Source: Ignavibacteriota bacterium (GTDB lineage Bacteria > Bacteroidota > Ignavibacteria > UBA10030 > UBA6906). Taken from it: a DNA stretch of 64,000 nucleotides. The position numbers and the translations under genes were made by a program. Under the pieces are notes generated by a model that was not told the origin of the DNA, did not search any database, and was given only the letters and a program-made list of their open reading frames with translations. Positions 1 to 64,000 of the stretch are shown piece after piece; within the stretch, counting starts at the first letter, position 1, and each line of letters begins with the position of its first letter. The DNA lies in assembly GCA_963801355.1 (NCBI GenBank), contig CAWDEM010000008.1, forward strand, positions 64,001 to 128,000. The letters are read 5' to 3'.

Positions 1-798
1 GCCTCGTGGTTGGAGTCCGACACCGCTCGCCCTGACACGGCGCAGTTTACCTACCGCGGCATCGGCCAACGCATCCTGGGCGCCTGGGCCGGATGGAGCT
101 CGCCGAATCATATCCTGGCCTGCCGCGAAACACTGAACGCGCACTGGGGCGGCCCGGAGCTGAAGAACAAGGTGCGGGTTCTCCAGAACTGCTGCGGGGG
201 CTCTGGCCTGCATGGGCTTTTCATTTTATGGAAGAACGCCGCACGGTTCGAGGCCGGAACCCTGTCTGTCAATATGCATATTGACAAGAAACTGCCCCAG
301 GCGGAGATTCGCAGCGAACAGCCATACCGCGGCCTCCTGCGAATCACCCTGAAAGAGGACAGCGGAGTGAGAGTTCGCGTCCCCGAGTTCACCAGTGCTG
401 CCGAGATGAGAGTCCGTGTGAACGGGGCGGATGTGACAAACGCCGCGCCGGCGTTCGGGAATTATCGCGAACTGAGACAGCTTCGCGCCGGAGATCGGAT
501 CGAAGTGGCATACCCTCTGCCGATCAGGACGGAAGATATCGTGGTCGGCAACCCGGGGTTTAGGCAATGGCGGTATCGAGCCACATGGAAGGGCGACACT
601 GTGGTCCGCATGGAGCCGGTCGATAACGACGTAGAAACGGCTTACTCCGATTTTGACAAGGCTCAAGTGGGGGTTTTCTATGGCCGGAACGGCCCCGGCC
701 AACTCTACCAGCGCGATCAAATGCTTCAGGAGGTTGAACCTTCCGAAGCGGAACTCCAGCTGGACGATGGCGGGCCAGATTTCTGGAAAATCAAGTAG
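1..798 (+). CDS. C-terminal part of a GH127/GH146-like (beta-L-arabinofuranosidase-like) glycoside hydrolase, truncated by window edge
   Basis: Frame open from window start; 'LQNCCGGSG' Cys-Cys motif followed by a beta-sandwich segment 'VRVRVPEF...VRVNG...GDRIEVAYPL' typical of this family. Confidence 0.55.
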   Translation, partial: ASWLESDTARPDTAQFTYRGIGQRILGAWAGWSSPNHILACRETLNAHWGGPELKNKVRVLQNCCGGSGLHGLFILWKNAARFEAGTLSVNMHIDKKLPQAEIRSEQPYRGLLRITLKEDSGVRVRVPEFTSAAEMRVRVNGADVTNAAPAFGNYRELRQLRAGDRIEVAYPLPIRTEDIVVGNPGFRQWRYRATWKGDTVVRMEPVDNDVETAYSDFDKAQVGVFYGRNGPGQLYQRDQMLQEVEPSEAELQLDDGGPDFWKIK

Positions 799-858
799 TC
801 CGAGACGCTACGGCCCGATGGATTTCCACCGGGCCGCAGCGCTGATTGTCCTCAAGCC

Positions 859-3066
859 TCAGCGCAGCAAGATCAACTTCTTCGTATCCACAAAGGCGCC
901 TGCTGTCATGCGGCACAGATACACGCCGCTCGCGAGGCCTGTTGCGTCAAACGTCACTTGATGGGTCCCTGGTTCTTTCCTCTCATCGACCAGCACCGCT
1001 ACTTCCCGGCCGAGAAGGTCGTAGACGGCAAGCCGCACCTCGCTGACCACTGGTAACAGGTAGCCGACAACTGTTTTCGGATTAAACGGATTGGGATAGT
1101 TTTGCGAAAGTGCGTATTCTGACGGTACAACTGTTCCCCCGGGTTCTACCCCCACGCTTGTTGTCTGGAGGGTATATTCCTCCACCGTTGAACAAGGCAC
1201 CCAAGGGTAGCCCTGCGCCACCGACCCCCCAATGGCATAGACCTTACCGTTCACCACGCTGGTGGAAAGCAAGCCCCGTGCCGTCGGCATGTCGGCTAGC
1301 CCAGTCCAGAAGTCCGTCGTCGGGCTATACACTTCAACGGTCGAAAGAACAGGGGCGCTCACTCCACTCCCTGAATAGCCCCCAAAGGCATAGATCTTCC
1401 CGTTTACCACGCTGGTGGATAATCCTTTTCTTGCTGTTGGCATGGGGGCTTTCGCAGTCCATTTATCCGTGGCCGGGTCGTACGCTTCCACGACGCCAAT
1501 GCCTGCCACATCCATAGTACCAGAGCCACCCCCGAGTGCATAGATCTTCCCGTCCAGCACGCTGGTGGAAAGCCCGCCTCTTACTGTCGGCATCGGGGCT
1601 TTCGTGGTCCATTTATCCGTGGTCGGGTCGAATTCTTCCACGGTTGACACGTCCCACGTACCAACGCGACCACCCCCAATGGCATAGATCCTTCCATTCA
1701 CCACGCTGCTGGATAAACTGTGTCTTGCGGTTGCCATGGGGGCTTTCGTGGTCCACGTATTCGTCGCCGGGTCGTACGCTTCTACAGTCGCAACTTGTTG
1801 GTTCGCCTGTGGTGCACCCCCGATGGCATAAATCTTCCCATCAACCACGCTAGTGGAATGAAAGAACCTGGCGGTTGGCATCGGGGCTTTCGTGGTCCAT
1901 ACATCCCTGGCCGGGTCGTACTCTTCCACCGTAGAAAGAGTCGTCATACTCGTACCAGCTGCACCGCCGATGGCATAAATCTTCCCATTCACCTCGCTGG
2001 TGGATAAACCGTATCTTGCGGTAGGCATTTTGGTCTTCGTTGTCCAGAAGTCTTCTTTGACCAAATATTCCTCCACCGTGGAAAACATCGTAGGCTGAGG
2101 GTATGGATTCGACCCACCTATCGCATAGATCTTATTATGGATCGAACCCACAAAGAGCCCAAGCCGTTCCTTCCGCATTGGAGATTTTGTGGTCCATGTA
2201 TTTTTGGCTGGATCGTAGACTTCATTGATTGTACACGCACCCGTAGTTGAACAACCGCCAATGGCATAGATTGTTCCATCCACCACACAGGTACCTAGAC
2301 CGAAGCGCTGCGTCGGCATGTCAGATACGGCTCTCCAAGAATTCGTTACCGGATTGTACATCTCAACGACTTTGTAGGGCTGATAGCTGGCATCACATCC
2401 TCCAATGGCATAGATCTTCCCATTCACGACGGAGGCAGACAAGCCAAATCGAGCTGTCGGCATGCTGGCCTTCGACGTCCACGATTGCGTATAAGGGTTA
2501 TAGGCCATTACCGTTTGACTCGGTGGACCTGGCGCTACGGTACATCCACCAATGAGATAGATCTGGCTATCGACAACTGCTATGCCACACCACGCATTGA
2601 TATATGGCATATCAGCTTTCTGCGTCCAAGTGCCCATCGTTGGATCATATACATAGACCCTCTTCGTAGCCGTCGACTGCACAGTGGGGTTGATACCTCC
2701 AAATACGTACATCTTGCCGTTGAATGTGCAGGCTGCAGGAATACAGAGTCTGGATGGCAGAGTATCTTTCTTGGTCCACGTATCACCCGTTGGATCATAC
2801 ATTTCCAAAGCTGGTGTCAGGTCTGTTTCATTCAGAGCTCCGCCGACAACGTATATTTTTCCATCAATGACACATCCACCAGGCAGTGTTCTTGCGGTTG
2901 GCATGCTGGCTTTCGTTGTCCAGGTGTCGACTGTGGTAATCATGTGCGACAACGGCCGTCTCCAATTGTCGCCGGTAGGAGTCCCGGCATAGAGATACGG
3001 GCCGAGGACGGCGAGAGTGCACAGCAGAATAACGGCAACTGCGAGACATACGAACCAGGTTCTCAT
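859..3066 (-). CDS. Secreted Kelch-repeat protein (12 repeats, two six-bladed propellers) with T9SS-type C-terminal sorting domain
   Basis: Signal peptide; 12 copies of W..K..MPT.R.....V..GKIY.IGG...VE.YDP; C-terminal 'LSQNYPNPFNPKT...SGVYLCRM...KKLILLR'. Confidence 0.9.
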   Translation of the reverse strand: MRTWFVCLAVAVILLCTLAVLGPYLYAGTPTGDNWRRPLSHMITTVDTWTTKASMPTARTLPGGCVIDGKIYVVGGALNETDLTPALEMYDPTGDTWTKKDTLPSRLCIPAACTFNGKMYVFGGINPTVQSTATKRVYVYDPTMGTWTQKADMPYINAWCGIAVVDSQIYLIGGCTVAPGPPSQTVMAYNPYTQSWTSKASMPTARFGLSASVVNGKIYAIGGCDASYQPYKVVEMYNPVTNSWRAVSDMPTQRFGLGTCVVDGTIYAIGGCSTTGACTINEVYDPAKNTWTTKSPMRKERLGLFVGSIHNKIYAIGGSNPYPQPTMFSTVEEYLVKEDFWTTKTKMPTARYGLSTSEVNGKIYAIGGAAGTSMTTLSTVEEYDPARDVWTTKAPMPTARFFHSTSVVDGKIYAIGGAPQANQQVATVEAYDPATNTWTTKAPMATARHSLSSSVVNGRIYAIGGGRVGTWDVSTVEEFDPTTDKWTTKAPMPTVRGGLSTSVLDGKIYALGGGSGTMDVAGIGVVEAYDPATDKWTAKAPMPTARKGLSTSVVNGKIYAFGGYSGSGVSAPVLSTVEVYSPTTDFWTGLADMPTARGLLSTSVVNGKVYAIGGSVAQGYPWVPCSTVEEYTLQTTSVGVEPGGTVVPSEYALSQNYPNPFNPKTVVGYLLPVVSEVRLAVYDLLGREVAVLVDERKEPGTHQVTFDATGLASGVYLCRMTAGAFVDTKKLILLR

Positions 3067-3198
3067 CTTGCCCTCCTCTCAATGCGACGACTGTAGGAAT
3101 TTCGGTGGCTCTTCGGCTCCCACATCGAGCCATTGAGTTTGATGCCGACAAAAAATTAGCGTACTTCGAGGCTCGCCAGCCAAGAGGGCAAGTCCGGG

Positions 3199-3768
3199 CT
3201 AGTGAGATTGTATGTATCCTTCGTATTCGCCATAGGGCGGATCTGCTGACGCATGATATATCCCCGTCATGACGAACTTCATTCCGTCAATTGTTCCGCC
3301 AGTCCCATGACCAATTATCTTCAAATTGTGCGTGAACTCTTCCGGACCCGTCATGGTCCTGTATCCTTCCCACGAGCCCGCCCATACTCCGCCGATGGCC
3401 GGCCTCAACGTGAATTTCCCATGCAGCGGGCCTTCCCCCGTAGTGAGACTCCATGAACAATCGCAAATGTTGTGCAATAAGCCCGCCATGCGTGGGTCGC
3501 TAGCTAACTCCTCGACTTCAACCTCCATCCCGCTGATAATCAACCTGTTCCCCACAAACTTCCAATCGCCGGGGCTAATTTCAACGGCCGTGACCTTATT
3601 ATCAATTGCTGTGAAGTCTGTCCGCTCCACCTTTTCCAGGGGAGCAGGCGCGCTTTGAAGTCCGGCCTGGTCAGTCGGCCCAGCAACAGGAGCCGAACTA
3701 TCCGAACATCCCAACATCACAAACGCCATACTTGCCATCAGGAAGAAAGCAATAGACAGAGCTTTCAT
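3199..3768 (-). CDS. Hypothetical lipoprotein
   Basis: Start moved to ATG at 3768 (MKALSIAFFLMASMAFVMLGC) after AGAAAGG; lipobox MLG-C; beta-rich mature part. Confidence 0.75.
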   Translation of the reverse strand: MKALSIAFFLMASMAFVMLGCSDSSAPVAGPTDQAGLQSAPAPLEKVERTDFTAIDNKVTAVEISPGDWKFVGNRLIISGMEVEVEELASDPRMAGLLHNICDCSWSLTTGEGPLHGKFTLRPAIGGVWAGSWEGYRTMTGPEEFTHNLKIIGHGTGGTIDGMKFVMTGIYHASADPPYGEYEGYIQSH

Positions 3769-3864
3769 GATTTTGCCCTTTCTGATAATGAGTGAGTAGA
3801 AGTACAAGCAACACGTGGACGTGAGACTTCGCCGTGGCTCCATGCTGTGCGATTGGTGGAGCCC

Positions 3865-3910
3865 AATATAATGGCAAAGATCAACTAGGGAAATCGGTCT
3901 TTTTCGGTAA
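3865..3910 (-). promoter_or_regulatory. Putative activator-dependent promoter: -10 TATATT plus two ACCGA direct repeats 10 bp apart
   Basis: Minus strand reads ttACCGAaaaagACCGAtttccctagttgatctttgcCATTATATTGGG; the same CCATTATATTGGG occurs in the promoter around 49653. Confidence 0.35.
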
Positions 3911-4017
3911 TCTCTTGGAGAAACGCACGCGTAGGGGGAGAAAGATCAGCAGAAGTGCGTACAGTAGCAGCTGAATTAATCGCTCACGTGCTGGAGCAAT
4001 GGAGCAGAGAGAGCAGC

Positions 4018-4644
4018 CTATTTCCGTAAGAACTTCAGCACAGCCTGGGTGCGGGACCGGACGTGAAGCTTCTGGTAAATGTTTCTGAGGTGGGTTCGAA
4101 CTGTCTTGACACTGATGAAGAACTGGTCGGCAATTTCCTGGTCTTGGTATCCCTTGGCAAGGAACGAGAGAATCTCCATCTCCCGCTCGGTGAGATTCTC
4201 CGTCTCTTTGGAAGACTTACCCATCTCCTGAAAAGCCTGCACCACTTTGCGGGCGATTTGGTCAGACATCGGGGAACCGCCTTCATGGATATCCTTGATC
4301 GCCCCGAGCAATTCTGCCGCCGGTGTCCTTTTGAGGATATACCCTGTAGCTCCGGCAACAATGGACTTGAACACCTTCTCATCATCCTCAAAGACGGTCA
4401 GCATCATGACCTGAAGATTCGGGTTTTTCTCCTTGAGTTTCTCTACACACTCGATGCCAGACATCCTTGGGAGCTGGATGTCCATCAACACGACATCGGG
4501 GCTGTATGACGGGAGATGACGCAGGGCTTCCTCCGCGCTCTCGTAGGCCGCCGTGCATTGAAATCCCTCCGAGCCGTCAATGAGTATTGCCAGACCCTCC
4601 CGAATCTTCTTGTTGTCTTCAACGATTGCGACTTTAATAGGCAT
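4018..4644 (-). CDS. NarL/FixJ-family response regulator (REC + LuxR HTH)
   Basis: 'IVEDN...DVVLMDIQLP...GYILK' receiver; 'LTEREMEIL...IADQFFISVKTVRTHLRNIYQKLHV' LuxR HTH. Confidence 0.95.
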   Translation of the reverse strand: MPIKVAIVEDNKKIREGLAILIDGSEGFQCTAAYESAEEALRHLPSYSPDVVLMDIQLPRMSGIECVEKLKEKNPNLQVMMLTVFEDDEKVFKSIVAGATGYILKRTPAAELLGAIKDIHEGGSPMSDQIARKVVQAFQEMGKSSKETENLTEREMEILSFLAKGYQDQEIADQFFISVKTVRTHLRNIYQKLHVRSRTQAVLKFLRK

Positions 4645-4675
4645 GGATTGAGTGTACCTACGTACACTGTCAGAT

Positions 4676-7600
4676 TCAATACTTAGAATTAGGTAAATCG
4701 GTCGGCCTATGGCTCCTCAGTGTCGCCTGAATTGCAAGCAGCGTTCCACAACCGGGCGTGGAATCTATCCTGAGAGTCGCTCCCACATCTGCGATCCGCT
4801 TGTTCATGCTCCTCAAGCCGTTTCCTGTCCCGAGTCGATCATTGAGAACAAACCCTTTCCCATTATCGGAGACAAGAATTTCCAGGTTGTCTTCCATACA
4901 CTTCACAGCGATCGAGACTTCCGTGGCCGCAGAGTGTTTGACGATATTGTGAAGAGCTTCCTTGACTGCAAGGAAGAGATTCCGGCGTAGCTCAGCGCGG
5001 AGTGGGAGGTCGGGAACAACGTCAGGGGCTGCAAACCTGCAGGATATGTTGGCCAGGCCCAGGTATTTGACCGCATCCCTTCGCACGCGAGCGACGAAGC
5101 TGTCGAGTGTGTCGTTGCTCGGATTCAGTGCCCAGACAATCTCGCTGACGCTGTCGATCACCTCCGCTGCGCGTTCGGAGATCTGCTGAATATACATTTC
5201 CGCTTCCTCGGGCTTCTTTCTCGCCAACTCACCCAGTATGGAAATCTCTGATAAACTGGACCCAACCTCATCGTGCATGTCTTGAGAAATGCGGGCACGT
5301 TCGTTCTCCAACGCTCGCGCCAACTCCAACCGTTCGATTCTTCTCATCAGCTTTCTCTTCTCAACGTACCGGACTGTTTCAGCGGCAATGCCAAGCAGAA
5401 GCATCATCGCAGGTATCCGGAACCACCATGTTACCCAGAACGGCGGCGAGATAATGACAGCAATGGAAGCCCCTTCTTCGTTCCAGACACCATCGTTGTT
5501 GGATCCCTTAACGCGAAAAACATATTCTCCGCCATCGAGGTTTGTGTACGTTGCCGATCGGCGCGTACCGCAGTACACCCACTCTCTGTCAAATCCCTCA
5601 AGCATGTAAGCATACTCGTTCTTTTCGGGGCGTAAAAAGTCCAATGCAGCAAACTCAAAGGAGAAGACGTTTTCCTTGTACGATACTTCGATCGCACCGG
5701 ACCGGCCGATGGCTTGACGGATGTCCACCGGATTGTCGAATTTCCTGAAGCCTGTGATGACAATCGGTGGAACGTGAGTGTTCTCCTTGACGCTATCAGG
5801 GTGGAACATGGTGAAACCACTGGTGCCGCCGAAGCAAAGTTCGCCACTTCTGAGTTTGGCATGGCAACCATAAGAGAACCGGATTCCCAGCAAACCGTCT
5901 CCGGCATCATAATTGTTGAAATGTTTTGTTCGAGGATCAAATCGGGAAAGACCCATGCCGGTGGCGATCCAAAACCGTCCATGGTCGTCTTCTTCCATAC
6001 ACCAAACAAGATCATTCGCCAGGCCGTCCCTGGTCGTGAAGTGAACGAATGTTCTGGTTTTCGGCTCAAAGCTCCAGAGACCGCCCTGAGTTGCCAGCCA
6101 GACTGTGCCGGAGTGATCTTGGTGGGTCTGCATGATATTATTGCTTCGACTCGTGTATTGCGTGTCGGGGAAGAATTGTTGGAATTCCCCACGCTTCATG
6201 TCAAATCTCGTGAACCCATGATCAGTTGCGATCCATAGGAGTTCTTCGTCCCGACGGGAAGTATTTACCTCGAAATCCCAGACTACATTACCGATCATGC
6301 CATTAGGATTATCGGGATCCCGAAAGAAATGTGTAAGCTGATCCGTTCGGGGATTGAATCTCTTCAATCCCGCACTATATGTGCCAAACCACAACATTCC
6401 TGATCCATCCTCATAGATTGTGCGGATGCGTGTGTCACTTATGGTCTTCGGATAGTGCTGAAATGTCTGACTTCCAGGGGGAAGCTTGTCAAGACTTCCT
6501 CCCAACGTGCCGATCCACAGCGAACCCGATCCACTCTCACAGAGACCAGTGACGTAATCACTGCTAATGCTATTAAGGTCTCTCGGACTATGCAGGAAAT
6601 GTTCGAACACTGCGGTCGCTGGATCGAAGCGGTTAAGTCCACCGCCTAAAGTGGCGACCCATAGATTCCCCTTGCGATCCTCCTTGATCGATCCAATATA
6701 ATTGTTACTCAGGCTCCGCCGATCGTCAGGGTCATGAGAGAAGTTTCGAAAGATGTTCATTTCCGCAACATACCTGTCAAGGCCAACTGCAGTTCCGACC
6801 CACACCGTCCCGGATTGATCTTCACAAAGAGAAGTGACGTTATCACTGCTCAGGGTTACGGGGTCCTTAGGGTTGTTCACATGATGCTCGAACTTCCTTT
6901 CCTGCGAGCGCCGTCTATCGAGGCCTCCGTTAAATGTCGCGATCCACAGATCGCCTGATCGATCAACAAGCAGCTGATTCACGGCGTTGTTGCTCAGGCT
7001 TGTGGGATCCCATGGCCGGTGGACGAATGTCTCGAATGTCTTCGTCATCGGATCGAACTTCTTGACGCCGGCAACGAACGTGCCAACCCAGATATTCCCG
7101 GAATGATCTTCACAAAGAGTCCTCACTCCGTCGGGATCAAGAATGCTTGTATCTGTGCGAGCACTTTGATAGCAATCCCATTCGTTCGTGACAGGATCAA
7201 TCCTGTGCAACCAACCACCTCGTGTGCCAATCCAGAGAACCCCTTTGTGATCCCGAATAATGGCGCGCACCCTGTTGTCGCGCAACGTCTTTTTCCTTAC
7301 CGTCAGCCGACTCGTATCAAGCACGAGCCGCGTGAAAGTATTGTCATGTGCGTTGAACTTGTTCAGGCCAGCACTCCTCGTTCCAACCCACAACTCACCC
7401 TTGCCATCCTCACCTATGGCAGTGATGGAATCGGAACTGATGCTGTGCTCGTCATGAGCACTGTGGACATATCGCGTGAACTTCTCCGTCTTCGAATCGA
7501 ATCTGTTCAACCCCGCATATGTCCCGACCCACAAATCCCCATAGTGATCCTCAAAGAGGGCTCTCACGTCGTTGTTAATCAAACTCGCTTCATCTTCGGG

Positions 7601-7858
7601 GTCGTTACGATACACCTGGAAGCGGTATCCGTCATAGCGGCCAAGACCATCGACTGTGGCAACCCAGAGATACCCGTCGGTGTCCAGGAGAATCCGATTC
7701 ACAGCACTGTTCGGAAGTCCCTGCTCGATGCCAATATGCTGAAATCGAATTGTCTCTTTGGGGGCTGAGAATACAACGCAATGCAGACTGAACAGAAGGA
7801 CACAAACATATTGGAGCGAGTTGAGCTTCAACCAGCCTATTGACGGAGGAAACAACAT
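4676..7858 (-). CDS. Sensor histidine kinase with periplasmic beta-propeller (Reg_prop) repeats, Y_Y_Y domain, TM helix and HisKA_3/HATPase
   Basis: Repeated 'ED..G.LW.GT..GL.RFD'; 'YAYMLEGFD..W...ATYTNL..GEY.FRV'; 'ERARISQDMHDEVGSSL'; 'DNGKGF...GNGL'. Start estimated at ATG 7858; the upstream extension looks non-coding. Confidence 0.92.
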   Translation of the reverse strand: MLFPPSIGWLKLNSLQYVCVLLFSLHCVVFSAPKETIRFQHIGIEQGLPNSAVNRILLDTDGYLWVATVDGLGRYDGYRFQVYRNDPEDEASLINNDVRALFEDHYGDLWVGTYAGLNRFDSKTEKFTRYVHSAHDEHSISSDSITAIGEDGKGELWVGTRSAGLNKFNAHDNTFTRLVLDTSRLTVRKKTLRDNRVRAIIRDHKGVLWIGTRGGWLHRIDPVTNEWDCYQSARTDTSILDPDGVRTLCEDHSGNIWVGTFVAGVKKFDPMTKTFETFVHRPWDPTSLSNNAVNQLLVDRSGDLWIATFNGGLDRRRSQERKFEHHVNNPKDPVTLSSDNVTSLCEDQSGTVWVGTAVGLDRYVAEMNIFRNFSHDPDDRRSLSNNYIGSIKEDRKGNLWVATLGGGLNRFDPATAVFEHFLHSPRDLNSISSDYVTGLCESGSGSLWIGTLGGSLDKLPPGSQTFQHYPKTISDTRIRTIYEDGSGMLWFGTYSAGLKRFNPRTDQLTHFFRDPDNPNGMIGNVVWDFEVNTSRRDEELLWIATDHGFTRFDMKRGEFQQFFPDTQYTSRSNNIMQTHQDHSGTVWLATQGGLWSFEPKTRTFVHFTTRDGLANDLVWCMEEDDHGRFWIATGMGLSRFDPRTKHFNNYDAGDGLLGIRFSYGCHAKLRSGELCFGGTSGFTMFHPDSVKENTHVPPIVITGFRKFDNPVDIRQAIGRSGAIEVSYKENVFSFEFAALDFLRPEKNEYAYMLEGFDREWVYCGTRRSATYTNLDGGEYVFRVKGSNNDGVWNEEGASIAVIISPPFWVTWWFRIPAMMLLLGIAAETVRYVEKRKLMRRIERLELARALENERARISQDMHDEVGSSLSEISILGELARKKPEEAEMYIQQISERAAEVIDSVSEIVWALNPSNDTLDSFVARVRRDAVKYLGLANISCRFAAPDVVPDLPLRAELRRNLFLAVKEALHNIVKHSAATEVSIAVKCMEDNLEILVSDNGKGFVLNDRLGTGNGLRSMNKRIADVGATLRIDSTPGCGTLLAIQATLRSHRPTDLPNSKY

Positions 7859-8070
7859 GATGTGCCTTCTTCCGGAAACCGGGATGTCGCAGACAAGGAG
7901 AGCAAGGGATTCAATCCAGCCGACAACTGTACCCGCGTTCGAAGAGGGAGTGCAGATGGAGTCAAAGTGCAGGTGCGCTTCCAGGCCTGACGCGGGAGAC
8001 CCCGCATTCGACCTCTGTAAGCTTGGCGGAAATATACGGCAGGCACTGCTAAATGTCCATAGACGGTATG

Positions 8071-8118
8071 TTAAAAAGGCAAGCCAGTTAAAAAGGTAAG
8101 CCATAAAAAAGGTAAGCC
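8071..8118. repeat. Three tandem copies of AAAAAGG(C/T)AAGCC (period 17 and 16 bp)
   Basis: ttaaaaaggcaagccag / ttaaaaaggtaagcca / taaaaaaggtaagcc read directly. Confidence 0.85.
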
Positions 8119-8189
8119 TCGATTTCAGTGTCTCTATTGGTGTGTTGACCAACAATGTACCACAACCGTAGAGAGGCCTACCATGTCTG

Positions 8190-8390
8190 TGACCTGGCCC
8201 CCCGCTCGTGATCCAAGAATTAGTTCGTGGAATTATATCTTGGATCAGAAGGAGGGGTATATGGGAAAGCCATGGCTTACGGCAGCAGATTATCGGCAAG
8301 CTGCGAGAGGCAGAGGTGCTTCAGAGCAAAGGGATGCCGATCGAGGAGGTTTTGCAGCAGTTGGGGACCAGCGATGCGACGTACTCGTAG
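8190..8390 (+). mobile_element. Left end of an IS3-family (IS407-group-like) element with frameshifted, truncated orfA
   Basis: Begins TGACCTGGCCCCCC (IS407-like terminal repeat); RBS GGAGG then ATG 8261; shifted frame gives 'QIIGKLREAEVLQSKGMPIEEVLQQLGTSDATYS*', matching the IS3 OrfA HTH. Confidence 0.8.
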
Positions 8391-8930
8391 CTATCGATTC
8401 CCCCTAAAGTGCCAAACCAGAGCAATCCGCGGGAATCCTGAAACACCTTTCGCACGTATATCATCTCCACGGCCGATGCTGTAGGTCCCTGGCGAATCGT
8501 TGCATCTTGAGCATCAACCTCAAGTGCTCCACATCGGAACTCACTGTAGACAGGTTGTAAGTAGTTTTGGTAATTCGATGCACTCCATGTAATTCAAGCC
8601 CAGGGAAACGCTGCTTGAGGGGAACAAATACGATGTGCTAGTGGTTTTATTATGGTACGCTTTAGCCGTCATTTTTCTTTACTGTTCCCTTCATGGCGAT
8701 TGCGGATGCGCCTCTCCCATACCACCAGGGAGATCATCATCGGCAGTCTCGGGAGCTCCTGTGTGCAGCGGGTTATTGTGCTCGACGAATCGTCGCTCCT
8801 CAGGGAGTAGACGAAATCAAGGACTCTCACGCTGGCAATTCCCTCACCTCAGCACTCCGTCAACAACACATTCTTCACCCCTATTCTATTCATTGACCGG
8901 TTCAAAGAATCCTAGTTCCGGGAGGACTCC

Positions 8931-11555
8931 ATGAAATTCAGCTCCATTGCGACGGCCATCCTTCTTTTGCTCACCATCACCGTCCCTACCCGGTCTCAGG
9001 ACGTTCACCTTAACAGCATCATCAATGTCACCTTCAACGCCAACGCGCCAACTCTCATCGGCATTGACCGGGGGAGACTCTTGTGGTCAGATTCGGACCC
9101 CAATACCGGCAAACTCAGTCTGACATACTACTCCGGAGCAGGAATTACCCCCCTGGATTCAAATCTTGTTGCCCTGACGGCGGCCATTGGCACTGACTAC
9201 ATCGTCTGGAATTCAGCCGGCGAGCAGGTGAAGGCCTTTGATATGCATGCGTGGCGCGTACTCTCCCTGGGACCATCATACAATCCTGATTTCGCCCAGC
9301 CGGTGGCAGTCTCCGGAGATCTTGCCGGATATGCCCGTCGCGGAGCCGGACCGTCAACGCAAATCGTTCTTCACCGCTTCGCGTCAGGCACGGACACCCT
9401 GCTTTCAGCGGGAACGTGGAATACCGCACCCAGCATCAACCATGGACAGGTAGTCTGGGTGGCAGCAGACTCCGAATTGCTGACGACCCCATCCAATGTC
9501 TTCGTGTTCGATGGGCGGGCGACAACCGACATCTCCAAAACAACTAACGCCTGCAACCGCGCCCCGATTCTTCGGGACGGGCAGACCGTCTGGCTCCAGA
9601 CAGCTGGGAGCACACAGCGCGTGAAGTTCTATACTGGGGACTCAGTGCTGACCATCGCTGAATCCCCGGGAGGATCTTCCGTTGTCACAGGCTACGATGT
9701 GAGCGACGGGATAGCTGTTGCTTTGCTGCGCGACACCATCTCGAACAGCAGCTCCATCAAGATCTACAACTCGGAGACTCAACTGACGACAACGATTGGG
9801 GATTCTCTTGGAGCGTACAGTGTCCACATCAGCAATGATCTCGTAGTGTGGCAGTCAGGAACCGGGGCCGCCAAGCACCTCAAATCTTACTCCGTTCAGC
9901 ACGCGGAAATCCGGGATCTGGGAGCCGGAGAGAATCCAGTTGTCGATCATGATTTGATTGCATGGACGCTGGGAGATGCCGTGGAACTGAGTCGACCCAT
10001 CACGTACCGGCAGCTTACCACGGACGCACTCAATGGTTGGGAGCAGACGAAATTCAAGACGACCGACAGCTCTCATGTGGTGTGGGGCAACTACGCGAAC
10101 TCATCGAATATGCGGCTGTTCGCATGGAATGGGACGACGACGACTCAGCTCACCGATTCTATGTCAGTTCAAGATTTCGTGATGGTCAATGACGGCTATG
10201 TTCTCTGGCGGAAGAATTTCGATTCCCTGTTCTATTACGACGGCGTTCATTCTCCGGTGAAATTCCTGGATACGGTTCAGGCAGAAAATCCGTACGTCGC
10301 AGGGGGTTCGGCGGCCTTTTTCGGCCCTCGGACGACTGTCCCCGATAACATCAAGCACGCATGGCTCTATGACCTGGCCGCGAAAAGACTTACGCTGCTC
10401 TCCTCGGACAGCGGGATCACGGGCAACGTGTTGTGTTCTGCAAACACGGCGTGTTGGTTGAGCGGCAAGACCCTGCGGCTCATGTACTTTGATGGATCCA
10501 CGACAATTGCATTGAGCGATTCGGCGGCTGGATACGACTACAGCTACAGGAACGGAAAGGTCGTATGGACGGAGCAACGAAGCGGCATGTCACAGGTGAT
10601 GATGTACGACACGAAAAACCACATCAGAACACAGCTCACGAATGGCGGAACATCGAAGTACAATCCTATCACGGACGGCAATGCCGTTGTGTGGTATGAC
10701 AACGCCTCACAGCTCGCCACCACGGTGACCGCTGACCTGTGGTACTATGACGTCGGGCGCGGCCGCCGTTCCTTCGTCGCACGGACGACATATTCCGTTT
10801 TGTATTGGAACTGGATGAGCAACGGCAAAATCGCCTGGCTGCATGCTGGGAATATCGTGGCCTTCGATGGCGATGTGATTACCCAGCTGACGTCCAACGA
10901 TGGGTTCAGAGCCTATTCTGGCCTCTATTTGGATCATGAGATGCTCGTCTGGAAGAGAGGCCTTGCCCCCACTTCCCCTCAGACGGGAGACGTCTTCAGG
11001 CAAACGCTGCTCCCCCATGCTGCATTCGAGGCGACAACGATCTCGGGGAGCGCACCTCTGGCCGTCTCTTTCCTCAACAAATCGTGGGAGGGAAGCCGGT
11101 CGTTCCTCTGGGATTTCGGGGACGGGAGCACCGGCAATGAAATCAACCCCGCACACACGTATGTCACACCGGGGAACTATTCGGTGACGTTGACCGTCAG
11201 CGGACCCGGCGGATCAGCGACAGAAAGAAAATTCAGTCTTGTGCGCGTGCGATCGGTCACCAGTGCTTCTCTGCTTGAAGGGGTGATCCCCGACCGATGT
11301 GTCCTGCATCAAAACTATCCAAACCCCTTCAATCCTTCTACGACGATTCAGTTCGATCTTCCGGCACGTTCCTACGTTTCGCTAAACGTCTACGACGTGC
11401 TGGGCCGCTTGGTTGGCACGCTTGTCCGTAACCAACAAGCGGCAGGTTCGCACCGGGTGACATGGAATGCCGCGGGCTATGCATCAGGCGTATATGTGTA
11501 CTGCCTTCAGGCCGACGGCGTCATTCAAACACGTAAACTCCTGATCGTGAAATAG
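8931..11555 (+). CDS. Secreted beta-propeller-repeat protein with PKD domain and T9SS-type CTD
   Basis: RBS GGAGG, signal peptide; recurrent 'P.I..G.VVW' repeats; PKD 'WDFGDGSTG...P.HTY..PG.YSVTLTV'; 'LHQNYPNPFNPST'. Confidence 0.85.
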   Translation: MKFSSIATAILLLLTITVPTRSQDVHLNSIINVTFNANAPTLIGIDRGRLLWSDSDPNTGKLSLTYYSGAGITPLDSNLVALTAAIGTDYIVWNSAGEQVKAFDMHAWRVLSLGPSYNPDFAQPVAVSGDLAGYARRGAGPSTQIVLHRFASGTDTLLSAGTWNTAPSINHGQVVWVAADSELLTTPSNVFVFDGRATTDISKTTNACNRAPILRDGQTVWLQTAGSTQRVKFYTGDSVLTIAESPGGSSVVTGYDVSDGIAVALLRDTISNSSSIKIYNSETQLTTTIGDSLGAYSVHISNDLVVWQSGTGAAKHLKSYSVQHAEIRDLGAGENPVVDHDLIAWTLGDAVELSRPITYRQLTTDALNGWEQTKFKTTDSSHVVWGNYANSSNMRLFAWNGTTTTQLTDSMSVQDFVMVNDGYVLWRKNFDSLFYYDGVHSPVKFLDTVQAENPYVAGGSAAFFGPRTTVPDNIKHAWLYDLAAKRLTLLSSDSGITGNVLCSANTACWLSGKTLRLMYFDGSTTIALSDSAAGYDYSYRNGKVVWTEQRSGMSQVMMYDTKNHIRTQLTNGGTSKYNPITDGNAVVWYDNASQLATTVTADLWYYDVGRGRRSFVARTTYSVLYWNWMSNGKIAWLHAGNIVAFDGDVITQLTSNDGFRAYSGLYLDHEMLVWKRGLAPTSPQTGDVFRQTLLPHAAFEATTISGSAPLAVSFLNKSWEGSRSFLWDFGDGSTGNEINPAHTYVTPGNYSVTLTVSGPGGSATERKFSLVRVRSVTSASLLEGVIPDRCVLHQNYPNPFNPSTTIQFDLPARSYVSLNVYDVLGRLVGTLVRNQQAAGSHRVTWNAAGYASGVYVYCLQADGVIQTRKLLIVK

Positions 11556-11586
11556 GGGGGGATCAACAGATAAAAGGCATCTGGAT

Positions 11587-14500
11587 ATGCGCTGCTTTAC
11601 ACTTCTGCTGCTGAGTGTTTTCATCCTGGGGATACCGTTCGAAGGTGCAGGACAAACCCACGGGTTTGCTCCTGAATCGATACCGGTCCCGGGTACTGCC
11701 ATTTCTGAGGCAGAAAAGGGATTTTCTCCGGATTCTCTGCCTCCTTCATTGATCGCGGCTTCACACGTCGCACCTCACCTCCAGCAAGACAAGAACGCTG
11801 CGGTATTTCTTGTGACGACGACCAATGACACCGGAGACGGATCCTTGCGAAAAGCCATCAGCGACGCGAATAACAGTCCCGGCTTAGATCTGATTGGTTT
11901 CGACATTCCCGGCCCGGGTGTACACACAATCATTCCTCTCTCTAAGCTTCCGAATATCACCGATCCGGTGACCATCGACGCATCCACACAGCCAGGGTTT
12001 ATCGCGACCCCCCTCATTGAAATTAACGGAAGTCTCCTCGGCCCGTACCAGGTATTCGACGTCTTCGCAGGAAATACCACCATCAGAGGGTTCGCGATCA
12101 ACCGAGCCCTGGGCGGCACAGCAATCATTCTCTGGACGAACGGCGGAAACGTTATCGAAGGCGACTTCATCGGGACGGACGCATCGGGGACCGTGGCAGT
12201 GGGAAACAAATATAATGGCGTCATCGTCTATTCCGCGAACAACCGGATTGGGGGGAGAAATATATTCTCCCGGAACATCTTTTCCGGAAACGGATATTCA
12301 GCCGTCGCGTTGGTCGGAACCGGGGCGCAGGGGAATGTCATTCGGGGTAACTATTTTGGAACGGACATCTCCGGCACGGTGAAGCTGGGCAACTCACAGG
12401 AAGGGATTCTCGTCATCGGTGGGGCTTCAAATGATACCATCGGGGGTACGGAATCCAGTGCCCGAAATGTGATTGCAGGGTCGGCGAGCGGATCCGGTAT
12501 CGCCATCATTGACAGCACCGTGACAGGCATACAGGTCCTCGGAAACTATATCGGTACCGATGCAACGGGGATGAATGCGATGGGGAGCGCAGGCAATGGG
12601 GTGTTCCTGCGCGATGCAATCGCGAACACGATTGGAGGTCCTGCCTTCGGCTCACGCAATATCATCGCCGGGAACCTGTCACCTGGTATATTCCTCGTCG
12701 GCACTGCACGGAAGAACGAGGTGCTCAACAACTACATCGGCGTCGGCGAATTGGGGATCATCGCGATCCCTAACAACAAGGGTGTGGTTGTCGACGGGGC
12801 TCCGGACAACCTCATTGAAGGGAATATGATCTCGGGCAACACTCTCAATGGAATTGAAATCCGGAACGAGGGCGCGTCGGGAAATCGAGTGAGGGGAAAC
12901 AGGATTGGAATTTCCGTTTCCTACGCAATTCCCATGGGAAATGGGCTCCATGGCGTGCTCATCAATAATGCATCATCCGACACCGTCGGCGGAGCCGCTT
13001 CAGACGACGGCAACATTATCGCATTCAACGGAGGGGCAGGCGTGTCCGTTACCGGAGGACGCAAGAATCTCCTCAGAAACAATTCCATCTTCGGCAACAC
13101 GGGGCTCGGCATCGATCTCTTCCCTCCCGGCGTGAATGCGAACGATACGCTTGATGCCGACCTCGGGGCAAATGGTCTGCAAAACTATCCCGTACTGGAT
13201 TCACTGAAACGCCACCCCACTTCGACAGATGTGTACGGGCATCTTATCAGCTCGCCGTCGGGTACGTACGCGATTGATTTCTTTGCCGATTCGCTTGGAA
13301 ATTCCACAGGGTTCGGCGAAGGGGAGAGGTCACTCGGGTCGATTACCACTCAAACCGGACCTTCGGGAACGGTCACGTTCTTTGCGACGCTTTCTGGTGT
13401 GGTTTCGACAAACGAACACTTTACGGCGATTGCAACGGACGATTCCAGTAACACCTCGGAATTCTCGAAGGGGATAGGCAGAAGCTATGTGATTACTGCA
13501 CCAGTCAGGAGTCAGTTCTGGGTTTCCGATGAGATGGACACGATACGCTGGGAGAGCCCTGACACGGGGCATGTGCGCATCGAGTTCAGCGCGGATAGCG
13601 GCAAGAGCTATAGGGTGATTACTCCGGATACAACCGGAAAGGAGAGGATGCATCCCTGGAAGGTGACAAAGGCGGTTTCGACCCGGTGCCGCATTCGCAT
13701 CACTTCACGAGATGATCCTTCGCGTTTCGGCGAGAGCGAGTTGTTCAAGGTGAAGGGAACTCTGCTGACGAGGTACCGCCCCGACAGCACCTACGAGGCG
13801 TTCACGCCCGATACGCATGGCTGGAGCTTTGCGAATGCCGCCGTGAACATGTGGCCGCCGGCCTGGTTCCAGAGATTCAATTACGCGACCGGCATTGACC
13901 CCTACACGGGCGTAAATTATCCCGCAGCGTGGATCTCACCGGCTGATACCGCGCGATCAAGTGACTTCCCTGATTGGCCCCTCTTTGTCGAAACATTTGG
14001 CTGGCCCCAGTGTTATGTTGGCACTATCACGCAAATTCTCTCGTATCGGCCATTAGCCGTTGCCCGATGGAGAACGCTCAAAAGAAACTGGGCCGGCTCA
14101 TGCTTTGGCTTTTCGGCTTCCAGCCTGCTGGCTTTTGACAATGCGGCCGCGTTCAGAACTGCCTATCCTTCACTTCCTCCTTTCAATACACTGAATCAGC
14201 TCGGTATAACTGATACAACCCGAAAGATCATCAACCGCCTCTTTCTCTACCAGTTTGGACAATCTTTTTCGGCGTACCGCGCGGGGGTCAATGGCACATC
14301 ACCGAATACGTCTTTGGCCGAGTTGAAGAAAATCTTCCTCTCGGATGAACGGGATGACCGGTTCATCTTCTTCTTTGGCGCAACCGGCGGCCATGCCGTG
14401 ACCCCATACCGGGTGGAGACGGATTCATTGGTTCCCGAGATTTCGTACATCTATGTGTATGACAATAACCTCCCGGGAAACACCAGCGTGCGATTCTCCG

Positions 14501-15648
14501 TTGCCACTGACAACCAGCGCTGGCTCTATGCTCCGCTGGGATGGGCAAACAGCACGGGACTGTATCTTTCCGAGCCCGTGAGTCATTTCCTGTATCCTGC
14601 CATCCTCAGCAAGCAACTCGACATGCCTACCGTGAATGCTCCCTCGATCTACAGCGCTCCGGGTCGTGTGGAAGTGTTCGGCCCACTCGGAGCCATCACG
14701 CAATTCCGCGACGAGGCAGGCCACAGGCTGGCATACGCGGATTCGGTTGTCGCTGACAGCATCCCCGGAGCAATTCCCATCATCCCTATTACGGGGTTTC
14801 CTCATTCACCGATCGGATCCTCTCTCCCGGCGGGTAGCTACACGATGGAGCTTGGTGGATTCGTGAATGCACTTGCTCTCACGGCCGTCTTCGCAGATTC
14901 AACATACTACGCTTTCTACAGGACCGACGCCCGTCCCTCCCAACACGATCGGATAAGTCTGTCGGACGGCATGACTATCAGCAGCGCAGACTCCGAGCGA
15001 AAGGCCGGTTCAATCGAAGCGATTATCGCGGGGGCTGACAGGGAACAACAGTTGCAGATTGATCATGTGGCTCTGAATCCGGATGATTCCCTGACATTCA
15101 CCATCGTGAACCATCAGGCCATCGATATTACCGGGAGGGGGTCGCCACAGCTTTATGATCTTGCGCTTTCAGATGTGTCAAAGTCGGGAACTGTGCACTT
15201 CGAACACGGGGGCATTGCCCTGACGGCCAACAGCCGGCAGCGCATCATTCCTGTGTGGGACTCTTTGAGTACGGCACCCGTGAGAATTCTCATCGACCTA
15301 GGGAATAAGGGCATCTTCCACGATACCATCATGGTCAACAACCAGGCAACGAATGTCTCCCGGCTTCCGGACCAGGCCCCCGTTACGTACTCATTGCTCC
15401 AGAATTATCCGAATCCGTTCAATCCGTCAACAATAATAGAATATGCCATTCCCGATCGTCAACCGGTACAATTGGAGATCCTCAACATCCTTGGTCAGCA
15501 CGTTGTCACTCTGGTTGATGAAATACAGTCATCGGGCCTTCACCGGGTAACGTGGGTACCGGGAAGGGGTGTGGCAAGTGGAATATACTTCTACCGGCTG
15601 AACAGCGGAACGTTTACGCAAACAAAATCAATGATCTTTGTGAGATAA
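11587..15648 (+). CDS. Large secreted protein: right-handed beta-helix repeats, possible Cys-His-Asp domain, T9SS-type CTD
   Basis: 'VTTTNDTGDGSLRKAISDAN', repeated 'GN.IGTD..G...GN...G', 'N.IAFNGGAGV', 'GIDL'; CTD 'LLQNYPNPFNPST'. Confidence 0.85.
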   Translation: MRCFTLLLLSVFILGIPFEGAGQTHGFAPESIPVPGTAISEAEKGFSPDSLPPSLIAASHVAPHLQQDKNAAVFLVTTTNDTGDGSLRKAISDANNSPGLDLIGFDIPGPGVHTIIPLSKLPNITDPVTIDASTQPGFIATPLIEINGSLLGPYQVFDVFAGNTTIRGFAINRALGGTAIILWTNGGNVIEGDFIGTDASGTVAVGNKYNGVIVYSANNRIGGRNIFSRNIFSGNGYSAVALVGTGAQGNVIRGNYFGTDISGTVKLGNSQEGILVIGGASNDTIGGTESSARNVIAGSASGSGIAIIDSTVTGIQVLGNYIGTDATGMNAMGSAGNGVFLRDAIANTIGGPAFGSRNIIAGNLSPGIFLVGTARKNEVLNNYIGVGELGIIAIPNNKGVVVDGAPDNLIEGNMISGNTLNGIEIRNEGASGNRVRGNRIGISVSYAIPMGNGLHGVLINNASSDTVGGAASDDGNIIAFNGGAGVSVTGGRKNLLRNNSIFGNTGLGIDLFPPGVNANDTLDADLGANGLQNYPVLDSLKRHPTSTDVYGHLISSPSGTYAIDFFADSLGNSTGFGEGERSLGSITTQTGPSGTVTFFATLSGVVSTNEHFTAIATDDSSNTSEFSKGIGRSYVITAPVRSQFWVSDEMDTIRWESPDTGHVRIEFSADSGKSYRVITPDTTGKERMHPWKVTKAVSTRCRIRITSRDDPSRFGESELFKVKGTLLTRYRPDSTYEAFTPDTHGWSFANAAVNMWPPAWFQRFNYATGIDPYTGVNYPAAWISPADTARSSDFPDWPLFVETFGWPQCYVGTITQILSYRPLAVARWRTLKRNWAGSCFGFSASSLLAFDNAAAFRTAYPSLPPFNTLNQLGITDTTRKIINRLFLYQFGQSFSAYRAGVNGTSPNTSLAELKKIFLSDERDDRFIFFFGATGGHAVTPYRVETDSLVPEISYIYVYDNNLPGNTSVRFSVATDNQRWLYAPLGWANSTGLYLSEPVSHFLYPAILSKQLDMPTVNAPSIYSAPGRVEVFGPLGAITQFRDEAGHRLAYADSVVADSIPGAIPIIPITGFPHSPIGSSLPAGSYTMELGGFVNALALTAVFADSTYYAFYRTDARPSQHDRISLSDGMTISSADSERKAGSIEAIIAGADREQQLQIDHVALNPDDSLTFTIVNHQAIDITGRGSPQLYDLALSDVSKSGTVHFEHGGIALTANSRQRIIPVWDSLSTAPVRILIDLGNKGIFHDTIMVNNQATNVSRLPDQAPVTYSLLQNYPNPFNPSTIIEYAIPDRQPVQLEILNILGQHVVTLVDEIQSSGLHRVTWVPGRGVASGIYFYRLNSGTFTQTKSMIFVR

Positions 15649-15650
15649 AC

Positions 15651-17831
15651 ATGTTCATCGATGTGCGTCCCAAATTGAGACGAAGTCTGTTCTTGATCCT
15701 GACGGTTTCCACCGTCGCGTACTCCCAGAATGGAACATGGCAGCAGACCAACGGTCCATACGGCGGCACCATTCTTGCGCTCGCGGCGTCCGCACGTGGC
15801 GTGCTTCTTGCGGAGGCAGATGGGGCCGGACCATTTAAGGATGCATACCTCTCCACCAATCGTGGTGATACCTGGTCCCGTATCCAGTTTCCCCCCGGTA
15901 TCCATTGCACCGGCCCGGTCTTCGCAGATCCGCGCGGAGACCTTTTGGCTGTGACGACAGATGACAGCACCCACTACGGACTCTCCCGTTCTGCCGACGG
16001 GCGGGCGAAGTGGACATTCGTCCGGACGGATTTTGGCGTGAGGGCTGTCATCCGGGATACATCCGGTGCCTTGGTTGTATCAGCGAACCCCGGGGGCATC
16101 ATGCGTTCAACAGACGACGGGATGCACTGGGCGGCATGCAATGTCGGGCTCAGCTATCTCAACGCTGCTACGCTCGCCATTGACCAAGCCGGGCGACTGT
16201 TCGTTGGGATTGAAGGGTACAATGGCCAGGGCATGGGAGTCTACCGATCTACCGACAACGGCGGATCATGGGTACAGGTTTTCAGTTACAGCTATGCCTA
16301 TGCCAAAGCGCTCCTGGTTACGCCCGGGGGCACAGTCATCCTGGCCACAGCAGGCGGAGGAGTATTCCGCTCGACCGATGCCGGACTGTCATGGCGGGCT
16401 GGGAACGACGGACTGCAGAGCCTCTTCGTTTCCAGTATCGCACAAGATTCGGGTCGGACGATTCTCGCTGGAACGATTGGTGGTGCATTCCGATCGACCG
16501 ACGACGGCAAGACCTGGGATCGGACAATCAATGGACTCACCAGTCTGGATATTCTTTCCCTCGTGAGTTGCGGATCTGGGACGTTTGTCGCCGGGACGTT
16601 TGGGAGTGCTTTTCGGTCCACCAATTCAGGGTTTTCGTGGACGGAGGGCAACAGTGGACTTCTCAGCACCCACGTGCTCGCTCTGGCTGCGGATTTCTCC
16701 GGAACGCTGTTCGCCGCCACGGAGGGGATGTCAAGAGTATGCGGGTCGACGGACCGGGGCGTTACGTGGACAACTATGAATAACGGACTTGACAGTGTTT
16801 ACGTCAGGACGCTTATCGCCGATTCCACCGGGCGCCTGTTCGCAGGAACCGGAACGGGTGTTTTCCGTTCGACAGATCGCGGGAATTCATGGGCCCCGGT
16901 GGCCACCGGATTGACCAATCGCGACGTGCGCTGCTTTGCCCTGGGACCGAATGGCAGAATCTATGCAGGGACGTTTGCGGGGAATGATGGGAAAGGCGTC
17001 TTCCGATCCACCGACGGTGGGTTGACCTGGGATGCTCTGAACACTTCCTGGTCGAATGAGACCGTTCAGACCCTCGGGGTTGACGCAATCGGTAATCTCT
17101 TTGCCGGCCTCAGCCCTGCCGGCATCCTCCGCTCGACCGATGACGGGGATTCGTGGACGGAATTCTCGAATGATAATCTGCCGTACGCCCCCGTGCAATC
17201 TCTCATTATCGATTCAGTAGGTAGAATGTATGCGACGATCGGCTTCACATTCGGCGTTTATACTTCTTTTGACAACGGCCAACACTGGGTTTACAATCCC
17301 GGAACTGAAGATCCTGGCATCAGCTGCTTCACAAGCGGACCAGGTAACGCGATCTACGGGGGAGGGATGGGAGTGTTCAGACTCCACTTTGTGCATAACT
17401 ATCTTCTCCAACTGATGGATCTCGGCCTCGGCGGCCTTCCCGTCCGAGCTCTCCAGAGCTCTCGAGATGGTTATCTCTTTGCTGGGGTGTATGGAGAGGG
17501 AGTGTGGCGCTGTCCGCTTTCAGACAACGTTCAGACGACGACGCCTCCGCTCCTCCAGGGGTTCCCTGTCGAGTTCATTCTTTTGCAGAACTTCCCAAAC
17601 CCCTTCAATCCATCGACCACGATCCGCTACGGTCTCCCCGAAAGATTGAATGTGTCCCTGATAGTCTTCAACACCATCGGTCAGCAGGTCGCTGTTCTCC
17701 AGAATGGGGAACAGGGGGCTGGATATCATGAGGTGAAGTTTGATGGGAACAGGCTAACGAGCGGGGTGTACTTCTACAGACTCCAGGCGGGCACATTTGT
17801 GGAGACGGAGCGGCTATTATTGATCCGGTGA
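15651..17831 (+). CDS. Secreted BNR/Asp-box beta-propeller protein with T9SS-type CTD
   Basis: More than 10 'RST.DG.(S/T)W' Asp-box repeats; 'WQQTNGPYGG'; CTD 'LLQNFPNPFNPST'; ATG 15651 is 2 bp after the upstream stop. Confidence 0.88.
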   Translation: MFIDVRPKLRRSLFLILTVSTVAYSQNGTWQQTNGPYGGTILALAASARGVLLAEADGAGPFKDAYLSTNRGDTWSRIQFPPGIHCTGPVFADPRGDLLAVTTDDSTHYGLSRSADGRAKWTFVRTDFGVRAVIRDTSGALVVSANPGGIMRSTDDGMHWAACNVGLSYLNAATLAIDQAGRLFVGIEGYNGQGMGVYRSTDNGGSWVQVFSYSYAYAKALLVTPGGTVILATAGGGVFRSTDAGLSWRAGNDGLQSLFVSSIAQDSGRTILAGTIGGAFRSTDDGKTWDRTINGLTSLDILSLVSCGSGTFVAGTFGSAFRSTNSGFSWTEGNSGLLSTHVLALAADFSGTLFAATEGMSRVCGSTDRGVTWTTMNNGLDSVYVRTLIADSTGRLFAGTGTGVFRSTDRGNSWAPVATGLTNRDVRCFALGPNGRIYAGTFAGNDGKGVFRSTDGGLTWDALNTSWSNETVQTLGVDAIGNLFAGLSPAGILRSTDDGDSWTEFSNDNLPYAPVQSLIIDSVGRMYATIGFTFGVYTSFDNGQHWVYNPGTEDPGISCFTSGPGNAIYGGGMGVFRLHFVHNYLLQLMDLGLGGLPVRALQSSRDGYLFAGVYGEGVWRCPLSDNVQTTTPPLLQGFPVEFILLQNFPNPFNPSTTIRYGLPERLNVSLIVFNTIGQQVAVLQNGEQGAGYHEVKFDGNRLTSGVYFYRLQAGTFVETERLLLIR

Positions 17832-17860
17832 GCCGAGCCCGTGGGATCTCTGGTCTGCCG

Positions 17861-18553
17861 CTAGCAGGCCAATCTGTACCCCACACCGGATTCAGTAAGA
17901 AGAATGCGTGGTGTGGTGGGATCTTGCTCGATCTTCTTCCGCAACTGGCCAACGAAGACCCTGAGGTACTGCGTTTCCTCGGCGTAGGCCGGGCCCCACA
18001 CTTCCCGGAGAAGATAACTGTGGGTGAGGACCTTCCCGGCGTTCTTCACGAACAAGGCGAGAAGTGTGTATTCGGTAGGAGTAAGTCTCACCGCTTGGCC
18101 ACGAACAGCCACTGTTCGGGCCGAAAGGTCGACGGTGAGACTCTCTGACGTAAAGACCTGGTCTTCCTGTCCGGAGACCCGATGACGGAGGAGCGCGCGA
18201 ATTCTGGCCAGCAGTTCTCCCGTGCGGAACGGCTTTGTGAGGTAGTCATCGGCACCCCCATCGAGCGCATTCACAATCGTCTCTTCTGCCTCGCGCACGG
18301 AGAGAATAAGGATGGGAACCGAAGACCGAGAGCGCAGCTCTTTGAGTACTTCCAGACCATCCATATCCGGGAGACCGAGGTCCAGAACGACAACATCAGG
18401 CCTGTCGGTGCCCGCGTGCGCCAGACCCTCTCTGCCGCTCTCGACCAGCAACACCTTGTATCCTTCCTGTTCGAGGGTACGCCGGAGCAGTCGGCGCATC
18501 TGGACCTCATCATCGATGATGAGGACGGTTGCCGGATGAGTCTGTGCGCTCAT
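17861..18553 (-). CDS. kdpE: KdpE OmpR-family response regulator
   Basis: REC plus winged helix 'LTPTEY.LL...VWG......QYLRVFVGQLRKKIE.DP..PRILLTESGVGYR'; overlaps kdpD stop. Confidence 0.93.
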   Translation of the reverse strand: MSAQTHPATVLIIDDEVQMRRLLRRTLEQEGYKVLLVESGREGLAHAGTDRPDVVVLDLGLPDMDGLEVLKELRSRSSVPILILSVREAEETIVNALDGGADDYLTKPFRTGELLARIRALLRHRVSGQEDQVFTSESLTVDLSARTVAVRGQAVRLTPTEYTLLALFVKNAGKVLTHSYLLREVWGPAYAEETQYLRVFVGQLRKKIEQDPTTPRILLTESGVGYRLAC

Positions 18554-21243
18554 GTCATTACCACGGAGGGAGGAGGCGAGCCGAGAGGGAGACGAAGGAT
18601 AAACTGTGCTCCACCCCCCAACCGGTTCGCGCAGGATATGGTACCCTCGTGTGCGACAACGATTCCTCGAGCGATGGAAAGTCCAAGACCGGTGCCGCCG
18701 CTTCGGGTACCCTGGCTGCGATAGAATTTTCCGAACACTTTCTCGACATCCTCAGGGGGTATGCCCTGGCCGTTGTCTGACACGCTAATGATGCAGTCGT
18801 TCTGTTCGATGTGCGCGGCGATCGCAATATCTGTCGCACCAATGGCGTGAACCGTCGCATTGTGAAGAATGTTGACCAGGGCCTGTTCGAGCAATCCCTG
18901 GTCTGCCTGAATGAGGGGCATCGACTCAGACACATCAATCGTGACCTTGTAGTTCTGGAGGAGATCTTCCACTTTGCGAACAGCCGTTCCGATAAGATCG
19001 GAGACATCGCACCAGTCGCGCTTGATTTTTAGCAGTCCCGACTCCAATCTCGTCATATCCAGGAGATTTTGGACCAGGTGGTTCAAGCGGTCGGCGGCAT
19101 CGTGCATATCTTTCACAATCTCCGCGTGGGGGCCCACGGAGAACTGTGGCTCCTGCTGAAGCTGGTCCGTCGTTCCCAGAATCGTTGCGACCGGCGTCCG
19201 GAACTCGTGTGAGAGTGAATCGAACAGAGTCTTGTAGAGCCGCTCCGACTCAGCGACCACGAGTGTCTTCCGCGTAAGATCGTGCAGTTGTTCCCGTTCG
19301 ATGGCTGACGAGATCTGCCGCAGGAAGTTTCCGAGGAGCGCTTCCTGGTCTATGGTCAATCGCTCGTCCTTAGGCACTTGCACCCCGACGACCCCGAGGG
19401 GATAGCGGGGGCCGGAAAGGGGGTAATATGTGGCGCGGGCCGAAGGCAGTGTGTCCGTGAACCGGCCCGCATTCTTCTCATTCCAGTAGACCCATGCGGC
19501 CACACCGAAGTCCCGCTTGTCTATCGCAAATGTACTAGCTGGATGTGCCTCGGTGAAGATGTCGCCATCGGCCTGGCTCAACAGCACCACTGCCTCGGCT
19601 TCGAAATACTTCCGGATGTTCTCTACCGCCGCGCGCACGACGTCGTCCTGTGAGCGCGCGACGGAGAGATCCTTGGTGAGCCCATACAGTGCCGAAGCGT
19701 GTTGTTCCCGCGCCCTTACCGCCCTCTCTCTCGCACGGATGCGTGCGGTAAGCACTCCCGTGACTGTTGCAACGCCGAAGTAGAGGCCGAACATCAGGAC
19801 ATCCTGCGGATGACCGATCGCGAACGTGAATTGCGGCGGGATGAAAAAAAAGTCCCATACGGTCGCACTCAGGGCCGCTGCCAGTAGAACCGGGCCTGCG
19901 CCGAGCTTGAGCGGCAGCAAAACAACTGTCAACAGGAGAATCAGGGAGATGGTCTGGTATCCGAGTGCAGACCTCATCGGATACAGTGCAAGGGAGACCG
20001 CCAGGACGACACCGGTTGCGATCAGATACTGCTGGATCCCTGAGCGAATGTCAGGGAGCCGCAATCGACGGCGGGAGGCCGGTGCCGACTCGTCACCTCC
20101 GACAACGTAGATATCGAGCTCGCCGCTTTTTTCGATCAGCCTATCGAGGAGGCTTGGAGAGAACGGAAGGCGGCGGCTCGTTTTGCCAACGAGAATCTGT
20201 GTAGCATTCTGCTCCCGTGCGACGCGCAGGATGCCCTCGACGATGTCCTCGTCGGCAGTCGTCACGATCTCCGCCCCGAGTTCGCGCGCAAGCTTGATGT
20301 TTCTCGCCAGGCGATCCTTGGCGGCCCCGGACAGGGAGTGGGAGCGTTCCACGTACACGGCGACCCAGGAAGCATCCATGGTATAGGCTGTGCGGCGAGC
20401 CCAGCGGATCAATTTGATGGTGCTCGGGCTGGAACTGATGCCGACCAGAAGTCGCTGGCCGGACTTCCACGGCCCGGCAATCCGCTGGCTCTTCATCAGG
20501 TCTCGGAGCTGATGATCGACCCGTTCGGCCACGAGCCGCAATGCCATCTCCCGCAGGGCGGTCAGGTTGCCGGCACGGAAAAAGTTCCGGATGGCTTCCT
20601 GTGACCGCTCAGCAGTGTATACCTTCCCCTCGGCGAGGCGCTTCAACAACTCATTGGGTGGAAGGTCGACAATCTCCACCGAATCCGCATTCTCAAAAAC
20701 GGTGTCGGGGACTGTCTCGCGAATGGTGGAACCGGTTATCTGGGCAACCGTGTCGGCCCTGCTTTCGAGATGCTGGACGTTCAACGTGGTGTAGACATCG
20801 ATCCCGCTGTCGAGGAGTTCGATGACATCCTGATATCGCTTGGTGTGGCGGCTTCCCGGTACATTAGTGTGGGCGAGCTCGTCGACAAGTACAAGAGAAG
20901 GTTTGCGTGCGAGAACCGCATCGGTGTCCATCTCCTGCAGGATGGTGCCCCGGTAGTCTACGGTTTTGCGGGGGAGGATTTCAAGTCCAGTAAGCAGTTT
21001 CTCCGTTTCGCTCCTACCGTGTGTTTCCACGTAGCCGACGAGCAGAGAAATCCCCTTTGACCTTTCCTCGTGTGCGGCCTTGAGCATGTCGTAGGTCTTC
21101 CCCACGCCTGCGCACATGCCGAAATAGATCTTCAGTTTCCCCTTTGTCTCCCGCAATTCTTGCCGTTTCAGAGATTGGAGAAGGTCGTCGGGGTCTGGCC
21201 GCCGTTCGTCAACCGGTGCCATCAAGTCCTTTGCGTGCTCCAC
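18550..21243 (-). CDS. kdpD: KdpD sensor histidine kinase
   Basis: 'GKLKIYFG..AGVGKTY.ML', 'VDELAHTN.PGSRH.KRYQD', Usp-like region, 4 TM, GAF, 'SHEFRTP', 'GTGLGLSI'. Confidence 0.96.
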   Translation of the reverse strand: MEHAKDLMAPVDERRPDPDDLLQSLKRQELRETKGKLKIYFGMCAGVGKTYDMLKAAHEERSKGISLLVGYVETHGRSETEKLLTGLEILPRKTVDYRGTILQEMDTDAVLARKPSLVLVDELAHTNVPGSRHTKRYQDVIELLDSGIDVYTTLNVQHLESRADTVAQITGSTIRETVPDTVFENADSVEIVDLPPNELLKRLAEGKVYTAERSQEAIRNFFRAGNLTALREMALRLVAERVDHQLRDLMKSQRIAGPWKSGQRLLVGISSSPSTIKLIRWARRTAYTMDASWVAVYVERSHSLSGAAKDRLARNIKLARELGAEIVTTADEDIVEGILRVAREQNATQILVGKTSRRLPFSPSLLDRLIEKSGELDIYVVGGDESAPASRRRLRLPDIRSGIQQYLIATGVVLAVSLALYPMRSALGYQTISLILLLTVVLLPLKLGAGPVLLAAALSATVWDFFFIPPQFTFAIGHPQDVLMFGLYFGVATVTGVLTARIRARERAVRAREQHASALYGLTKDLSVARSQDDVVRAAVENIRKYFEAEAVVLLSQADGDIFTEAHPASTFAIDKRDFGVAAWVYWNEKNAGRFTDTLPSARATYYPLSGPRYPLGVVGVQVPKDERLTIDQEALLGNFLRQISSAIEREQLHDLTRKTLVVAESERLYKTLFDSLSHEFRTPVATILGTTDQLQQEPQFSVGPHAEIVKDMHDAADRLNHLVQNLLDMTRLESGLLKIKRDWCDVSDLIGTAVRKVEDLLQNYKVTIDVSESMPLIQADQGLLEQALVNILHNATVHAIGATDIAIAAHIEQNDCIISVSDNGQGIPPEDVEKVFGKFYRSQGTRSGGTGLGLSIARGIVVAHEGTISCANRLGGGAQFILRLPLGSPPPSVVMT

Positions 21244-21315
21244 GCGGGTTGAGTAAATGAACCTCTTGCGTCAGATTGACACTTAATGCAAGATACGCAT
21301 CAGCGGCCCCAGAAT

Positions 21316-21450
21316 CTACCGCTTCAGCCGGGGGGATTCAAGACTGTCGTGTTTTCCCTTGTCCCCGCGGCTCAATCGTCGCCACTGGTGTATGCATGTG
21401 GCAACATAGACGAATATCACGAGGCATAGTATGATCTGTGTGGTGTTCAT
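21316..21450 (-). CDS. Possible 44-aa single-TM protein between kdpB and kdpD
   Basis: MNTTQIILCLVIFVYVATCIHQWRRLSRG...: hydrophobic helix then basic residues; weak RBS. Confidence 0.4.
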   Translation of the reverse strand: MNTTQIILCLVIFVYVATCIHQWRRLSRGDKGKHDSLESPRLKR

Positions 21451-21535
21451 AGTTCCCGTGTGTACTCTTTTGGTGAAGTGTGATTCCGAAAGTGAGCGGC
21501 CCCTTTCGTGAGCCGCAGCAGTGACATGTTGTCGT

Positions 21536-23629
21536 TCATACCCAACCCAGCGTAGTGAGAAATAGGTCAATCATCTTGATCCCGATGAATGGCGCAATCA
21601 CGCCGCCGACGCCGTAGATCAACAGATGCCGTCGCAGGAGGTGGATGGCGCTCACTGGGCTGTAGGTCACACCGCGGAGGGCCAGCGGTACAAGGGCCAC
21701 GATGATCAGAGCATTGAAAATCACCGCAGAGAGGATGGCGCTCTCCGGCGACGAGAGCCGCATGAGATTCAATGCGCTGAGAGCCGGATACGTAGTGGCA
21801 AAGGCCGCGGGGATAATGGCGAAGTACTTTGCCACGTCATTGGCGATGCTGAACGTGGTGAGCGTGCCACGCGTCATCAGCAGCTGCTTCCCGATCTCGA
21901 CGATCTCCATCAGCTTGGTGGGATTACTGTCGAGATCGATCATGTTGGCCGCTTCGCGGGCAGACTGAGTACCGGTATTCATTGCCACAGCAACGTCTGC
22001 CTGAGCGAGAGCCGGGGCATCGTTGGTGCCATCGCCGGTCATCGCGACCAACCGGCCCCCCTTCTGATATTCTCGTATCAACCGAAGTTTGTCCTCCGGC
22101 TTCGCTTCCGCCAGAAAGTCGTCGACACCCGCCTCCGCCGCGATAGCCGCTGCGGTAACGGGGTTGTCCCCGGTGATCATCACGGTTTTGATACCCATTG
22201 CCCGCAGGTGGATGAAACGGTCTTTGATTCCACCTTTGACGATGTCTTTCAAGCGTATCACGCCGAGCACTTCTCTGTTCTCAGCAACGATGATCGGAGT
22301 CCCGCCCTGGCGGCTGATCTCCCGAACCGTCTGCGTTGTTTCGTACGGCAAGGCGCCACCCTGCTGTTCCACAAAGACGGTGATTGCGTCGACCGCGCCT
22401 TTTCTGATGAGCCTTCTCGGGGATCCCCCGGTACCGGGGATATCGGTGCCACTCATACGGGTCTGAGCGCTGAACGGAATGAAATGTGCGGCGAGGTCAT
22501 GCAGATCCCTGCCCCTAAGGCCGTATTTGTCCTTCGCAAGAACGACGATCGACCGCCCCTCTGGCGTCTCATCGGCAAGTGAGGCGAGCTGCGCGGAGTC
22601 TGCCAATCGCTCTGCGGAGACACCTGGCGCCGGCAAGAATTCGGTTGCCATCCTGTTTCCGAGTGTCACCGTTCCGGTCTTATCGAGCAGCAGGATGTCT
22701 ACGTCCCCAGCTGCTTCAATAGCGCGGCCAGATGTGGCAATGACGTTGTGCCGTATCATCCGATCCATTCCTGCGATCCCAATGGCGGAGAGAAGCCCAC
22801 CGATCGTTGTAGGGATCAGACAGACAAGGAGGGCGACGAGGACAGTTATTGAAACCGACGTTCCCCGGCCTGCTGCCGCAACGCTGTAGAGAGAGAACGG
22901 CAGAAGGGTAGCGCATACAGCCAAGAAGATGATCGTAAACGCCGCAAGCAGGATGTTCAGTGCAATCTCGTTGGGTGTTTTCTGTCTCCTGGCCCCTTCG
23001 ATCAGCCGGATCATCCTGTCGAGGAATCCCCCACCCGGATCGGCAGTCACACGAATGACCAACCAGTCAGACAGCACGCGTGTCCCCCCGGTCACCGCAC
23101 TTCGATCCCCCCCCGATTCCCTGATGACGGGAGCACTTTCCCCCGTGATTGCGCTCTCGTCCACTGATGCGATTCCCTCGATCACCTCGCCGTCACACGC
23201 TATGACGTCTCCTGGTTCCGCAAGGAACACGTCTCCGCGCAGGAGCGCCGTCGAGGGGATCGTTGTGAAGTGACTGCCATAGTGCGGCTGACGCAGTCGT
23301 TTGGCGGACGTATCGCGGCGAGCCCTGCGCAGAGCCTCAGCCTGGGCCTTTCCCCGACCCTCTGCAAGGGCTTCAGAGAAGTTGGCAATGAGGACGGTGA
23401 GCCACAGCCAGAGGGAGACCATGCCTATGAACCACGCCGGCGCCTCACCCTCCCCGGTTAGGGCCTGAAGCCACAGGGCGGTGGTCGTGGCACTGCCAAT
23501 TTCAACGATGAACATAACCGGATTCCGGACCATCCAGCGCGGGTTCAATTTCAGGATTGATTCCCACAGGGCGTGACGATACAGCCCTAGAGGAAACGAA
23601 AGTGGCGGTGTGTGGGTGAGTGCTGTCAC
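21536..23629 (-). CDS. kdpB: K+-transporting ATPase subunit B (P-type ATPase)
   Basis: 'NPVMF', 'TGESAPV', '[10 protein letters not shown]', 'DKTGT', '[15 protein letters not shown]'. Confidence 0.97.
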
Positions 23630-23659
23630 GTGTGAGGGCTCATGGGACGTGTTGTGGAA

Positions 23660-25402
23660 TCATCGGGGGAGCATGAAATGTTCGACGATCGGGCCCAGGG
23701 CAAGTGCCGGAAAGAAACTAAGCGCGCCAACGAGAAGAACGATGGCAATCAACCAAACAATAAATAGCGGCGTGTGCGTGGGAAGAGTCCCGTCACTGGC
23801 CGGGATAAGCTTCTTACGTGCCAACGAGCCCGCCAACGCAAGCGTCGGGACGGCGAGCCAATATCGCCCGATCAGCATAGCGATGCCGCCAGCGACATTA
23901 TAGAAGGGCATATTGGCGTTCAGCCCCGCGAAGGCACTCCCGTTGTTGTTACCCTGGGAAGTGAATGCGTACAGCACTTCGCTGAAGCCACGGGGGCCGG
24001 GGTTTAGCACCGGGTGCGTTCCGGCGTCGAGCATCACGGCAAGCGCTGTCAGACCGAGAACCGTGAGGGGCATAATCAGAATGAGCAACGATGCCATCTT
24101 CATCTCGTATGCCTCGAGCTTGTGGCCAAGGTATTCTGGGGTTCGGCCAACCAGCAGACCCGCCACAAAAACGGCGACGATCACGAAAACGAGCATGCCG
24201 TACAAGCCGGAGCCGACACCGCCAAAAACAACCTCCCCGATCTGCATCATGACCAGCGTTACGGTAGCTCCGAGCGGTGTATATGACGCGTGCATGGAGT
24301 TGACGGAACCGTTCGAGGCAGCCGTGGTGGCTGTTGCCCAGATGGCGGAGTTGGCAATCCCGAAGCGCACTTCTTTGCCTTCCATGTTCCCGCCCGGTTG
24401 CAGGTCACTTGCCCTCTGGTCAATCCCCATCATGCTCAAAGCAGAGTTGCCTTCCTGCTCGCTCCAGGCGGCAACGCCAAGGAACACAACGAAGATGATC
24501 AGCATCGCTCCGAGGAGAGCCCAGCCTTGCCGGTTGTCCTTGACCATCACACCGAACGTGTAGCACAGCGCGGCGGGCAGGAGGAGAATCGCGAGCATCT
24601 CCAGCAAGTTGGAGAGTGGGGTGGGGTTCTCAAATGGGTGTGCGGAATTTGCGCTAAAGAACCCACCGCCATTCGTACCCAGTTGCTTAATGGCAACCTG
24701 CGATGCTGCCGGACCCATAGGGAGGAGCTGTTCGGTGACTTGTGTGCCTCCCGCATCAGTCGTTGGCTGGAAAAGGTGCGCCGCCGTGTACGGCTTGAAA
24801 TTCTGCACAACTCCCTGGGAGACCAGCAGAAGCGACAGGATTACTGCTACCGGCAACAGGATATACAGCGTGCTCCGGGTCATGTCAACCCAGAAGTTCC
24901 CCAATGTCCGGACAGAGTGGCGAGAGACTCCCCGGATGAAGAGTGCGAGCACAGCCATGCCCGTCGCAGCAGACACGAAATTCTGGACTGTGAAACCCGC
25001 CATCTGAGTAAGGTAGCTCATGGTGGTCTCACCCCCATATGCCTGCCAGTTGGTGTTGCTCGTGAAACTCACGGCAGTGTTGAATGCAGTGTCGGGCGAG
25101 ACTGCCGGGAACCCCTGCGGATTTAGTGGGAGAACACCTTGCAGGCGCTGGAGCGTGTACACCGCTACAAATCCGACAAAGTTGAACAGGATCATGGCGA
25201 CAGCATTTGCTTTCCAGTTCATCTCCTCGTCGGGCCTGACGGCCGCAAACCGATAGATGAGCCGTTCCACCGGGCCGAGGATGGGGTCAAGCATCGTTCG
25301 CTCACCTTGGAACACCCGTGCCATGTATCCGCCGAACGGCTTGGCGGCCAGCAGAATCACCGCCGCATACCCTACGATCTGGAGTATGCCGAAGGACGTC
25401 AT
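23660..25402 (-). CDS. kdpA: K+-transporting ATPase subunit A
   Basis: 'SFTSNTNWQ.YGGE', 'KQLGTNGGGFF', 'SNGSVNSMH', 'GGVGSG', 'NNGSAFAG'. Confidence 0.97.
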   Translation of the reverse strand: MTSFGILQIVGYAAVILLAAKPFGGYMARVFQGERTMLDPILGPVERLIYRFAAVRPDEEMNWKANAVAMILFNFVGFVAVYTLQRLQGVLPLNPQGFPAVSPDTAFNTAVSFTSNTNWQAYGGETTMSYLTQMAGFTVQNFVSAATGMAVLALFIRGVSRHSVRTLGNFWVDMTRSTLYILLPVAVILSLLLVSQGVVQNFKPYTAAHLFQPTTDAGGTQVTEQLLPMGPAASQVAIKQLGTNGGGFFSANSAHPFENPTPLSNLLEMLAILLLPAALCYTFGVMVKDNRQGWALLGAMLIIFVVFLGVAAWSEQEGNSALSMMGIDQRASDLQPGGNMEGKEVRFGIANSAIWATATTAASNGSVNSMHASYTPLGATVTLVMMQIGEVVFGGVGSGLYGMLVFVIVAVFVAGLLVGRTPEYLGHKLEAYEMKMASLLILIMPLTVLGLTALAVMLDAGTHPVLNPGPRGFSEVLYAFTSQGNNNGSAFAGLNANMPFYNVAGGIAMLIGRYWLAVPTLALAGSLARKKLIPASDGTLPTHTPLFIVWLIAIVLLVGALSFFPALALGPIVEHFMLPR

Positions 25403-25491
25403 TCGAAAAGCTCCGGTTTCAGGAGAGCAACAAAAAGGTAAACAAAGAGAGCGACGACGATCACACCCGCGACGATATACATAGGGTTCAT
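25399..25491 (-). CDS. kdpF: KdpF small subunit (30 aa)
   Basis: MNPMYIVAGVIVVALFVYLFVALLKPELFE with the 'YL..ALL.PE.F' signature; ATGA overlap with kdpA. Confidence 0.92.
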   Translation of the reverse strand: MNPMYIVAGVIVVALFVYLFVALLKPELFE

Positions 25492-25595
25492 GAATGTTCT
25501 CCCGATTCGTCTGTTTGGAGAGTCTCGCACAGCCGCAAGAGGCCCCACGTTAAGAGGAAAAAGCCAACACCAATACCGATATAGAGCAGATCCAT
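25488..25595 (-). CDS. 35-aa single-TM protein of the kdp operon (not in ORF track)
   Basis: MDLLYIGIGVGFFLLTWGLLRLCETLQTDESGEHS*; strong RBS AAGGAGGT; starts 2 bp after kdpC stop; its TGA overlaps kdpF ATG. Confidence 0.8.
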   Translation of the reverse strand: MDLLYIGIGVGFFLLTWGLLRLCETLQTDESGEHS

Positions 25596-25597
25596 GA

Positions 25598-26191
25598 TTA
25601 CCTCCTTGTCGCACCGTGGGGTGCTGCATCTAAATCAATGTTCAGGAGAAGCACGTTGACGCGAGGCTCGCCCAGAACTCCGAATTGTCGCCCCTCGGTG
25701 TGCTGCTGCACAACGGTTCGGATCGAATCTTCGGATAGGCCTCGTACACGGGCAACTCTTGGGACCTGAAAGAGGGCTGCAGCTATGCTGATGTGGGGGT
25801 CGAGTCCGCTTCCTGACGCAGTCACGAGATCAACCGGAACGGGTTGTGTATTCAGCGAATCGAACGCCTTGAGGTCGCGAACCCTTTGGCGCACGGCATG
25901 GAGGAGCGCCGGGTTCAGCGGCCCTAGATTTGATCCCGACGAGGTACTGGCGTTGTATGGAAATGCCGTTGTTGCGGAAGGGCGGCTCCAGAAATACCGT
26001 GGTTCGTTGAACGGCTGACCGATAAGTTCGGAGCCGACGGTGTTTCCATCCCTCTCAATAAGGCTCCCGTTTGCCTGAGAGGGGAAGAGAATCTGCGCTA
26101 TCCCCGTGACGAGAAGAGGATAGATGACACCGCAGATCGCCGTAAGGACCAGGAGGAGAACTACCGATGTCTGAAATTGCTTGAGAATCAT
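25598..26191 (-). CDS. kdpC: K+-transporting ATPase subunit C
   Basis: '[19 protein letters not shown]...GSELIGQ.F....YFWSRPS', '[13 protein letters not shown]', '[10 protein letters not shown]'; start set at ATG 26191. Confidence 0.96.
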
Positions 26192-26255
26192 GGTGAAAGG
26201 TCCGAAGTACTCTCCTTGGAGTCTATTCACGGGACATAAATGGTCGTGTGGAATG

Positions 26256-26285
26256 CATAAGGAATCCATAAGGATTGCATGGGAG
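26256..26285 (-). promoter_or_regulatory. Putative KdpE binding site: 11-bp-period direct repeats
   Basis: CATAAGGA at 26256 and 26267, degenerate CATGGGAG at 26278; 65-95 bp upstream of kdpC; spacing typical of OmpR-family boxes. Confidence 0.55.
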
Positions 26286-26501
26286 GGTTGTACCTGAAGG
26301 GCTTTGTCTGGGCCAGAACCCAGTCTTGACAAATCCCCTCGATTCGGGGTGAATCTCCCGAAATATCCCGTATTTGCGGTATTGTCGTTCTCCTGAGGGG
26401 AATGTAGCTTTCGAGCGTAGCGTCGAATAGGCTGTGGTTTGCTCGGGTCGGCGGTTCTGCCCCGGCCGCTTCACGTCGACCTCCAGGATGAAAGGTGAAC
26501 T

Positions 26502-28700
26502 ATGAAATACTTGATTGGTCTGTTCCCCGTGCTCCTTCTGCTTCTCTCGCCGGTCGACAGCTCCGCGCAATACCACTTCAACCAGGCAGGTGCATTCTCC
26601 GGCAGCAGCTATATCGCTGTCAAACACTCCCCCTCGCTCGCACCGACCTCGGGGATCACCATTGAGGCCTGGATTTTCCCGATGGCCGTTCCGAGTGACG
26701 CGATCATTGTGGAGAAGAATTACCGCACCAGCTACTCCCTCCACTTGCGCCGCAGGATCACGATGGCTGTCCTTGAGATGGGACTGGACAGTACACGATA
26801 CATCACGGGGGGGATCAGGATCGCCCCAAACGCCTGGACCCACATTGCTGCCACATATGACAGCGCCTCAAGGTTTGCGAGGTTGTACGTCAATGGCGTC
26901 ATGGACACGATGAGGGAGATGTCTGGTAACGGGATCTCAGCCAACACCGACTCGCTGTACATCGGCGCGGGGATCGGGGGTGGCAGCATCGGAAACTATT
27001 TTACCGGATATATCGATGAACTCCGTATCTGGAATGTTACACGGTCGGGCGGCGAGATCAACGAAACCAATCACATGCCTCTCGCTATCTGGCACCCCCT
27101 CTCGGGGCCATACGCTGGATTAGTGTCTGCCTACCGGATGAACGGAAACGCACTCGATGAAGCCGGCCAGACATACGAGGACGGCACGGAAAGGAATATG
27201 TCGTATCTGGACCTCAGCCAGAAGGCGCTGAATCATCTCGACTACAACAACAACCTGGTACTGGACGGGACGGGGTACTGCATCGCGCCACGATCCGGGT
27301 CAACGGACGCCACCACGGCGATTACCGTGGAGGCGTGGGTGAAACGTGATACAACTCGCGGAGCGGATTTCCAGGCGATTGCAGGGAAGACGAGCGGCAG
27401 CGCGATCGACTACTTGCTCTACATCCACAAGCCGTCACACCGTGTGTTTTTCAATATCAATACCAACGCTCTCTCCCTGGCTTCACCCGCCGGCGGGTTC
27501 CGCCACACGCGGTGGACCCATGTCGCGGCTACGTACAACAGCGTGACGGGGGCCATGATTCTGTATATCAATGGGGATTCAGTCGGCGCGAAGAGCACAG
27601 CCCCGGGGTCGACAATCACGACCACCGCCGACAGCATTGCAATCGGGAACGCCACCGGCAGCAGGTCGGACTTCTGGTTTGCGGGACAGATCGATGAGGT
27701 ACGGGTATGGACGAACAAGGTCAGGACAGAGGAGGAGATCCGGCTGTCGATGTTCAGAGGGGTTACATGGAACAGCACTCCCAAACCCACAGGCGCGACA
27801 GTCTGGAATTTCGACGGCCAGAATTTCGACGCCGTTCGAAACCCGGGAAGTGTCCCCTCGCAGGAGATGCATTTTCGGGGCGGGGCGCACATGACGTCGG
27901 TTCACCGGTACTTCGACAACGAACCGGTGTCACCTCTCCTACGGGATGATGCGGGTGGGTTCTATGGTGTCTCCTATGTCGTCAGCCGCCGGCAATGGGT
28001 AATCCCTGATGCTTCCGGCGGTCTCCTCCTTGATTCTGTCTTTGTCCCGGCTGCGGGCGGCCTCTCCGGAGTGCGGGCATTCGTCCTGGTCAACCATGAA
28101 ATCAGTTCTGATCTGAGGATAACACTGGTGCATCCCGGCGGCACAACCGTTCCGCTCTTCACTCGCCGCGGCTCCGACGAGAATGACATCATGTGCGTGT
28201 TCTCTGACGATGCCGACTCAGTGGCCGGCACTACGGACCACACCATCGGGCTGCATGCTCCGTTCAGCCCACTCGTGAAGCCTTACGATCCCCTCAGTGC
28301 CTTCGCAGGACTCAATGCGCACGGGTGGTGGAAACTGCAGGTTGAGGATGTCGCCAGCGGAAGAACAGGAGTACTCTACGGGTGGGGAGTCCAAACACCT
28401 CTGGGTACAAGGGTTTCTGATCAAGGTACTCTGCCGAAGATGTTCGCCCTCGACCAGAACTTCCCGAATCCTTTCAACCCGAGCACGACCATCAGGTATG
28501 AGTTACCACGAGCGACGTACGTGACGCTCAGCGTATTTGATATGCTGGGGCGCGAAGTGTCGCTGCTGGTGAATAACGGGATGGACGCGGGCTACCACGA
28601 AGTCCAGTTCGACGCATCTCAACTGTCAACTGGAGTGTATTTCTATCGAGTGCGAGCCGGGAATTTCGTATCCACGAAGAAGATGTTGATTTTGCGATAG
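26502..28700 (+). CDS. Secreted protein with two LamG-like domains, a proprotein-convertase P-domain and T9SS-type CTD
   Basis: Twice 'IT.EAW...WTH.AATY...LY.NG...F.G.IDE.R.W'; P-domain 'H...SDLRITLVHPGG...LSAF.G....GWWKLQVED...G....WG'; 'LDQNFPNPFNPST'. Confidence 0.85.
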   Translation: MKYLIGLFPVLLLLLSPVDSSAQYHFNQAGAFSGSSYIAVKHSPSLAPTSGITIEAWIFPMAVPSDAIIVEKNYRTSYSLHLRRRITMAVLEMGLDSTRYITGGIRIAPNAWTHIAATYDSASRFARLYVNGVMDTMREMSGNGISANTDSLYIGAGIGGGSIGNYFTGYIDELRIWNVTRSGGEINETNHMPLAIWHPLSGPYAGLVSAYRMNGNALDEAGQTYEDGTERNMSYLDLSQKALNHLDYNNNLVLDGTGYCIAPRSGSTDATTAITVEAWVKRDTTRGADFQAIAGKTSGSAIDYLLYIHKPSHRVFFNINTNALSLASPAGGFRHTRWTHVAATYNSVTGAMILYINGDSVGAKSTAPGSTITTTADSIAIGNATGSRSDFWFAGQIDEVRVWTNKVRTEEEIRLSMFRGVTWNSTPKPTGATVWNFDGQNFDAVRNPGSVPSQEMHFRGGAHMTSVHRYFDNEPVSPLLRDDAGGFYGVSYVVSRRQWVIPDASGGLLLDSVFVPAAGGLSGVRAFVLVNHEISSDLRITLVHPGGTTVPLFTRRGSDENDIMCVFSDDADSVAGTTDHTIGLHAPFSPLVKPYDPLSAFAGLNAHGWWKLQVEDVASGRTGVLYGWGVQTPLGTRVSDQGTLPKMFALDQNFPNPFNPSTTIRYELPRATYVTLSVFDMLGREVSLLVNNGMDAGYHEVQFDASQLSTGVYFYRVRAGNFVSTKKMLILR

Positions 28701-28840
28701 TGCGAACCAGACATTTTGAGACGTCAACCCCGAGCTTCCGCATCTCGCCGTGAATCCTTGGAACTCCCCGTAGAGTGTTTGGATTGGCCCTCTGTTTGAT
28801 TAGATTGATCTGCACGTGGGCGATCGCTGCCCTGCCAAGG
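28701..28840 (-). pseudogene. Degenerate fragment of an rve-type integrase/transposase
   Basis: Translates GRAAIAHVQINLIKQRANPNTLRGVPRIHGEMRKLGVDVSKCLVR, resembling the 'GRP.I...LIR.MA..NPLWG.PRIHGEL.KLG..VS' segment of integrase-core transposases. Confidence 0.65.
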
Positions 28841-28897
28841 GTATCGATTTCAAAGGGAATTCGCTATTTTATTGCGGACGGAAAAGGAGCAAACAAA

Positions 28898-29998
28898 ATG
28901 GATCTATCGGTGGCGCAAGAAAAAGCACATAGGGTTTACGAATACATGAAGAGGGGAACTGCAGGATTGAAACGGGAGACTGCAAATGCGGTTGACCATG
29001 ATCCTGCCAGTTGGGGTATGGATATTGATGATTGGGACTGGAATGCTGGAGTGGGCATGACTGCAATTTCCGACTACTATGAAAAACTGCAAGATCCCGA
29101 AATACTGCACTACATGGTGGATTGGGTGGGCAAGAACAAACACCAGTGTGCAAAAAAGGACCATGTCAACTACTTGACGCCGCTTGCCATCTATCCGGAC
29201 ATGTATTTGAGAACCCAAGAGCCGTATTATCGGGACATCGCGGTCGAGTACGCGGACTGGGTAATGGCAAATGCCGGCAGATCCAAGGATAGTGTTTTCT
29301 TCCACGGCGCATCTGTTTCGGGAGAGGTGTGGGCAGATACCGTGTTTATGGCATTGGTCTTCTTGTCACGCACGGCGAAGCTCACGGCAAATATCACAAT
29401 GGCTGAACAAGTTCTCAAACAGCTGCTTTCACATCTGCAACTTCTGCAGGATGAGAAAACAGGGATCCTCTATCATGGATATCATTGTGTGGGAAATCAT
29501 CATATGTCGGGCGCCCTCTGGACCAGAGGCAATTCATGGGTGGTGATTGGATCTCCAATCATCATCGAGACTCTACGTGACCTGGTGGAAGTACCGAAAG
29601 ACATCAATTTCCGATACAAGAAGCTGGTGGATGGTATCCTGCAGTACCAGGCAGAAAATGGTCTCTGGCACACCGTCATGGACAGACCTGATTTCTATCA
29701 AGAGACATCAGGCAGTGCAGGCAATGCAGCGGGTATTATGAAAGCGGTTCGTCTCCATTTGCTGGAGCCCGACAAAATGGCGAGTGCCCTCAAAGCGATG
29801 GAGGGAGTGATCACACAAATCAATCCAGAAGGCGCAGTCGAGGGCGTATCGGGAGGTACGCCAATCATGCCGACGATTGACGCATATGGCAAACTAACCC
29901 GCTATCCGACGCTGTACGGCCAGGGTTTGACACTTCTGATGCTTAGTGAATACCTCTTTCAAGAGAAGGCGCGCGCAGAACCGAATCAGCCGGCATAA
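28898..29998 (+). CDS. GH105/GH88 unsaturated glycuronyl hydrolase
   Basis: 'WDWNAGV', 'VWADTVFMA', 'GILYHG', 'WTRGNSW', 'NGLWHTV', 'ETSGSA', 'YGQG'; RBS AAGGAG; no signal peptide. Confidence 0.88.
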   Translation: MDLSVAQEKAHRVYEYMKRGTAGLKRETANAVDHDPASWGMDIDDWDWNAGVGMTAISDYYEKLQDPEILHYMVDWVGKNKHQCAKKDHVNYLTPLAIYPDMYLRTQEPYYRDIAVEYADWVMANAGRSKDSVFFHGASVSGEVWADTVFMALVFLSRTAKLTANITMAEQVLKQLLSHLQLLQDEKTGILYHGYHCVGNHHMSGALWTRGNSWVVIGSPIIIETLRDLVEVPKDINFRYKKLVDGILQYQAENGLWHTVMDRPDFYQETSGSAGNAAGIMKAVRLHLLEPDKMASALKAMEGVITQINPEGAVEGVSGGTPIMPTIDAYGKLTRYPTLYGQGLTLLMLSEYLFQEKARAEPNQPA

Positions 29999-30101
29999 AG
30001 CTGAACACAATGTCAGTCATCGTTCCGAACACAACTGCGATGACACGGTCCGGAATGATTGACGCCCTCCCACTCACACATAAGACGATTGAGGCGGCAC
30101 C

Positions 30102-30959
30102 TTGAGCTCCTCTCAACCCGTTCGCATCGGCGTTCGTGCTCACGATTTCGGCTGCCTGTCAGCCGGTGAACTCGCTGCGAAGATCGCGGCAAAACATCTG
30201 GTCTGCACGCAGCTCGCACCCGGCAAGGCCATCGCCGGACTCACTATGAAACCCGGCGCTTTGAATCCCGGTCTCGCGTTTGAAATCGGAAGGGCGTTTC
30301 ACACGCATGGTGTCCAAATCGCGGTGCTCGGCTGCTACGTGAATCCGATTCACCCCGATCCTACGGCGCGAAAATCGCTGCTCGGACTCTTTAAGGAACA
30401 CCTGCGCTACGCCCGCGATTTCGGCAATGGCCTCGTCGCGCTTGAAACCGGCTCGGTCAATGCGGACTATTCGCCTCATCCCGATAACCACGGTGAGACC
30501 GCTTTTCAACAATCGCTCGCGAGCATCGCAGAGCTTGTCGCGGAGGCTGAAAACTTCGGCGTCATCGTCGGCATCGAGGCCGTCGCATCGCACGTCGTTT
30601 CAACGCCGCAAAAGATGAGGCGGATGCTGGATACCGTTGCATCGAACAATCTCCAAGTTGTCTTCGATCCGGTGAATTTGCTTTCGCTCGAAAACCATCT
30701 CGAGCAGGAGCGTATCATCGGCGAATCGCTCGAACTATTCGGCGACCGGATTGCGATCATTCATGCGAAGGATTTCGTTGTCGAGAACGGCCGGTTCAAG
30801 TGTGCAAGCGCGGGTCTCGGGGCGCTGCGGCACGATCTGGTGATAAAATTTGCCATTGAAGAAAAACCAGGCATCAGCATTCTGTTGGAAGATACAAATG
30901 AGCAGACGGCTCAGGATAGCCGGCAATTCTTGCTCCAGGTTGCAAAACGATGCGGATAA
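30102..30959 (+). CDS. Sugar phosphate isomerase/epimerase (xylose-isomerase-like TIM barrel)
   Basis: 'IGVRAHDFG', 'LGCYVNPIHPD', 'ETGS', 'IEAV', 'FDPVNL', 'HAKDF'; TTG start uncertain. Confidence 0.85.
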   Translation: MSSSQPVRIGVRAHDFGCLSAGELAAKIAAKHLVCTQLAPGKAIAGLTMKPGALNPGLAFEIGRAFHTHGVQIAVLGCYVNPIHPDPTARKSLLGLFKEHLRYARDFGNGLVALETGSVNADYSPHPDNHGETAFQQSLASIAELVAEAENFGVIVGIEAVASHVVSTPQKMRRMLDTVASNNLQVVFDPVNLLSLENHLEQERIIGESLELFGDRIAIIHAKDFVVENGRFKCASAGLGALRHDLVIKFAIEEKPGISILLEDTNEQTAQDSRQFLLQVAKRCG

Positions 30960-31023
30960 GTTCTCAATTTGTGCAACTCCAACATCAGCGGGATTCTCTC
31001 TGATTTAGCCGGAGGCATTTCAA

Positions 31024-32482
31024 ATGAAACGACACATCGTTTCCTTTTCGTTGGTGGCGATGTTCCTTGCCGCGCCTCTCCTTCAGGCACAGAACGATTC
31101 GGCCTTCCAGGCATGGCAACAGGCCGAGCAGAAGAAATTACAGGCATTCCGTGATGCCAATGACCGCGCCTTCTACGATTTCCTCACAAAGGAGTGGCGC
31201 GGAGTTGAGCTGGCGAAGGGAATGGTGAAGGATCCGATTCCCGACCTACCCAAGCTCCCGGTGTATGAGCCGCCGGCGGCCAAACTGCCCGCTCCAGAAG
31301 CGCCGCCTGTCGTCCTCCCGCCGCCTCCCCAAAGAGAATCTATTGCGGTTCCGCCAACTCTGCCTGCTCCCGCGGGGGGGGGGTGAAGTGAAGTTCTTCG
31401 GAACACCACTCTCCCTCCCGATACAAGAAGCGCTGAGGCTACGCGTGAGCGACTCTCCAAGCAAGGAGTCAATAGCGGATTTCTTTGCGGCGATGAGCGG
31501 CTTGCCAACCGATGAGTTGTTGTCGGAGTCGAAAAAGGTTGCTGAGGTACGGCACTTAAACGATTGGGGGTATTGTCTCTTGTTGCACGCTGCGGGAGAA
31601 CGAATTTACGGTCCTTCGGGCGACGGGGCAACCCTCTTCACGTGGTATCTTCTGCTGAAGTCCGGTTTCGATGCGCGCGTTGGTTTTACACCTTCCCGTG
31701 TGATGCTTCTCTTGCCCGTCGAAGAGCAGCTCTATGGCGTGATGTATCTGTCGTTCGGAGCTGACCAGCGTCGCTATTACACCGTTCCCCTCAATGCGCG
31801 CTCCAGGCCTGAGGAATCACAGATCTACTCGTATGAAGGAACACATCCTTCTGCCACCCGATCCCTTCGCTTTGCCGTCTCGCGGGTCCCGGTCCTCAAT
31901 CTGCCCGTCGCGGAGAAGACTCTTGCGTTCACGTTCGGGGGCATCGAGCACCGCGTCCCAGTAAAGTACAGCCGTGACGCCGTCACGTTTTTCGAGCATT
32001 ATCCGCAGACTGATTTTGCCGTGTATTTCGATGGATCGATTTCCGATGGAGCTGCCTCTTCGCTTTATGACGCCTTCAAGCCGTTGCTGGCGGATAAGAA
32101 TGAAGTTGAGGCGGTGAATATGCTCCTGCGGTTTTCACAAACGGCTTTCGGCTATAAGGTCGACAAAGAATTGTTCGGACGCGAGAAACCGATGTTCCCG
32201 GATGAGGTGCTCTATTATGACTATTCGAATTGCAAAGATCGGGCCATTCTGTTCGCGTATCTTGTACGACGGCTGACCGGGCTGGAAGTCGTGGGGCTTG
32301 ACTATCCGGGGCACATCTCGACAGCCGTTCGATTTCGCGGGAACGTGCCGGGCGATGCCGTGCAGGTGCGGCGCGAGCGTTTCGTGATTTGCGACCCTAC
32401 GTATATCAATGCTAACGCCGGCATGTGCATGCCGCAATTCCAGGGAGTTCAACCGTCCATTATCACCCTGAGGAAACCCTAG
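31024..32482 (+). pseudogene. Secreted transglutaminase-like protein split by a frameshift at a G10 tract
   Basis: ORF 31024-31386 (RBS GGAGG, signal peptide) stops right after G10; removing one G joins it to the 31265-32482 frame containing 'SNCKDRAILF', 'YPGH', 'CDPTY'. Confidence 0.8.
31374..31383 (+). repeat. Homopolymeric G10 tract
   Basis: cgc-gggggggggg-tgaagtg read directly. Confidence 0.95.
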
Positions 32483-32530
32483 AAACGCAAAACGCCATTG
32501 TTGGCGCATTCCTGCCCGCAAGGAGAATCC

Positions 32531-34558
32531 ATGATTTCCCGTGCAGCTTTCATCCCACTGACTTTCTGTTTCCTCTTGGGTCTCCAGAATGCTCCGGCTG
32601 CTCCCCCCGATGAGGGGGTCTTTTTCGATCCGCACGCCGTGGCCCGCTACCGGGCACTGTATGCCGGCAATCCTCTCTTCTCCGTTCTGAGAAAGGATAT
32701 GGACACTGTTGACCGTGCGCGGGAACGGAAATTCTTGCGTTCGGAGGTGCGCTATAATGACCATCTGTATGATATCTCCCGGGTCGGAAATCTTGCGCAA
32801 CAGATGGCGTTGCTCTATGTGTACGCCGGCGACGCCGATGCTGCGGCCCTCGCGCAGGAGTGTGTGGAGACCCTGATGAAGTTTCCGAAGTGGGATTATT
32901 TCCTGGAGGCGGGGACCGACGTTATCGGCTTTCAGCGCGCACCGAATTCTGCTATCGCGGTCGCGATCGTCGTCGAAGCTCTCGGAGAGCGCATCCCCCT
33001 GGCGCTGCGCAAACGCTGGCTCGCGACGATGGCGGAACGTGGTACAGAACCGTGCTACCGCGCTGTCTATGGAATGCGCCACCCGGAGCAGGTGAAGGGG
33101 TGGTCGGTGGACACAACGAGCACGTATTTCATGCACCGCCCCCTGGATCGGGGCCTCAGTCTTGCACGGTGGCCGATGATCCTCAATATCAACAATCTCA
33201 AAGCAGTCCCGGCTTCTGCAGTTGCGCTTTCGGCGCTGGTCTACAGAGAATACTATGGTGAAACCGCCGACACGAAGAGGTGGTTGGAACAGGCGGCGCA
33301 TAGCATCCGGACGTTCCGGGACATCTACAAGCGGGACGGATCGTACGACGAAGGGATTTCGTACGCCCATTACACCACGTTGCACATCATCCAGGCCGTT
33401 GAGGCTTTTCGCCGTACGGGTGTTGCGGACCTGACCGACCTCCTCAATTGGAACGGCTATCAGGACTTCCTCGTCGAAATGACACTGCCTGCACAGGACG
33501 ACCCCAGCGCCATCGTGAATTTCAGTGACGCCAGCACGGGGGCGCATGCATCACCCTCCTTCTGGATTGCCAGGCAGACGAGAGATGGCCTGGCACGCTG
33601 GTTCGGCGAAAACCTTGCACATTCACGGGATATGTGGTCTGTGCTCTATTACGATCCGACCGTCCCCCTCATCCCGCCGCCCCAGAGGACCCATCTGTGG
33701 CTATCGGATCTGGGTTGGATCGTCGGACGGACTGGGTACCAGCCGGCCGATCTTGTGGTTGCCATGCGGAGCGGGGATGCGTACAACCACGAGCACGCGG
33801 ACCGCAACGGCCTCATCTTCAAATGCTTTGGCGAACGACTGGTCGTGGACCCCATGCGGCCTCCATACAGCTTCAGGGATCCTGCCTGGAAAATGCGGCT
33901 GACAGGGGGACACAGTTGCGTGTTGATTGATGGGAAGGGGCATCAATACGTCGATGGACATGACGGGACAAATGCATCGCAGGCGTCGGCAACGATCATA
34001 CGGGCAGGAGAGCGGGATGGGTACTTCTACTGGACGAGCGACGCGACTCGTGCATATGCCCTTGTGCTCCCCGACGTCCATTCTGTCACACGAACAGTTG
34101 TGACGCTCACGGATCCTCCTGCTCTCGTCGTTGTCGACAAGATCATAAAGAGCAGCGAACCTTCAAACGTTCAGGCTCGTTTCTACGCATACAATTCGGA
34201 TGGGAAAGGGACTGTTGCTGCCACGCAGGACGCATTCACGGTGACGAGGCCGTACGCCCGTCTCGTTGGCATTGCCTCATCCGAATCAGGCGTCACGTAT
34301 ACGTCAGCACTACCTGATATTCCCGCCGCACAAGCGCAGCTCTACCCGTTTGCCGAAGTGGGAACCGTGAAGCCGGGGAACGAGATCTGTCTGGTAACGG
34401 TGCTCCTGCCGACTCCGTCGGGCGCGGTCATCGGGACTGCGTCGGTCACGAGGGATGGGTTGATTTACACCGCCCACATTTCCGCTGGCACTCGCTCTGC
34501 ATCGGTGAGAATCATCGATTCTGGAGCAGTACCGGAGTTTCAGGTGGGAGGGGAGTAG
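32531..34558 (+). CDS. Heparinase II/III-like polysaccharide lyase
   Basis: Signal peptide; helical N-half with 'NNL', 'DGSYDEGISYAHY', 'NFSDA'; C-half 'NHEHADRNGLI', 'GHSCVLIDGKG'. Confidence 0.8.
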   Translation: MISRAAFIPLTFCFLLGLQNAPAAPPDEGVFFDPHAVARYRALYAGNPLFSVLRKDMDTVDRARERKFLRSEVRYNDHLYDISRVGNLAQQMALLYVYAGDADAAALAQECVETLMKFPKWDYFLEAGTDVIGFQRAPNSAIAVAIVVEALGERIPLALRKRWLATMAERGTEPCYRAVYGMRHPEQVKGWSVDTTSTYFMHRPLDRGLSLARWPMILNINNLKAVPASAVALSALVYREYYGETADTKRWLEQAAHSIRTFRDIYKRDGSYDEGISYAHYTTLHIIQAVEAFRRTGVADLTDLLNWNGYQDFLVEMTLPAQDDPSAIVNFSDASTGAHASPSFWIARQTRDGLARWFGENLAHSRDMWSVLYYDPTVPLIPPPQRTHLWLSDLGWIVGRTGYQPADLVVAMRSGDAYNHEHADRNGLIFKCFGERLVVDPMRPPYSFRDPAWKMRLTGGHSCVLIDGKGHQYVDGHDGTNASQASATIIRAGERDGYFYWTSDATRAYALVLPDVHSVTRTVVTLTDPPALVVVDKIIKSSEPSNVQARFYAYNSDGKGTVAATQDAFTVTRPYARLVGIASSESGVTYTSALPDIPAAQAQLYPFAEVGTVKPGNEICLVTVLLPTPSGAVIGTASVTRDGLIYTAHISAGTRSASVRIIDSGAVPEFQVGGE

Positions 34559-34562
34559 ACCG

Positions 34563-36023
34563 CTACTTGGTCTGCTGAACGATCTGCTTGAGTTTGTCGC
34601 CTTTCTTGAGCTTCGTTGACGGTTCCGCCTGATTGGCAAGAGCCACCGTGGCAAGCGGGACCTCGGAGGGATACCGTTTATCGAACTGCTCGAGCGTCAT
34701 TGCCTCCGGCAGAGTGACAATTTTGACTTTCATGGGTTTCACGTTGAGCGCCTGGTCATCGGTCAGACGGCTGAAGCTATGAGCCGCACCCGTGACGGCA
34801 GTCTGGTACCCCGACCATGCTTGCTGTGCGCTATAGCCGAGAATCTGAAAGACTTTCCCATCATACTCGATAAAAGTTGCGCTGCCCGCAAGAGCGCCAT
34901 TATCCGTAGTGGCGGAGAATGTCCCGACCACGGAGCGTAGACCATTGATGGACAAAGACTGCCGCGAACCTGCGGAAACGCCTTGTTGTGCAAAGAAACC
35001 GCTCGACGCCGAGTCCGCCGATTTGGTGTTGGCTAGCGTCAACTGCAGTATCGCATCCTCCGATTCGCTCTGGCCGATCACCGCCTGCTTCTGGTTCGCG
35101 GTTTTCCAGCCCTGCGGAAAATCAACGCGAAATTTGAGATCAGGGTGATAGAAAGTACTTCCCTTGAAATATCCTTCGCGCGGATTATCACCGAAGGTCA
35201 ATCCATTGAGGCGGTTAAGGTATCCAGGCTGGTCGACCTTCGCGTAGACGGGCTTCATCTGCATCGTGTCCATCTGGCTCCTGATATCCTCAGCACGGGT
35301 GGGAGGGCTCGGATGCGTTGACAACCATTCCGGAACGCGCCCGCCGCCGCTGGCCTCACTCACCCGCTCAAGCACATTCATGACCTGGATCAACTCGCTC
35401 GGATTTTGATTGATCCGCGCCATGTACCGTACGGCAAGATTGTCCGCCTGCGACTCATCGTCCCTGCTGAACTTCAGGAAGAGAATACTCAGCGCAGCGC
35501 TGGCCAGGTTGCCGTATTTTTGCATCTCCTCGGGCGCCAGAACCGTGCCGAGAACCATTCCCAGTTGGGCGAGCATCTGGTTTGACATGTTGTTGACCGA
35601 GTGTCTTGCAGTGACATGGCCAATCTCATGTGCTACAACCCCCGCGAGCTGTGTTTCGTTGTTCATATGTGCGAGCAATCCCCGGGTGACATAGATGTAG
35701 CCCCCGGGAAGTGCGAAGGCATTCACCACCGGATCATCGACAACTCGGAATGTCCAGGGAAGATTTGTGCGCTCCGTTCTTGCAGCGATGCGGGTTCCGA
35801 GCTCCTGGATATATCGCTGCAGTTCAGCATCATCATATGCGCCAAGCGATCCCTGGATTTCCCCATCATACTCCTTCCCCATGGCGATTTCCTGTGACTC
35901 ACTGACGAGACTCAGATGTCTCTCGCCTGTGGCCAGATTCGTGGTACACCCTGACGACCCCAGGCTGAATGCAGCCAGCGTGAGAATGAGTCCGGGACAA
36001 CTGAGAAGAAATCTGGTCTTCAT
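34563..36023 (-). CDS. M48-family metalloprotease lipoprotein
   Basis: Lipobox SSG-C; 'NAFALPGG', HEIGH, 'FSRDDESQAD', 'STHP'. Confidence 0.9.
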   Translation of the reverse strand: MKTRFLLSCPGLILTLAAFSLGSSGCTTNLATGERHLSLVSESQEIAMGKEYDGEIQGSLGAYDDAELQRYIQELGTRIAARTERTNLPWTFRVVDDPVVNAFALPGGYIYVTRGLLAHMNNETQLAGVVAHEIGHVTARHSVNNMSNQMLAQLGMVLGTVLAPEEMQKYGNLASAALSILFLKFSRDDESQADNLAVRYMARINQNPSELIQVMNVLERVSEASGGGRVPEWLSTHPSPPTRAEDIRSQMDTMQMKPVYAKVDQPGYLNRLNGLTFGDNPREGYFKGSTFYHPDLKFRVDFPQGWKTANQKQAVIGQSESEDAILQLTLANTKSADSASSGFFAQQGVSAGSRQSLSINGLRSVVGTFSATTDNGALAGSATFIEYDGKVFQILGYSAQQAWSGYQTAVTGAAHSFSRLTDDQALNVKPMKVKIVTLPEAMTLEQFDKRYPSEVPLATVALANQAEPSTKLKKGDKLKQIVQQTK

Positions 36024-36187
36024 TGTCTTTCCCTCCCATAGTGAGAAAAACACCATCGCTGATGTGTGACCTATAGAGACAGGAAGTGGATGCGCGAAAG
36101 CTTGCAAAGAAAAACGTGAATATCAACTATCCCGGGAATGTGGAGCATTGAGAATACTGAAGGAACTAAGGGAGAAACAAGGGCAAT

Positions 36188-37639
36188 TTACAGAGAAGGG
36201 GTTATCGCCCTTCGTGCGATCTCGTGTATCATCCGCCGGAAGATGAGCGCATGTACAGGGTAGATTCCGTACCAGTATGCGGGGCCTGCGAGCCCGGCCG
36301 GATGAAATATTGCCGTCTGTCTGATCGTCGACCCCCCGTCGACGGGTTTCACTTCATACTCGAGCCATGCCCTGCCCGGAACCTTCATCTCGGCGGCAAG
36401 GCGGAGATGGAAGGGGGGATCGTACGCCTCAACCCGCCAGAAGTCGAGCGGGTCGCCCACCCGAAGCTCCCGATCGGGCCGCCCCCGTCTCATCCCAACG
36501 CCTCCCACCACCAGGTCCATCGCCCCTCGCAACCTCCAGAGAAGACCATACGCATACCATCCGTTCTTCCCGCCGAGAGCCTGTACAGGCGCAAACGCCT
36601 TTTCGGGGGGGACAGACACGGTGACGACGCGTGAATCGAAAATCCGGTTCCCCAGACGCACACCGCCGAAGGGAGCGGATCCCGACGAAGAAAGAGCGTC
36701 CGACCAGCGTGTCTCAGCAAACTCGCGATCTTCGTTCCGTATTGCAGACGCTATTGCATCGGCTACTCCCAGGGGTTTGATTTCAAACAACTTCATCGCC
36801 GCGTGATCCCGCACGATCGTCGGATGGCGGATGCTGTCGATAAGCTTGCGCCCAACCCGAGCGTACAAGGGAGTAACGAGACCCAACCAGAGACTGCTCA
36901 GTCGCGGCGTCAGTACGGGAACCGGAATCAGCATGCGCCGGAGACCCCTCTGACGCGCGTATTCGACGATCAAATCCCGGTATGAGACAACATCCGCACC
37001 GCCAATTTCGATGACGGTACTTCCCGGCACGCTCACGTCCATCGACGCCACAAGGTAGCTCACCAGGTCCTCAATCCCAATCGGCTGAGCCACAACGCTC
37101 ACCCAGCGTGGCAGCAGCATGACCGGTAGGTGCTCCGCCAGAGAGCGCACCAGCTCGAACGAAAGGCTTCCCGATCCGATGACGATCGAAGCCCGCAGCT
37201 CGATGACGGGAATGCCGCTGGTGCGGAGGATCCGTCCAACCTCAAGCCTGCTCTGGAGATGAGGAGACAATCCCCCCTCATCGCTGGCAAGTCCTCCCAG
37301 ATAGATGATGCGCTTGAGTGATGAATGCTGTGCAGCGTTGGCAAAGTTCGTCGAACCGAGACGGTCCTGTTCTTCAAAGGACTCCGCGGATCCCATGGAA
37401 TGGACCAGGTAAAAAGCAGTATCGCATCCTTCAAAGACCCCAACCAGCGAAGAAGGATTCAGAACGTCACCGGTCACGACGGCACCGGGTGGCTTGATCC
37501 TGGCCATGAGGTATTCAGGTCTCCTGGCCAGACACCGGACGTTGTGTCCGGCGGACGTGAGAGCCGCGAGGAGTCTCCCGCCGACATAGCCGGTGGCACC
37601 CGCCAACAGGATTCGATGGTGATGTTCGCCGTTCTTCAT
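36188..37639 (-). CDS. YbjT-like atypical SDR with C-terminal DUF2867 domain
   Basis: 'GATGYVGGRL', 'FYLVHSM', 'IGSGSLSFE', C-terminal 'GWY....LWRLRG..D...GG.G...DFWRV...AEMKVPGRAWL'. Confidence 0.88.
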   Translation of the reverse strand: MKNGEHHHRILLAGATGYVGGRLLAALTSAGHNVRCLARRPEYLMARIKPPGAVVTGDVLNPSSLVGVFEGCDTAFYLVHSMGSAESFEEQDRLGSTNFANAAQHSSLKRIIYLGGLASDEGGLSPHLQSRLEVGRILRTSGIPVIELRASIVIGSGSLSFELVRSLAEHLPVMLLPRWVSVVAQPIGIEDLVSYLVASMDVSVPGSTVIEIGGADVVSYRDLIVEYARQRGLRRMLIPVPVLTPRLSSLWLGLVTPLYARVGRKLIDSIRHPTIVRDHAAMKLFEIKPLGVADAIASAIRNEDREFAETRWSDALSSSGSAPFGGVRLGNRIFDSRVVTVSVPPEKAFAPVQALGGKNGWYAYGLLWRLRGAMDLVVGGVGMRRGRPDRELRVGDPLDFWRVEAYDPPFHLRLAAEMKVPGRAWLEYEVKPVDGGSTIRQTAIFHPAGLAGPAYWYGIYPVHALIFRRMIHEIARRAITPSL

Positions 37640-37873
37640 ATATCATGCCCTTTGGAAAGGTACTCACTATTTCCGTCAACTCTCAAGAAAAGATACTGTT
37701 CGGTGATTATGATCGGTACTCTGAGGAATTGAACGAGTTAGGCGTCCGTCAACCGCGCAGGCAACAAAATGTCCAACTTTTTCGTATTTTAGGGCAACGA
37801 GGAATGGGTCGTTGACGGAGACAAATCTCCGCACCTTTTCCAGGCACTACTATCCATCAGACCGGAGCCCTCC

Positions 37874-38437
37874 ATGATTCTTCTTGTGGTGTTAGGCATA
37901 CTCCTCCTGCTTCTCTTCTGGGGAATCGGGCAGTACAACAAGCTGGTCACGTTGCGCAATCAGGTCCAGAACGGCTGGAAGCAAATCGATGTGCAATTGA
38001 AACGCCGGCACGATCTGATACCGAATCTCGTCAATACGGTGAAGGGATACATGCAGTACGAGCAGGAAACGCTGGACAAGGTGATTCAGGCGCGGAATGC
38101 CGCAACTACGGCGTCCGGGATCGCTGACTCGGCGGCCAAGGAAAATGCTCTCACCGGGGCACTCGGCCGGCTCTTCGCCCTCGCGGAAAACTACCCCACT
38201 TTGAAGGCGAGCGAAAACGTGAAGCAGCTTCAGGAGGAGCTCTCGAGCACCGAAAACAAGATCGGATTCGCCCGTCAGTTCTTCAACGATATCGCGACGA
38301 AATTCAACATCGCGCAACAGGTTTTTCCCGCCAACTTCATCGCGCGCATGTTCGATTTCAAACCCTCGGAGCTTTTCGAGGTGACCGAAGCGACGGAACG
38401 GGCCGTGCCGAATGTCGATCTTTCTCTGAAAAAGTAG
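37874..38437 (+). CDS. lemA: LemA family protein
   Basis: 'YN.LV..RN.V...W.QIDVQL.RR.DLIPNLV..VKGY', 'ENYP.LKA', 'TENKI..AR'. Confidence 0.95.
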   Translation: MILLVVLGILLLLLFWGIGQYNKLVTLRNQVQNGWKQIDVQLKRRHDLIPNLVNTVKGYMQYEQETLDKVIQARNAATTASGIADSAAKENALTGALGRLFALAENYPTLKASENVKQLQEELSSTENKIGFARQFFNDIATKFNIAQQVFPANFIARMFDFKPSELFEVTEATERAVPNVDLSLKK

Positions 38438-38447
38438 CAGCCAACAG

Positions 38448-39434
38448 ATGCCTCTCGTCCCGAGAAACATCTTCGAACAGCAGGCTCACAACAAGAGGCT
38501 GACTGTTCTGGTGCTCGTCGGTTTCGTCCTCTTCGTCGGATTTCTGGGATTCGGACTGGATCTGTTTCTGTCCGGTTTCGCTCTAGAGAGTGATGAGGAG
38601 ATGGGCTTTCCGGTCCCGGTGGCGACGGTAGTGGCCATGTCGATTGCAGGGATCGGTGCAGTCCGCAGTGCGCGAAACGGCGATGCCGCTGTTCTGGCTT
38701 CAGCCACCGCAGTTCCGGTACAGGAAGACGATCCCAAGTACCGCCAGCTCATCAACATCGTCGACGAGATGGCGATCGCTGCAGGTGTGCCCCGGCCGAA
38801 GGTCTATGCTGTGCCCGACCCGGACCCCAATGCGTTCGCCACGGGTCGGGATCCGGCGCACGCATCTATCGCGGTCACAGAGGGGCTTGTGGAACGGCTG
38901 ACCCGCGACGAGCTCCAGGCGGTCGTCGCTCATGAGATGAGTCACATCCGCAACTACGACATCCGGCTGATGACCGTCGTTGCCTCCCTCATCGGAACTG
39001 TCTTGCTCATCACGGAATTCGGAACGCGGATGCTCCGGTTCGGTGGAGGGAGGGGAGGGAAGAAAGACTCGAAGGGGGGAGGAGGAGGGCTCGGGATTTT
39101 GATGCTGGTATGGGTCGTTGCGCTCATCCTGGCACCCATCATCTCCCAACTCCTCGCCATGGCGGTCTCACGTCAGCGGGAGTTCCTTGCCGACGCCTCC
39201 GGTGCGGAGTTGACCCGCAATCCGATCGCACTTGCCGCAGCACTGCAGAAAATCACAGACGCAGACGAACCCACTAAGGCAATAAAACAGGGGACCGCCC
39301 ATCTCTGTATTGCAGATCCCCTGGGGCGCACAGCCAACGAACGGGAGGGGTTCATGGCAGACCTCCTGGGTACTCATCCGCCGGTGGAAAAGCGGATCAC
39401 ACTTCTTAAAGCGATGGCCTACCAGCACGGTTGA
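38448..39434 (+). CDS. htpX: HtpX-like M48 zinc metalloprotease
   Basis: 'PNAFATGRDP', HEMSH, 'SRQREFLADA', 'THPP'; follows lemA. Confidence 0.88.
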   Translation: MPLVPRNIFEQQAHNKRLTVLVLVGFVLFVGFLGFGLDLFLSGFALESDEEMGFPVPVATVVAMSIAGIGAVRSARNGDAAVLASATAVPVQEDDPKYRQLINIVDEMAIAAGVPRPKVYAVPDPDPNAFATGRDPAHASIAVTEGLVERLTRDELQAVVAHEMSHIRNYDIRLMTVVASLIGTVLLITEFGTRMLRFGGGRGGKKDSKGGGGGLGILMLVWVVALILAPIISQLLAMAVSRQREFLADASGAELTRNPIALAAALQKITDADEPTKAIKQGTAHLCIADPLGRTANEREGFMADLLGTHPPVEKRITLLKAMAYQHG

Positions 39435-39650
39435 CAGTCGACATATCGACTCCCATGCCACCGACCTCGTCGTGAGCCCATCCTCCGCTCCAGGTCATCA
39501 CGGGCTCCCGGCGCCTGGCCATCGTGTACAATTGCTCCTGCCGAATTGCCATAGAGATGTGGATTCTCCGATTCTTCTTGTGTAAATTCGAGCTGCCAAA
39601 CCTCAACCGGACCTCTCGTCGTCGAACATCATGCACACACGGAGCAGACC

Positions 39651-40922
39651 ATGCCTACGGCAGCCGAAATCACAGAATTGGGAAACGACGCCCAAACGTA
39701 CCTGACGAAATCACTCCTTCCCTTCTGGATGGAACGCTCGCCCGACCCTGCCTACGGAGGATTTCTCCCTTTTTTTGATCGCCACGGCAAGCCGACGGGG
39801 GAGACCGAGAAGACATTCCTCTCGCAAATCCGGATGCTGTACACCATGTCAAGTGCCCACCGCGCCGGCTACGGCAACGGCCGCTGCGCCGAACTCGCGG
39901 ATATGTGTGCGCGGTTCATCCTCGATCATTACTGGGATACCACACACGGCGGGTGGTACTGGATCGCGGATCGACAGGGAAACCCGACCAACAAATCCAA
40001 AGTGGGATACGGACACTGCTTCGGGATTTACGCCTTCAGCGAGTATTTTCTTGCAACTGGAAATGCCGAGGGCAAGAAAGCGGCGAATGCGACCTACCAG
40101 GTCGTCTGCGAACATATGGTGGACACACGGCACGGGGGTTTCATCGAGCTCATGCAGCAGGATTGGCAGCCCGACCGCCCGGGCCGCTTCGGCGGGGATC
40201 GGAAGAGCCTGGATGTGCACATGCATATGATGGAGGCATTGACGACCTACTACGAAATGACCGGACATCCCACGCACCGGCGTCGGCTGCTGGAAATCAT
40301 CGACCTCCTGGTTTCTAAAATGCTCCGCCCTGGATCGGGAACAGGGTATTCCCAATTCACCTACAGCTTCGAACCCCTGCCTGCGATCATTTTCGCGACG
40401 ACATGGGGCCGCGACGCAAAACCCGACGAAGGTGACATTCACCCGATTAACTTCACTTCCTACGGTCACAACGTTGAGCTTGCCTGGCTCCTCATGCATG
40501 CAGGTGATGTCCTCGGACAGGGACGGGCTACCTATGAGCCGATCCTCAGGAACATGTGCGATCACTGCATCCGCTTCGGTGTGGACCACACCTACGGCGG
40601 TGTGTACTGCGAAGGACCGGATCAGTCACCAACGACACACACACAGAAGCAATTCTGGCAGCAGGGAGAAGCCCTTGTAGGTATGCTTGACGCCTATCTC
40701 TCGTTCCGGGAAGAACGATACTGGGCCGCATTCCGGAATATCTGGGACTTTGTTTTTGCCCACATGGTCAACATGGAGGGCGGAGGAGAATGGTATGAGC
40801 GGGTGGACCGCGAAGGGAATGTGGTAGACGACGCCCTCGGTCACGGCTGGAAAGTGAACTACCACACTGTGCGGTCCATGATTCAAGTGATACGGCGGCT
40901 GCACAAGATCACGGCTGCGTAG
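39651..40922 (+). CDS. AGE-family sugar 2-epimerase (N-acylglucosamine/cellobiose 2-epimerase-like)
   Basis: 'LLPFW', 'Q.RMLY', 'HMHMMEA', 'SYGHNVE..W', 'FWQQGE', 'WKVNYHTVR'. Confidence 0.88.
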   Translation: MPTAAEITELGNDAQTYLTKSLLPFWMERSPDPAYGGFLPFFDRHGKPTGETEKTFLSQIRMLYTMSSAHRAGYGNGRCAELADMCARFILDHYWDTTHGGWYWIADRQGNPTNKSKVGYGHCFGIYAFSEYFLATGNAEGKKAANATYQVVCEHMVDTRHGGFIELMQQDWQPDRPGRFGGDRKSLDVHMHMMEALTTYYEMTGHPTHRRRLLEIIDLLVSKMLRPGSGTGYSQFTYSFEPLPAIIFATTWGRDAKPDEGDIHPINFTSYGHNVELAWLLMHAGDVLGQGRATYEPILRNMCDHCIRFGVDHTYGGVYCEGPDQSPTTHTQKQFWQQGEALVGMLDAYLSFREERYWAAFRNIWDFVFAHMVNMEGGGEWYERVDREGNVVDDALGHGWKVNYHTVRSMIQVIRRLHKITAA

Positions 40923-40940
40923 CTGTTGAACGGAGTCACC

Positions 40941-42545
40941 ATGACGAATTCTCTCTCCCCTGCCGACATGGTCATCATCGCCGCGTATTTTACCGCAGTG
41001 CTTTCCGTCGGCTTCTATTTCCGTAAGCGGACAAAAAGCCCAACAGAGTACTTTCTTGCCGGCCGGAATGTGGGCTGGATTGCGATAGGAGCATCGCTCT
41101 TTGCCACCAACATCTCCAGTGAACACTTCCTCGGGCTGGCAGGGACAGGTTCAAAATCGGGGCTGGCGGTAGGGCAATTCGAGTGGCTCGCTATCCTGAT
41201 CCTTCTGCTCCTGGGTTGGGTGTTCACTCCATTTTATCTTCGCTCGGGCGTCTTTACCATGCCAGAGTTCCTTGAGCGCCGTTTTGGTCCCGCTTCACGG
41301 TACTATCTCAGTTTTGTCTCCATCGTAGCATATATCCTCACGAAGATCTCCATATCACTCTATGCCGGAGGAATCCTTCTGCATGCAGTTGTCGGATGGG
41401 ATATGTATACGTCCGCTTTCGTGATAGTGGTTGCCACGGGCGCATATACTGTTCTGGGCGGACTTGCTGCGGTGATCTACACGGATCTCCTGCAGATGTT
41501 CATTCTCATCTTCGGATCGGTGATGCTCACGCTGATCGGACTTCAACAGGCAGGCGGCTGGGAGAGGGTGGTTGCCACGACACCCCCTGAGTTCTGGAGC
41601 ATGTTCAAACCGATGAACGACCCGGATTTCCCCTGGACGGGGATACTGCTCGGTGCACCCATCATGGGAATCTGGTACTGGTGCACCGATCAATATATCG
41701 TGCAGCGTGTCTTGAGCGCAAGGAATCTCGATCAGGCGCGGAGCGGGACAATATTCGCGGGATTCCTGAAGATCCTTCCGGTATTCATCCTGGTGCTGCC
41801 GGGCCTCATTGCCTACAGTCTCTCCAATGGCCAGGTCACCGGTGACAGGGCGTATGCCTGGATGGTGACAACACTGCTGCCGTCGGGCCTGAAAGGATTG
41901 GTGGTTGCCGGACTGCTGGCTGCGCTCATGTCGTCCCTCAGCGCAATGTTTAATTCCACATCGACCCTCTTGACGATCGACATCTTCAAACGTCTCAGAC
42001 CGCAGGCAGATGACGCCAGCGTCGTCCGCTTCGGCAGACTTTCAACAGGGGTCATGGTGGTTCTGGGGCTCCTCTGGATCCCCTTCATTGGCAAGATGAG
42101 TGACGAGCGGATGTTTGTCTACCTCCAGAGCGTTTCGGGATACATCGCCCCACCGATATCCGCCTGTTTCTTGTTTGGCATCCTCTGGAAAAGGGCAAAC
42201 GGACAGGGAGCCATGGCGTGCCTTCTCACGGGCCTTGTTCTCGGCGGTGCCCGCTTCATCCTTGAAATTCAGAACAAAATGTCGCCCCTGACATCGGATG
42301 TTCTCACGTTCATTGCTACGGTGAATTTCCTGCACTACGCGGCATTCCTGTTTCTTGTGTGTTCACTCGTTTTGATTTTTGTCAGCCTGGCGACCGCGCC
42401 GCCCGCGCGCGAACGGATCGTGAACCTGACCTTTGCAGAAGTTGACCGTTCACATGCGCTCGACACAAAGCGGAACGGCGTGAATGCGGCAGCTTCGGTT
42501 GTGCTGGTACTTATCCTGCTTTTCCTCTGGTGGACCTATAGATAG
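40941..42545 (+). CDS. Sodium:solute symporter (SGLT-like)
   Basis: 'YFLAGR...W..IGASLFATNISSEH', 'WYWCTDQYIVQRVL', 'AALMSSL'. Confidence 0.93.
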   Translation: MTNSLSPADMVIIAAYFTAVLSVGFYFRKRTKSPTEYFLAGRNVGWIAIGASLFATNISSEHFLGLAGTGSKSGLAVGQFEWLAILILLLLGWVFTPFYLRSGVFTMPEFLERRFGPASRYYLSFVSIVAYILTKISISLYAGGILLHAVVGWDMYTSAFVIVVATGAYTVLGGLAAVIYTDLLQMFILIFGSVMLTLIGLQQAGGWERVVATTPPEFWSMFKPMNDPDFPWTGILLGAPIMGIWYWCTDQYIVQRVLSARNLDQARSGTIFAGFLKILPVFILVLPGLIAYSLSNGQVTGDRAYAWMVTTLLPSGLKGLVVAGLLAALMSSLSAMFNSTSTLLTIDIFKRLRPQADDASVVRFGRLSTGVMVVLGLLWIPFIGKMSDERMFVYLQSVSGYIAPPISACFLFGILWKRANGQGAMACLLTGLVLGGARFILEIQNKMSPLTSDVLTFIATVNFLHYAAFLFLVCSLVLIFVSLATAPPARERIVNLTFAEVDRSHALDTKRNGVNAAASVVLVLILLFLWWTYR

Positions 42546-42564
42546 GCATGGGGACTACGTGTGT

Positions 42565-43575
42565 ATGCACACTCGACTCCATATCCACATTCTCACCCCG
42601 GCGCATGGTGCCGGTTTGCGCCGTTCGGCCGCCATCCTTGCTGCAGTTCTCCGCCAATCCGATTTTGAAGTGACAGTGACAGTCTTTCATGGTGAATTCA
42701 AGTCACGCATCAGGCGGGCGATCAGGAAGCTCGGCGGTTCCATGGTGCGCCGGCCGCTGTATGACATGAACATTTTCCTGGAATCAGCGAAGCCCGGATG
42801 GTTTCGGTACGCGCGCATCAATTGTCTCATTCCGAATCAGGAATGGATGAGAGACGACACCACGAAATTTCTCCCGACATTTGACTGGGTGCTTTGCAAG
42901 ACACGGCATGCAGAACAGATTTTCAACCGGCTGGGGTGCCGCACGCGCTTCGTCGGATTCACCGGCGTTGACCGGTTCGACGGCACGGTGACGCACAACT
43001 ATGACAGCTTTGTCCACATCGCCGGCAGCAGCGAATTGAAGGGTACCGGGACTCTGGTCCAATGCTGGTTGCGGCACCCGGAATGGCCCCGGCTGAAAGT
43101 GCTCTGGCATGCCCAAGGGATTTCGGCCACTCCAGCCCCCAATATCAAGTGGGTAACCTCACGTGTTGACGAGAGGACGCTCCGCCGGCTTCAGAACAGC
43201 CACAGTGTCCATTTCTGCCTGTCGGCGGCGGAGGGCTTCGGTCATTATATCGTCGAAGCCATGAGCTGCAAGGCCGTTGTTTTTGCGACAGACGCACCGC
43301 CGATGAATGAGCTTGTGCAGCCGGACCGGGGTATTCTGGTGCCGTATGCAGAAGAGCGGACCATGGGGCTGAGTAAAGGCTATCGCGTAGATGATGCAGC
43401 GATAGAGAAATCGGTTGAAGCTCTCGATCACATGAACACCGAAGAACGGAAGCGCAAGGGAGAGAATGCGCGTACGTGGTATATCGAGAATGATCGTCTA
43501 TTCCGGCAACGGCTCGCCACAACGATTAAAGCATTGTCGAATGATGATCCCGGCGATGGGATCCTGCTTTCCTGA
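42565..43575 (+). CDS. GT-B (GT4-like) glycosyltransferase
   Basis: 'EGFGHYIVEAM' E-x7-E motif; 'TDAPPMNELV'. Confidence 0.82.
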   Translation: MHTRLHIHILTPAHGAGLRRSAAILAAVLRQSDFEVTVTVFHGEFKSRIRRAIRKLGGSMVRRPLYDMNIFLESAKPGWFRYARINCLIPNQEWMRDDTTKFLPTFDWVLCKTRHAEQIFNRLGCRTRFVGFTGVDRFDGTVTHNYDSFVHIAGSSELKGTGTLVQCWLRHPEWPRLKVLWHAQGISATPAPNIKWVTSRVDERTLRRLQNSHSVHFCLSAAEGFGHYIVEAMSCKAVVFATDAPPMNELVQPDRGILVPYAEERTMGLSKGYRVDDAAIEKSVEALDHMNTEERKRKGENARTWYIENDRLFRQRLATTIKALSNDDPGDGILLS

Positions 43576-43694
43576 GGATTCAGAAACATCACGGTGGTGA
43601 GACAGCATGTGCGGTAATCCGAAGACACCGTGCCGGTGCCAGACACCCTGATCGCCGGAGTCCTCGGCATTGCCAACATTCTCTACTGGTGGTT

Positions 43695-45008
43695 CTAACC
43701 TGTTGAATCGCCAAGCAGCACTTCCCTGAAGGACTCATACCGGGAAGAAATCCGGATGCTCTGTTTGGATCGCTCTTGCGCTTCCCTGAGCTGCGGCGGG
43801 AGCGGAATCCGCATCCCCAGTGCCCGTTCGATGACATCAGGGAATTTCCCGGGATGTGCCGTCGCCAGAACTATGATCGGTTCTTTTCCGTTTCTCTTCC
43901 GCGCCGCTGCAACCCCGACAGCCGTGTGCGGATCCAGAATCTTCCCCGTCCTTTGGTAGGTGTCCCGGATCTCACCGAGCGTTTCCTCATCCGTGATGCT
44001 CACAGCTTCCAGTGCACTCTGCATGGCCGTAACATCGTCGCGGAAATGTGATCGTACTCTCGCCAGGTTGCTCGGGTTGCCGATATCCATGGCGTTGGAG
44101 TGTGTTTGCACTGCAGTGCGCGGGACGAACGAACCTGTGCGAATGTACTGAGCGCCGGCATCATTGACGTTTGTCGCTGCCACCAGTTTCCCTGCCGGCA
44201 GCCCCATGGCTTTCGCATATATCCCTGCGGTCAGATCACCGAAGTTGCCGCTGGGCACCACGAAGACGGGTGCGGTCTCTGCTCCTTCACTCCGGCGCGT
44301 GTTCCGCCACTGCGCCACTCCCCACACGTAGTAGCCAATCTGAGGGAGTAATCTGCCGAGGCTGATGGAATTCGCGGTGGTCAGATGCCGGGCCTCAGCC
44401 ACCTCCTTGTCGGCAAGTGCCTGCTTCACGAGACGCTGACAGTCATCGAACGTGCCATCGACCTCGAATGCATGAATGTTCCCGCCGAGAGTCGCCATCT
44501 GTTGCTCCTGCAGCGAACTGATTTTCCCGGAGGGGTAGAGAACATGCACGGTGATATGCGGCACATTGAAGAATCCATGGGCGACGGCACTTCCGGTATC
44601 GCCGGATGTCGCCACGGCAATCGTGATATCCTCATGCGTTTCGTACAGGTAGTGCGAAAGTATGTGGGCAAGAAATCGCACACCTATGTCTTTGAAAGCA
44701 AGAGTCGGTCCATGGAAGAGTTCGAGCAGGTGGATGTTGCCATGCAGGTGAGTGAGTGGTATGGGAAACGTCCATGCGCGCCTGAACACATCGCTACACT
44801 CATCGCGCGAAATGTCGTCGATGAACGCTGCAGCCACCTCAAGGCCGATCGCATGGAGAGATGTCGTCGAAAGTTCTCTCCTCAATGCCGCCGGGAGGCG
44901 GGGAAGCCGCTCCGGGATATACAGCCCGCCGTCAGGAGCTAGCCCCGAGAAAACGGCTTTCCGGAACGTCGTCGCGGGGGCATGTCCTGCTGTGCTCACA
45001 TAGTTCAC
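43695..45008 (-). CDS. thrC: Threonine synthase
   Basis: 'GLAPDGGLY.P', 'ELFHGPTLAFKD', 'ATSGDTG', 'VPSGNFG', 'TAHPGKF'; GTG start at 45008. Confidence 0.96.
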   Translation of the reverse strand: MNYVSTAGHAPATTFRKAVFSGLAPDGGLYIPERLPRLPAALRRELSTTSLHAIGLEVAAAFIDDISRDECSDVFRRAWTFPIPLTHLHGNIHLLELFHGPTLAFKDIGVRFLAHILSHYLYETHEDITIAVATSGDTGSAVAHGFFNVPHITVHVLYPSGKISSLQEQQMATLGGNIHAFEVDGTFDDCQRLVKQALADKEVAEARHLTTANSISLGRLLPQIGYYVWGVAQWRNTRRSEGAETAPVFVVPSGNFGDLTAGIYAKAMGLPAGKLVAATNVNDAGAQYIRTGSFVPRTAVQTHSNAMDIGNPSNLARVRSHFRDDVTAMQSALEAVSITDEETLGEIRDTYQRTGKILDPHTAVGVAAARKRNGKEPIIVLATAHPGKFPDVIERALGMRIPLPPQLREAQERSKQSIRISSRYESFREVLLGDSTG

Positions 45009-45060
45009 GTGCTGCGTGTCCAGAGTTTCACACTGTTCATGTGCTTCGTGTCCAGAGTAT
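44997..45060. repeat. Imperfect 32-bp tandem duplication of the thrB/thrC junction
   Basis: 44997-45028 versus 45029-45060 align at 27/32 positions. Confidence 0.9.
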
Positions 45061-45987
45061 TTTTGCGCCGGCGCGGTTGATGCGCGACACGTACGCATCG
45101 CTCGCAATGCCCGCCGCGCGAGCAAATGTCTTTTGCATGGCGTTCGCCACCGCATGTGCCGTGTGGACCGAAGCCGTTACTGCAAACATGGACGGTCCTG
45201 ATCCGGAAATCGAACACCCGAACGCCCCCGCCCGCAGTGCGGATTCCCTGACGTCGGCAAAACCGGGGATGAGATTTGCCCGCACGGGTTCTGCCACTGC
45301 GTCCTCAATGCACCTTCCCACCAGCGCCGGATCACCTGCCGCCAACCCGACGGTCAATCCGCTGATGTTTCCCCACTGGTTGATGGCCGTCTGCAGTGTG
45401 ATGGCCTTCGGCAGCATGCTTCGGGCATCTTCTGTCCGGATGACCGTGTGCGGGTGGACGACAACCCATACGATCGTATCTCTTGTCGGAACCGGGATCA
45501 CATCCAGAGGAGTGTACTTGCGGACCAAACACGCGCCTCCGAACAAGCAGGGTGCCGCATTGTCGGCGTGTGCCGCGCCGGACGCCTTTCGTTCTCCTTC
45601 CATGGCGAATCGGAGGAGGTCGGCTCTTTCAACAGGCCGGGGAAGCAATGCGTTCACAGCGACTGCGGCTGCGACACTGCTGGCAGCGGAGCTCCCGAGT
45701 CCGGATCCAATCGGCATCCGTTTGTCAAGCATCAGCTTTATGCCGAAGGGTGGATGAAATTCATCCAGCATCAACACGGCGACGTGGCCCGCGACGTTTG
45801 ATCGTGCATCAACCGGCACATCGGGGTGTGTTGTCCGCACGGAAAAGGCGAGCCCGGGCGCGGCCTGGCGCTCGGCAACCACGACGTCACCCGGCTGATT
45901 AATCGCGAGGCCCAGCACGTCGAAGCCGGAACCGAGGTTGGCGATGGTTGCCGGTGCGAATACTCTCGTTTTGCGTGGACGTATCAT
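45037..45987 (-). CDS. thrB: Homoserine kinase
   Basis: 'APATIANLGSGFD', 'PIGSGLGSSAAS', 'HADN', 'ISGSGPS'. Confidence 0.96.
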   Translation of the reverse strand: MIRPRKTRVFAPATIANLGSGFDVLGLAINQPGDVVVAERQAAPGLAFSVRTTHPDVPVDARSNVAGHVAVLMLDEFHPPFGIKLMLDKRMPIGSGLGSSAASSVAAAVAVNALLPRPVERADLLRFAMEGERKASGAAHADNAAPCLFGGACLVRKYTPLDVIPVPTRDTIVWVVVHPHTVIRTEDARSMLPKAITLQTAINQWGNISGLTVGLAAGDPALVGRCIEDAVAEPVRANLIPGFADVRESALRAGAFGCSISGSGPSMFAVTASVHTAHAVANAMQKTFARAAGIASDAYVSRINRAGAKILWTRST

Positions 45988-48455
45988 TGTGGGAGATAGT
46001 GCAAGAGTTTGAGAAGATCGGAAAATACACCCATTGCCGTCACTTCGGCTCCGGCGCCGGGTCCCTGCACCACGAGTGGCGATTGCGCATAACGATGCGT
46101 TGTAAAGGTAATGACATTATCACTCCCGTGCGTCGAAGCAAGCGGATGGTCCTGCGGGATCCCTTTCACCCCGGCAAACGCCGCCCTTCCCTGGAGCACG
46201 CCGGCATAGCGCAGCACCCGGCCCTGCTCCCGGGCTTCCAGGAAGCGGCGCCGCATCGCGGCATCGGATTTCCTGTACGCGGCGAAGAATCCCCGCGGCA
46301 GAGGTCCTCCACGCAATGCACGGGGCACAAGGTTCTCAGTCCGGATCTGCCGCAGATCCATTCGCAGCCCGAGCTGTCGTGCGAGGATGAGCAGTGTGCG
46401 TGCCACATCTTCACCTGACAGGTCATCACGCGGATCCGGCCCGGTGAAGCCGAGCTCCATGGCCTCCTGCACCAGAGCGCTGAACGGCACCGTGCCGTCG
46501 TAGCGGTTGAACAAATGACCGAGCGTGCCGGAAAACACCCCTTCGATCTTCACAATGGTGTCGCCGCTGGCAATCAAATCATCGAGCGTCGAGATGATGG
46601 GCAACCCTGCACCGACGTTAGCTTCGTAGAGAAAATACTTCTGGCGGCTTTTCACAAGATCCGTCAGCTGCTTGTACCGCCGCCAGGGGAGCACATTTGC
46701 TTTCTTGTTGGGTGTCACGATGTGCATATTCAGCCGCACGAAGTCTTCGTACAGGTCGACGATCTCTCCGCTCGCCGTGCAATCGACGATGACGGCGTTC
46801 GTGAATTGCAACTCCGCCAGGTGACGGAGGAACGACCGTCGTTCCATGCGCAGCGAGGAAGAATCCAGTACATCCTTCCACCGGAGGAGATCGATGCCAT
46901 CCGGCGAGAGCGCAAACCGGGAACTATCGGCGATTCCGCAGAGACGCGCTTCAAAGCCCCGTCCGTGCAAAAATCTGCGCTGTTGATGCAGCAGCCGCAA
47001 GAATGCAGCACCGATGCTCCCCGGTCCGATCACAATCACCGCGAGAGCTTTGCGCCGTTCAAAGAAGGCAGAATGAACCACGTTGAGTGCCCGGATTCGC
47101 TGACTCTCATCTATCACGAGCGAGATGTTGCGTTCTGATGCGCCCTGGGCTATGGCAGTGACGTTTATGCCATTGCGCCCCAGAGCCTGAAACACTTTTC
47201 CCGACACCCCAGGCGTCCCTTCCATGCCGTCACCCACGACGGCAATGATCATCTGGCCGGGTTTCTCGTCCAGTGACATCATCTTCGACAGCACTTCATA
47301 CCGGAATTCCTCGTTGACCGCCTCGCGCGCCCGGGGCACATCCACGCTGCTGACGGCGATGCAGATCGTGTGTTCCGAAGACGCCTGGGAAATGAGGATG
47401 ACGTTCACGTTGTGCGACGCCAGGCAACGGAAGAGCCTCCCCGCGGTTCCCGGCACGCCCACCATCCGCAAACCGCGAAGCGTGAGCAGCGTGCATTGAT
47501 CCACCGAGGCAATGCCCTTCGCGACGCTCTCCCACCGGTTGACATGGCTGGAGATGCGGGTGCCGGGTGCAGCGGGGTTCAGGCTGTTTTTGATGAGGAT
47601 GGGAATCCGTTTGACCACCGCAGGTGCAATCGTAGAGGAATGCAGAACCTTCGCCCCGAAGTACGAGAGCTCCATCGCTTCTTCGTAGGACATGTGCGGC
47701 ACAACGAACGCCGCCTTGACTGCCCTCGGATCCGCGCTGAGAATGCCGTCGACATCCGTCCATATTTCGATCACCCCCACTCCCAGCGCGGCACCGAGAA
47801 TCGCGGCGGTATAGTCTGAGCCGTCGCGCCCGATCGTGGTCGTGCGCCCGTCTTCCGTGGCTCCGATGAATCCTGTCACAACGGGAATCGCCGTCCTGCC
47901 CGAACGGCCATAGAGGCCGGAAAACACTTTCTTGACTGCCGCATTGGTCGCAGGAAACAATACGCCTGCCCTCGTGAATCGATCGTCAGTGACAATACAC
48001 GTCCGCGCGTCGACGAACCGGGCGGCCCTTGTGCGCTGGAGATAGGATGCCAGGGTGAGGGCCGACAGGCGTTCACCGAAACTTGCAGTCAAATCCTGGG
48101 TACGCGGAGAGCAATGGCGAAGCAGGTAGACCCCCTGGAGTACATTGTTGAGTTCTGAGAGGAGAGTCCGCACTTCGTTTGCCACCCGTTTGGGCGGACG
48201 GTGTGCGTGCAATTCGTCGAGTGTGTCCAGATGGCGCTTCACAAGCGTTTCATACAACGAGAGAAATTCCGCGTTGCCGTTCTCAGCCAGGCGGGCACAT
48301 TCCAGCAACTGATTTGTCACACCCTGATATGCGGAGACCACGACCAGCACAGGGCCGCGTCTTGCTGCCTGGAGCACGATCGAAGCGACATCGCGCATCC
48401 GGCCGGGGTTCGCCACTGAGGACCCCCCGAATTTCATCAGCTTGCGCTTTTGCAT
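45984..48455 (-). CDS. thrA: Bifunctional aspartokinase/homoserine dehydrogenase
   Basis: 'KFGGSSV', 'GSDYTA', two ACT domains, 'YEANVGAGLP', 'GPGAGAEVTA'. Confidence 0.96.
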   Translation of the reverse strand: MQKRKLMKFGGSSVANPGRMRDVASIVLQAARRGPVLVVVSAYQGVTNQLLECARLAENGNAEFLSLYETLVKRHLDTLDELHAHRPPKRVANEVRTLLSELNNVLQGVYLLRHCSPRTQDLTASFGERLSALTLASYLQRTRAARFVDARTCIVTDDRFTRAGVLFPATNAAVKKVFSGLYGRSGRTAIPVVTGFIGATEDGRTTTIGRDGSDYTAAILGAALGVGVIEIWTDVDGILSADPRAVKAAFVVPHMSYEEAMELSYFGAKVLHSSTIAPAVVKRIPILIKNSLNPAAPGTRISSHVNRWESVAKGIASVDQCTLLTLRGLRMVGVPGTAGRLFRCLASHNVNVILISQASSEHTICIAVSSVDVPRAREAVNEEFRYEVLSKMMSLDEKPGQMIIAVVGDGMEGTPGVSGKVFQALGRNGINVTAIAQGASERNISLVIDESQRIRALNVVHSAFFERRKALAVIVIGPGSIGAAFLRLLHQQRRFLHGRGFEARLCGIADSSRFALSPDGIDLLRWKDVLDSSSLRMERRSFLRHLAELQFTNAVIVDCTASGEIVDLYEDFVRLNMHIVTPNKKANVLPWRRYKQLTDLVKSRQKYFLYEANVGAGLPIISTLDDLIASGDTIVKIEGVFSGTLGHLFNRYDGTVPFSALVQEAMELGFTGPDPRDDLSGEDVARTLLILARQLGLRMDLRQIRTENLVPRALRGGPLPRGFFAAYRKSDAAMRRRFLEAREQGRVLRYAGVLQGRAAFAGVKGIPQDHPLASTHGSDNVITFTTHRYAQSPLVVQGPGAGAEVTAMGVFSDLLKLLHYLPQ

Positions 48456-48460
48456 GATGG

Positions 48461-49333
48461 TTACTGACCTTGACTCAGCACCTTGCTGAGTTCTTCAGAG
48501 CGGCGGGTTGCCGTGGCAACAGCATTGATGAGCATTGACCGCAACCCGTGCGACTCCAGTTCGTGAATCGCATTGATGGCTGTCCCGCCCGGCGTGGTCA
48601 CCTGGTCACGCAAGATTGCCGGATGGAGTCCGGACAACTTGACGAGCTTGGCCGACCCCAGTACGGTCTGAATGGCAAGGCGTGTCGCGATATCGCGCCC
48701 GAGTCCCATTTTTACGCCGCCGTCAATGAGTGCTTCGATAACCATGTAGATGTACGCCGGGCCGCTTCCGCTCAGGCCGGTGACGGCGTCAAGTTGTTCT
48801 TCGGCAACGGTGACGATCTCCCCGACAGCTGAAAAGATGGCCTCTGCGATCTTCTTCTGCTGTCCGGTGACATGGTCGCCATACGCAATTGCCGTTGCGC
48901 CTTCATCCACGGTCGAAGCGATGTTGGGCATCGTGCGGACAATCCCGAGCTTACGGCCTGCAAGCTCCTCCAGAAAGGCAATCCGTATGCCGGCCGCGAT
49001 GGAGATCACGAGGTGATCGTCGCGCAACACCGGCTTGATCTCTTTGAGGACCTTCGGGATGGTCATCGGTTTGACGCACAGCAGGACAATTTCGGCGCCG
49101 GCGACGGCGTCGCGCAGGTTCGTGCCGGTGCGTATATGCCACTTTGCCGCGAGGGCATGAAGCTTCTCACTGTTGATATCGCACCCCGTGATCTTCTGAG
49201 GCGGAGTCAATCCCGCTTTGACGATACCGATCAGGAGTGAAGTACCCATATTCCCCGTTCCGAGCACCGCGATGGTCTTGTCGATTTGATGGTGTTTTTC
49301 GGACCGATGCTTCCCGGTGGTGTCTGCTGTCAT
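48461..49333 (-). CDS. proC: Pyrroline-5-carboxylate reductase
   Basis: 'G.GNMG', 'RTMPN', 'TGLSGSGPAY', 'VTTPGGT'. Confidence 0.96.
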   Translation of the reverse strand: MTADTTGKHRSEKHHQIDKTIAVLGTGNMGTSLLIGIVKAGLTPPQKITGCDINSEKLHALAAKWHIRTGTNLRDAVAGAEIVLLCVKPMTIPKVLKEIKPVLRDDHLVISIAAGIRIAFLEELAGRKLGIVRTMPNIASTVDEGATAIAYGDHVTGQQKKIAEAIFSAVGEIVTVAEEQLDAVTGLSGSGPAYIYMVIEALIDGGVKMGLGRDIATRLAIQTVLGSAKLVKLSGLHPAILRDQVTTPGGTAINAIHELESHGLRSMLINAVATATRRSEELSKVLSQGQ

Positions 49334-49478
49334 GGCTCAGTTCCTCATCATCCGTGAAAGGTTGTGATATCCCTCCGGACATTATCAACACTCCTCTGTC
49401 CGAGGCGAACTCTGCTTGACCTTGTTACTTCGTGGATATTGTTGCTTCTGGTGTGAGCGTTGTTGCCCCGGCCGTTCG

Positions 49479-49625
49479 TCAGCTGACTGTCGTCAGCTGT
49501 GGAGCGGGAAGGAGGCCGATCGTCGTGGTAGTAGTGCGGGTGAGGGATGCTGCAGACAGTATTCCCCGAGCGCCGGTCACGGTGCCAGATACTCCCGGGA
49601 ATCCGATATGTCTGCTGGCGTGCAC
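49479..49625 (-). promoter_or_regulatory. Putative Thr-rich leader peptide (thrL-like) upstream of proC-thrABC
   Basis: GTG 49625 (or GTG 49580) ... SLTRTTTTTIGLLPAPQLTTVS*; five consecutive Thr codons then Ile; stop lies at the 3' arm of hairpin CAGCTGAC-GACA-GTCAGCTG. Confidence 0.6.
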
Positions 49626-49652
49626 TGTAGTGGCTTGCCTACATACAACCCC

Positions 49653-49680
49653 AATATAATGGAAAAGGAAGGGGTGTCAA
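49653..49680 (-). promoter_or_regulatory. Sigma70-type promoter for leader-proC-thrABC
   Basis: TTGACA-N16-TATATT on the minus strand. Confidence 0.6.
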
Positions 49681-49739
49681 GGGAAATTTCAAAGAGTTTT
49701 GGCTATATTCCTTCTATTCTACCCGTGAAAGGGTCATCC

Positions 49740-52700
49740 ATGTGCATCAAGGGCATCCCGCTTTTCCTACTCCCCGTTTTGTCTCTGTGTTTCTTTTCTA
49801 ATACGAGGGCAGCACAAATGCAGACAATCGTCTCACAGGTCAGCGTCAACCAGTTGCGATGTGAAGGCTTGTCCGATCCCCAGGGCATCGATGTGACGAC
49901 ACCACGCCTCAGCTGGATACTGGAATCCGACGAGCGAAGCCAGAAGCAGACGGCGTATCAGATACTTGTCGCTTCATCACCGGAACTCCTGCGAAAGGCC
50001 GAGAGTGACCGATGGAATTCCGGAAAAGTCCGGTCGGGGCAGTCCATTCAGGTCACCTACAAGGGCGCGCCACTGGCATCGGGAATGCCCTACTACTGGA
50101 TGGTGCGGATCTGGGACCGCAAAGGAAAGCCGTCACACTGGAGCCCTGTTGCGGAGTGGACGATGGGATTATTGAAGGAGAATGATTGGAAGGGGAAATG
50201 GATCGGTCTGGATGGGGTGGACACAACATACCACCTCGCGAGCACCAGCTGGATCTGGTACCCGGGCGGGCAACCGGAAAAGGCGGCACCCCTGGGGACG
50301 CGGTACTTTCGCCGTACGATCGTGATCCCTGAAGGCCGCACGGTGCAACGCGCACTCCTGTACGCCACGGCGGATGACTACGCGGAGTTCTTTTTGAATG
50401 ACGTACCCATCTGCACGACAACGAGCCATCGCCTTATCGCCGAGCTGAGAAACGTGCCGGGTGTCCGCACGGGGAAGAATGTTCTGGCGGTATCTGTGCG
50501 CAATCTCCCCATTCCCAATGAAGGGGACCGCCCAAATCCTGCGGGCCTCGTCGGGATGTTCGAAATCCGGTTCACGGACGGGACTTCCTTGCTCATTCCG
50601 ACCGACTCATTGTGGAAGACAGCCGACACGGCGACAGCGGGGTGGCAAATGGTGGAATTCGATGACGCGCACTGGGTAACCGCTCAGACGCTCGGTCCTG
50701 TGGGGATGCCTCCCTGGGGGAAGAAAAGCGGTGTGGCAAACAGGCGTCTCGCGGCACGATGGCTGCGGAAAGAGTTCACCCTTGACAGGCCCATCCGCAG
50801 GGCAACGGTGTACATGAGCGGCCTGGGATTGTCTGAACTGCACATCAACGGAAAGAAGATCGGCGATCACGTGCTTTCGCCTGCGTTGAGCGAATATCCC
50901 AAACGGGTGTTCTATGTGACGCATGATGTGTCGGGGGCTCTCGCTCCGGGGCGAAATACGCTCGGCGTCATTCTCGGCAACGGCAGGTACTATGCACCGA
51001 GACTGGGCTCGCCGACTGTCACGCAAACCTATGGCTATCCCAAACTGCTCCTGCAACTGCGGATCGAGAACGAAGATGGTACGACCGGGGATGTGGTGAG
51101 TGACGAATCGTGGAGGTTGAGCACGGATGGCCCCATCATCGCCAATAACGAATACGACGGCGAGGAATACGACGCGAGGAAAGAATTTGAAGGCTGGTCA
51201 TCCTCCGGGTTCAACGACGGAACCTGGCAGGTTCCCGCGATCGTTTCGCCGCCAGGCGGGGTGCTGAGTGCCCAGATGATCAGACCAATCCGGGTGGTTG
51301 AGACCCTGAAGCCGGTCTCGGTCAAAGAGCAGCGCCCGGGGGCGTTTATTTTTGACATGGGGCAGAACGTGGTCGGATGGTGCCGTCTCCGCGTACAGGG
51401 TGCGCGCGGATCGCAAATTTCCCTCCGTCACGCAGAGACCCTCAAGCCCGATGGAGAGCTGTACCTGGACAACATCCGGGGAGCAAAGGTAACCGATCTG
51501 TACACGCTGAAAGGCGAAGGAGAGGAAGTCTTCGAGCCTCGATTCACGTATCACGGTTTCCGGTTCGTGGAGATGACTGGATTTTCGGGCCGGCCGGAGA
51601 TCTCGGCGATCGAAGGCCGGGTCGTGAACGATGACGTTGAAACGGCCGGAGCATTCACGTGTTCACATCCGGTCATCAATAGAACCTACCGCAGTGTTGT
51701 GAGGGGCGTCCAGGGCAACTACAGAAGCATACCCACGGATTGCCCGCAGCGGGATGAACGGCAGGGATGGCTCGGCGATCGATCCGCTGAGTCCCGGGGT
51801 GAGTCATACCTTTTTGACATCGGAGCGTTGTATGCCAAATGGACGCAGGATATGGCCGACGCACAGAAACCGAACGGGAGCGTGAGCGATGTGTGTCCCG
51901 CGTACTGGCCCCTCTACAATGACAATGTCACGTGGCCGAGCAGCACGGTGATCATCCCCGGCGCGCTGTACGATCAGTATGCCGACACAGCGTTGATCCG
52001 CCGTCACTATCCGAGCATGGTGAAGTGGATCGATCACATGAGTGCCTACATCAAGGACGGGGTCATCGAGAAGGACACCTATGGCGACTGGTGCGTACCC
52101 CCGGAAAGTCCGGAATTGATCCACTCGAAGGATCCTCTCCGCAAGACTGCTCCCGGGATTCTCTCAACGAGCTACTTCTACCATGATCTTCAGCTGATGA
52201 CGCGGTTTGCAACGATCACCGGGAACGCACCCGATGCGAAGCGCTTTGCGGCACTGGCACGCAGTCTGAAGGAGGGTCTCCACCGGCGGTACTACAACGA
52301 TTCGCTCGGGTTCTATGACAACGGCTCGCAGACCTCCTGTGTCCTGCCGCTGGCATTCGGCATGGTCCCGTCGCACCTGCGCTCGAAGGTGTTCGCACGG
52401 CTTGTCTGGAAAATCGCCGAGGAGTCCAAAGGGCACATCGGAACGGGTCTGGTTGGCGGGCAGTGGCTCAACGGGGTCCTCACTGATTATGACCGGGCCG
52501 ACCTATCCTTCCGGTTCGCCACGAACACCACGTACCCGAGCTGGGGGTATATGATGGAGAAGGGGGCGACGACGGTGTGGGAGTTGTGGAACGGCGACAG
52601 CGCTGATCCCGCGATGAATTCGGGAAACCATGTCATGCTTGTAGGAGATCTGGTGGTCTGGTTATACGAGCGCGTTGCCGGCATCAGGGCGGATTCCGCG

Positions 52701-53021
52701 CGACCGGGCTTCAAACACGTGCTCATGCGCCCGACGCCGGTAGCCGGTTTGGATTTCGTGCGGGCGGCGCACAAGACGCCCCACGGCCGCATCGAGAGCG
52801 AATGGACGAACCACGCAGGCCGTTTCGACTGGAACATCCGTGTGCCGGTGAACACGACAGCAACGGTGTTCATCCCGGCAACGAGCCTCAAGAGCATCAC
52901 TGAGAGCGGCACACCCGTCAGAAAGGCAGCAGGCGTGCGATATTTGCGGACCGAAGACTCTTCCGCGGTTTTCGCGGTCGAATCCGGCACATATCATTTT
53001 TCGGCTGTTCTTCCGCAGTGA
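49740..53021 (+). CDS. GH78 alpha-L-rhamnosidase, secreted
   Basis: 'PRLSW', 'DMGQN', 'FTYHGFR', 'PTDCPQRDERQGWLGD', 'GATTVWELW', 'NSGNH'; signal peptide from ATG 49740. Confidence 0.93.
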   Translation: MCIKGIPLFLLPVLSLCFFSNTRAAQMQTIVSQVSVNQLRCEGLSDPQGIDVTTPRLSWILESDERSQKQTAYQILVASSPELLRKAESDRWNSGKVRSGQSIQVTYKGAPLASGMPYYWMVRIWDRKGKPSHWSPVAEWTMGLLKENDWKGKWIGLDGVDTTYHLASTSWIWYPGGQPEKAAPLGTRYFRRTIVIPEGRTVQRALLYATADDYAEFFLNDVPICTTTSHRLIAELRNVPGVRTGKNVLAVSVRNLPIPNEGDRPNPAGLVGMFEIRFTDGTSLLIPTDSLWKTADTATAGWQMVEFDDAHWVTAQTLGPVGMPPWGKKSGVANRRLAARWLRKEFTLDRPIRRATVYMSGLGLSELHINGKKIGDHVLSPALSEYPKRVFYVTHDVSGALAPGRNTLGVILGNGRYYAPRLGSPTVTQTYGYPKLLLQLRIENEDGTTGDVVSDESWRLSTDGPIIANNEYDGEEYDARKEFEGWSSSGFNDGTWQVPAIVSPPGGVLSAQMIRPIRVVETLKPVSVKEQRPGAFIFDMGQNVVGWCRLRVQGARGSQISLRHAETLKPDGELYLDNIRGAKVTDLYTLKGEGEEVFEPRFTYHGFRFVEMTGFSGRPEISAIEGRVVNDDVETAGAFTCSHPVINRTYRSVVRGVQGNYRSIPTDCPQRDERQGWLGDRSAESRGESYLFDIGALYAKWTQDMADAQKPNGSVSDVCPAYWPLYNDNVTWPSSTVIIPGALYDQYADTALIRRHYPSMVKWIDHMSAYIKDGVIEKDTYGDWCVPPESPELIHSKDPLRKTAPGILSTSYFYHDLQLMTRFATITGNAPDAKRFAALARSLKEGLHRRYYNDSLGFYDNGSQTSCVLPLAFGMVPSHLRSKVFARLVWKIAEESKGHIGTGLVGGQWLNGVLTDYDRADLSFRFATNTTYPSWGYMMEKGATTVWELWNGDSADPAMNSGNHVMLVGDLVVWLYERVAGIRADSARPGFKHVLMRPTPVAGLDFVRAAHKTPHGRIESEWTNHAGRFDWNIRVPVNTTATVFIPATSLKSITESGTPVRKAAGVRYLRTEDSSAVFAVESGTYHFSAVLPQ

Positions 53022-53063
53022 CAGCCATACACGACATCCCCATCTCAACAGGTGTCAAGCGCA

Positions 53064-54131
53064 ATGGTCTCCAATCCCTTTCTCGGCGTGTTCTTTCACT
53101 GGCTTGGCGGACTTGCCGCTGGTAGTTTCTACGCTCCGTATCGAGCGGTGCGGCAGTGGTCGTGGGAAGTGTACTGGCTTGTCGGAGGGGTGTTCAGCTG
53201 GATTGTCGCGCCGTGGATTATGGCTTCTGTCAACACGAACGAGTTGATCGCGACACTGAGTGAGGCGCCGCGGTCCAGCATCCTCTGGGCCTATTTCTGG
53301 GGAGTCCTGTGGGGTGTGGGGGGGTTGACATTCGGATTGACGATGCGCTACCTCGGCCTCTCGCTTGGCATGGGCGTAGCCCTGGGATACTGTGCCGCCT
53401 TCGGTACGTTGATCCCTCCGATATTCCACGGGGAATTCGTCAGCAAAGTCCTGGGCACGACTTCGGGACTGGTCATTCTTCTGGGCGTGGTGGTCTGTCT
53501 TGCAGGCATTGCGATTGCCGGCCTGGCGGGGAGGTCCAAGGAGAAGGAGATGACCGATGAGCAGAAGAAGGCCACGATCCGTGAATTCAACTTCAGCAAG
53601 GGGATTCTTGTCGGCACAGTTTCGGGTATCCTGAGCGCCTGCATGGCTTACGGGCTGGATGCCGCCGCCCCGATCTCGGAGATTTCGGCCCGGTACGGCA
53701 CATCGGCGCTCTGGACTGGTCTGCCGAAACTCTGCATCGTGTTGCTTGGCGGGTTCACGACGAATTTCATCTGGTGTGTGTTCTTGAACATCCGGAACCG
53801 GACGGGCCGTCAGTACTTCAGCGCCGGCGGTGCCGAACGGGTTCCGATGCTTCGCAACTATTTCTTCAGTGCGCTTGCCGGAGTTGTCTGGTACATGCAG
53901 TTTTTCTTTTACACGATGGGCGAAACGCAGATGGGCGAGTACAAGTTCTCAAGCTGGACCGTCCACATGGCGAGCATAATCATCTTCAGTTCGCTCTGGG
54001 GGATCGCACTGAAGGAATGGGCGGGGAGCAGCCGATCCACCAAGAGAACCCTTGCGCTCGGATTGGCGACTCTTGTGTTCTCGACGATGGTTGTCGGTTA
54101 CGGAAACTTCCTGGGTGCGGGTGCACGGTGA
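53064..54131 (+). CDS. rhaT: L-rhamnose/H+ symporter
   Basis: 'G..FHWLG...AGSFY.P...V..WSWE.YW.VGG.FSW', 'GLTMRYLG.S.G', 'WY.QFFFY.MG', 'SW..HM'. Confidence 0.92.
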   Translation: MVSNPFLGVFFHWLGGLAAGSFYAPYRAVRQWSWEVYWLVGGVFSWIVAPWIMASVNTNELIATLSEAPRSSILWAYFWGVLWGVGGLTFGLTMRYLGLSLGMGVALGYCAAFGTLIPPIFHGEFVSKVLGTTSGLVILLGVVVCLAGIAIAGLAGRSKEKEMTDEQKKATIREFNFSKGILVGTVSGILSACMAYGLDAAAPISEISARYGTSALWTGLPKLCIVLLGGFTTNFIWCVFLNIRNRTGRQYFSAGGAERVPMLRNYFFSALAGVVWYMQFFFYTMGETQMGEYKFSSWTVHMASIIIFSSLWGIALKEWAGSSRSTKRTLALGLATLVFSTMVVGYGNFLGAGAR

Positions 54132-54183
54132 GGGAGCGTGCCAGGGAATCTCTTTCCGGATAATGGTCAGGGAAACGGTAAGC

Positions 54184-54744
54184 ATGGATAGCGGGCTGCT
54201 CAAACTGATCGTGTTTTTCGTGATCTCCTGTTGGCTTGCAGGTATTTCATCGAGGTCATTGCGCGTCGTTCGTTCTCACGGGTTTTTCCGGTTCTTTGCA
54301 TGGGAAGCCATCCTCGCGCTGGTTGTCGTCAACAGTGAAGTCTGGTTCTCCGATCCGTTCTCGATCCGCCAGATCGTCTCATGGGTCTTCTTGCTGATGT
54401 CTCTCATACTGCTGGCACAAGGTCTCTATCTAATACGTGTTGTGGGCAAGCCAGGCAATCAGCGTCAGGATAGCACCTTGCTGTCGTTCGAAAGAACCTC
54501 GCGCCTTGTGACATCCGGCATTTACCAATATATTCGTCATCCCCTGTACGGATCCCTGCTGTTTCTTGCGTGGGGAGCATTTCTTAAGGAAGTAACCTGG
54601 TATTCGGTGTGTCTGGTGGTTGCGGCGACCGTGTTGCTGATCGTGACATCGAAGATCGATGAAGCCGAGTGCGTCCGATACTTCGGCACTGCGTATGAAG
54701 AATACATGAAGAGGACAAAGATGTTCGTTCCGTATCTGTTTTAG
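54184..54744 (+). CDS. ICMT/PEMT-family membrane methyltransferase
   Basis: 'LVTSGIYQYIRHPLY', 'E.....FG.AYEEY..RT..F.P'. Confidence 0.85.
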   Translation: MDSGLLKLIVFFVISCWLAGISSRSLRVVRSHGFFRFFAWEAILALVVVNSEVWFSDPFSIRQIVSWVFLLMSLILLAQGLYLIRVVGKPGNQRQDSTLLSFERTSRLVTSGIYQYIRHPLYGSLLFLAWGAFLKEVTWYSVCLVVAATVLLIVTSKIDEAECVRYFGTAYEEYMKRTKMFVPYLF

Positions 54745-54784
54745 GTGAGTACTGCCTGTTCTACCTTCATGGGAGAATCATTGG

Positions 54785-55342
54785 ATGGAATATCACGGTA
54801 ATCTGACACGGGCGGCTTTCGAGAACGCCCTCACGCCCAGAAGCGTGCAAGTAACCCGGATCATTCAGCTGGCGCTGATGATCGGCGTATGGGTCTACGT
54901 TCTGTGCGTCGTGGTCATCTACTTTGTGTATCAGGACCTGCGTGCCGACGCATACGCGGTAAACATGATCTCGATGATGACGCTCATTCACCTGGCCTTT
55001 CTCGGCGGTGCCCTGGTCCTGGGTCAGCTGCTCTTTCTTCGCATCTTCTCCCCGCGAGGTTTGCCGGCAGCCTTTCCGGAAGCCGATACCGACAAATTGG
55101 CGGCACAGGTCGTGTCGCGGCAACATGTGGCCATTATTGCACGGCTTGCGGCAATGGAAGGAGCTGCGTTCTTCGGTCTTGCCATCTGTACCCTGGGTGC
55201 CGTCAACGGAACTCTCCAGACGGCACCTCTGTACTGGGTCAATATGCTGTCCACACTCCTGCTCCTGGTCTTCGGCGTAGTCACGTTCCCGACGCAGGAA
55301 CGATTGGTCGGTTGGTTCGAAAAGAACTTTACACCGTCGTGA
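54785..55342 (+). CDS. Hypothetical 4-TM membrane protein
   Basis: Four hydrophobic segments; co-oriented, with 40-54 bp gaps to neighbours. Confidence 0.75.
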   Translation: MEYHGNLTRAAFENALTPRSVQVTRIIQLALMIGVWVYVLCVVVIYFVYQDLRADAYAVNMISMMTLIHLAFLGGALVLGQLLFLRIFSPRGLPAAFPEADTDKLAAQVVSRQHVAIIARLAAMEGAAFFGLAICTLGAVNGTLQTAPLYWVNMLSTLLLLVFGVVTFPTQERLVGWFEKNFTPS

Positions 55343-55396
55343 ACGTCGCCGGTCACGACACTCAGAGGCTTCGGCAATAGGGGATATTCTTTACGC

Positions 55397-56446
55397 ATGG
55401 ACCACCGCACGAATGTGTTGAAGGCAATCCGGTTCGAGAACCCTGAGTATGTTCCCATGGTGTTCCACATCAACGCTGCATGCTGGCATCACTATGATCA
55501 TGCGCCGTTACAGGACCTGATGGAAGCGCACCGGTTTCTGTTCCCGAACTTCAGGCGACAGGAAACCGTGGAGCCGCACTACACGCTGAACGAACGAAAA
55601 GACGAGCCGTACACGGACCCGTGGGGGTGTGTGTGGCAAACGATGGATGACGGCATCACCGGAACCGTCCGGGAACACCCCCTTGCAGACTGGTCCAGGT
55701 TCAGTGCATACCGGCCTCCCGATCCGAGCACCACGGACGGCATCTTCCCTCTGGATTGGACCGCCCTTCGTGAACAGGTTGAGGGACGGAAGACTCGCGG
55801 GGAGCTGGTCATTGGCGAGCTGCCGCACGGGCACACCTTCATGCGCCTCATGGACATCAGGGGGTACGAAAACCTCGTTTTCGACATGATGGATAGGGAC
55901 CCACGGTTGACGGCATTACTCGGGATGCTGGAAGAGTTCAATCTTGCGTGTGTCATGCGATGGCTGTCATTGGATCCGGACATCATGGCGTATCCGGAAG
56001 ACCTTGGCATGCAGCTTGGCCCCATGTTGTCCCCGGACAACTTTCGGGAATACATCAGGCCGGTCTATCAGCGGCTCATGAGACCCGCGCGCGACAGGGG
56101 ATGCGTCGTGCATATGCACTCGGACGGAGACATCCGCACGCTCGTTGACGATCTGATCGGGGGAGGTGTGGATGTGCTTAACCTGCAGGATACGGTGAAC
56201 GGCATAGAATGGATTGCCGGCCGGTTGGCCGGCCGGCTGTGTATTGAACTGGATATCGACCGGCAATATGTCACCGCGCGGGGGACACCACGTCAGATCG
56301 ATGAGCTCATACGCGAAGAAGTGAGGGCCCTCGCGAGCAAAGAGGGCGGCTTGATGATGATTTACGGTCTCTATCCCGGTGTGCCACTGGAAAACGTACG
56401 GGCGCTCATGGATGCGATGGAGAAGTACGCCCTGTATTATTCCTGA
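55397..56446 (+). CDS. UroD/MtaA-CmuA superfamily protein
   Basis: 'YTDPWGCVW', 'RGYEN...D', 'EDLG.Q..PMLSP..FREYI.P.Y', 'HMHSDG', 'P.VPLENV.A'. Confidence 0.85.
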   Translation: MDHRTNVLKAIRFENPEYVPMVFHINAACWHHYDHAPLQDLMEAHRFLFPNFRRQETVEPHYTLNERKDEPYTDPWGCVWQTMDDGITGTVREHPLADWSRFSAYRPPDPSTTDGIFPLDWTALREQVEGRKTRGELVIGELPHGHTFMRLMDIRGYENLVFDMMDRDPRLTALLGMLEEFNLACVMRWLSLDPDIMAYPEDLGMQLGPMLSPDNFREYIRPVYQRLMRPARDRGCVVHMHSDGDIRTLVDDLIGGGVDVLNLQDTVNGIEWIAGRLAGRLCIELDIDRQYVTARGTPRQIDELIREEVRALASKEGGLMMIYGLYPGVPLENVRALMDAMEKYALYYS

Positions 56447-56520
56447 GTTGTATATCCCGGGAAATTTGTTTTTTATGATTCATTCAGATATTCACACGCA
56501 CAGACATCCACGGATCATCC

Positions 56521-57390
56521 ATGAAAATCCAAAAAGCCATCATCACCGCGGCGGGGAAGGGCCAGCGCCAGCTTCCCCTGCAGACACTGATTGACCGCGA
56601 CGGCCAGCAGAAGGCGGTGCTGAGCGTGATCATCGATGAGGTGGTGAGGGCCGGCATCAACGACACCTGCATAGTCATTCATCCCGACGATGAGTCCGCC
56701 TTTCGTTCCGTAGCCGGTGACCATGTGCGGCACCTTTCCTTTGTCTATCAGGAAGAGCCGCGGGGATACGGGCATGCCGTTTGGTGTGCCCGGGAGTTTG
56801 CAGGCAAGGAGCCCTTTCTGCACCTGATCGGGGATCACCTGTACGTGAACCGGCGAGACAAGGGGTGTGCACAGCGCGTTGTCGAAACCGCCGAAGCGCA
56901 ATCGTGCGCAGTGTCAGCGGTGCAGGCAACCCGGGAGGGCCTGCTGCCGAATTTCGGAGCGGTGAGCGGCAAGAGGATGCATGGCAGGAACGATCTGTAC
57001 TCGATTGATACCGTCATTGAAAAACCTACCCCCACGGAAGCCGAGCAGCGGTTACTGGTTCCGGGTCTCCGCGCGGGCTATTACCTCTGCTTTTTCGGCA
57101 TCCACGTATTGACCCCCACGGTGATGGAGATCCTCGATCATCAGCTCAAACAGCATGCGGATCACCGGCTCGGGACAATCTCGGATGCGCTTCACCAGAT
57201 GGCGCAGAGGGAGAAGTACCTGGCGCTGGAAATGAACGACTACCGGTACAACGTCGGGATCAAGTACGGCCTGCTGAACGCGCAGCTTGCGCTTGCGCTG
57301 ATCGGGGAGGACCGCGACGAGGTCCTGTCCATGCTCATGGAGCTGCTTCTGCTTCGCGAGCGTTATGCCGGCGAGAGGAACCAGGCATGA
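56521..57390 (+). CDS. Sugar-phosphate nucleotidyltransferase (GalU/RmlA-like)
   Basis: '[12 protein letters not shown]', '[10 protein letters not shown]', 'GDH', 'VIEKP'; ATGA overlap with next gene. Confidence 0.88.
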
Positions 57391-60300
57391 GTGCGTTAAC
57401 TGCCATCATCACCACTGAAGACCGGCGGGTGCGCGATCAGGCCCTGGATGCCTTTTGCCGGTCAGCCTCGCTGGAGCAGCTGCTCGACGAATGCAGCGCT
57501 CTTGAGGATTTCCGCCAGACCGCCACGAACCTCTACGAACAGGTCCGGGCACTTTTCTTTCTGTACGCCATTCACCGCTTTCACATTCCCGTGAAACCCG
57601 GGCTGCCCCTCCGCGGGTTGATCCCGTTCAACGGTTACAATGATCTCCTGCACCGCCGCTTTGAAGAGGCCATACAGCAGTTCCTCGCGATACAGTCGGC
57701 AACCGGCCCGTGTGACGGCATCTCGAGCGCCCTGGCTTCTGCATACCGCAGTCTCGGCTTCCAGACGCTTGCCAACCAGGTTCGCGCAAGCGTGCGTGCC
57801 GTGCGGGGGAACCGGTGGATGTTTAGAGCCGGTCATCCGTCAGACCACCCCTTGCGCGTTGTCGCACCCTTAACGAGGAAATCTGACGGCCTCTTTCCTC
57901 TTCTGCATGAATGCACCCCTGTCAGGATGGATTTCTCGCACAGCGGATGGAGTGACATCTTTTTTCTCGGCATGGACTACCCGGAAGGTGCACGTGTCCT
58001 GAATGTCTCCATTGACCTCGCTGTCAGGGAGCACGAAGGGGGGCAGGACGGGGAGCAGAACCCCCGCCCTCCGGTCGAGGCCTATTTCCGGATCATCGAT
58101 ACTCCGGTGATCCGGCTTGCGAGTGCGGATCTCGGTGCGGTCACCGAAGTGACGTCTTTTACGCAGCTCTTTGACTATGCCGCCGACTATCTGGGTCTGC
58201 TGAAAGGAGCGGTCATTGCATCGGGTATCGTCCCTCCGGGCATGGAGGGTGCCAATCAGCCGCTTGCGGATCTTCTGGCGCGATTGATCGGGCCCGGGCT
58301 GGGCATTGAAATCGTCAGCCAGGTGAACGGCATCCCTAAAGGGTCGCGTCTTGCCGTGTCGACCACGCTGCTCGCTTCGATTATCACCGTCTGCATGCGC
58401 GCCACCGGACAAATCTCATCCCTCACGGGCACCATGACCGAGGATGAGCGGCGTACCGTCGCGGCGCGGGCAATTCTGGGTGAATGGCTGAGCGGTTCGG
58501 GCGGCGGCTGGCAGGATTCCGGGGGAGTCTGGCCCGGCATCAAGCTTATCCAGGGAGTGTGCAGTCAGGAAGGCGACATCGAGTTCGGTGTCAGCCGCGG
58601 ATGCTTGTTGCCCCGCCACACGATTCTCCTCAACGACGATGTCTCCGGGCAGACACGGAGGCTTTTGCAGGAGAGCCTCATACTGGTGCATGGAGGTATG
58701 GCGCAGGATGTCGGGCCCATTCTGGAAATGGTGACAGAACGGTACCTGCTCCGCTCGGAAAAGGAATGGCTCGGCCGGCAGCAGGCGCTGACGCTCTTCG
58801 ATCAGATCGTGTCACAGCTGCGGGGCGGAGACATTCGTGCGCTGGGGAAGTCCACCCACCAGAACTTCGTCGGCCCGATTCAGACTGTCATCCCGTGGGC
58901 CACCAACCTCTATACCGAATCGATCATAGCGGATGTCACGGCAGAGTTCGGCAAGGATTTCTGGGGGTTCTGGATGCTAGGAGGCATGTCAGGCGGCGGC
59001 ATGGGTTTCCTTTTCGAACCATCGCGCAGGAGTCAGGCGCAAACACGTTTGCGGGAGATCATGGGGGCGCACAAGAAGCGCCTCGAGCACGGTATACCGT
59101 TTGCGATGGAGCCTGTTGTCTACGAGTTTGCCGTCAACGAACAGGGGTCGTCGTCGGAGCTGCTGTGCGGCGGAGCGGCCGTGCTTCCGCGGCACTATTA
59201 TGCCCTCACCGTGCCATCACTCCTGCGCAAGGATCCGCGGAGTATCTCCATCGACCAACGGAACGAACTGGAGCATTTTTCCTCCGCCTGCAGAACACAT
59301 CCGCTCCTGGAGGGGATGCTCGAGCAGATTTTCGACAGGATCCTGCCTGAAGGCGTGACCCAGGCCCATCACGGGCAGACCTTGCCGGAGTTGCTCAAGA
59401 AGTATGGTTTCGATGCAGTGCAACACGAACAAATGAGAGCAGATCTGCGGAATGGCTTCATCGGTCTAGCCCAGAACCGGCTGCCCGTCAACACGACAAT
59501 CGTGGATGTGGAGGAAGGCGACGTCGACGAAATCACCCGAGGTACCTCGCCACGGTATGAATCCACCGGGTCCCATGCCATCGCGGAAGGGACAGTGGGA
59601 GTCCTAACGCTGGCAGCGGGTGCCGGAAGTCGCTGGACGAAGGGGGCGGGGACCGTGAAAGCACTGAACCCGTTTTGCCGCATCGGCAGCGCTCACAGGA
59701 CCTTCATTGAAACGCACCTGGCGAAAAGCAGCCTCTCCATGAAACGGTTCAAGACTGTCATTCCGCACATCGTCTCCACGGGCTATCTCACGCACGATGC
59801 CATCACACAGTATCTCGACCGGGTGGCAAACCACGGTTACGCTGGCGATGTGCACCTTTCACCGGGAGGCATCATCGGGTTGCGGCTGATTCCCACGCTG
59901 CGGGACCTTCGCTATGCATGGCACGAAATGCCTCAGCAGCTGCTCGACGAACAGGCACAAAAGGTGCAGGAGAGCCTCCGTTCCTCGTTGATGGACTGGG
60001 CGGAACGGAGCGGTGAGGCGAGTGACTACACCGACAATCTCCCGATGCAGTGCCTTCATCCGGTCGGACACTGGTACGAGGTTCCCAACCTTCTGCGCAA
60101 CGGGGTCCTGCTGAAGGTCCTCAAGATACATCCAAAACTGAAGCACCTTCTCGTGCACAATATCGACACGATGGGAGCAAACGTCGATCCGGCCATCCTC
60201 GGTCACCACATTGAAAGCAATGCCGGCATGACCGTCGAGGTCATCACGCGGAGACTGGATGACCGGGGTGGAGGATTGGCGAGGACCGACGGGAGGGTGC

Positions 60301-60716
60301 GGCTGATCGAGGGGCTCGCGCTGCCCCGTGAAGAATTCGAGTTCACTTTGTCGTACTACAATTCCGCCACATACTGGATCGATCTAGACCGGATACTTGC
60401 TGTCTTTGGGCTTGTGCGCGATGACCTGCCGGATGTGCCGAAAGTGACAGAAGCCGTACGGACTGTTGCCTCGCGCATGCCGACGTACATCACGCTGAAG
60501 AGTGTCAAGAAGCGTTGGGGGAAAGGACAGGAAGATGTGTACCCCACGCTTCAATATGAGAAGCTCTGGGGTGATATGACAACCCTGCCGGAATTGCGAT
60601 GCTCCTTCATCGTGGTTCCCCGCCAGCGCGGCCAGCAGCTCAAGGAACCAGCACAGATGGATGGCTGGTTGAGGGATGGATCCTCGGAGTACGTGCGGTC
60701 GCTTTGCGACTGGTGA
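57387..60716 (+). CDS. Fusion of a fucokinase-like GHMP kinase and a UDPGP-family UDP-sugar pyrophosphorylase
   Basis: Kinase: '[13 protein letters not shown]', 'PKGSRLAVS', 'GGGWQD', 'LGGMSGGG'. Pyrophosphorylase: 'LAAGAGSRW', 'PVGH', 'HNID', 'GGGL', 'QYEK', 'VPRQR...LK'. Confidence 0.82.
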
Positions 60717-60795
60717 CGGAAAGGGTCAAAACGCGACGGAATTGGTGCTCTTTCGGGCCTCCGGGTGCTGTTCGCGTGCAGCCCAGAAAAAAAAC

Positions 60796-60824
60796 TTGAC
60801 TTTGTCGAACCCTCTGCGTACTCT
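60796..60824 (+). promoter_or_regulatory. Sigma70-type promoter
   Basis: A-tract then TTGACT-N17-TACTCT. Confidence 0.55.
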
Positions 60825-61026
60825 GATCCACACTCAACCGCCACTCCAATCGCAGCATCAGGCGGTATTCTTCGCTTGCTTCGCTTGTCCGATGTAGCCT
60901 CAACTTCACACTCCCCTCTCCCAGAGGGTTGATTCCGAGCCGGATCTCAGTGCATTCCGACTCCCGGTGAAAGTCTTTCTCCAATACACAATGTGTGGGC
61001 TTCCTTCGACAGCCTCAGGAGGATTC

Positions 61027-61221
61027 ATGCCGACGAAGATACAGAAAAGCAAAGAAGAGACGCGTGCTGCCATTGAGAAGGAGATTGCTTCGATTACCAC
61101 CGACCTTGATCGCTTGCGGGCCATAATTCACCAGGCGACCGACACTCAACCCAATCCACTCAACCCGTCCGGCTCTCTCTCTGTGCGCGAAGAGCGGCGC
61201 ACAAACGTACTCCTGCGCTAG
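61027..61221 (+). CDS. Small hypothetical protein (64 aa, coiled-coil-like)
   Basis: RBS AGGAGG before ATG; MPTKIQKSKEETRAAIEKEIASITTDLDRLRAII with a heptad pattern. Confidence 0.55.
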   Translation: MPTKIQKSKEETRAAIEKEIASITTDLDRLRAIIHQATDTQPNPLNPSGSLSVREERRTNVLLR

Positions 61222-61293
61222 TCCTACACAAGAAAACACCTCCATACCGTTTCTCTCGCGCTGTCAGTAGCCCATGACGCTTCTGTGCACTGG

Positions 61294-61322
61294 TTGCATT
61301 CCCCCATTTGGTTTGGTACATT
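61294..61322 (+). promoter_or_regulatory. Sigma70-type promoter for the CsgG-like gene
   Basis: TTGCAT-N17-TACATT about 40 bp upstream of ATG. Confidence 0.45.
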
Positions 61323-61362
61323 TCCTTCCACGGTTACCACGATTATGAAGAAAGGACGACTG

Positions 61363-62253
61363 ATGAACCTCCGCCGCATCACTGCAGCTCTCCTGGCAAT
61401 TCTGGTGTTCGTCGCGGTTCTGGCGAGCGCTCAACCCAAGAAACGCATTGCAGTATCACGTTTCGATGATGGAAAAGGTTTCCGTGGCTGTGGTACGGGC
61501 ATTGCCGATATGCTTGCGACAGCCCTGGTCAAGACACAGAAGTTCATTGTCATCGAGCGAAAAGAAATCGAAAAGGTCATGCAGGAACAGAAGCTCGGTC
61601 TTTCCGGAATGGTGACGCCGGAGACAGCGCCGGCGGTCGGCAAGCTTCTCGGAGTGGACCTCCTGGTTATCGGAGGTGTCTCCGAGCTCGGCACGTCGAA
61701 GCGAAAGGTCGGGGGGGGCATTAATGTCTTCGGCGCCGGCGTGAGCTCTCAGCAGGCACGCGCCGCTGTGGATGTCCGGCTGGTCAACACAACAACGGGC
61801 GAGATTCTTGCCGCGGAGACTGAAGAGGGGACGGAATCCACCATCGGTTTCACCGGACGCTACGAAAACATCAATTTCAACAACGTCAGCGAATGGAACG
61901 ATACCGATGTCGGCAAAGCCGCCCGAGAAGCGATCGACAAGACTGTCGAATTGATCACAGACAACATGGAGAAGATTCCCTGGTCCGGCCGTATCGTGAA
62001 AGTGAACAACGATGGGACGGTAATCATCAAGCCCGGGTCGGAAGGGAATGTTGAAAGCGGTATGGAATTCGACGTCTTTCAGCAGGGGGAGGAGCTGAAG
62101 GACCCCGATACCGGCCTCTCCATGGGTTCAGAAGAATCGAAGGTCGCGCACATCGTGGTGCAGAGCGATATGCTGAACGGCAAAGCTGCGAGGGCCAAGA
62201 TCGCCTCGGGGAGCGGGATCAAGGCGGGTGATGTCGTCCGCGAGCCGAAATAA
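61363..62253 (+). CDS. CsgG/HfaB-family protein with FlgT-like C-terminal domain
   Basis: 'RIAVSRF', 'DMLATALV....F.VIER.....V..EQ', 'G.LLG.D....G.V', 'VDVRLVN..TGEI', 'L.DPDTG..G..E'. Confidence 0.85.
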   Translation: MNLRRITAALLAILVFVAVLASAQPKKRIAVSRFDDGKGFRGCGTGIADMLATALVKTQKFIVIERKEIEKVMQEQKLGLSGMVTPETAPAVGKLLGVDLLVIGGVSELGTSKRKVGGGINVFGAGVSSQQARAAVDVRLVNTTTGEILAAETEEGTESTIGFTGRYENINFNNVSEWNDTDVGKAAREAIDKTVELITDNMEKIPWSGRIVKVNNDGTVIIKPGSEGNVESGMEFDVFQQGEELKDPDTGLSMGSEESKVAHIVVQSDMLNGKAARAKIASGSGIKAGDVVREPK

Positions 62254-62276
62254 CGGTCGGAATGACAGGCGAGCCG

Positions 62277-62891
62277 TCAGCTCAGCCATGAGATATCGCC
62301 TGAGCCTTTACGGATCACAACCGGCGCTTCTCCGGTAAGATCGAGTACCGTGGATTGTTCGGAAGGGAGCACCCCGCCGTCGAGAATGAGGTCGACGGAG
62401 TTCCTGTATACATTTTTGATCTCTTCGGGATCGTGCAAGGCAGTGCCGTCTTCCCCGGTGGCGCTCGTACTGAGGATCGGGTGCCCGAGTTCCCTGACGA
62501 TCGCGAGTGTGGCTTTGCTGTCGGGGACGCGAACACCGACGGTCTTCCGTTTTGACACGAGGATTTTGGGAAGCTGTTTCATCCGCGCGGCCGGGAGGAT
62601 GAACGTATATGCGCCAGGGACGAGATGCTTCATGATCTTGAAGGCCGCGTTGCCCACCCGCGCGTATTCGCTGATGTTGGTGAGGTCGGAGCAGACGAAA
62701 CTGAATGGTTTGTCCACGCGCTGCCGCTTGATCAGATAGATCCGTTCAATCGCGTTCTTGTTTTCAATGCTGCAGCCGATGCCGTACACAGTGTCTGTTG
62801 GATAGATGATGATGCCGCCGGCGGCAAGGATTTCGGCCGCTTTCCGCACAACGCGTACCTCGGGCGTCACCGGATGTATCTTTAATATCAT
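62277..62891 (-). CDS. YrdC/Sua5/YciO-family protein (YciO-like)
   Basis: 'GGIIIYPTDTVYGIGC', 'PGAYTFIL', 'RKTVGVRVP', 'STVLDL'; STSA in place of the TsaC SAN motif. Confidence 0.88.
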   Translation of the reverse strand: MILKIHPVTPEVRVVRKAAEILAAGGIIIYPTDTVYGIGCSIENKNAIERIYLIKRQRVDKPFSFVCSDLTNISEYARVGNAAFKIMKHLVPGAYTFILPAARMKQLPKILVSKRKTVGVRVPDSKATLAIVRELGHPILSTSATGEDGTALHDPEEIKNVYRNSVDLILDGGVLPSEQSTVLDLTGEAPVVIRKGSGDISWLS

Positions 62892-62940
62892 GAATGCTCC
62901 CCACTCCTGGGTGAGCAAATTGTAGGAAGAATTGACGAGA

Positions 62941-64000
62941 ATGGCAATAACATCCCGGTGGCTAGTCGCACTTGTGGGACGACCGAACGTCGGGAAGTCC
63001 ACGCTCTTCAATCGCATCATCGGCTACCGGCGCGCGATCGTGCACGACCGGCCGGGCGTCACCCGGGACCGGCACTATGCCGATGCGGAGTGGGCGGGCA
63101 AGCAGTTCACGTTGATCGACACCGGCGGATTCGTCCCCGCCTCGGAAGATGTCATGGAGGTGGCGATCCGCGAGCAGGCACAGATCGCCATCGAAGAGGC
63201 GCAACAGGTGCTGTTCGTGGTGGACGGGGAGTCCGGGCTTCTCCCCGGCGACCGTGAAATCGCAGATGTGCTGCGGCGCGCTGAGAAATCAGTGCTGCTG
63301 ATAGTGAACAAGGCCGACAGCGAAAAGAGGGAACAGATGCTGGGAGAGTTCTACGCGCTCGGCCTCGGGGAACCGTTCCCCGTGTCGGCCCTCGGAGGTC
63401 GTCGTATCGGCGATCTGCTGGACGTCGTCACGCAGGCAATCCCCGCCACCGACGAGGAAACCACCGATTCCCGCCTGAAGATCGCGATTATCGGCAAGCC
63501 CAATGTCGGCAAGTCGTCCCTGGTGAACGCCTTGCTGCAGGAAGACCGGCACATCGTGACCGAAATTCCCGGCACCACCCGGGACCCCATCGATGCGGTG
63601 TTGAAGTACTACGGGGAAGAGCTGGTGCTCATCGATACGGCCGGTCTGCGCCGGAAGAGTCGCATCAAAGAATCGGTGGAACTTTTCAGCGCGGTCCGTA
63701 CGGTCAAGAGTATCGAACGTTGTGATGTGGCGGTGATCCTGATCGACGCGCAACAGGGGCTCGAGGCCCAGGATCTGCACGTACTGGTAACGGCAATGGA
63801 GAAACGCAAACCCACGGTGATTGCCGTGAACAAGTGGGATCTTGTCGAAAAGGATCAGCATACCGCAGCGGTCTTCGAACGGGCCTTACGTGAACGTCTC
63901 CGGCTGTACGACTTCCTCCCGATCATCTTCATTTCGGCGCTTGAGAAGCAAAGAATCTACAAGCTTATTGAAATGGCCAAGCAGGTGGATGCGGAGGGAC
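62941..64000 (+). CDS. der: Ribosome biogenesis GTPase Der (EngA), truncated by window edge
   Basis: Not in ORF track; translates MAITSRWLVALVGRPNVGKSTLFNRI...PGVTRDR...DTGG...NKAD, then a second G-domain GKPNVGKSSL...GTTRD...DTAG...NKWD. Confidence 0.96.
   Translation, partial: MAITSRWLVALVGRPNVGKSTLFNRIIGYRRAIVHDRPGVTRDRHYADAEWAGKQFTLIDTGGFVPASEDVMEVAIREQAQIAIEEAQQVLFVVDGESGLLPGDREIADVLRRAEKSVLLIVNKADSEKREQMLGEFYALGLGEPFPVSALGGRRIGDLLDVVTQAIPATDEETTDSRLKIAIIGKPNVGKSSLVNALLQEDRHIVTEIPGTTRDPIDAVLKYYGEELVLIDTAGLRRKSRIKESVELFSAVRTVKSIERCDVAVILIDAQQGLEAQDLHVLVTAMEKRKPTVIAVNKWDLVEKDQHTAAVFERALRERLRLYDFLPIIFISALEKQRIYKLIEMAKQVDAEG

Follow-up and report, generated by a model that had tools for sequence, protein, structure and literature searches.

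A gene row with rhamnose genes and a conserved GalU-like/kinase-pyrophosphorylase pair in an Ignavibacteriota genome

Seven co-oriented genes in a 64,000-nucleotide stretch of an Ignavibacteriota genome (the window, meaning the whole stretch of DNA that was analysed) raise the question of whether they serve one pathway. The earlier note read them as a single operon for rhamnose or a methylated deoxysugar: GH78 would release the sugar, RhaT would take it up, and the terminal fusion, working with the nucleotidyltransferase, would convert it directly to NDP-rhamnose destined for surface glycans. Co-orientation and short gaps favour this reading. The gaps it gave (42, 52, 40, 54, 74 and -4 bp) agree exactly with the ORF coordinates, and its family assignments were upheld by Pfam and NCBIfam profile searches, with hydropathy for the 4-TM protein:

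49740..53021, + strand, GH78 alpha-L-rhamnosidase, 1093 aa (five GH78 Pfam domains)
53064..54131, + strand, RhaT L-rhamnose/proton symporter, 355 aa (NF010024, PF06379)
54184..54744, + strand, small membrane protein of the ICMT/PEMT/ERG4 superfamily, 186 aa (superfamily-level matches only)
54785..55342, + strand, 4-TM protein assigned to no family, 185 aa (hydropathy)
55397..56446, + strand, URO-D/MtaA-superfamily protein, 349 aa (PF01208)
56521..57390, + strand, atypical GalU-like nucleotidyltransferase, 289 aa (PF00483; TIGR01099 below cut-off)
57387..60716, + strand, kinase-pyrophosphorylase fusion, 1109 aa (partial match to NF009948; PF01704; Foldseek)

Runs of four to five co-oriented genes are the norm within the window, and a scan of it for promoters and terminators returned no more sites than shuffled sequence did. 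No terminator was predicted in the short intergenic gaps of the row. Because the gaps are short and free of predicted terminators, and because the stop of the URO-D-like gene and the GalU-like start are only ~10 nt apart in a relative (G004), read-through transcription of the row is plausible on the basis of sequence.

We then asked which of the seven genes keep company elsewhere. A scan in which each species was represented by a single genome yielded 596 confirmed fusion relatives; the best 80 loci, from many phyla, were retained, and their flanks (up to 10 kb) were searched with tblastn (E <= 1e-5). In 78 of these best 80 loci (of 596) the GalU-like gene was the immediate upstream neighbour of the fusion, and one of the two loci that lack it (L034) has just 290 nt of upstream sequence. 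Homologues of GH78, RhaT, the ICMT-like, 4-TM and URO-D-like proteins, and CsgG were found by tblastn in 0/80 of the same best loci (of 596). An all-versus-all comparison of 1031 ORFs from the best 80 loci identified no other family in more than five of them, save one 11-locus cluster, presumably of antisense ORFs over the GalU-like gene. Pfam typing of 128 flanking ORFs from 32 loci gave mixed genes, largely of housekeeping type, with no GH78, RhaT, URO-D or ICMT among them, and neither the recurrent nor the Pfam-typed neighbours included a glycosyltransferase or epimerase linked to the pair. Of the seven genes, the last two alone remain neighbours in other bacteria. The neighbourhood check that the earlier note had proposed, for recurring rhaT, GH78 and UroD around fusion homologues, thus came out against linkage to rhamnose genes.

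Close relatives give a more graded picture. The region upstream of the pair was readable in four genomes of the genus (G000, G001, G003 and G004); in all of these but G003 the pair is preceded, at 2.4-5 kb and on the same strand, by GH78-RhaT. Because this holds in three of the four, there may be some lineage-specific functional coupling, and the recurrence also counts in favour of the single operon. What separates RhaT from the pair, however, differs within the genus, one set of genes being replaced by another. In G004 the order is GH78-RhaT, a DinB-like gene with a 190-aa ORF, ICMT, UroD and the pair, without the 4-TM gene; in G001, GH78-RhaT is followed by ~5 kb with GNAT, beta-lactamase-like and DinB-like genes before the pair is reached. 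In G003, of the same genus, and in G088, of a sister genus, the pair is immediately preceded by ETF-beta, ETF-alpha and acyl-CoA dehydrogenase genes. RhaT and the fusion are on separate contigs in G088, and G106, which encodes the fusion, gave no match to RhaT at E <= 1e-40. With linkage absent from the 80 loci and the junction variable within the genus, the claim that the five genes from GH78 to the URO-D-like gene form one functional unit with the fusion is not supported.

The first two genes belong to rhamnoside metabolism in their own right. The GH78 protein has the complete series of GH78 domains, the six-hairpin catalytic domain among them, with every Pfam match above its cut-off (PF17389 338, PF08531 185, PF25788 132, PF05592 112 and PF17390 72 bits); its scores against the NCBIfam rhamnosidase equivalogs, 833 and 588 bits, are both below cut-off. 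Its single hydrophobic segment, residues 1-21, is signal-peptide-like by hydropathy. RhaT scores 521.9 bits against NF010024 (cut-off 468; residues 1-350 on profile positions 1-346 of 347) and 244.8 bits against PF06379. Both proteins are clear members of their families, which they share with ordinary rhamnose utilisation loci (GH78, RhaT, RhaA/B/D/M), whereas here the RhaA, RhaM and RhaB-like genes lie apart from GH78-RhaT. RhaT homologues at E <= 1e-40 occur in 7 of 61 genomes of the order, and GH78 lies inside the 1.5-kb flanks of one of the eight RhaT loci checked. The window holds no rhaA, rhaB, rhaD or rhaM, as had been stated; every match of the RhaA, RhaM and rhamnulokinase models in this genome maps outside it. 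Profile searches of the remainder of the genome identified RhaA (604 bits), two RhaM, a RhaB-like gene (492.6 bits, below the cut-off of 527.95) and RmlD (246 bits), and recognised no RhaD in the genome with TIGR02624 or TIGR02632. Because these catabolic genes exist elsewhere in the same genome, their absence from the window is no argument for salvage, contrary to the use first made of it, and their presence also weighs against the single operon. The GH78 gene is a member of a local rhamnoside module that lies outside the conserved GalU-like/fusion pair. Together with RhaT it would provide ordinary rhamnoside release and uptake, the product of which could feed the rhamnose catabolic genes elsewhere in the genome.

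The three genes that follow RhaT would be variable filler. The ICMT-like protein matches PF01222 (29.7 bits), PF04191 (30.5) and PF04140 (28.5), each barely above cut-off, and reaches 55.8 bits against NF040696 (cut-off 160); G002 and G004, both of the same genus, are the only genomes in which its orthologues adjoin RhaT and the URO-D-like gene. The 185-aa protein has four hydrophobic segments by hydropathy and no match in Pfam, NCBIfam or PADLOC. A 4-TM gene was not detected at the equivalent position in G004 or G002; in G088 a homologue (44% identity) precedes the ETF genes, ~4 kb ahead of the pair. The URO-D-like protein matches PF01208 at 46.9 bits (cut-off 23.9) over profile positions 159-346 only, the C-terminal half, and scores 28-37 bits against MtaA/CmuA models with cut-offs of 235-400 (TIGR01463 36.8 bits, cut-off 235.4; NF040654 35 bits, cut-off 400). 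These scores place it in the superfamily only, short of any full-length subfamily. Its orthologues (68-86% identity) are found in three of the four other same-genus genomes, and the one in G003 follows a PF10091 glycoamylase gene, away from the pair. The URO-D-like gene recurs beside carbohydrate genes. Elsewhere in the genome a HAD-hydrolase ORF is flanked by a second URO-D-like gene and a rhaM copy, which are two genes apart.

We consider it likely that the row is a composite that arose by lineage-specific juxtaposition, not a rhamnose salvage operon, and that the pair is an autonomous module with a proposed UDP-sugar-forming mechanism. The pair's place beside rhamnose genes looks like a local accident. 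Two further observations could be enlisted for a single salvage operon, the rhaM-associated URO-D-like gene and a kinase pocket that retains the Trp and Asp holding the 6-deoxy-L-hexose in FKP; we nevertheless find that reading highly improbable. The part of the earlier reading that survives is the identification of the last gene as an Fkp-like kinase plus pyrophosphorylase with a nucleotidyltransferase partner, on which profile, structure-sequence and Foldseek matches agree; the seven-gene rhamnose unit is not supported, the upstream genes being absent from the 80 loci. The fusion is divided as follows:

57387..57896, + strand, residues 1-170, all-helical N-terminal domain assigned to no family (AlphaFold2 model)
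57897..59186, + strand, residues ~171-600, fucokinase-type GHMP sugar-1-kinase domain (NF009948, Foldseek)
59187..60716, + strand, residues ~601-1109, linker and eukaryote-type UDPGP uridylyltransferase domain (PF01704, Foldseek)

The AlphaFold2 model of the fusion has a mean pLDDT of 81 and a pTM of 0.82. Its N-terminal domain consists of helices spanning H3-H147 (block pLDDT 73-95); no Pfam or NCBIfam match covers residues 1-170, and the domain is kept across phyla. Full-text searches found no paper on the GalU-like/fusion pair.

The partner gene, whose stop overlaps the fusion start by 4 bp, encodes a protein that scores 49.5 bits against PF00483 (NTP_transferase) and 98.8 bits against TIGR01099 (GalU), below the equivalog cut-off of 326.8. 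Its closest solved relatives are YngB and GalU, and it has their fold together with the Q-x-EP-x-G-x-GHA block, GDH aspartate and EKP lysine. In 20 family members D105 and K168, the EKP lysine, do not vary. It differs from GalU, YngB and GalF at the N-terminus, where their GxGTR signature is replaced by AAGxxQR, with an invariant Q15 for Thr and with the second Gly and the Arg variable. This protein would be an accessory or regulatory subunit or a second nucleotidyltransferase.

The kinase domain resembles that of the FKP/FKGP of Bacteroides fragilis, a bifunctional L-fucokinase/GDP-L-fucose pyrophosphorylase (PDB 5yys, 9iit, 9iip; PMC11982464). The match to NF009948 (Fkp) is 69.7 bits, short of the cut-off of 721, and places residues 177-562 on model positions 614-951. 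Foldseek aligned the fusion with full-length FKP (9iit) at E 4e-19, and the kinase domain with the FKP kinase part (9iip) and with WcbL (4usk) at a TM-score of 0.80 each. In an alignment of 30 fusion members from many phyla (71% mean column identity), residues R180, W188, D190, E366, Q376 and D377 never vary; their FKP counterparts are R592, W599, D601, E751, Q761 and D762, as expected of a fucokinase-type anomeric GHMP kinase in both proteins. Both also join a kinase to a sugar-1-phosphate nucleotidyltransferase in one chain that takes a sugar to an NDP-sugar in two steps, as predicted for the fusion. They differ in that the fusion has an additional 170-residue helical N-domain and the reverse domain order, kinase before pyrophosphorylase; its pyrophosphorylase is C-terminal and of the UDPGP family (PF01704), whereas that of FKP is N-terminal and of the NTP_transferase-plus-beta-helix type. 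The fusion is, moreover, adjoined by the separate GalU-like gene, and I191 takes the place of FKP T602. The FKP P-loop AGSGLGTSS (residues 712-720) reads KGSRLAVST in all 30 members and is not of the glycine-rich type, two glycines being replaced (Gly to Arg, Gly to Ala).

This P-loop raises the question of whether the GHMP domain is a ligand-sensing or regulatory domain instead of a kinase, the fusion then being a regulated UDP-sugar pyrophosphorylase with a non-catalytic, GalF-like subunit. GalF is a non-catalytic relative of GalU, and the degenerate GxGTR signature of the partner would fit such a role. Against this, the equivalents of the FKP general base D762 and of E751 and R592 are invariant in the 30 sequences, as are those of the sugar-contacting W599, D601 and Q761, and at the positions of the P-loop serines S719 and S720 the fusion has Ser and Thr. 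We therefore regard a purely regulatory GHMP domain as unlikely. Because the FKP sugar-contact residues are retained, the sequence suggests a substrate shaped like L-fucose. L-rhamnose, like L-fucose, is a 6-deoxy-L-hexose, and the pocket residues are compatible with either.

The C-terminal domain matches PF01704 at 38.3 bits (cut-off 22; residues 902-1006), and a sequence search of solved structures returned the UGPases 8c0b, 2i5k and 7ppr. Foldseek matched it to UAP/UGP structures with E 1e-13 to 1e-15 and target-normalised TM-scores of 0.50-0.63. The family alignment contains a LAGGxGSRW loop and an HNIDTLGA block, which we take to be the UDPGP nucleotide and sugar-phosphate motifs. Fold and central sequence block thus correspond to those of eukaryote-type UGPase, UAP/AGX and USP (PF01704), from which the fusion differs in that its domain is bacterial and sits behind a kinase. 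The zebrafish glucuronokinase/putative UDP-glucuronic acid pyrophosphorylase (PMC3938481) is likewise a GHMP sugar-1-kinase fused to a pyrophosphorylase for salvage of a sugar to a UDP-sugar, a role predicted here. It is an animal protein whose substrate is glucuronic acid, and its pyrophosphorylase part is described as resembling bacterial nucleotidyltransferases, not the UDPGP type.

PF01704 matched nothing else in the genome, and none of 14 control prokaryote genomes. A TIGR01099 search of this 100%-complete genome found no GalU above cut-off, its best match being the partner gene at 78.2 bits. The pair could therefore be a housekeeping UDP-glucose pyrophosphorylase system that replaces the missing canonical GalU, the fusion being the single UDPGP-family gene and the neighbours in other genomes often being housekeeping genes. 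The distribution argues otherwise: most relatives do without the pair, because it is present in only 5 of 151 phylum genomes (at least 90% complete, scored by the fusion) and in one of the four other genomes of the family within that sample. Nor would a pathway that starts from glucose-1-phosphate have any use for a fucokinase-type domain whose sugar pocket is intact. We judge the housekeeping explanation to be quite unlikely.

A catabolic use can also be drawn up, akin to an Isselbacher shunt: the kinase and UDPGP domains would make UDP-sugar X, a housekeeping epimerase would convert it to UDP-glucose, and the GalU-like protein in reverse would release glucose-1-phosphate, recycling UTP and pyrophosphate. 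Such a cycle would account for two nucleotidyltransferases per kinase and for the lack of a pair-linked glycosyltransferase, but no epimerase is linked to the pair, and the nucleotide-binding signature of the partner is degenerate. We hold it to be very unlikely.

What the pair probably does, judged from its sequence, is make a UDP-sugar from some free sugar. The fucokinase-type domain would phosphorylate the anomeric hydroxyl of the free sugar with ATP, and the UDPGP domain would convert the sugar-1-phosphate and UTP to UDP-sugar and pyrophosphate. Either step might not occur as proposed, because the P-loop is non-canonical and the partner's nucleotide-binding signature is degenerate. In a more specific version, the pair would take a free 6-deoxy-L-hexose to a UDP-sugar, such as UDP-L-rhamnose or UDP-L-fucose, within one chain; in this genus it would have been captured downstream of a rhamnoside module and would act on scavenged rhamnose, with the degenerate GalU-like protein as a regulatory subunit. 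Full-text literature searches found no description of bacterial salvage to donors of the UDP-L-rhamnose or UDP-L-fucose type, and we place very little weight on this version. More generally, the GalU-like gene and the fusion constitute an autonomous two-gene module, uncharacterised, widespread, patchy and very strongly conserved, which most likely supplies its hosts with a UDP-sugar.

The seven genes form a row of co-oriented ORFs on the + strand, with coordinates and intergenic gaps (42, 52, 40, 54, 74 and -4 bp) that we confirmed as first noted. Their family assignments also held on domain and profile matches:

49740-53021, + strand: gene 1, GH78, complete in its GH78 domains and with one hydrophobic segment at the N-terminus
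53064-54131, + strand: gene 2, RhaT, passing equivalog NF010024 (521.9 bits, cut-off 468)
54184-54744, + strand: gene 3, ICMT-like, with only borderline superfamily matches (ICMT, PEMT, ERG4)
54785-55342, + strand: gene 4, 4-TM protein without a family, with four hydrophobic segments
55397-56446, + strand: gene 5, URO-D-like, matching URO-D in the C-terminal half of the profile, with weak matches to the MtaA/CmuA models
56521-57390, + strand: gene 6, GalU-like NTP_transferase (TIGR01099, 98.8 bits versus a cut-off of 326.8)
57387-60716, + strand: gene 7, fusion of 1109 aa, with an Fkp kinase part at residues 177-562 and UDPGP at 902-1006

Regulatory signals were sought across the row. Scanning the window for sigma-70 promoters and terminators gave site counts no higher than in shuffled sequence, and a regular expression for the Bacteroidetes -7 motif found no match in the gaps of the row. 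A search of sequencing runs listed no RNA data set containing this stretch. Comparison of the sequence upstream of the GalU-like gene for a shared promoter showed no conserved element. The 74-bp spacer 5' of this gene (56447-56520) is AT-rich, with a GC fraction of 0.39, where the other gaps range over 0.47-0.56. G004, a genome of the same genus, lacks this spacer, and there ~10 nt separate the URO-D-like stop from the GalU-like start. A PADLOC scan of genes 3-7 matched no defence-system model.

The remainder of the window belongs to a T9SS-bearing organism (several Por_Secre_tail proteins) and holds unrelated operons. Five large proteins with a T9SS C-terminal sorting domain are encoded at 859-3066, 8931-17831 and 26502-28700, one each with Kelch repeats, a PKD domain, a beta-helix, BNR repeats and laminin-G domains; the first group adjoins a Y_Y_Y-type hybrid sensor kinase and a LuxR-type response regulator. 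A single + strand run at 28775-34558 encodes a GH88 unsaturated glucuronyl hydrolase, a xylose-isomerase-like TIM-barrel, a 405-aa family-less protein and a heparinase II/III-like protein, possibly a locus for uronic-acid polysaccharides. At 39651-43575, co-oriented genes encode an N-acylglucosamine 2-epimerase-like protein, a sodium:solute symporter and a GT1-family glycosyltransferase.

The earlier note had read the whole row as a candidate rhamnose salvage-and-activation operon, partly because the window lacks rhamnose catabolic genes. This argument fell away when the complete genome (G000; 100% complete, 4.8 Mb) was searched. RhaA (604 bits), two RhaM and a full-length rhamnulokinase-like gene (492.6 bits, just under the equivalog cut-off of 527.95) lie outside the window, and imported rhamnose therefore has a catabolic route; RhaD was not recognised in this genome with TIGR02624 or TIGR02632. 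RmlD (246 bits) and a weak RmlC-like match (35.7 bits) are also found outside the window, so the genome encodes at least some of dTDP-rhamnose synthesis. The window's lack of catabolic genes carries no information on salvage.

If the seven genes worked together, rhaT, GH78 and uroD would be expected to recur beside the fusion, as the note had proposed to check. The fusion has at least 8000 relatives (all scored candidates matched); those with names carry "UTP--glucose-1-phosphate uridylyltransferase", "UDP-N-acetylglucosamine pyrophosphorylase" or "ugp". Database labels of the two-gene module were only "UTP--glucose-1-phosphate uridylyltransferase" or "hypothetical", and a protein atlas search returned only clusters of the query's own family under one shared automatic name. 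A scan of one genome per species confirmed 596 relatives, and we compared the loci of the best 80 of these 596, with up to 10 kb per side. By record title these derive from Bacteroidota, Verrucomicrobiota, Planctomycetota, Acidobacteriota, Chloroflexota, Armatimonadota, Calditrichota, Ignavibacteria, Rhodothermales, Eremiobacteraceae and others. With the window proteins as tblastn queries (E <= 1e-5), the GalU-like gene was directly upstream of the fusion in 78/80 loci. One exception (L034) has just 290 nt of upstream sequence, and the other (L009) has a galactokinase-like gene there on the opposite strand. By the same search, GH78, RhaT, the ICMT-like, 4-TM and URO-D-like genes and the downstream CsgG gene were each found in 0/80 loci, whose flanks were uneven (48/80 had two or more called ORFs on both sides).

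An all-against-all comparison of the 1031 ORFs of the 80 loci identified no further family in more than five loci, save for an 11-locus cluster that we took for antisense ORFs, presumably lying over the GalU-like gene. Pfam annotation of two ORFs on each side of the pair, in 32 of the 48 eligible loci (the lowest-numbered, five being dropped for size), likewise found no GH78, RhaT, URO-D or ICMT among 128 flanking ORFs. Matches were mixed and often housekeeping (ProRS, IF3, PolA, SMC, BamA, Lon), with scattered sugar genes such as UDP-glucose dehydrogenase (L010), RmlD (L023) and UxaE (L025).

We also compared the junction upstream of the pair in close relatives, comprising the genus (G001-G004), its sister genus in the family (G088) and a further fusion-carrying genome (G106):

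G004: GH78-RhaT, DinB-like gene and 190-aa ORF, ICMT-UroD-pair, SDR and OmdA, CsgG-Sua5-Der; no 4-TM gene
G002: RhaT-ICMT-UroD on a 2.5-kb contig
G001: GH78-RhaT, ~5 kb with GNAT, beta-lactamase-like, DinB-like and tRNA-editing-domain genes, then the pair
G003 and G088: ETF-beta, ETF-alpha and acyl-CoA dehydrogenase directly upstream of the pair

No ICMT, 4-TM or URO-D gene lies between RhaT and the pair in G001; RhaT and the fusion are on separate contigs in G088, and G106 has the fusion and no RhaT match (E <= 1e-40). RhaT homologues occur in 7/61 genomes of the order, with GH78 within the 1.5-kb flanks of 1/8 RhaT loci checked. The upstream genes vary freely while the pair stays together, and the pair is therefore the fixed unit. 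In three genomes of the genus (G000, G001 and G004), GH78-RhaT precedes the pair and shares its strand, a pattern consistent with common descent and a variable zone of insertion in between. The recurrence of a DinB-like gene between RhaT and the pair in both G001 and G004 suggests that this slot is insertion-prone; in G001 the slot is filled by a class A beta-lactamase-family gene (L148:6149-7060) together with the GNAT and DinB-like genes. The fusion of G004 reads as two overlapping ORFs of 948 and 233 aa (L104:5618-8936), and its URO-D-like gene as two tblastn pieces; in this 10-contig genome, both may be frameshifts or assembly errors.

URO-D orthologues (68-86% identity) are present in 3/4 other genomes of the genus, and the best matches outside it, in 41 genomes searched, are only 27-33% identical. 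In G003 the orthologue (68%) is far from any RhaT, GH78 or pair, and overlaps the 3' end of a PF10091 'putative glucoamylase' gene by 4 bp (L105:3988-6470). The window's own genome has a second URO-D-like gene of 420 aa on the - strand (G000:C8:1625512-1626774; L086:7513-8775), followed in its run by genes for a HAD hydrolase and a RhaM mutarotase and preceded by one for a 583-aa family-less protein. In this lineage, then, URO-D-like genes recur in the vicinity of rhamnose and carbohydrate genes.

Thus, a seven-gene rhamnose salvage operon is unsupported: its upstream genes accompany the fusion in none of the 80 loci, and the junction varies within the genus. GH78-RhaT is an ordinary rhamnoside uptake module that probably by chance lies upstream of a conserved pair. 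We consider a rhamnose route through all seven genes very improbable. The row illustrates how co-orientation and short gaps can by themselves mimic an operon.

The fusion family is ~60-80% identical over 1100 residues, and a full-length alignment of 30 members from many phyla had a mean column identity of 71%. An AlphaFold2 model (mean pLDDT 81, pTM 0.82), whose low-confidence stretches are the glycine-rich active-site loops, resolved a helical N-domain (residues 1-170), an alpha/beta domain (~171-600) and a third domain (~665-1109). In Foldseek searches, the middle domain matched both the FKP fucokinase part (9iip) and the heptokinase WcbL at a TM-score of 0.80, and the last domain grouped with eukaryote-type UDP-GlcNAc and UDP-glucose pyrophosphorylases. 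Residue equivalences were taken from a profile alignment of the fusion to FKP, read against the FKP structure paper (PMC11982464).

Residues of FKP, their roles (PMC11982464) and the equivalents in the fusion
R592, leaving-group stabilisation: R180
W599, stacking on sugar C4-C5-C6: W188
D601, C3-OH and C4-OH binding: D190
E751, catalysis: E366
Q761, C4-OH binding: Q376
D762, general base: D377

All six were invariant in 30/30 fusion sequences. FKP T602 is replaced by Ile191, and the FKP glycine-rich loop AGSGLGTSS by an invariant KGSRLAVST. The analysis establishes the gene pair, the domain folds and the retention of the FKP catalytic and sugar-contact residues, and the pocket suggests a substrate of L-fucose-like shape. 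It is improbable, in our estimation, that the GHMP domain is a non-catalytic sensor; the altered loop speaks for this reading, the retained catalytic residues against it. In the UDPGP part, the alignment displays an LAGGxGSRW loop and an HNIDTLGA block, which we take to be the nucleotide and sugar-phosphate motifs of this family.

The partner has YngB and GalU as its nearest relatives and retains both the GDH aspartate and the EKP lysine; its N-terminal signature AAGxxQR has Gln for Thr, with variable Gly and Arg positions. Predicted complexes of the GalU-like protein with fusion residues 1-600 scored 0.00, 0.66 and 0.02, with a mark of 0.32, and are counted neither for nor against an interaction. 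A Rosetta-stone search for longer proteins holding the GalU-like domain returned 17 clusters, almost all single-member, of which 15 (within P0122-P0137) continue in frame from the GalU-like part into a segment of the fusion; none of the 15 aligns across the fusion's full length. Since the two genes overlap by 4 bp, we rejected these as natural three-part fusions and regard them as probable frameshift or assembly artefacts.

We propose that the GHMP domain would phosphorylate a free sugar at C1 and the UDPGP domain would uridylylate the resulting sugar phosphate, with the GalU-like protein acting as an accessory subunit or second transferase. Folds and residues lend support to the Fkp-like reading of the last two genes, as a predicted sugar-kinase/UDP-sugar-pyrophosphorylase pair. 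Such a working would resemble that of FKP/FKGP and of the zebrafish glucuronokinase-pyrophosphorylase (PMC3938481). However, the fusion is not a member of the FKP family: its domain order is reversed, its pyrophosphorylase is of another family, it has an extra N-domain and an altered P-loop, and it scores 69.7 bits with the FKP family model, whose cut-off is 721. A catabolic UDP-sugar shunt is a very unlikely role for the pair.

The fusion is the sole UDPGP-family gene in G000, where no GalU exceeded the TIGR01099 cut-off (the best match, at 78.2 bits, being the partner itself); the UDPGP family matched 0/14 control prokaryote genomes. That the pair is a housekeeping UGPase is nevertheless unlikely, because its distribution is patchy: of 151 near-complete genomes in the phylum, only five have the fusion. 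Despite its conservation, the module is thus accessory; hundreds of species carry it, among them Chloroflexota, Planctomycetota, Verrucomicrobiota, Acidobacteriota, Bacteroidota and members of other phyla.

A full-text search, screened by titles and abstract openings and covering work outside paywalls, found no literature on the bacterial fusion family or on a kinase route to NDP-rhamnose. This combination of a fucokinase-type kinase, a eukaryote-type UDP-sugar pyrophosphorylase behind it in the same chain and an atypical GalU-like partner is not known to have been characterised. A rhamnose operon, against which the evidence speaks, would have implied a novel salvage pathway for nucleotide sugars. 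Knowing which sugar the module uses would give bacterial glycobiology a further nucleotide-sugar route and might also yield a one-pot biocatalyst.
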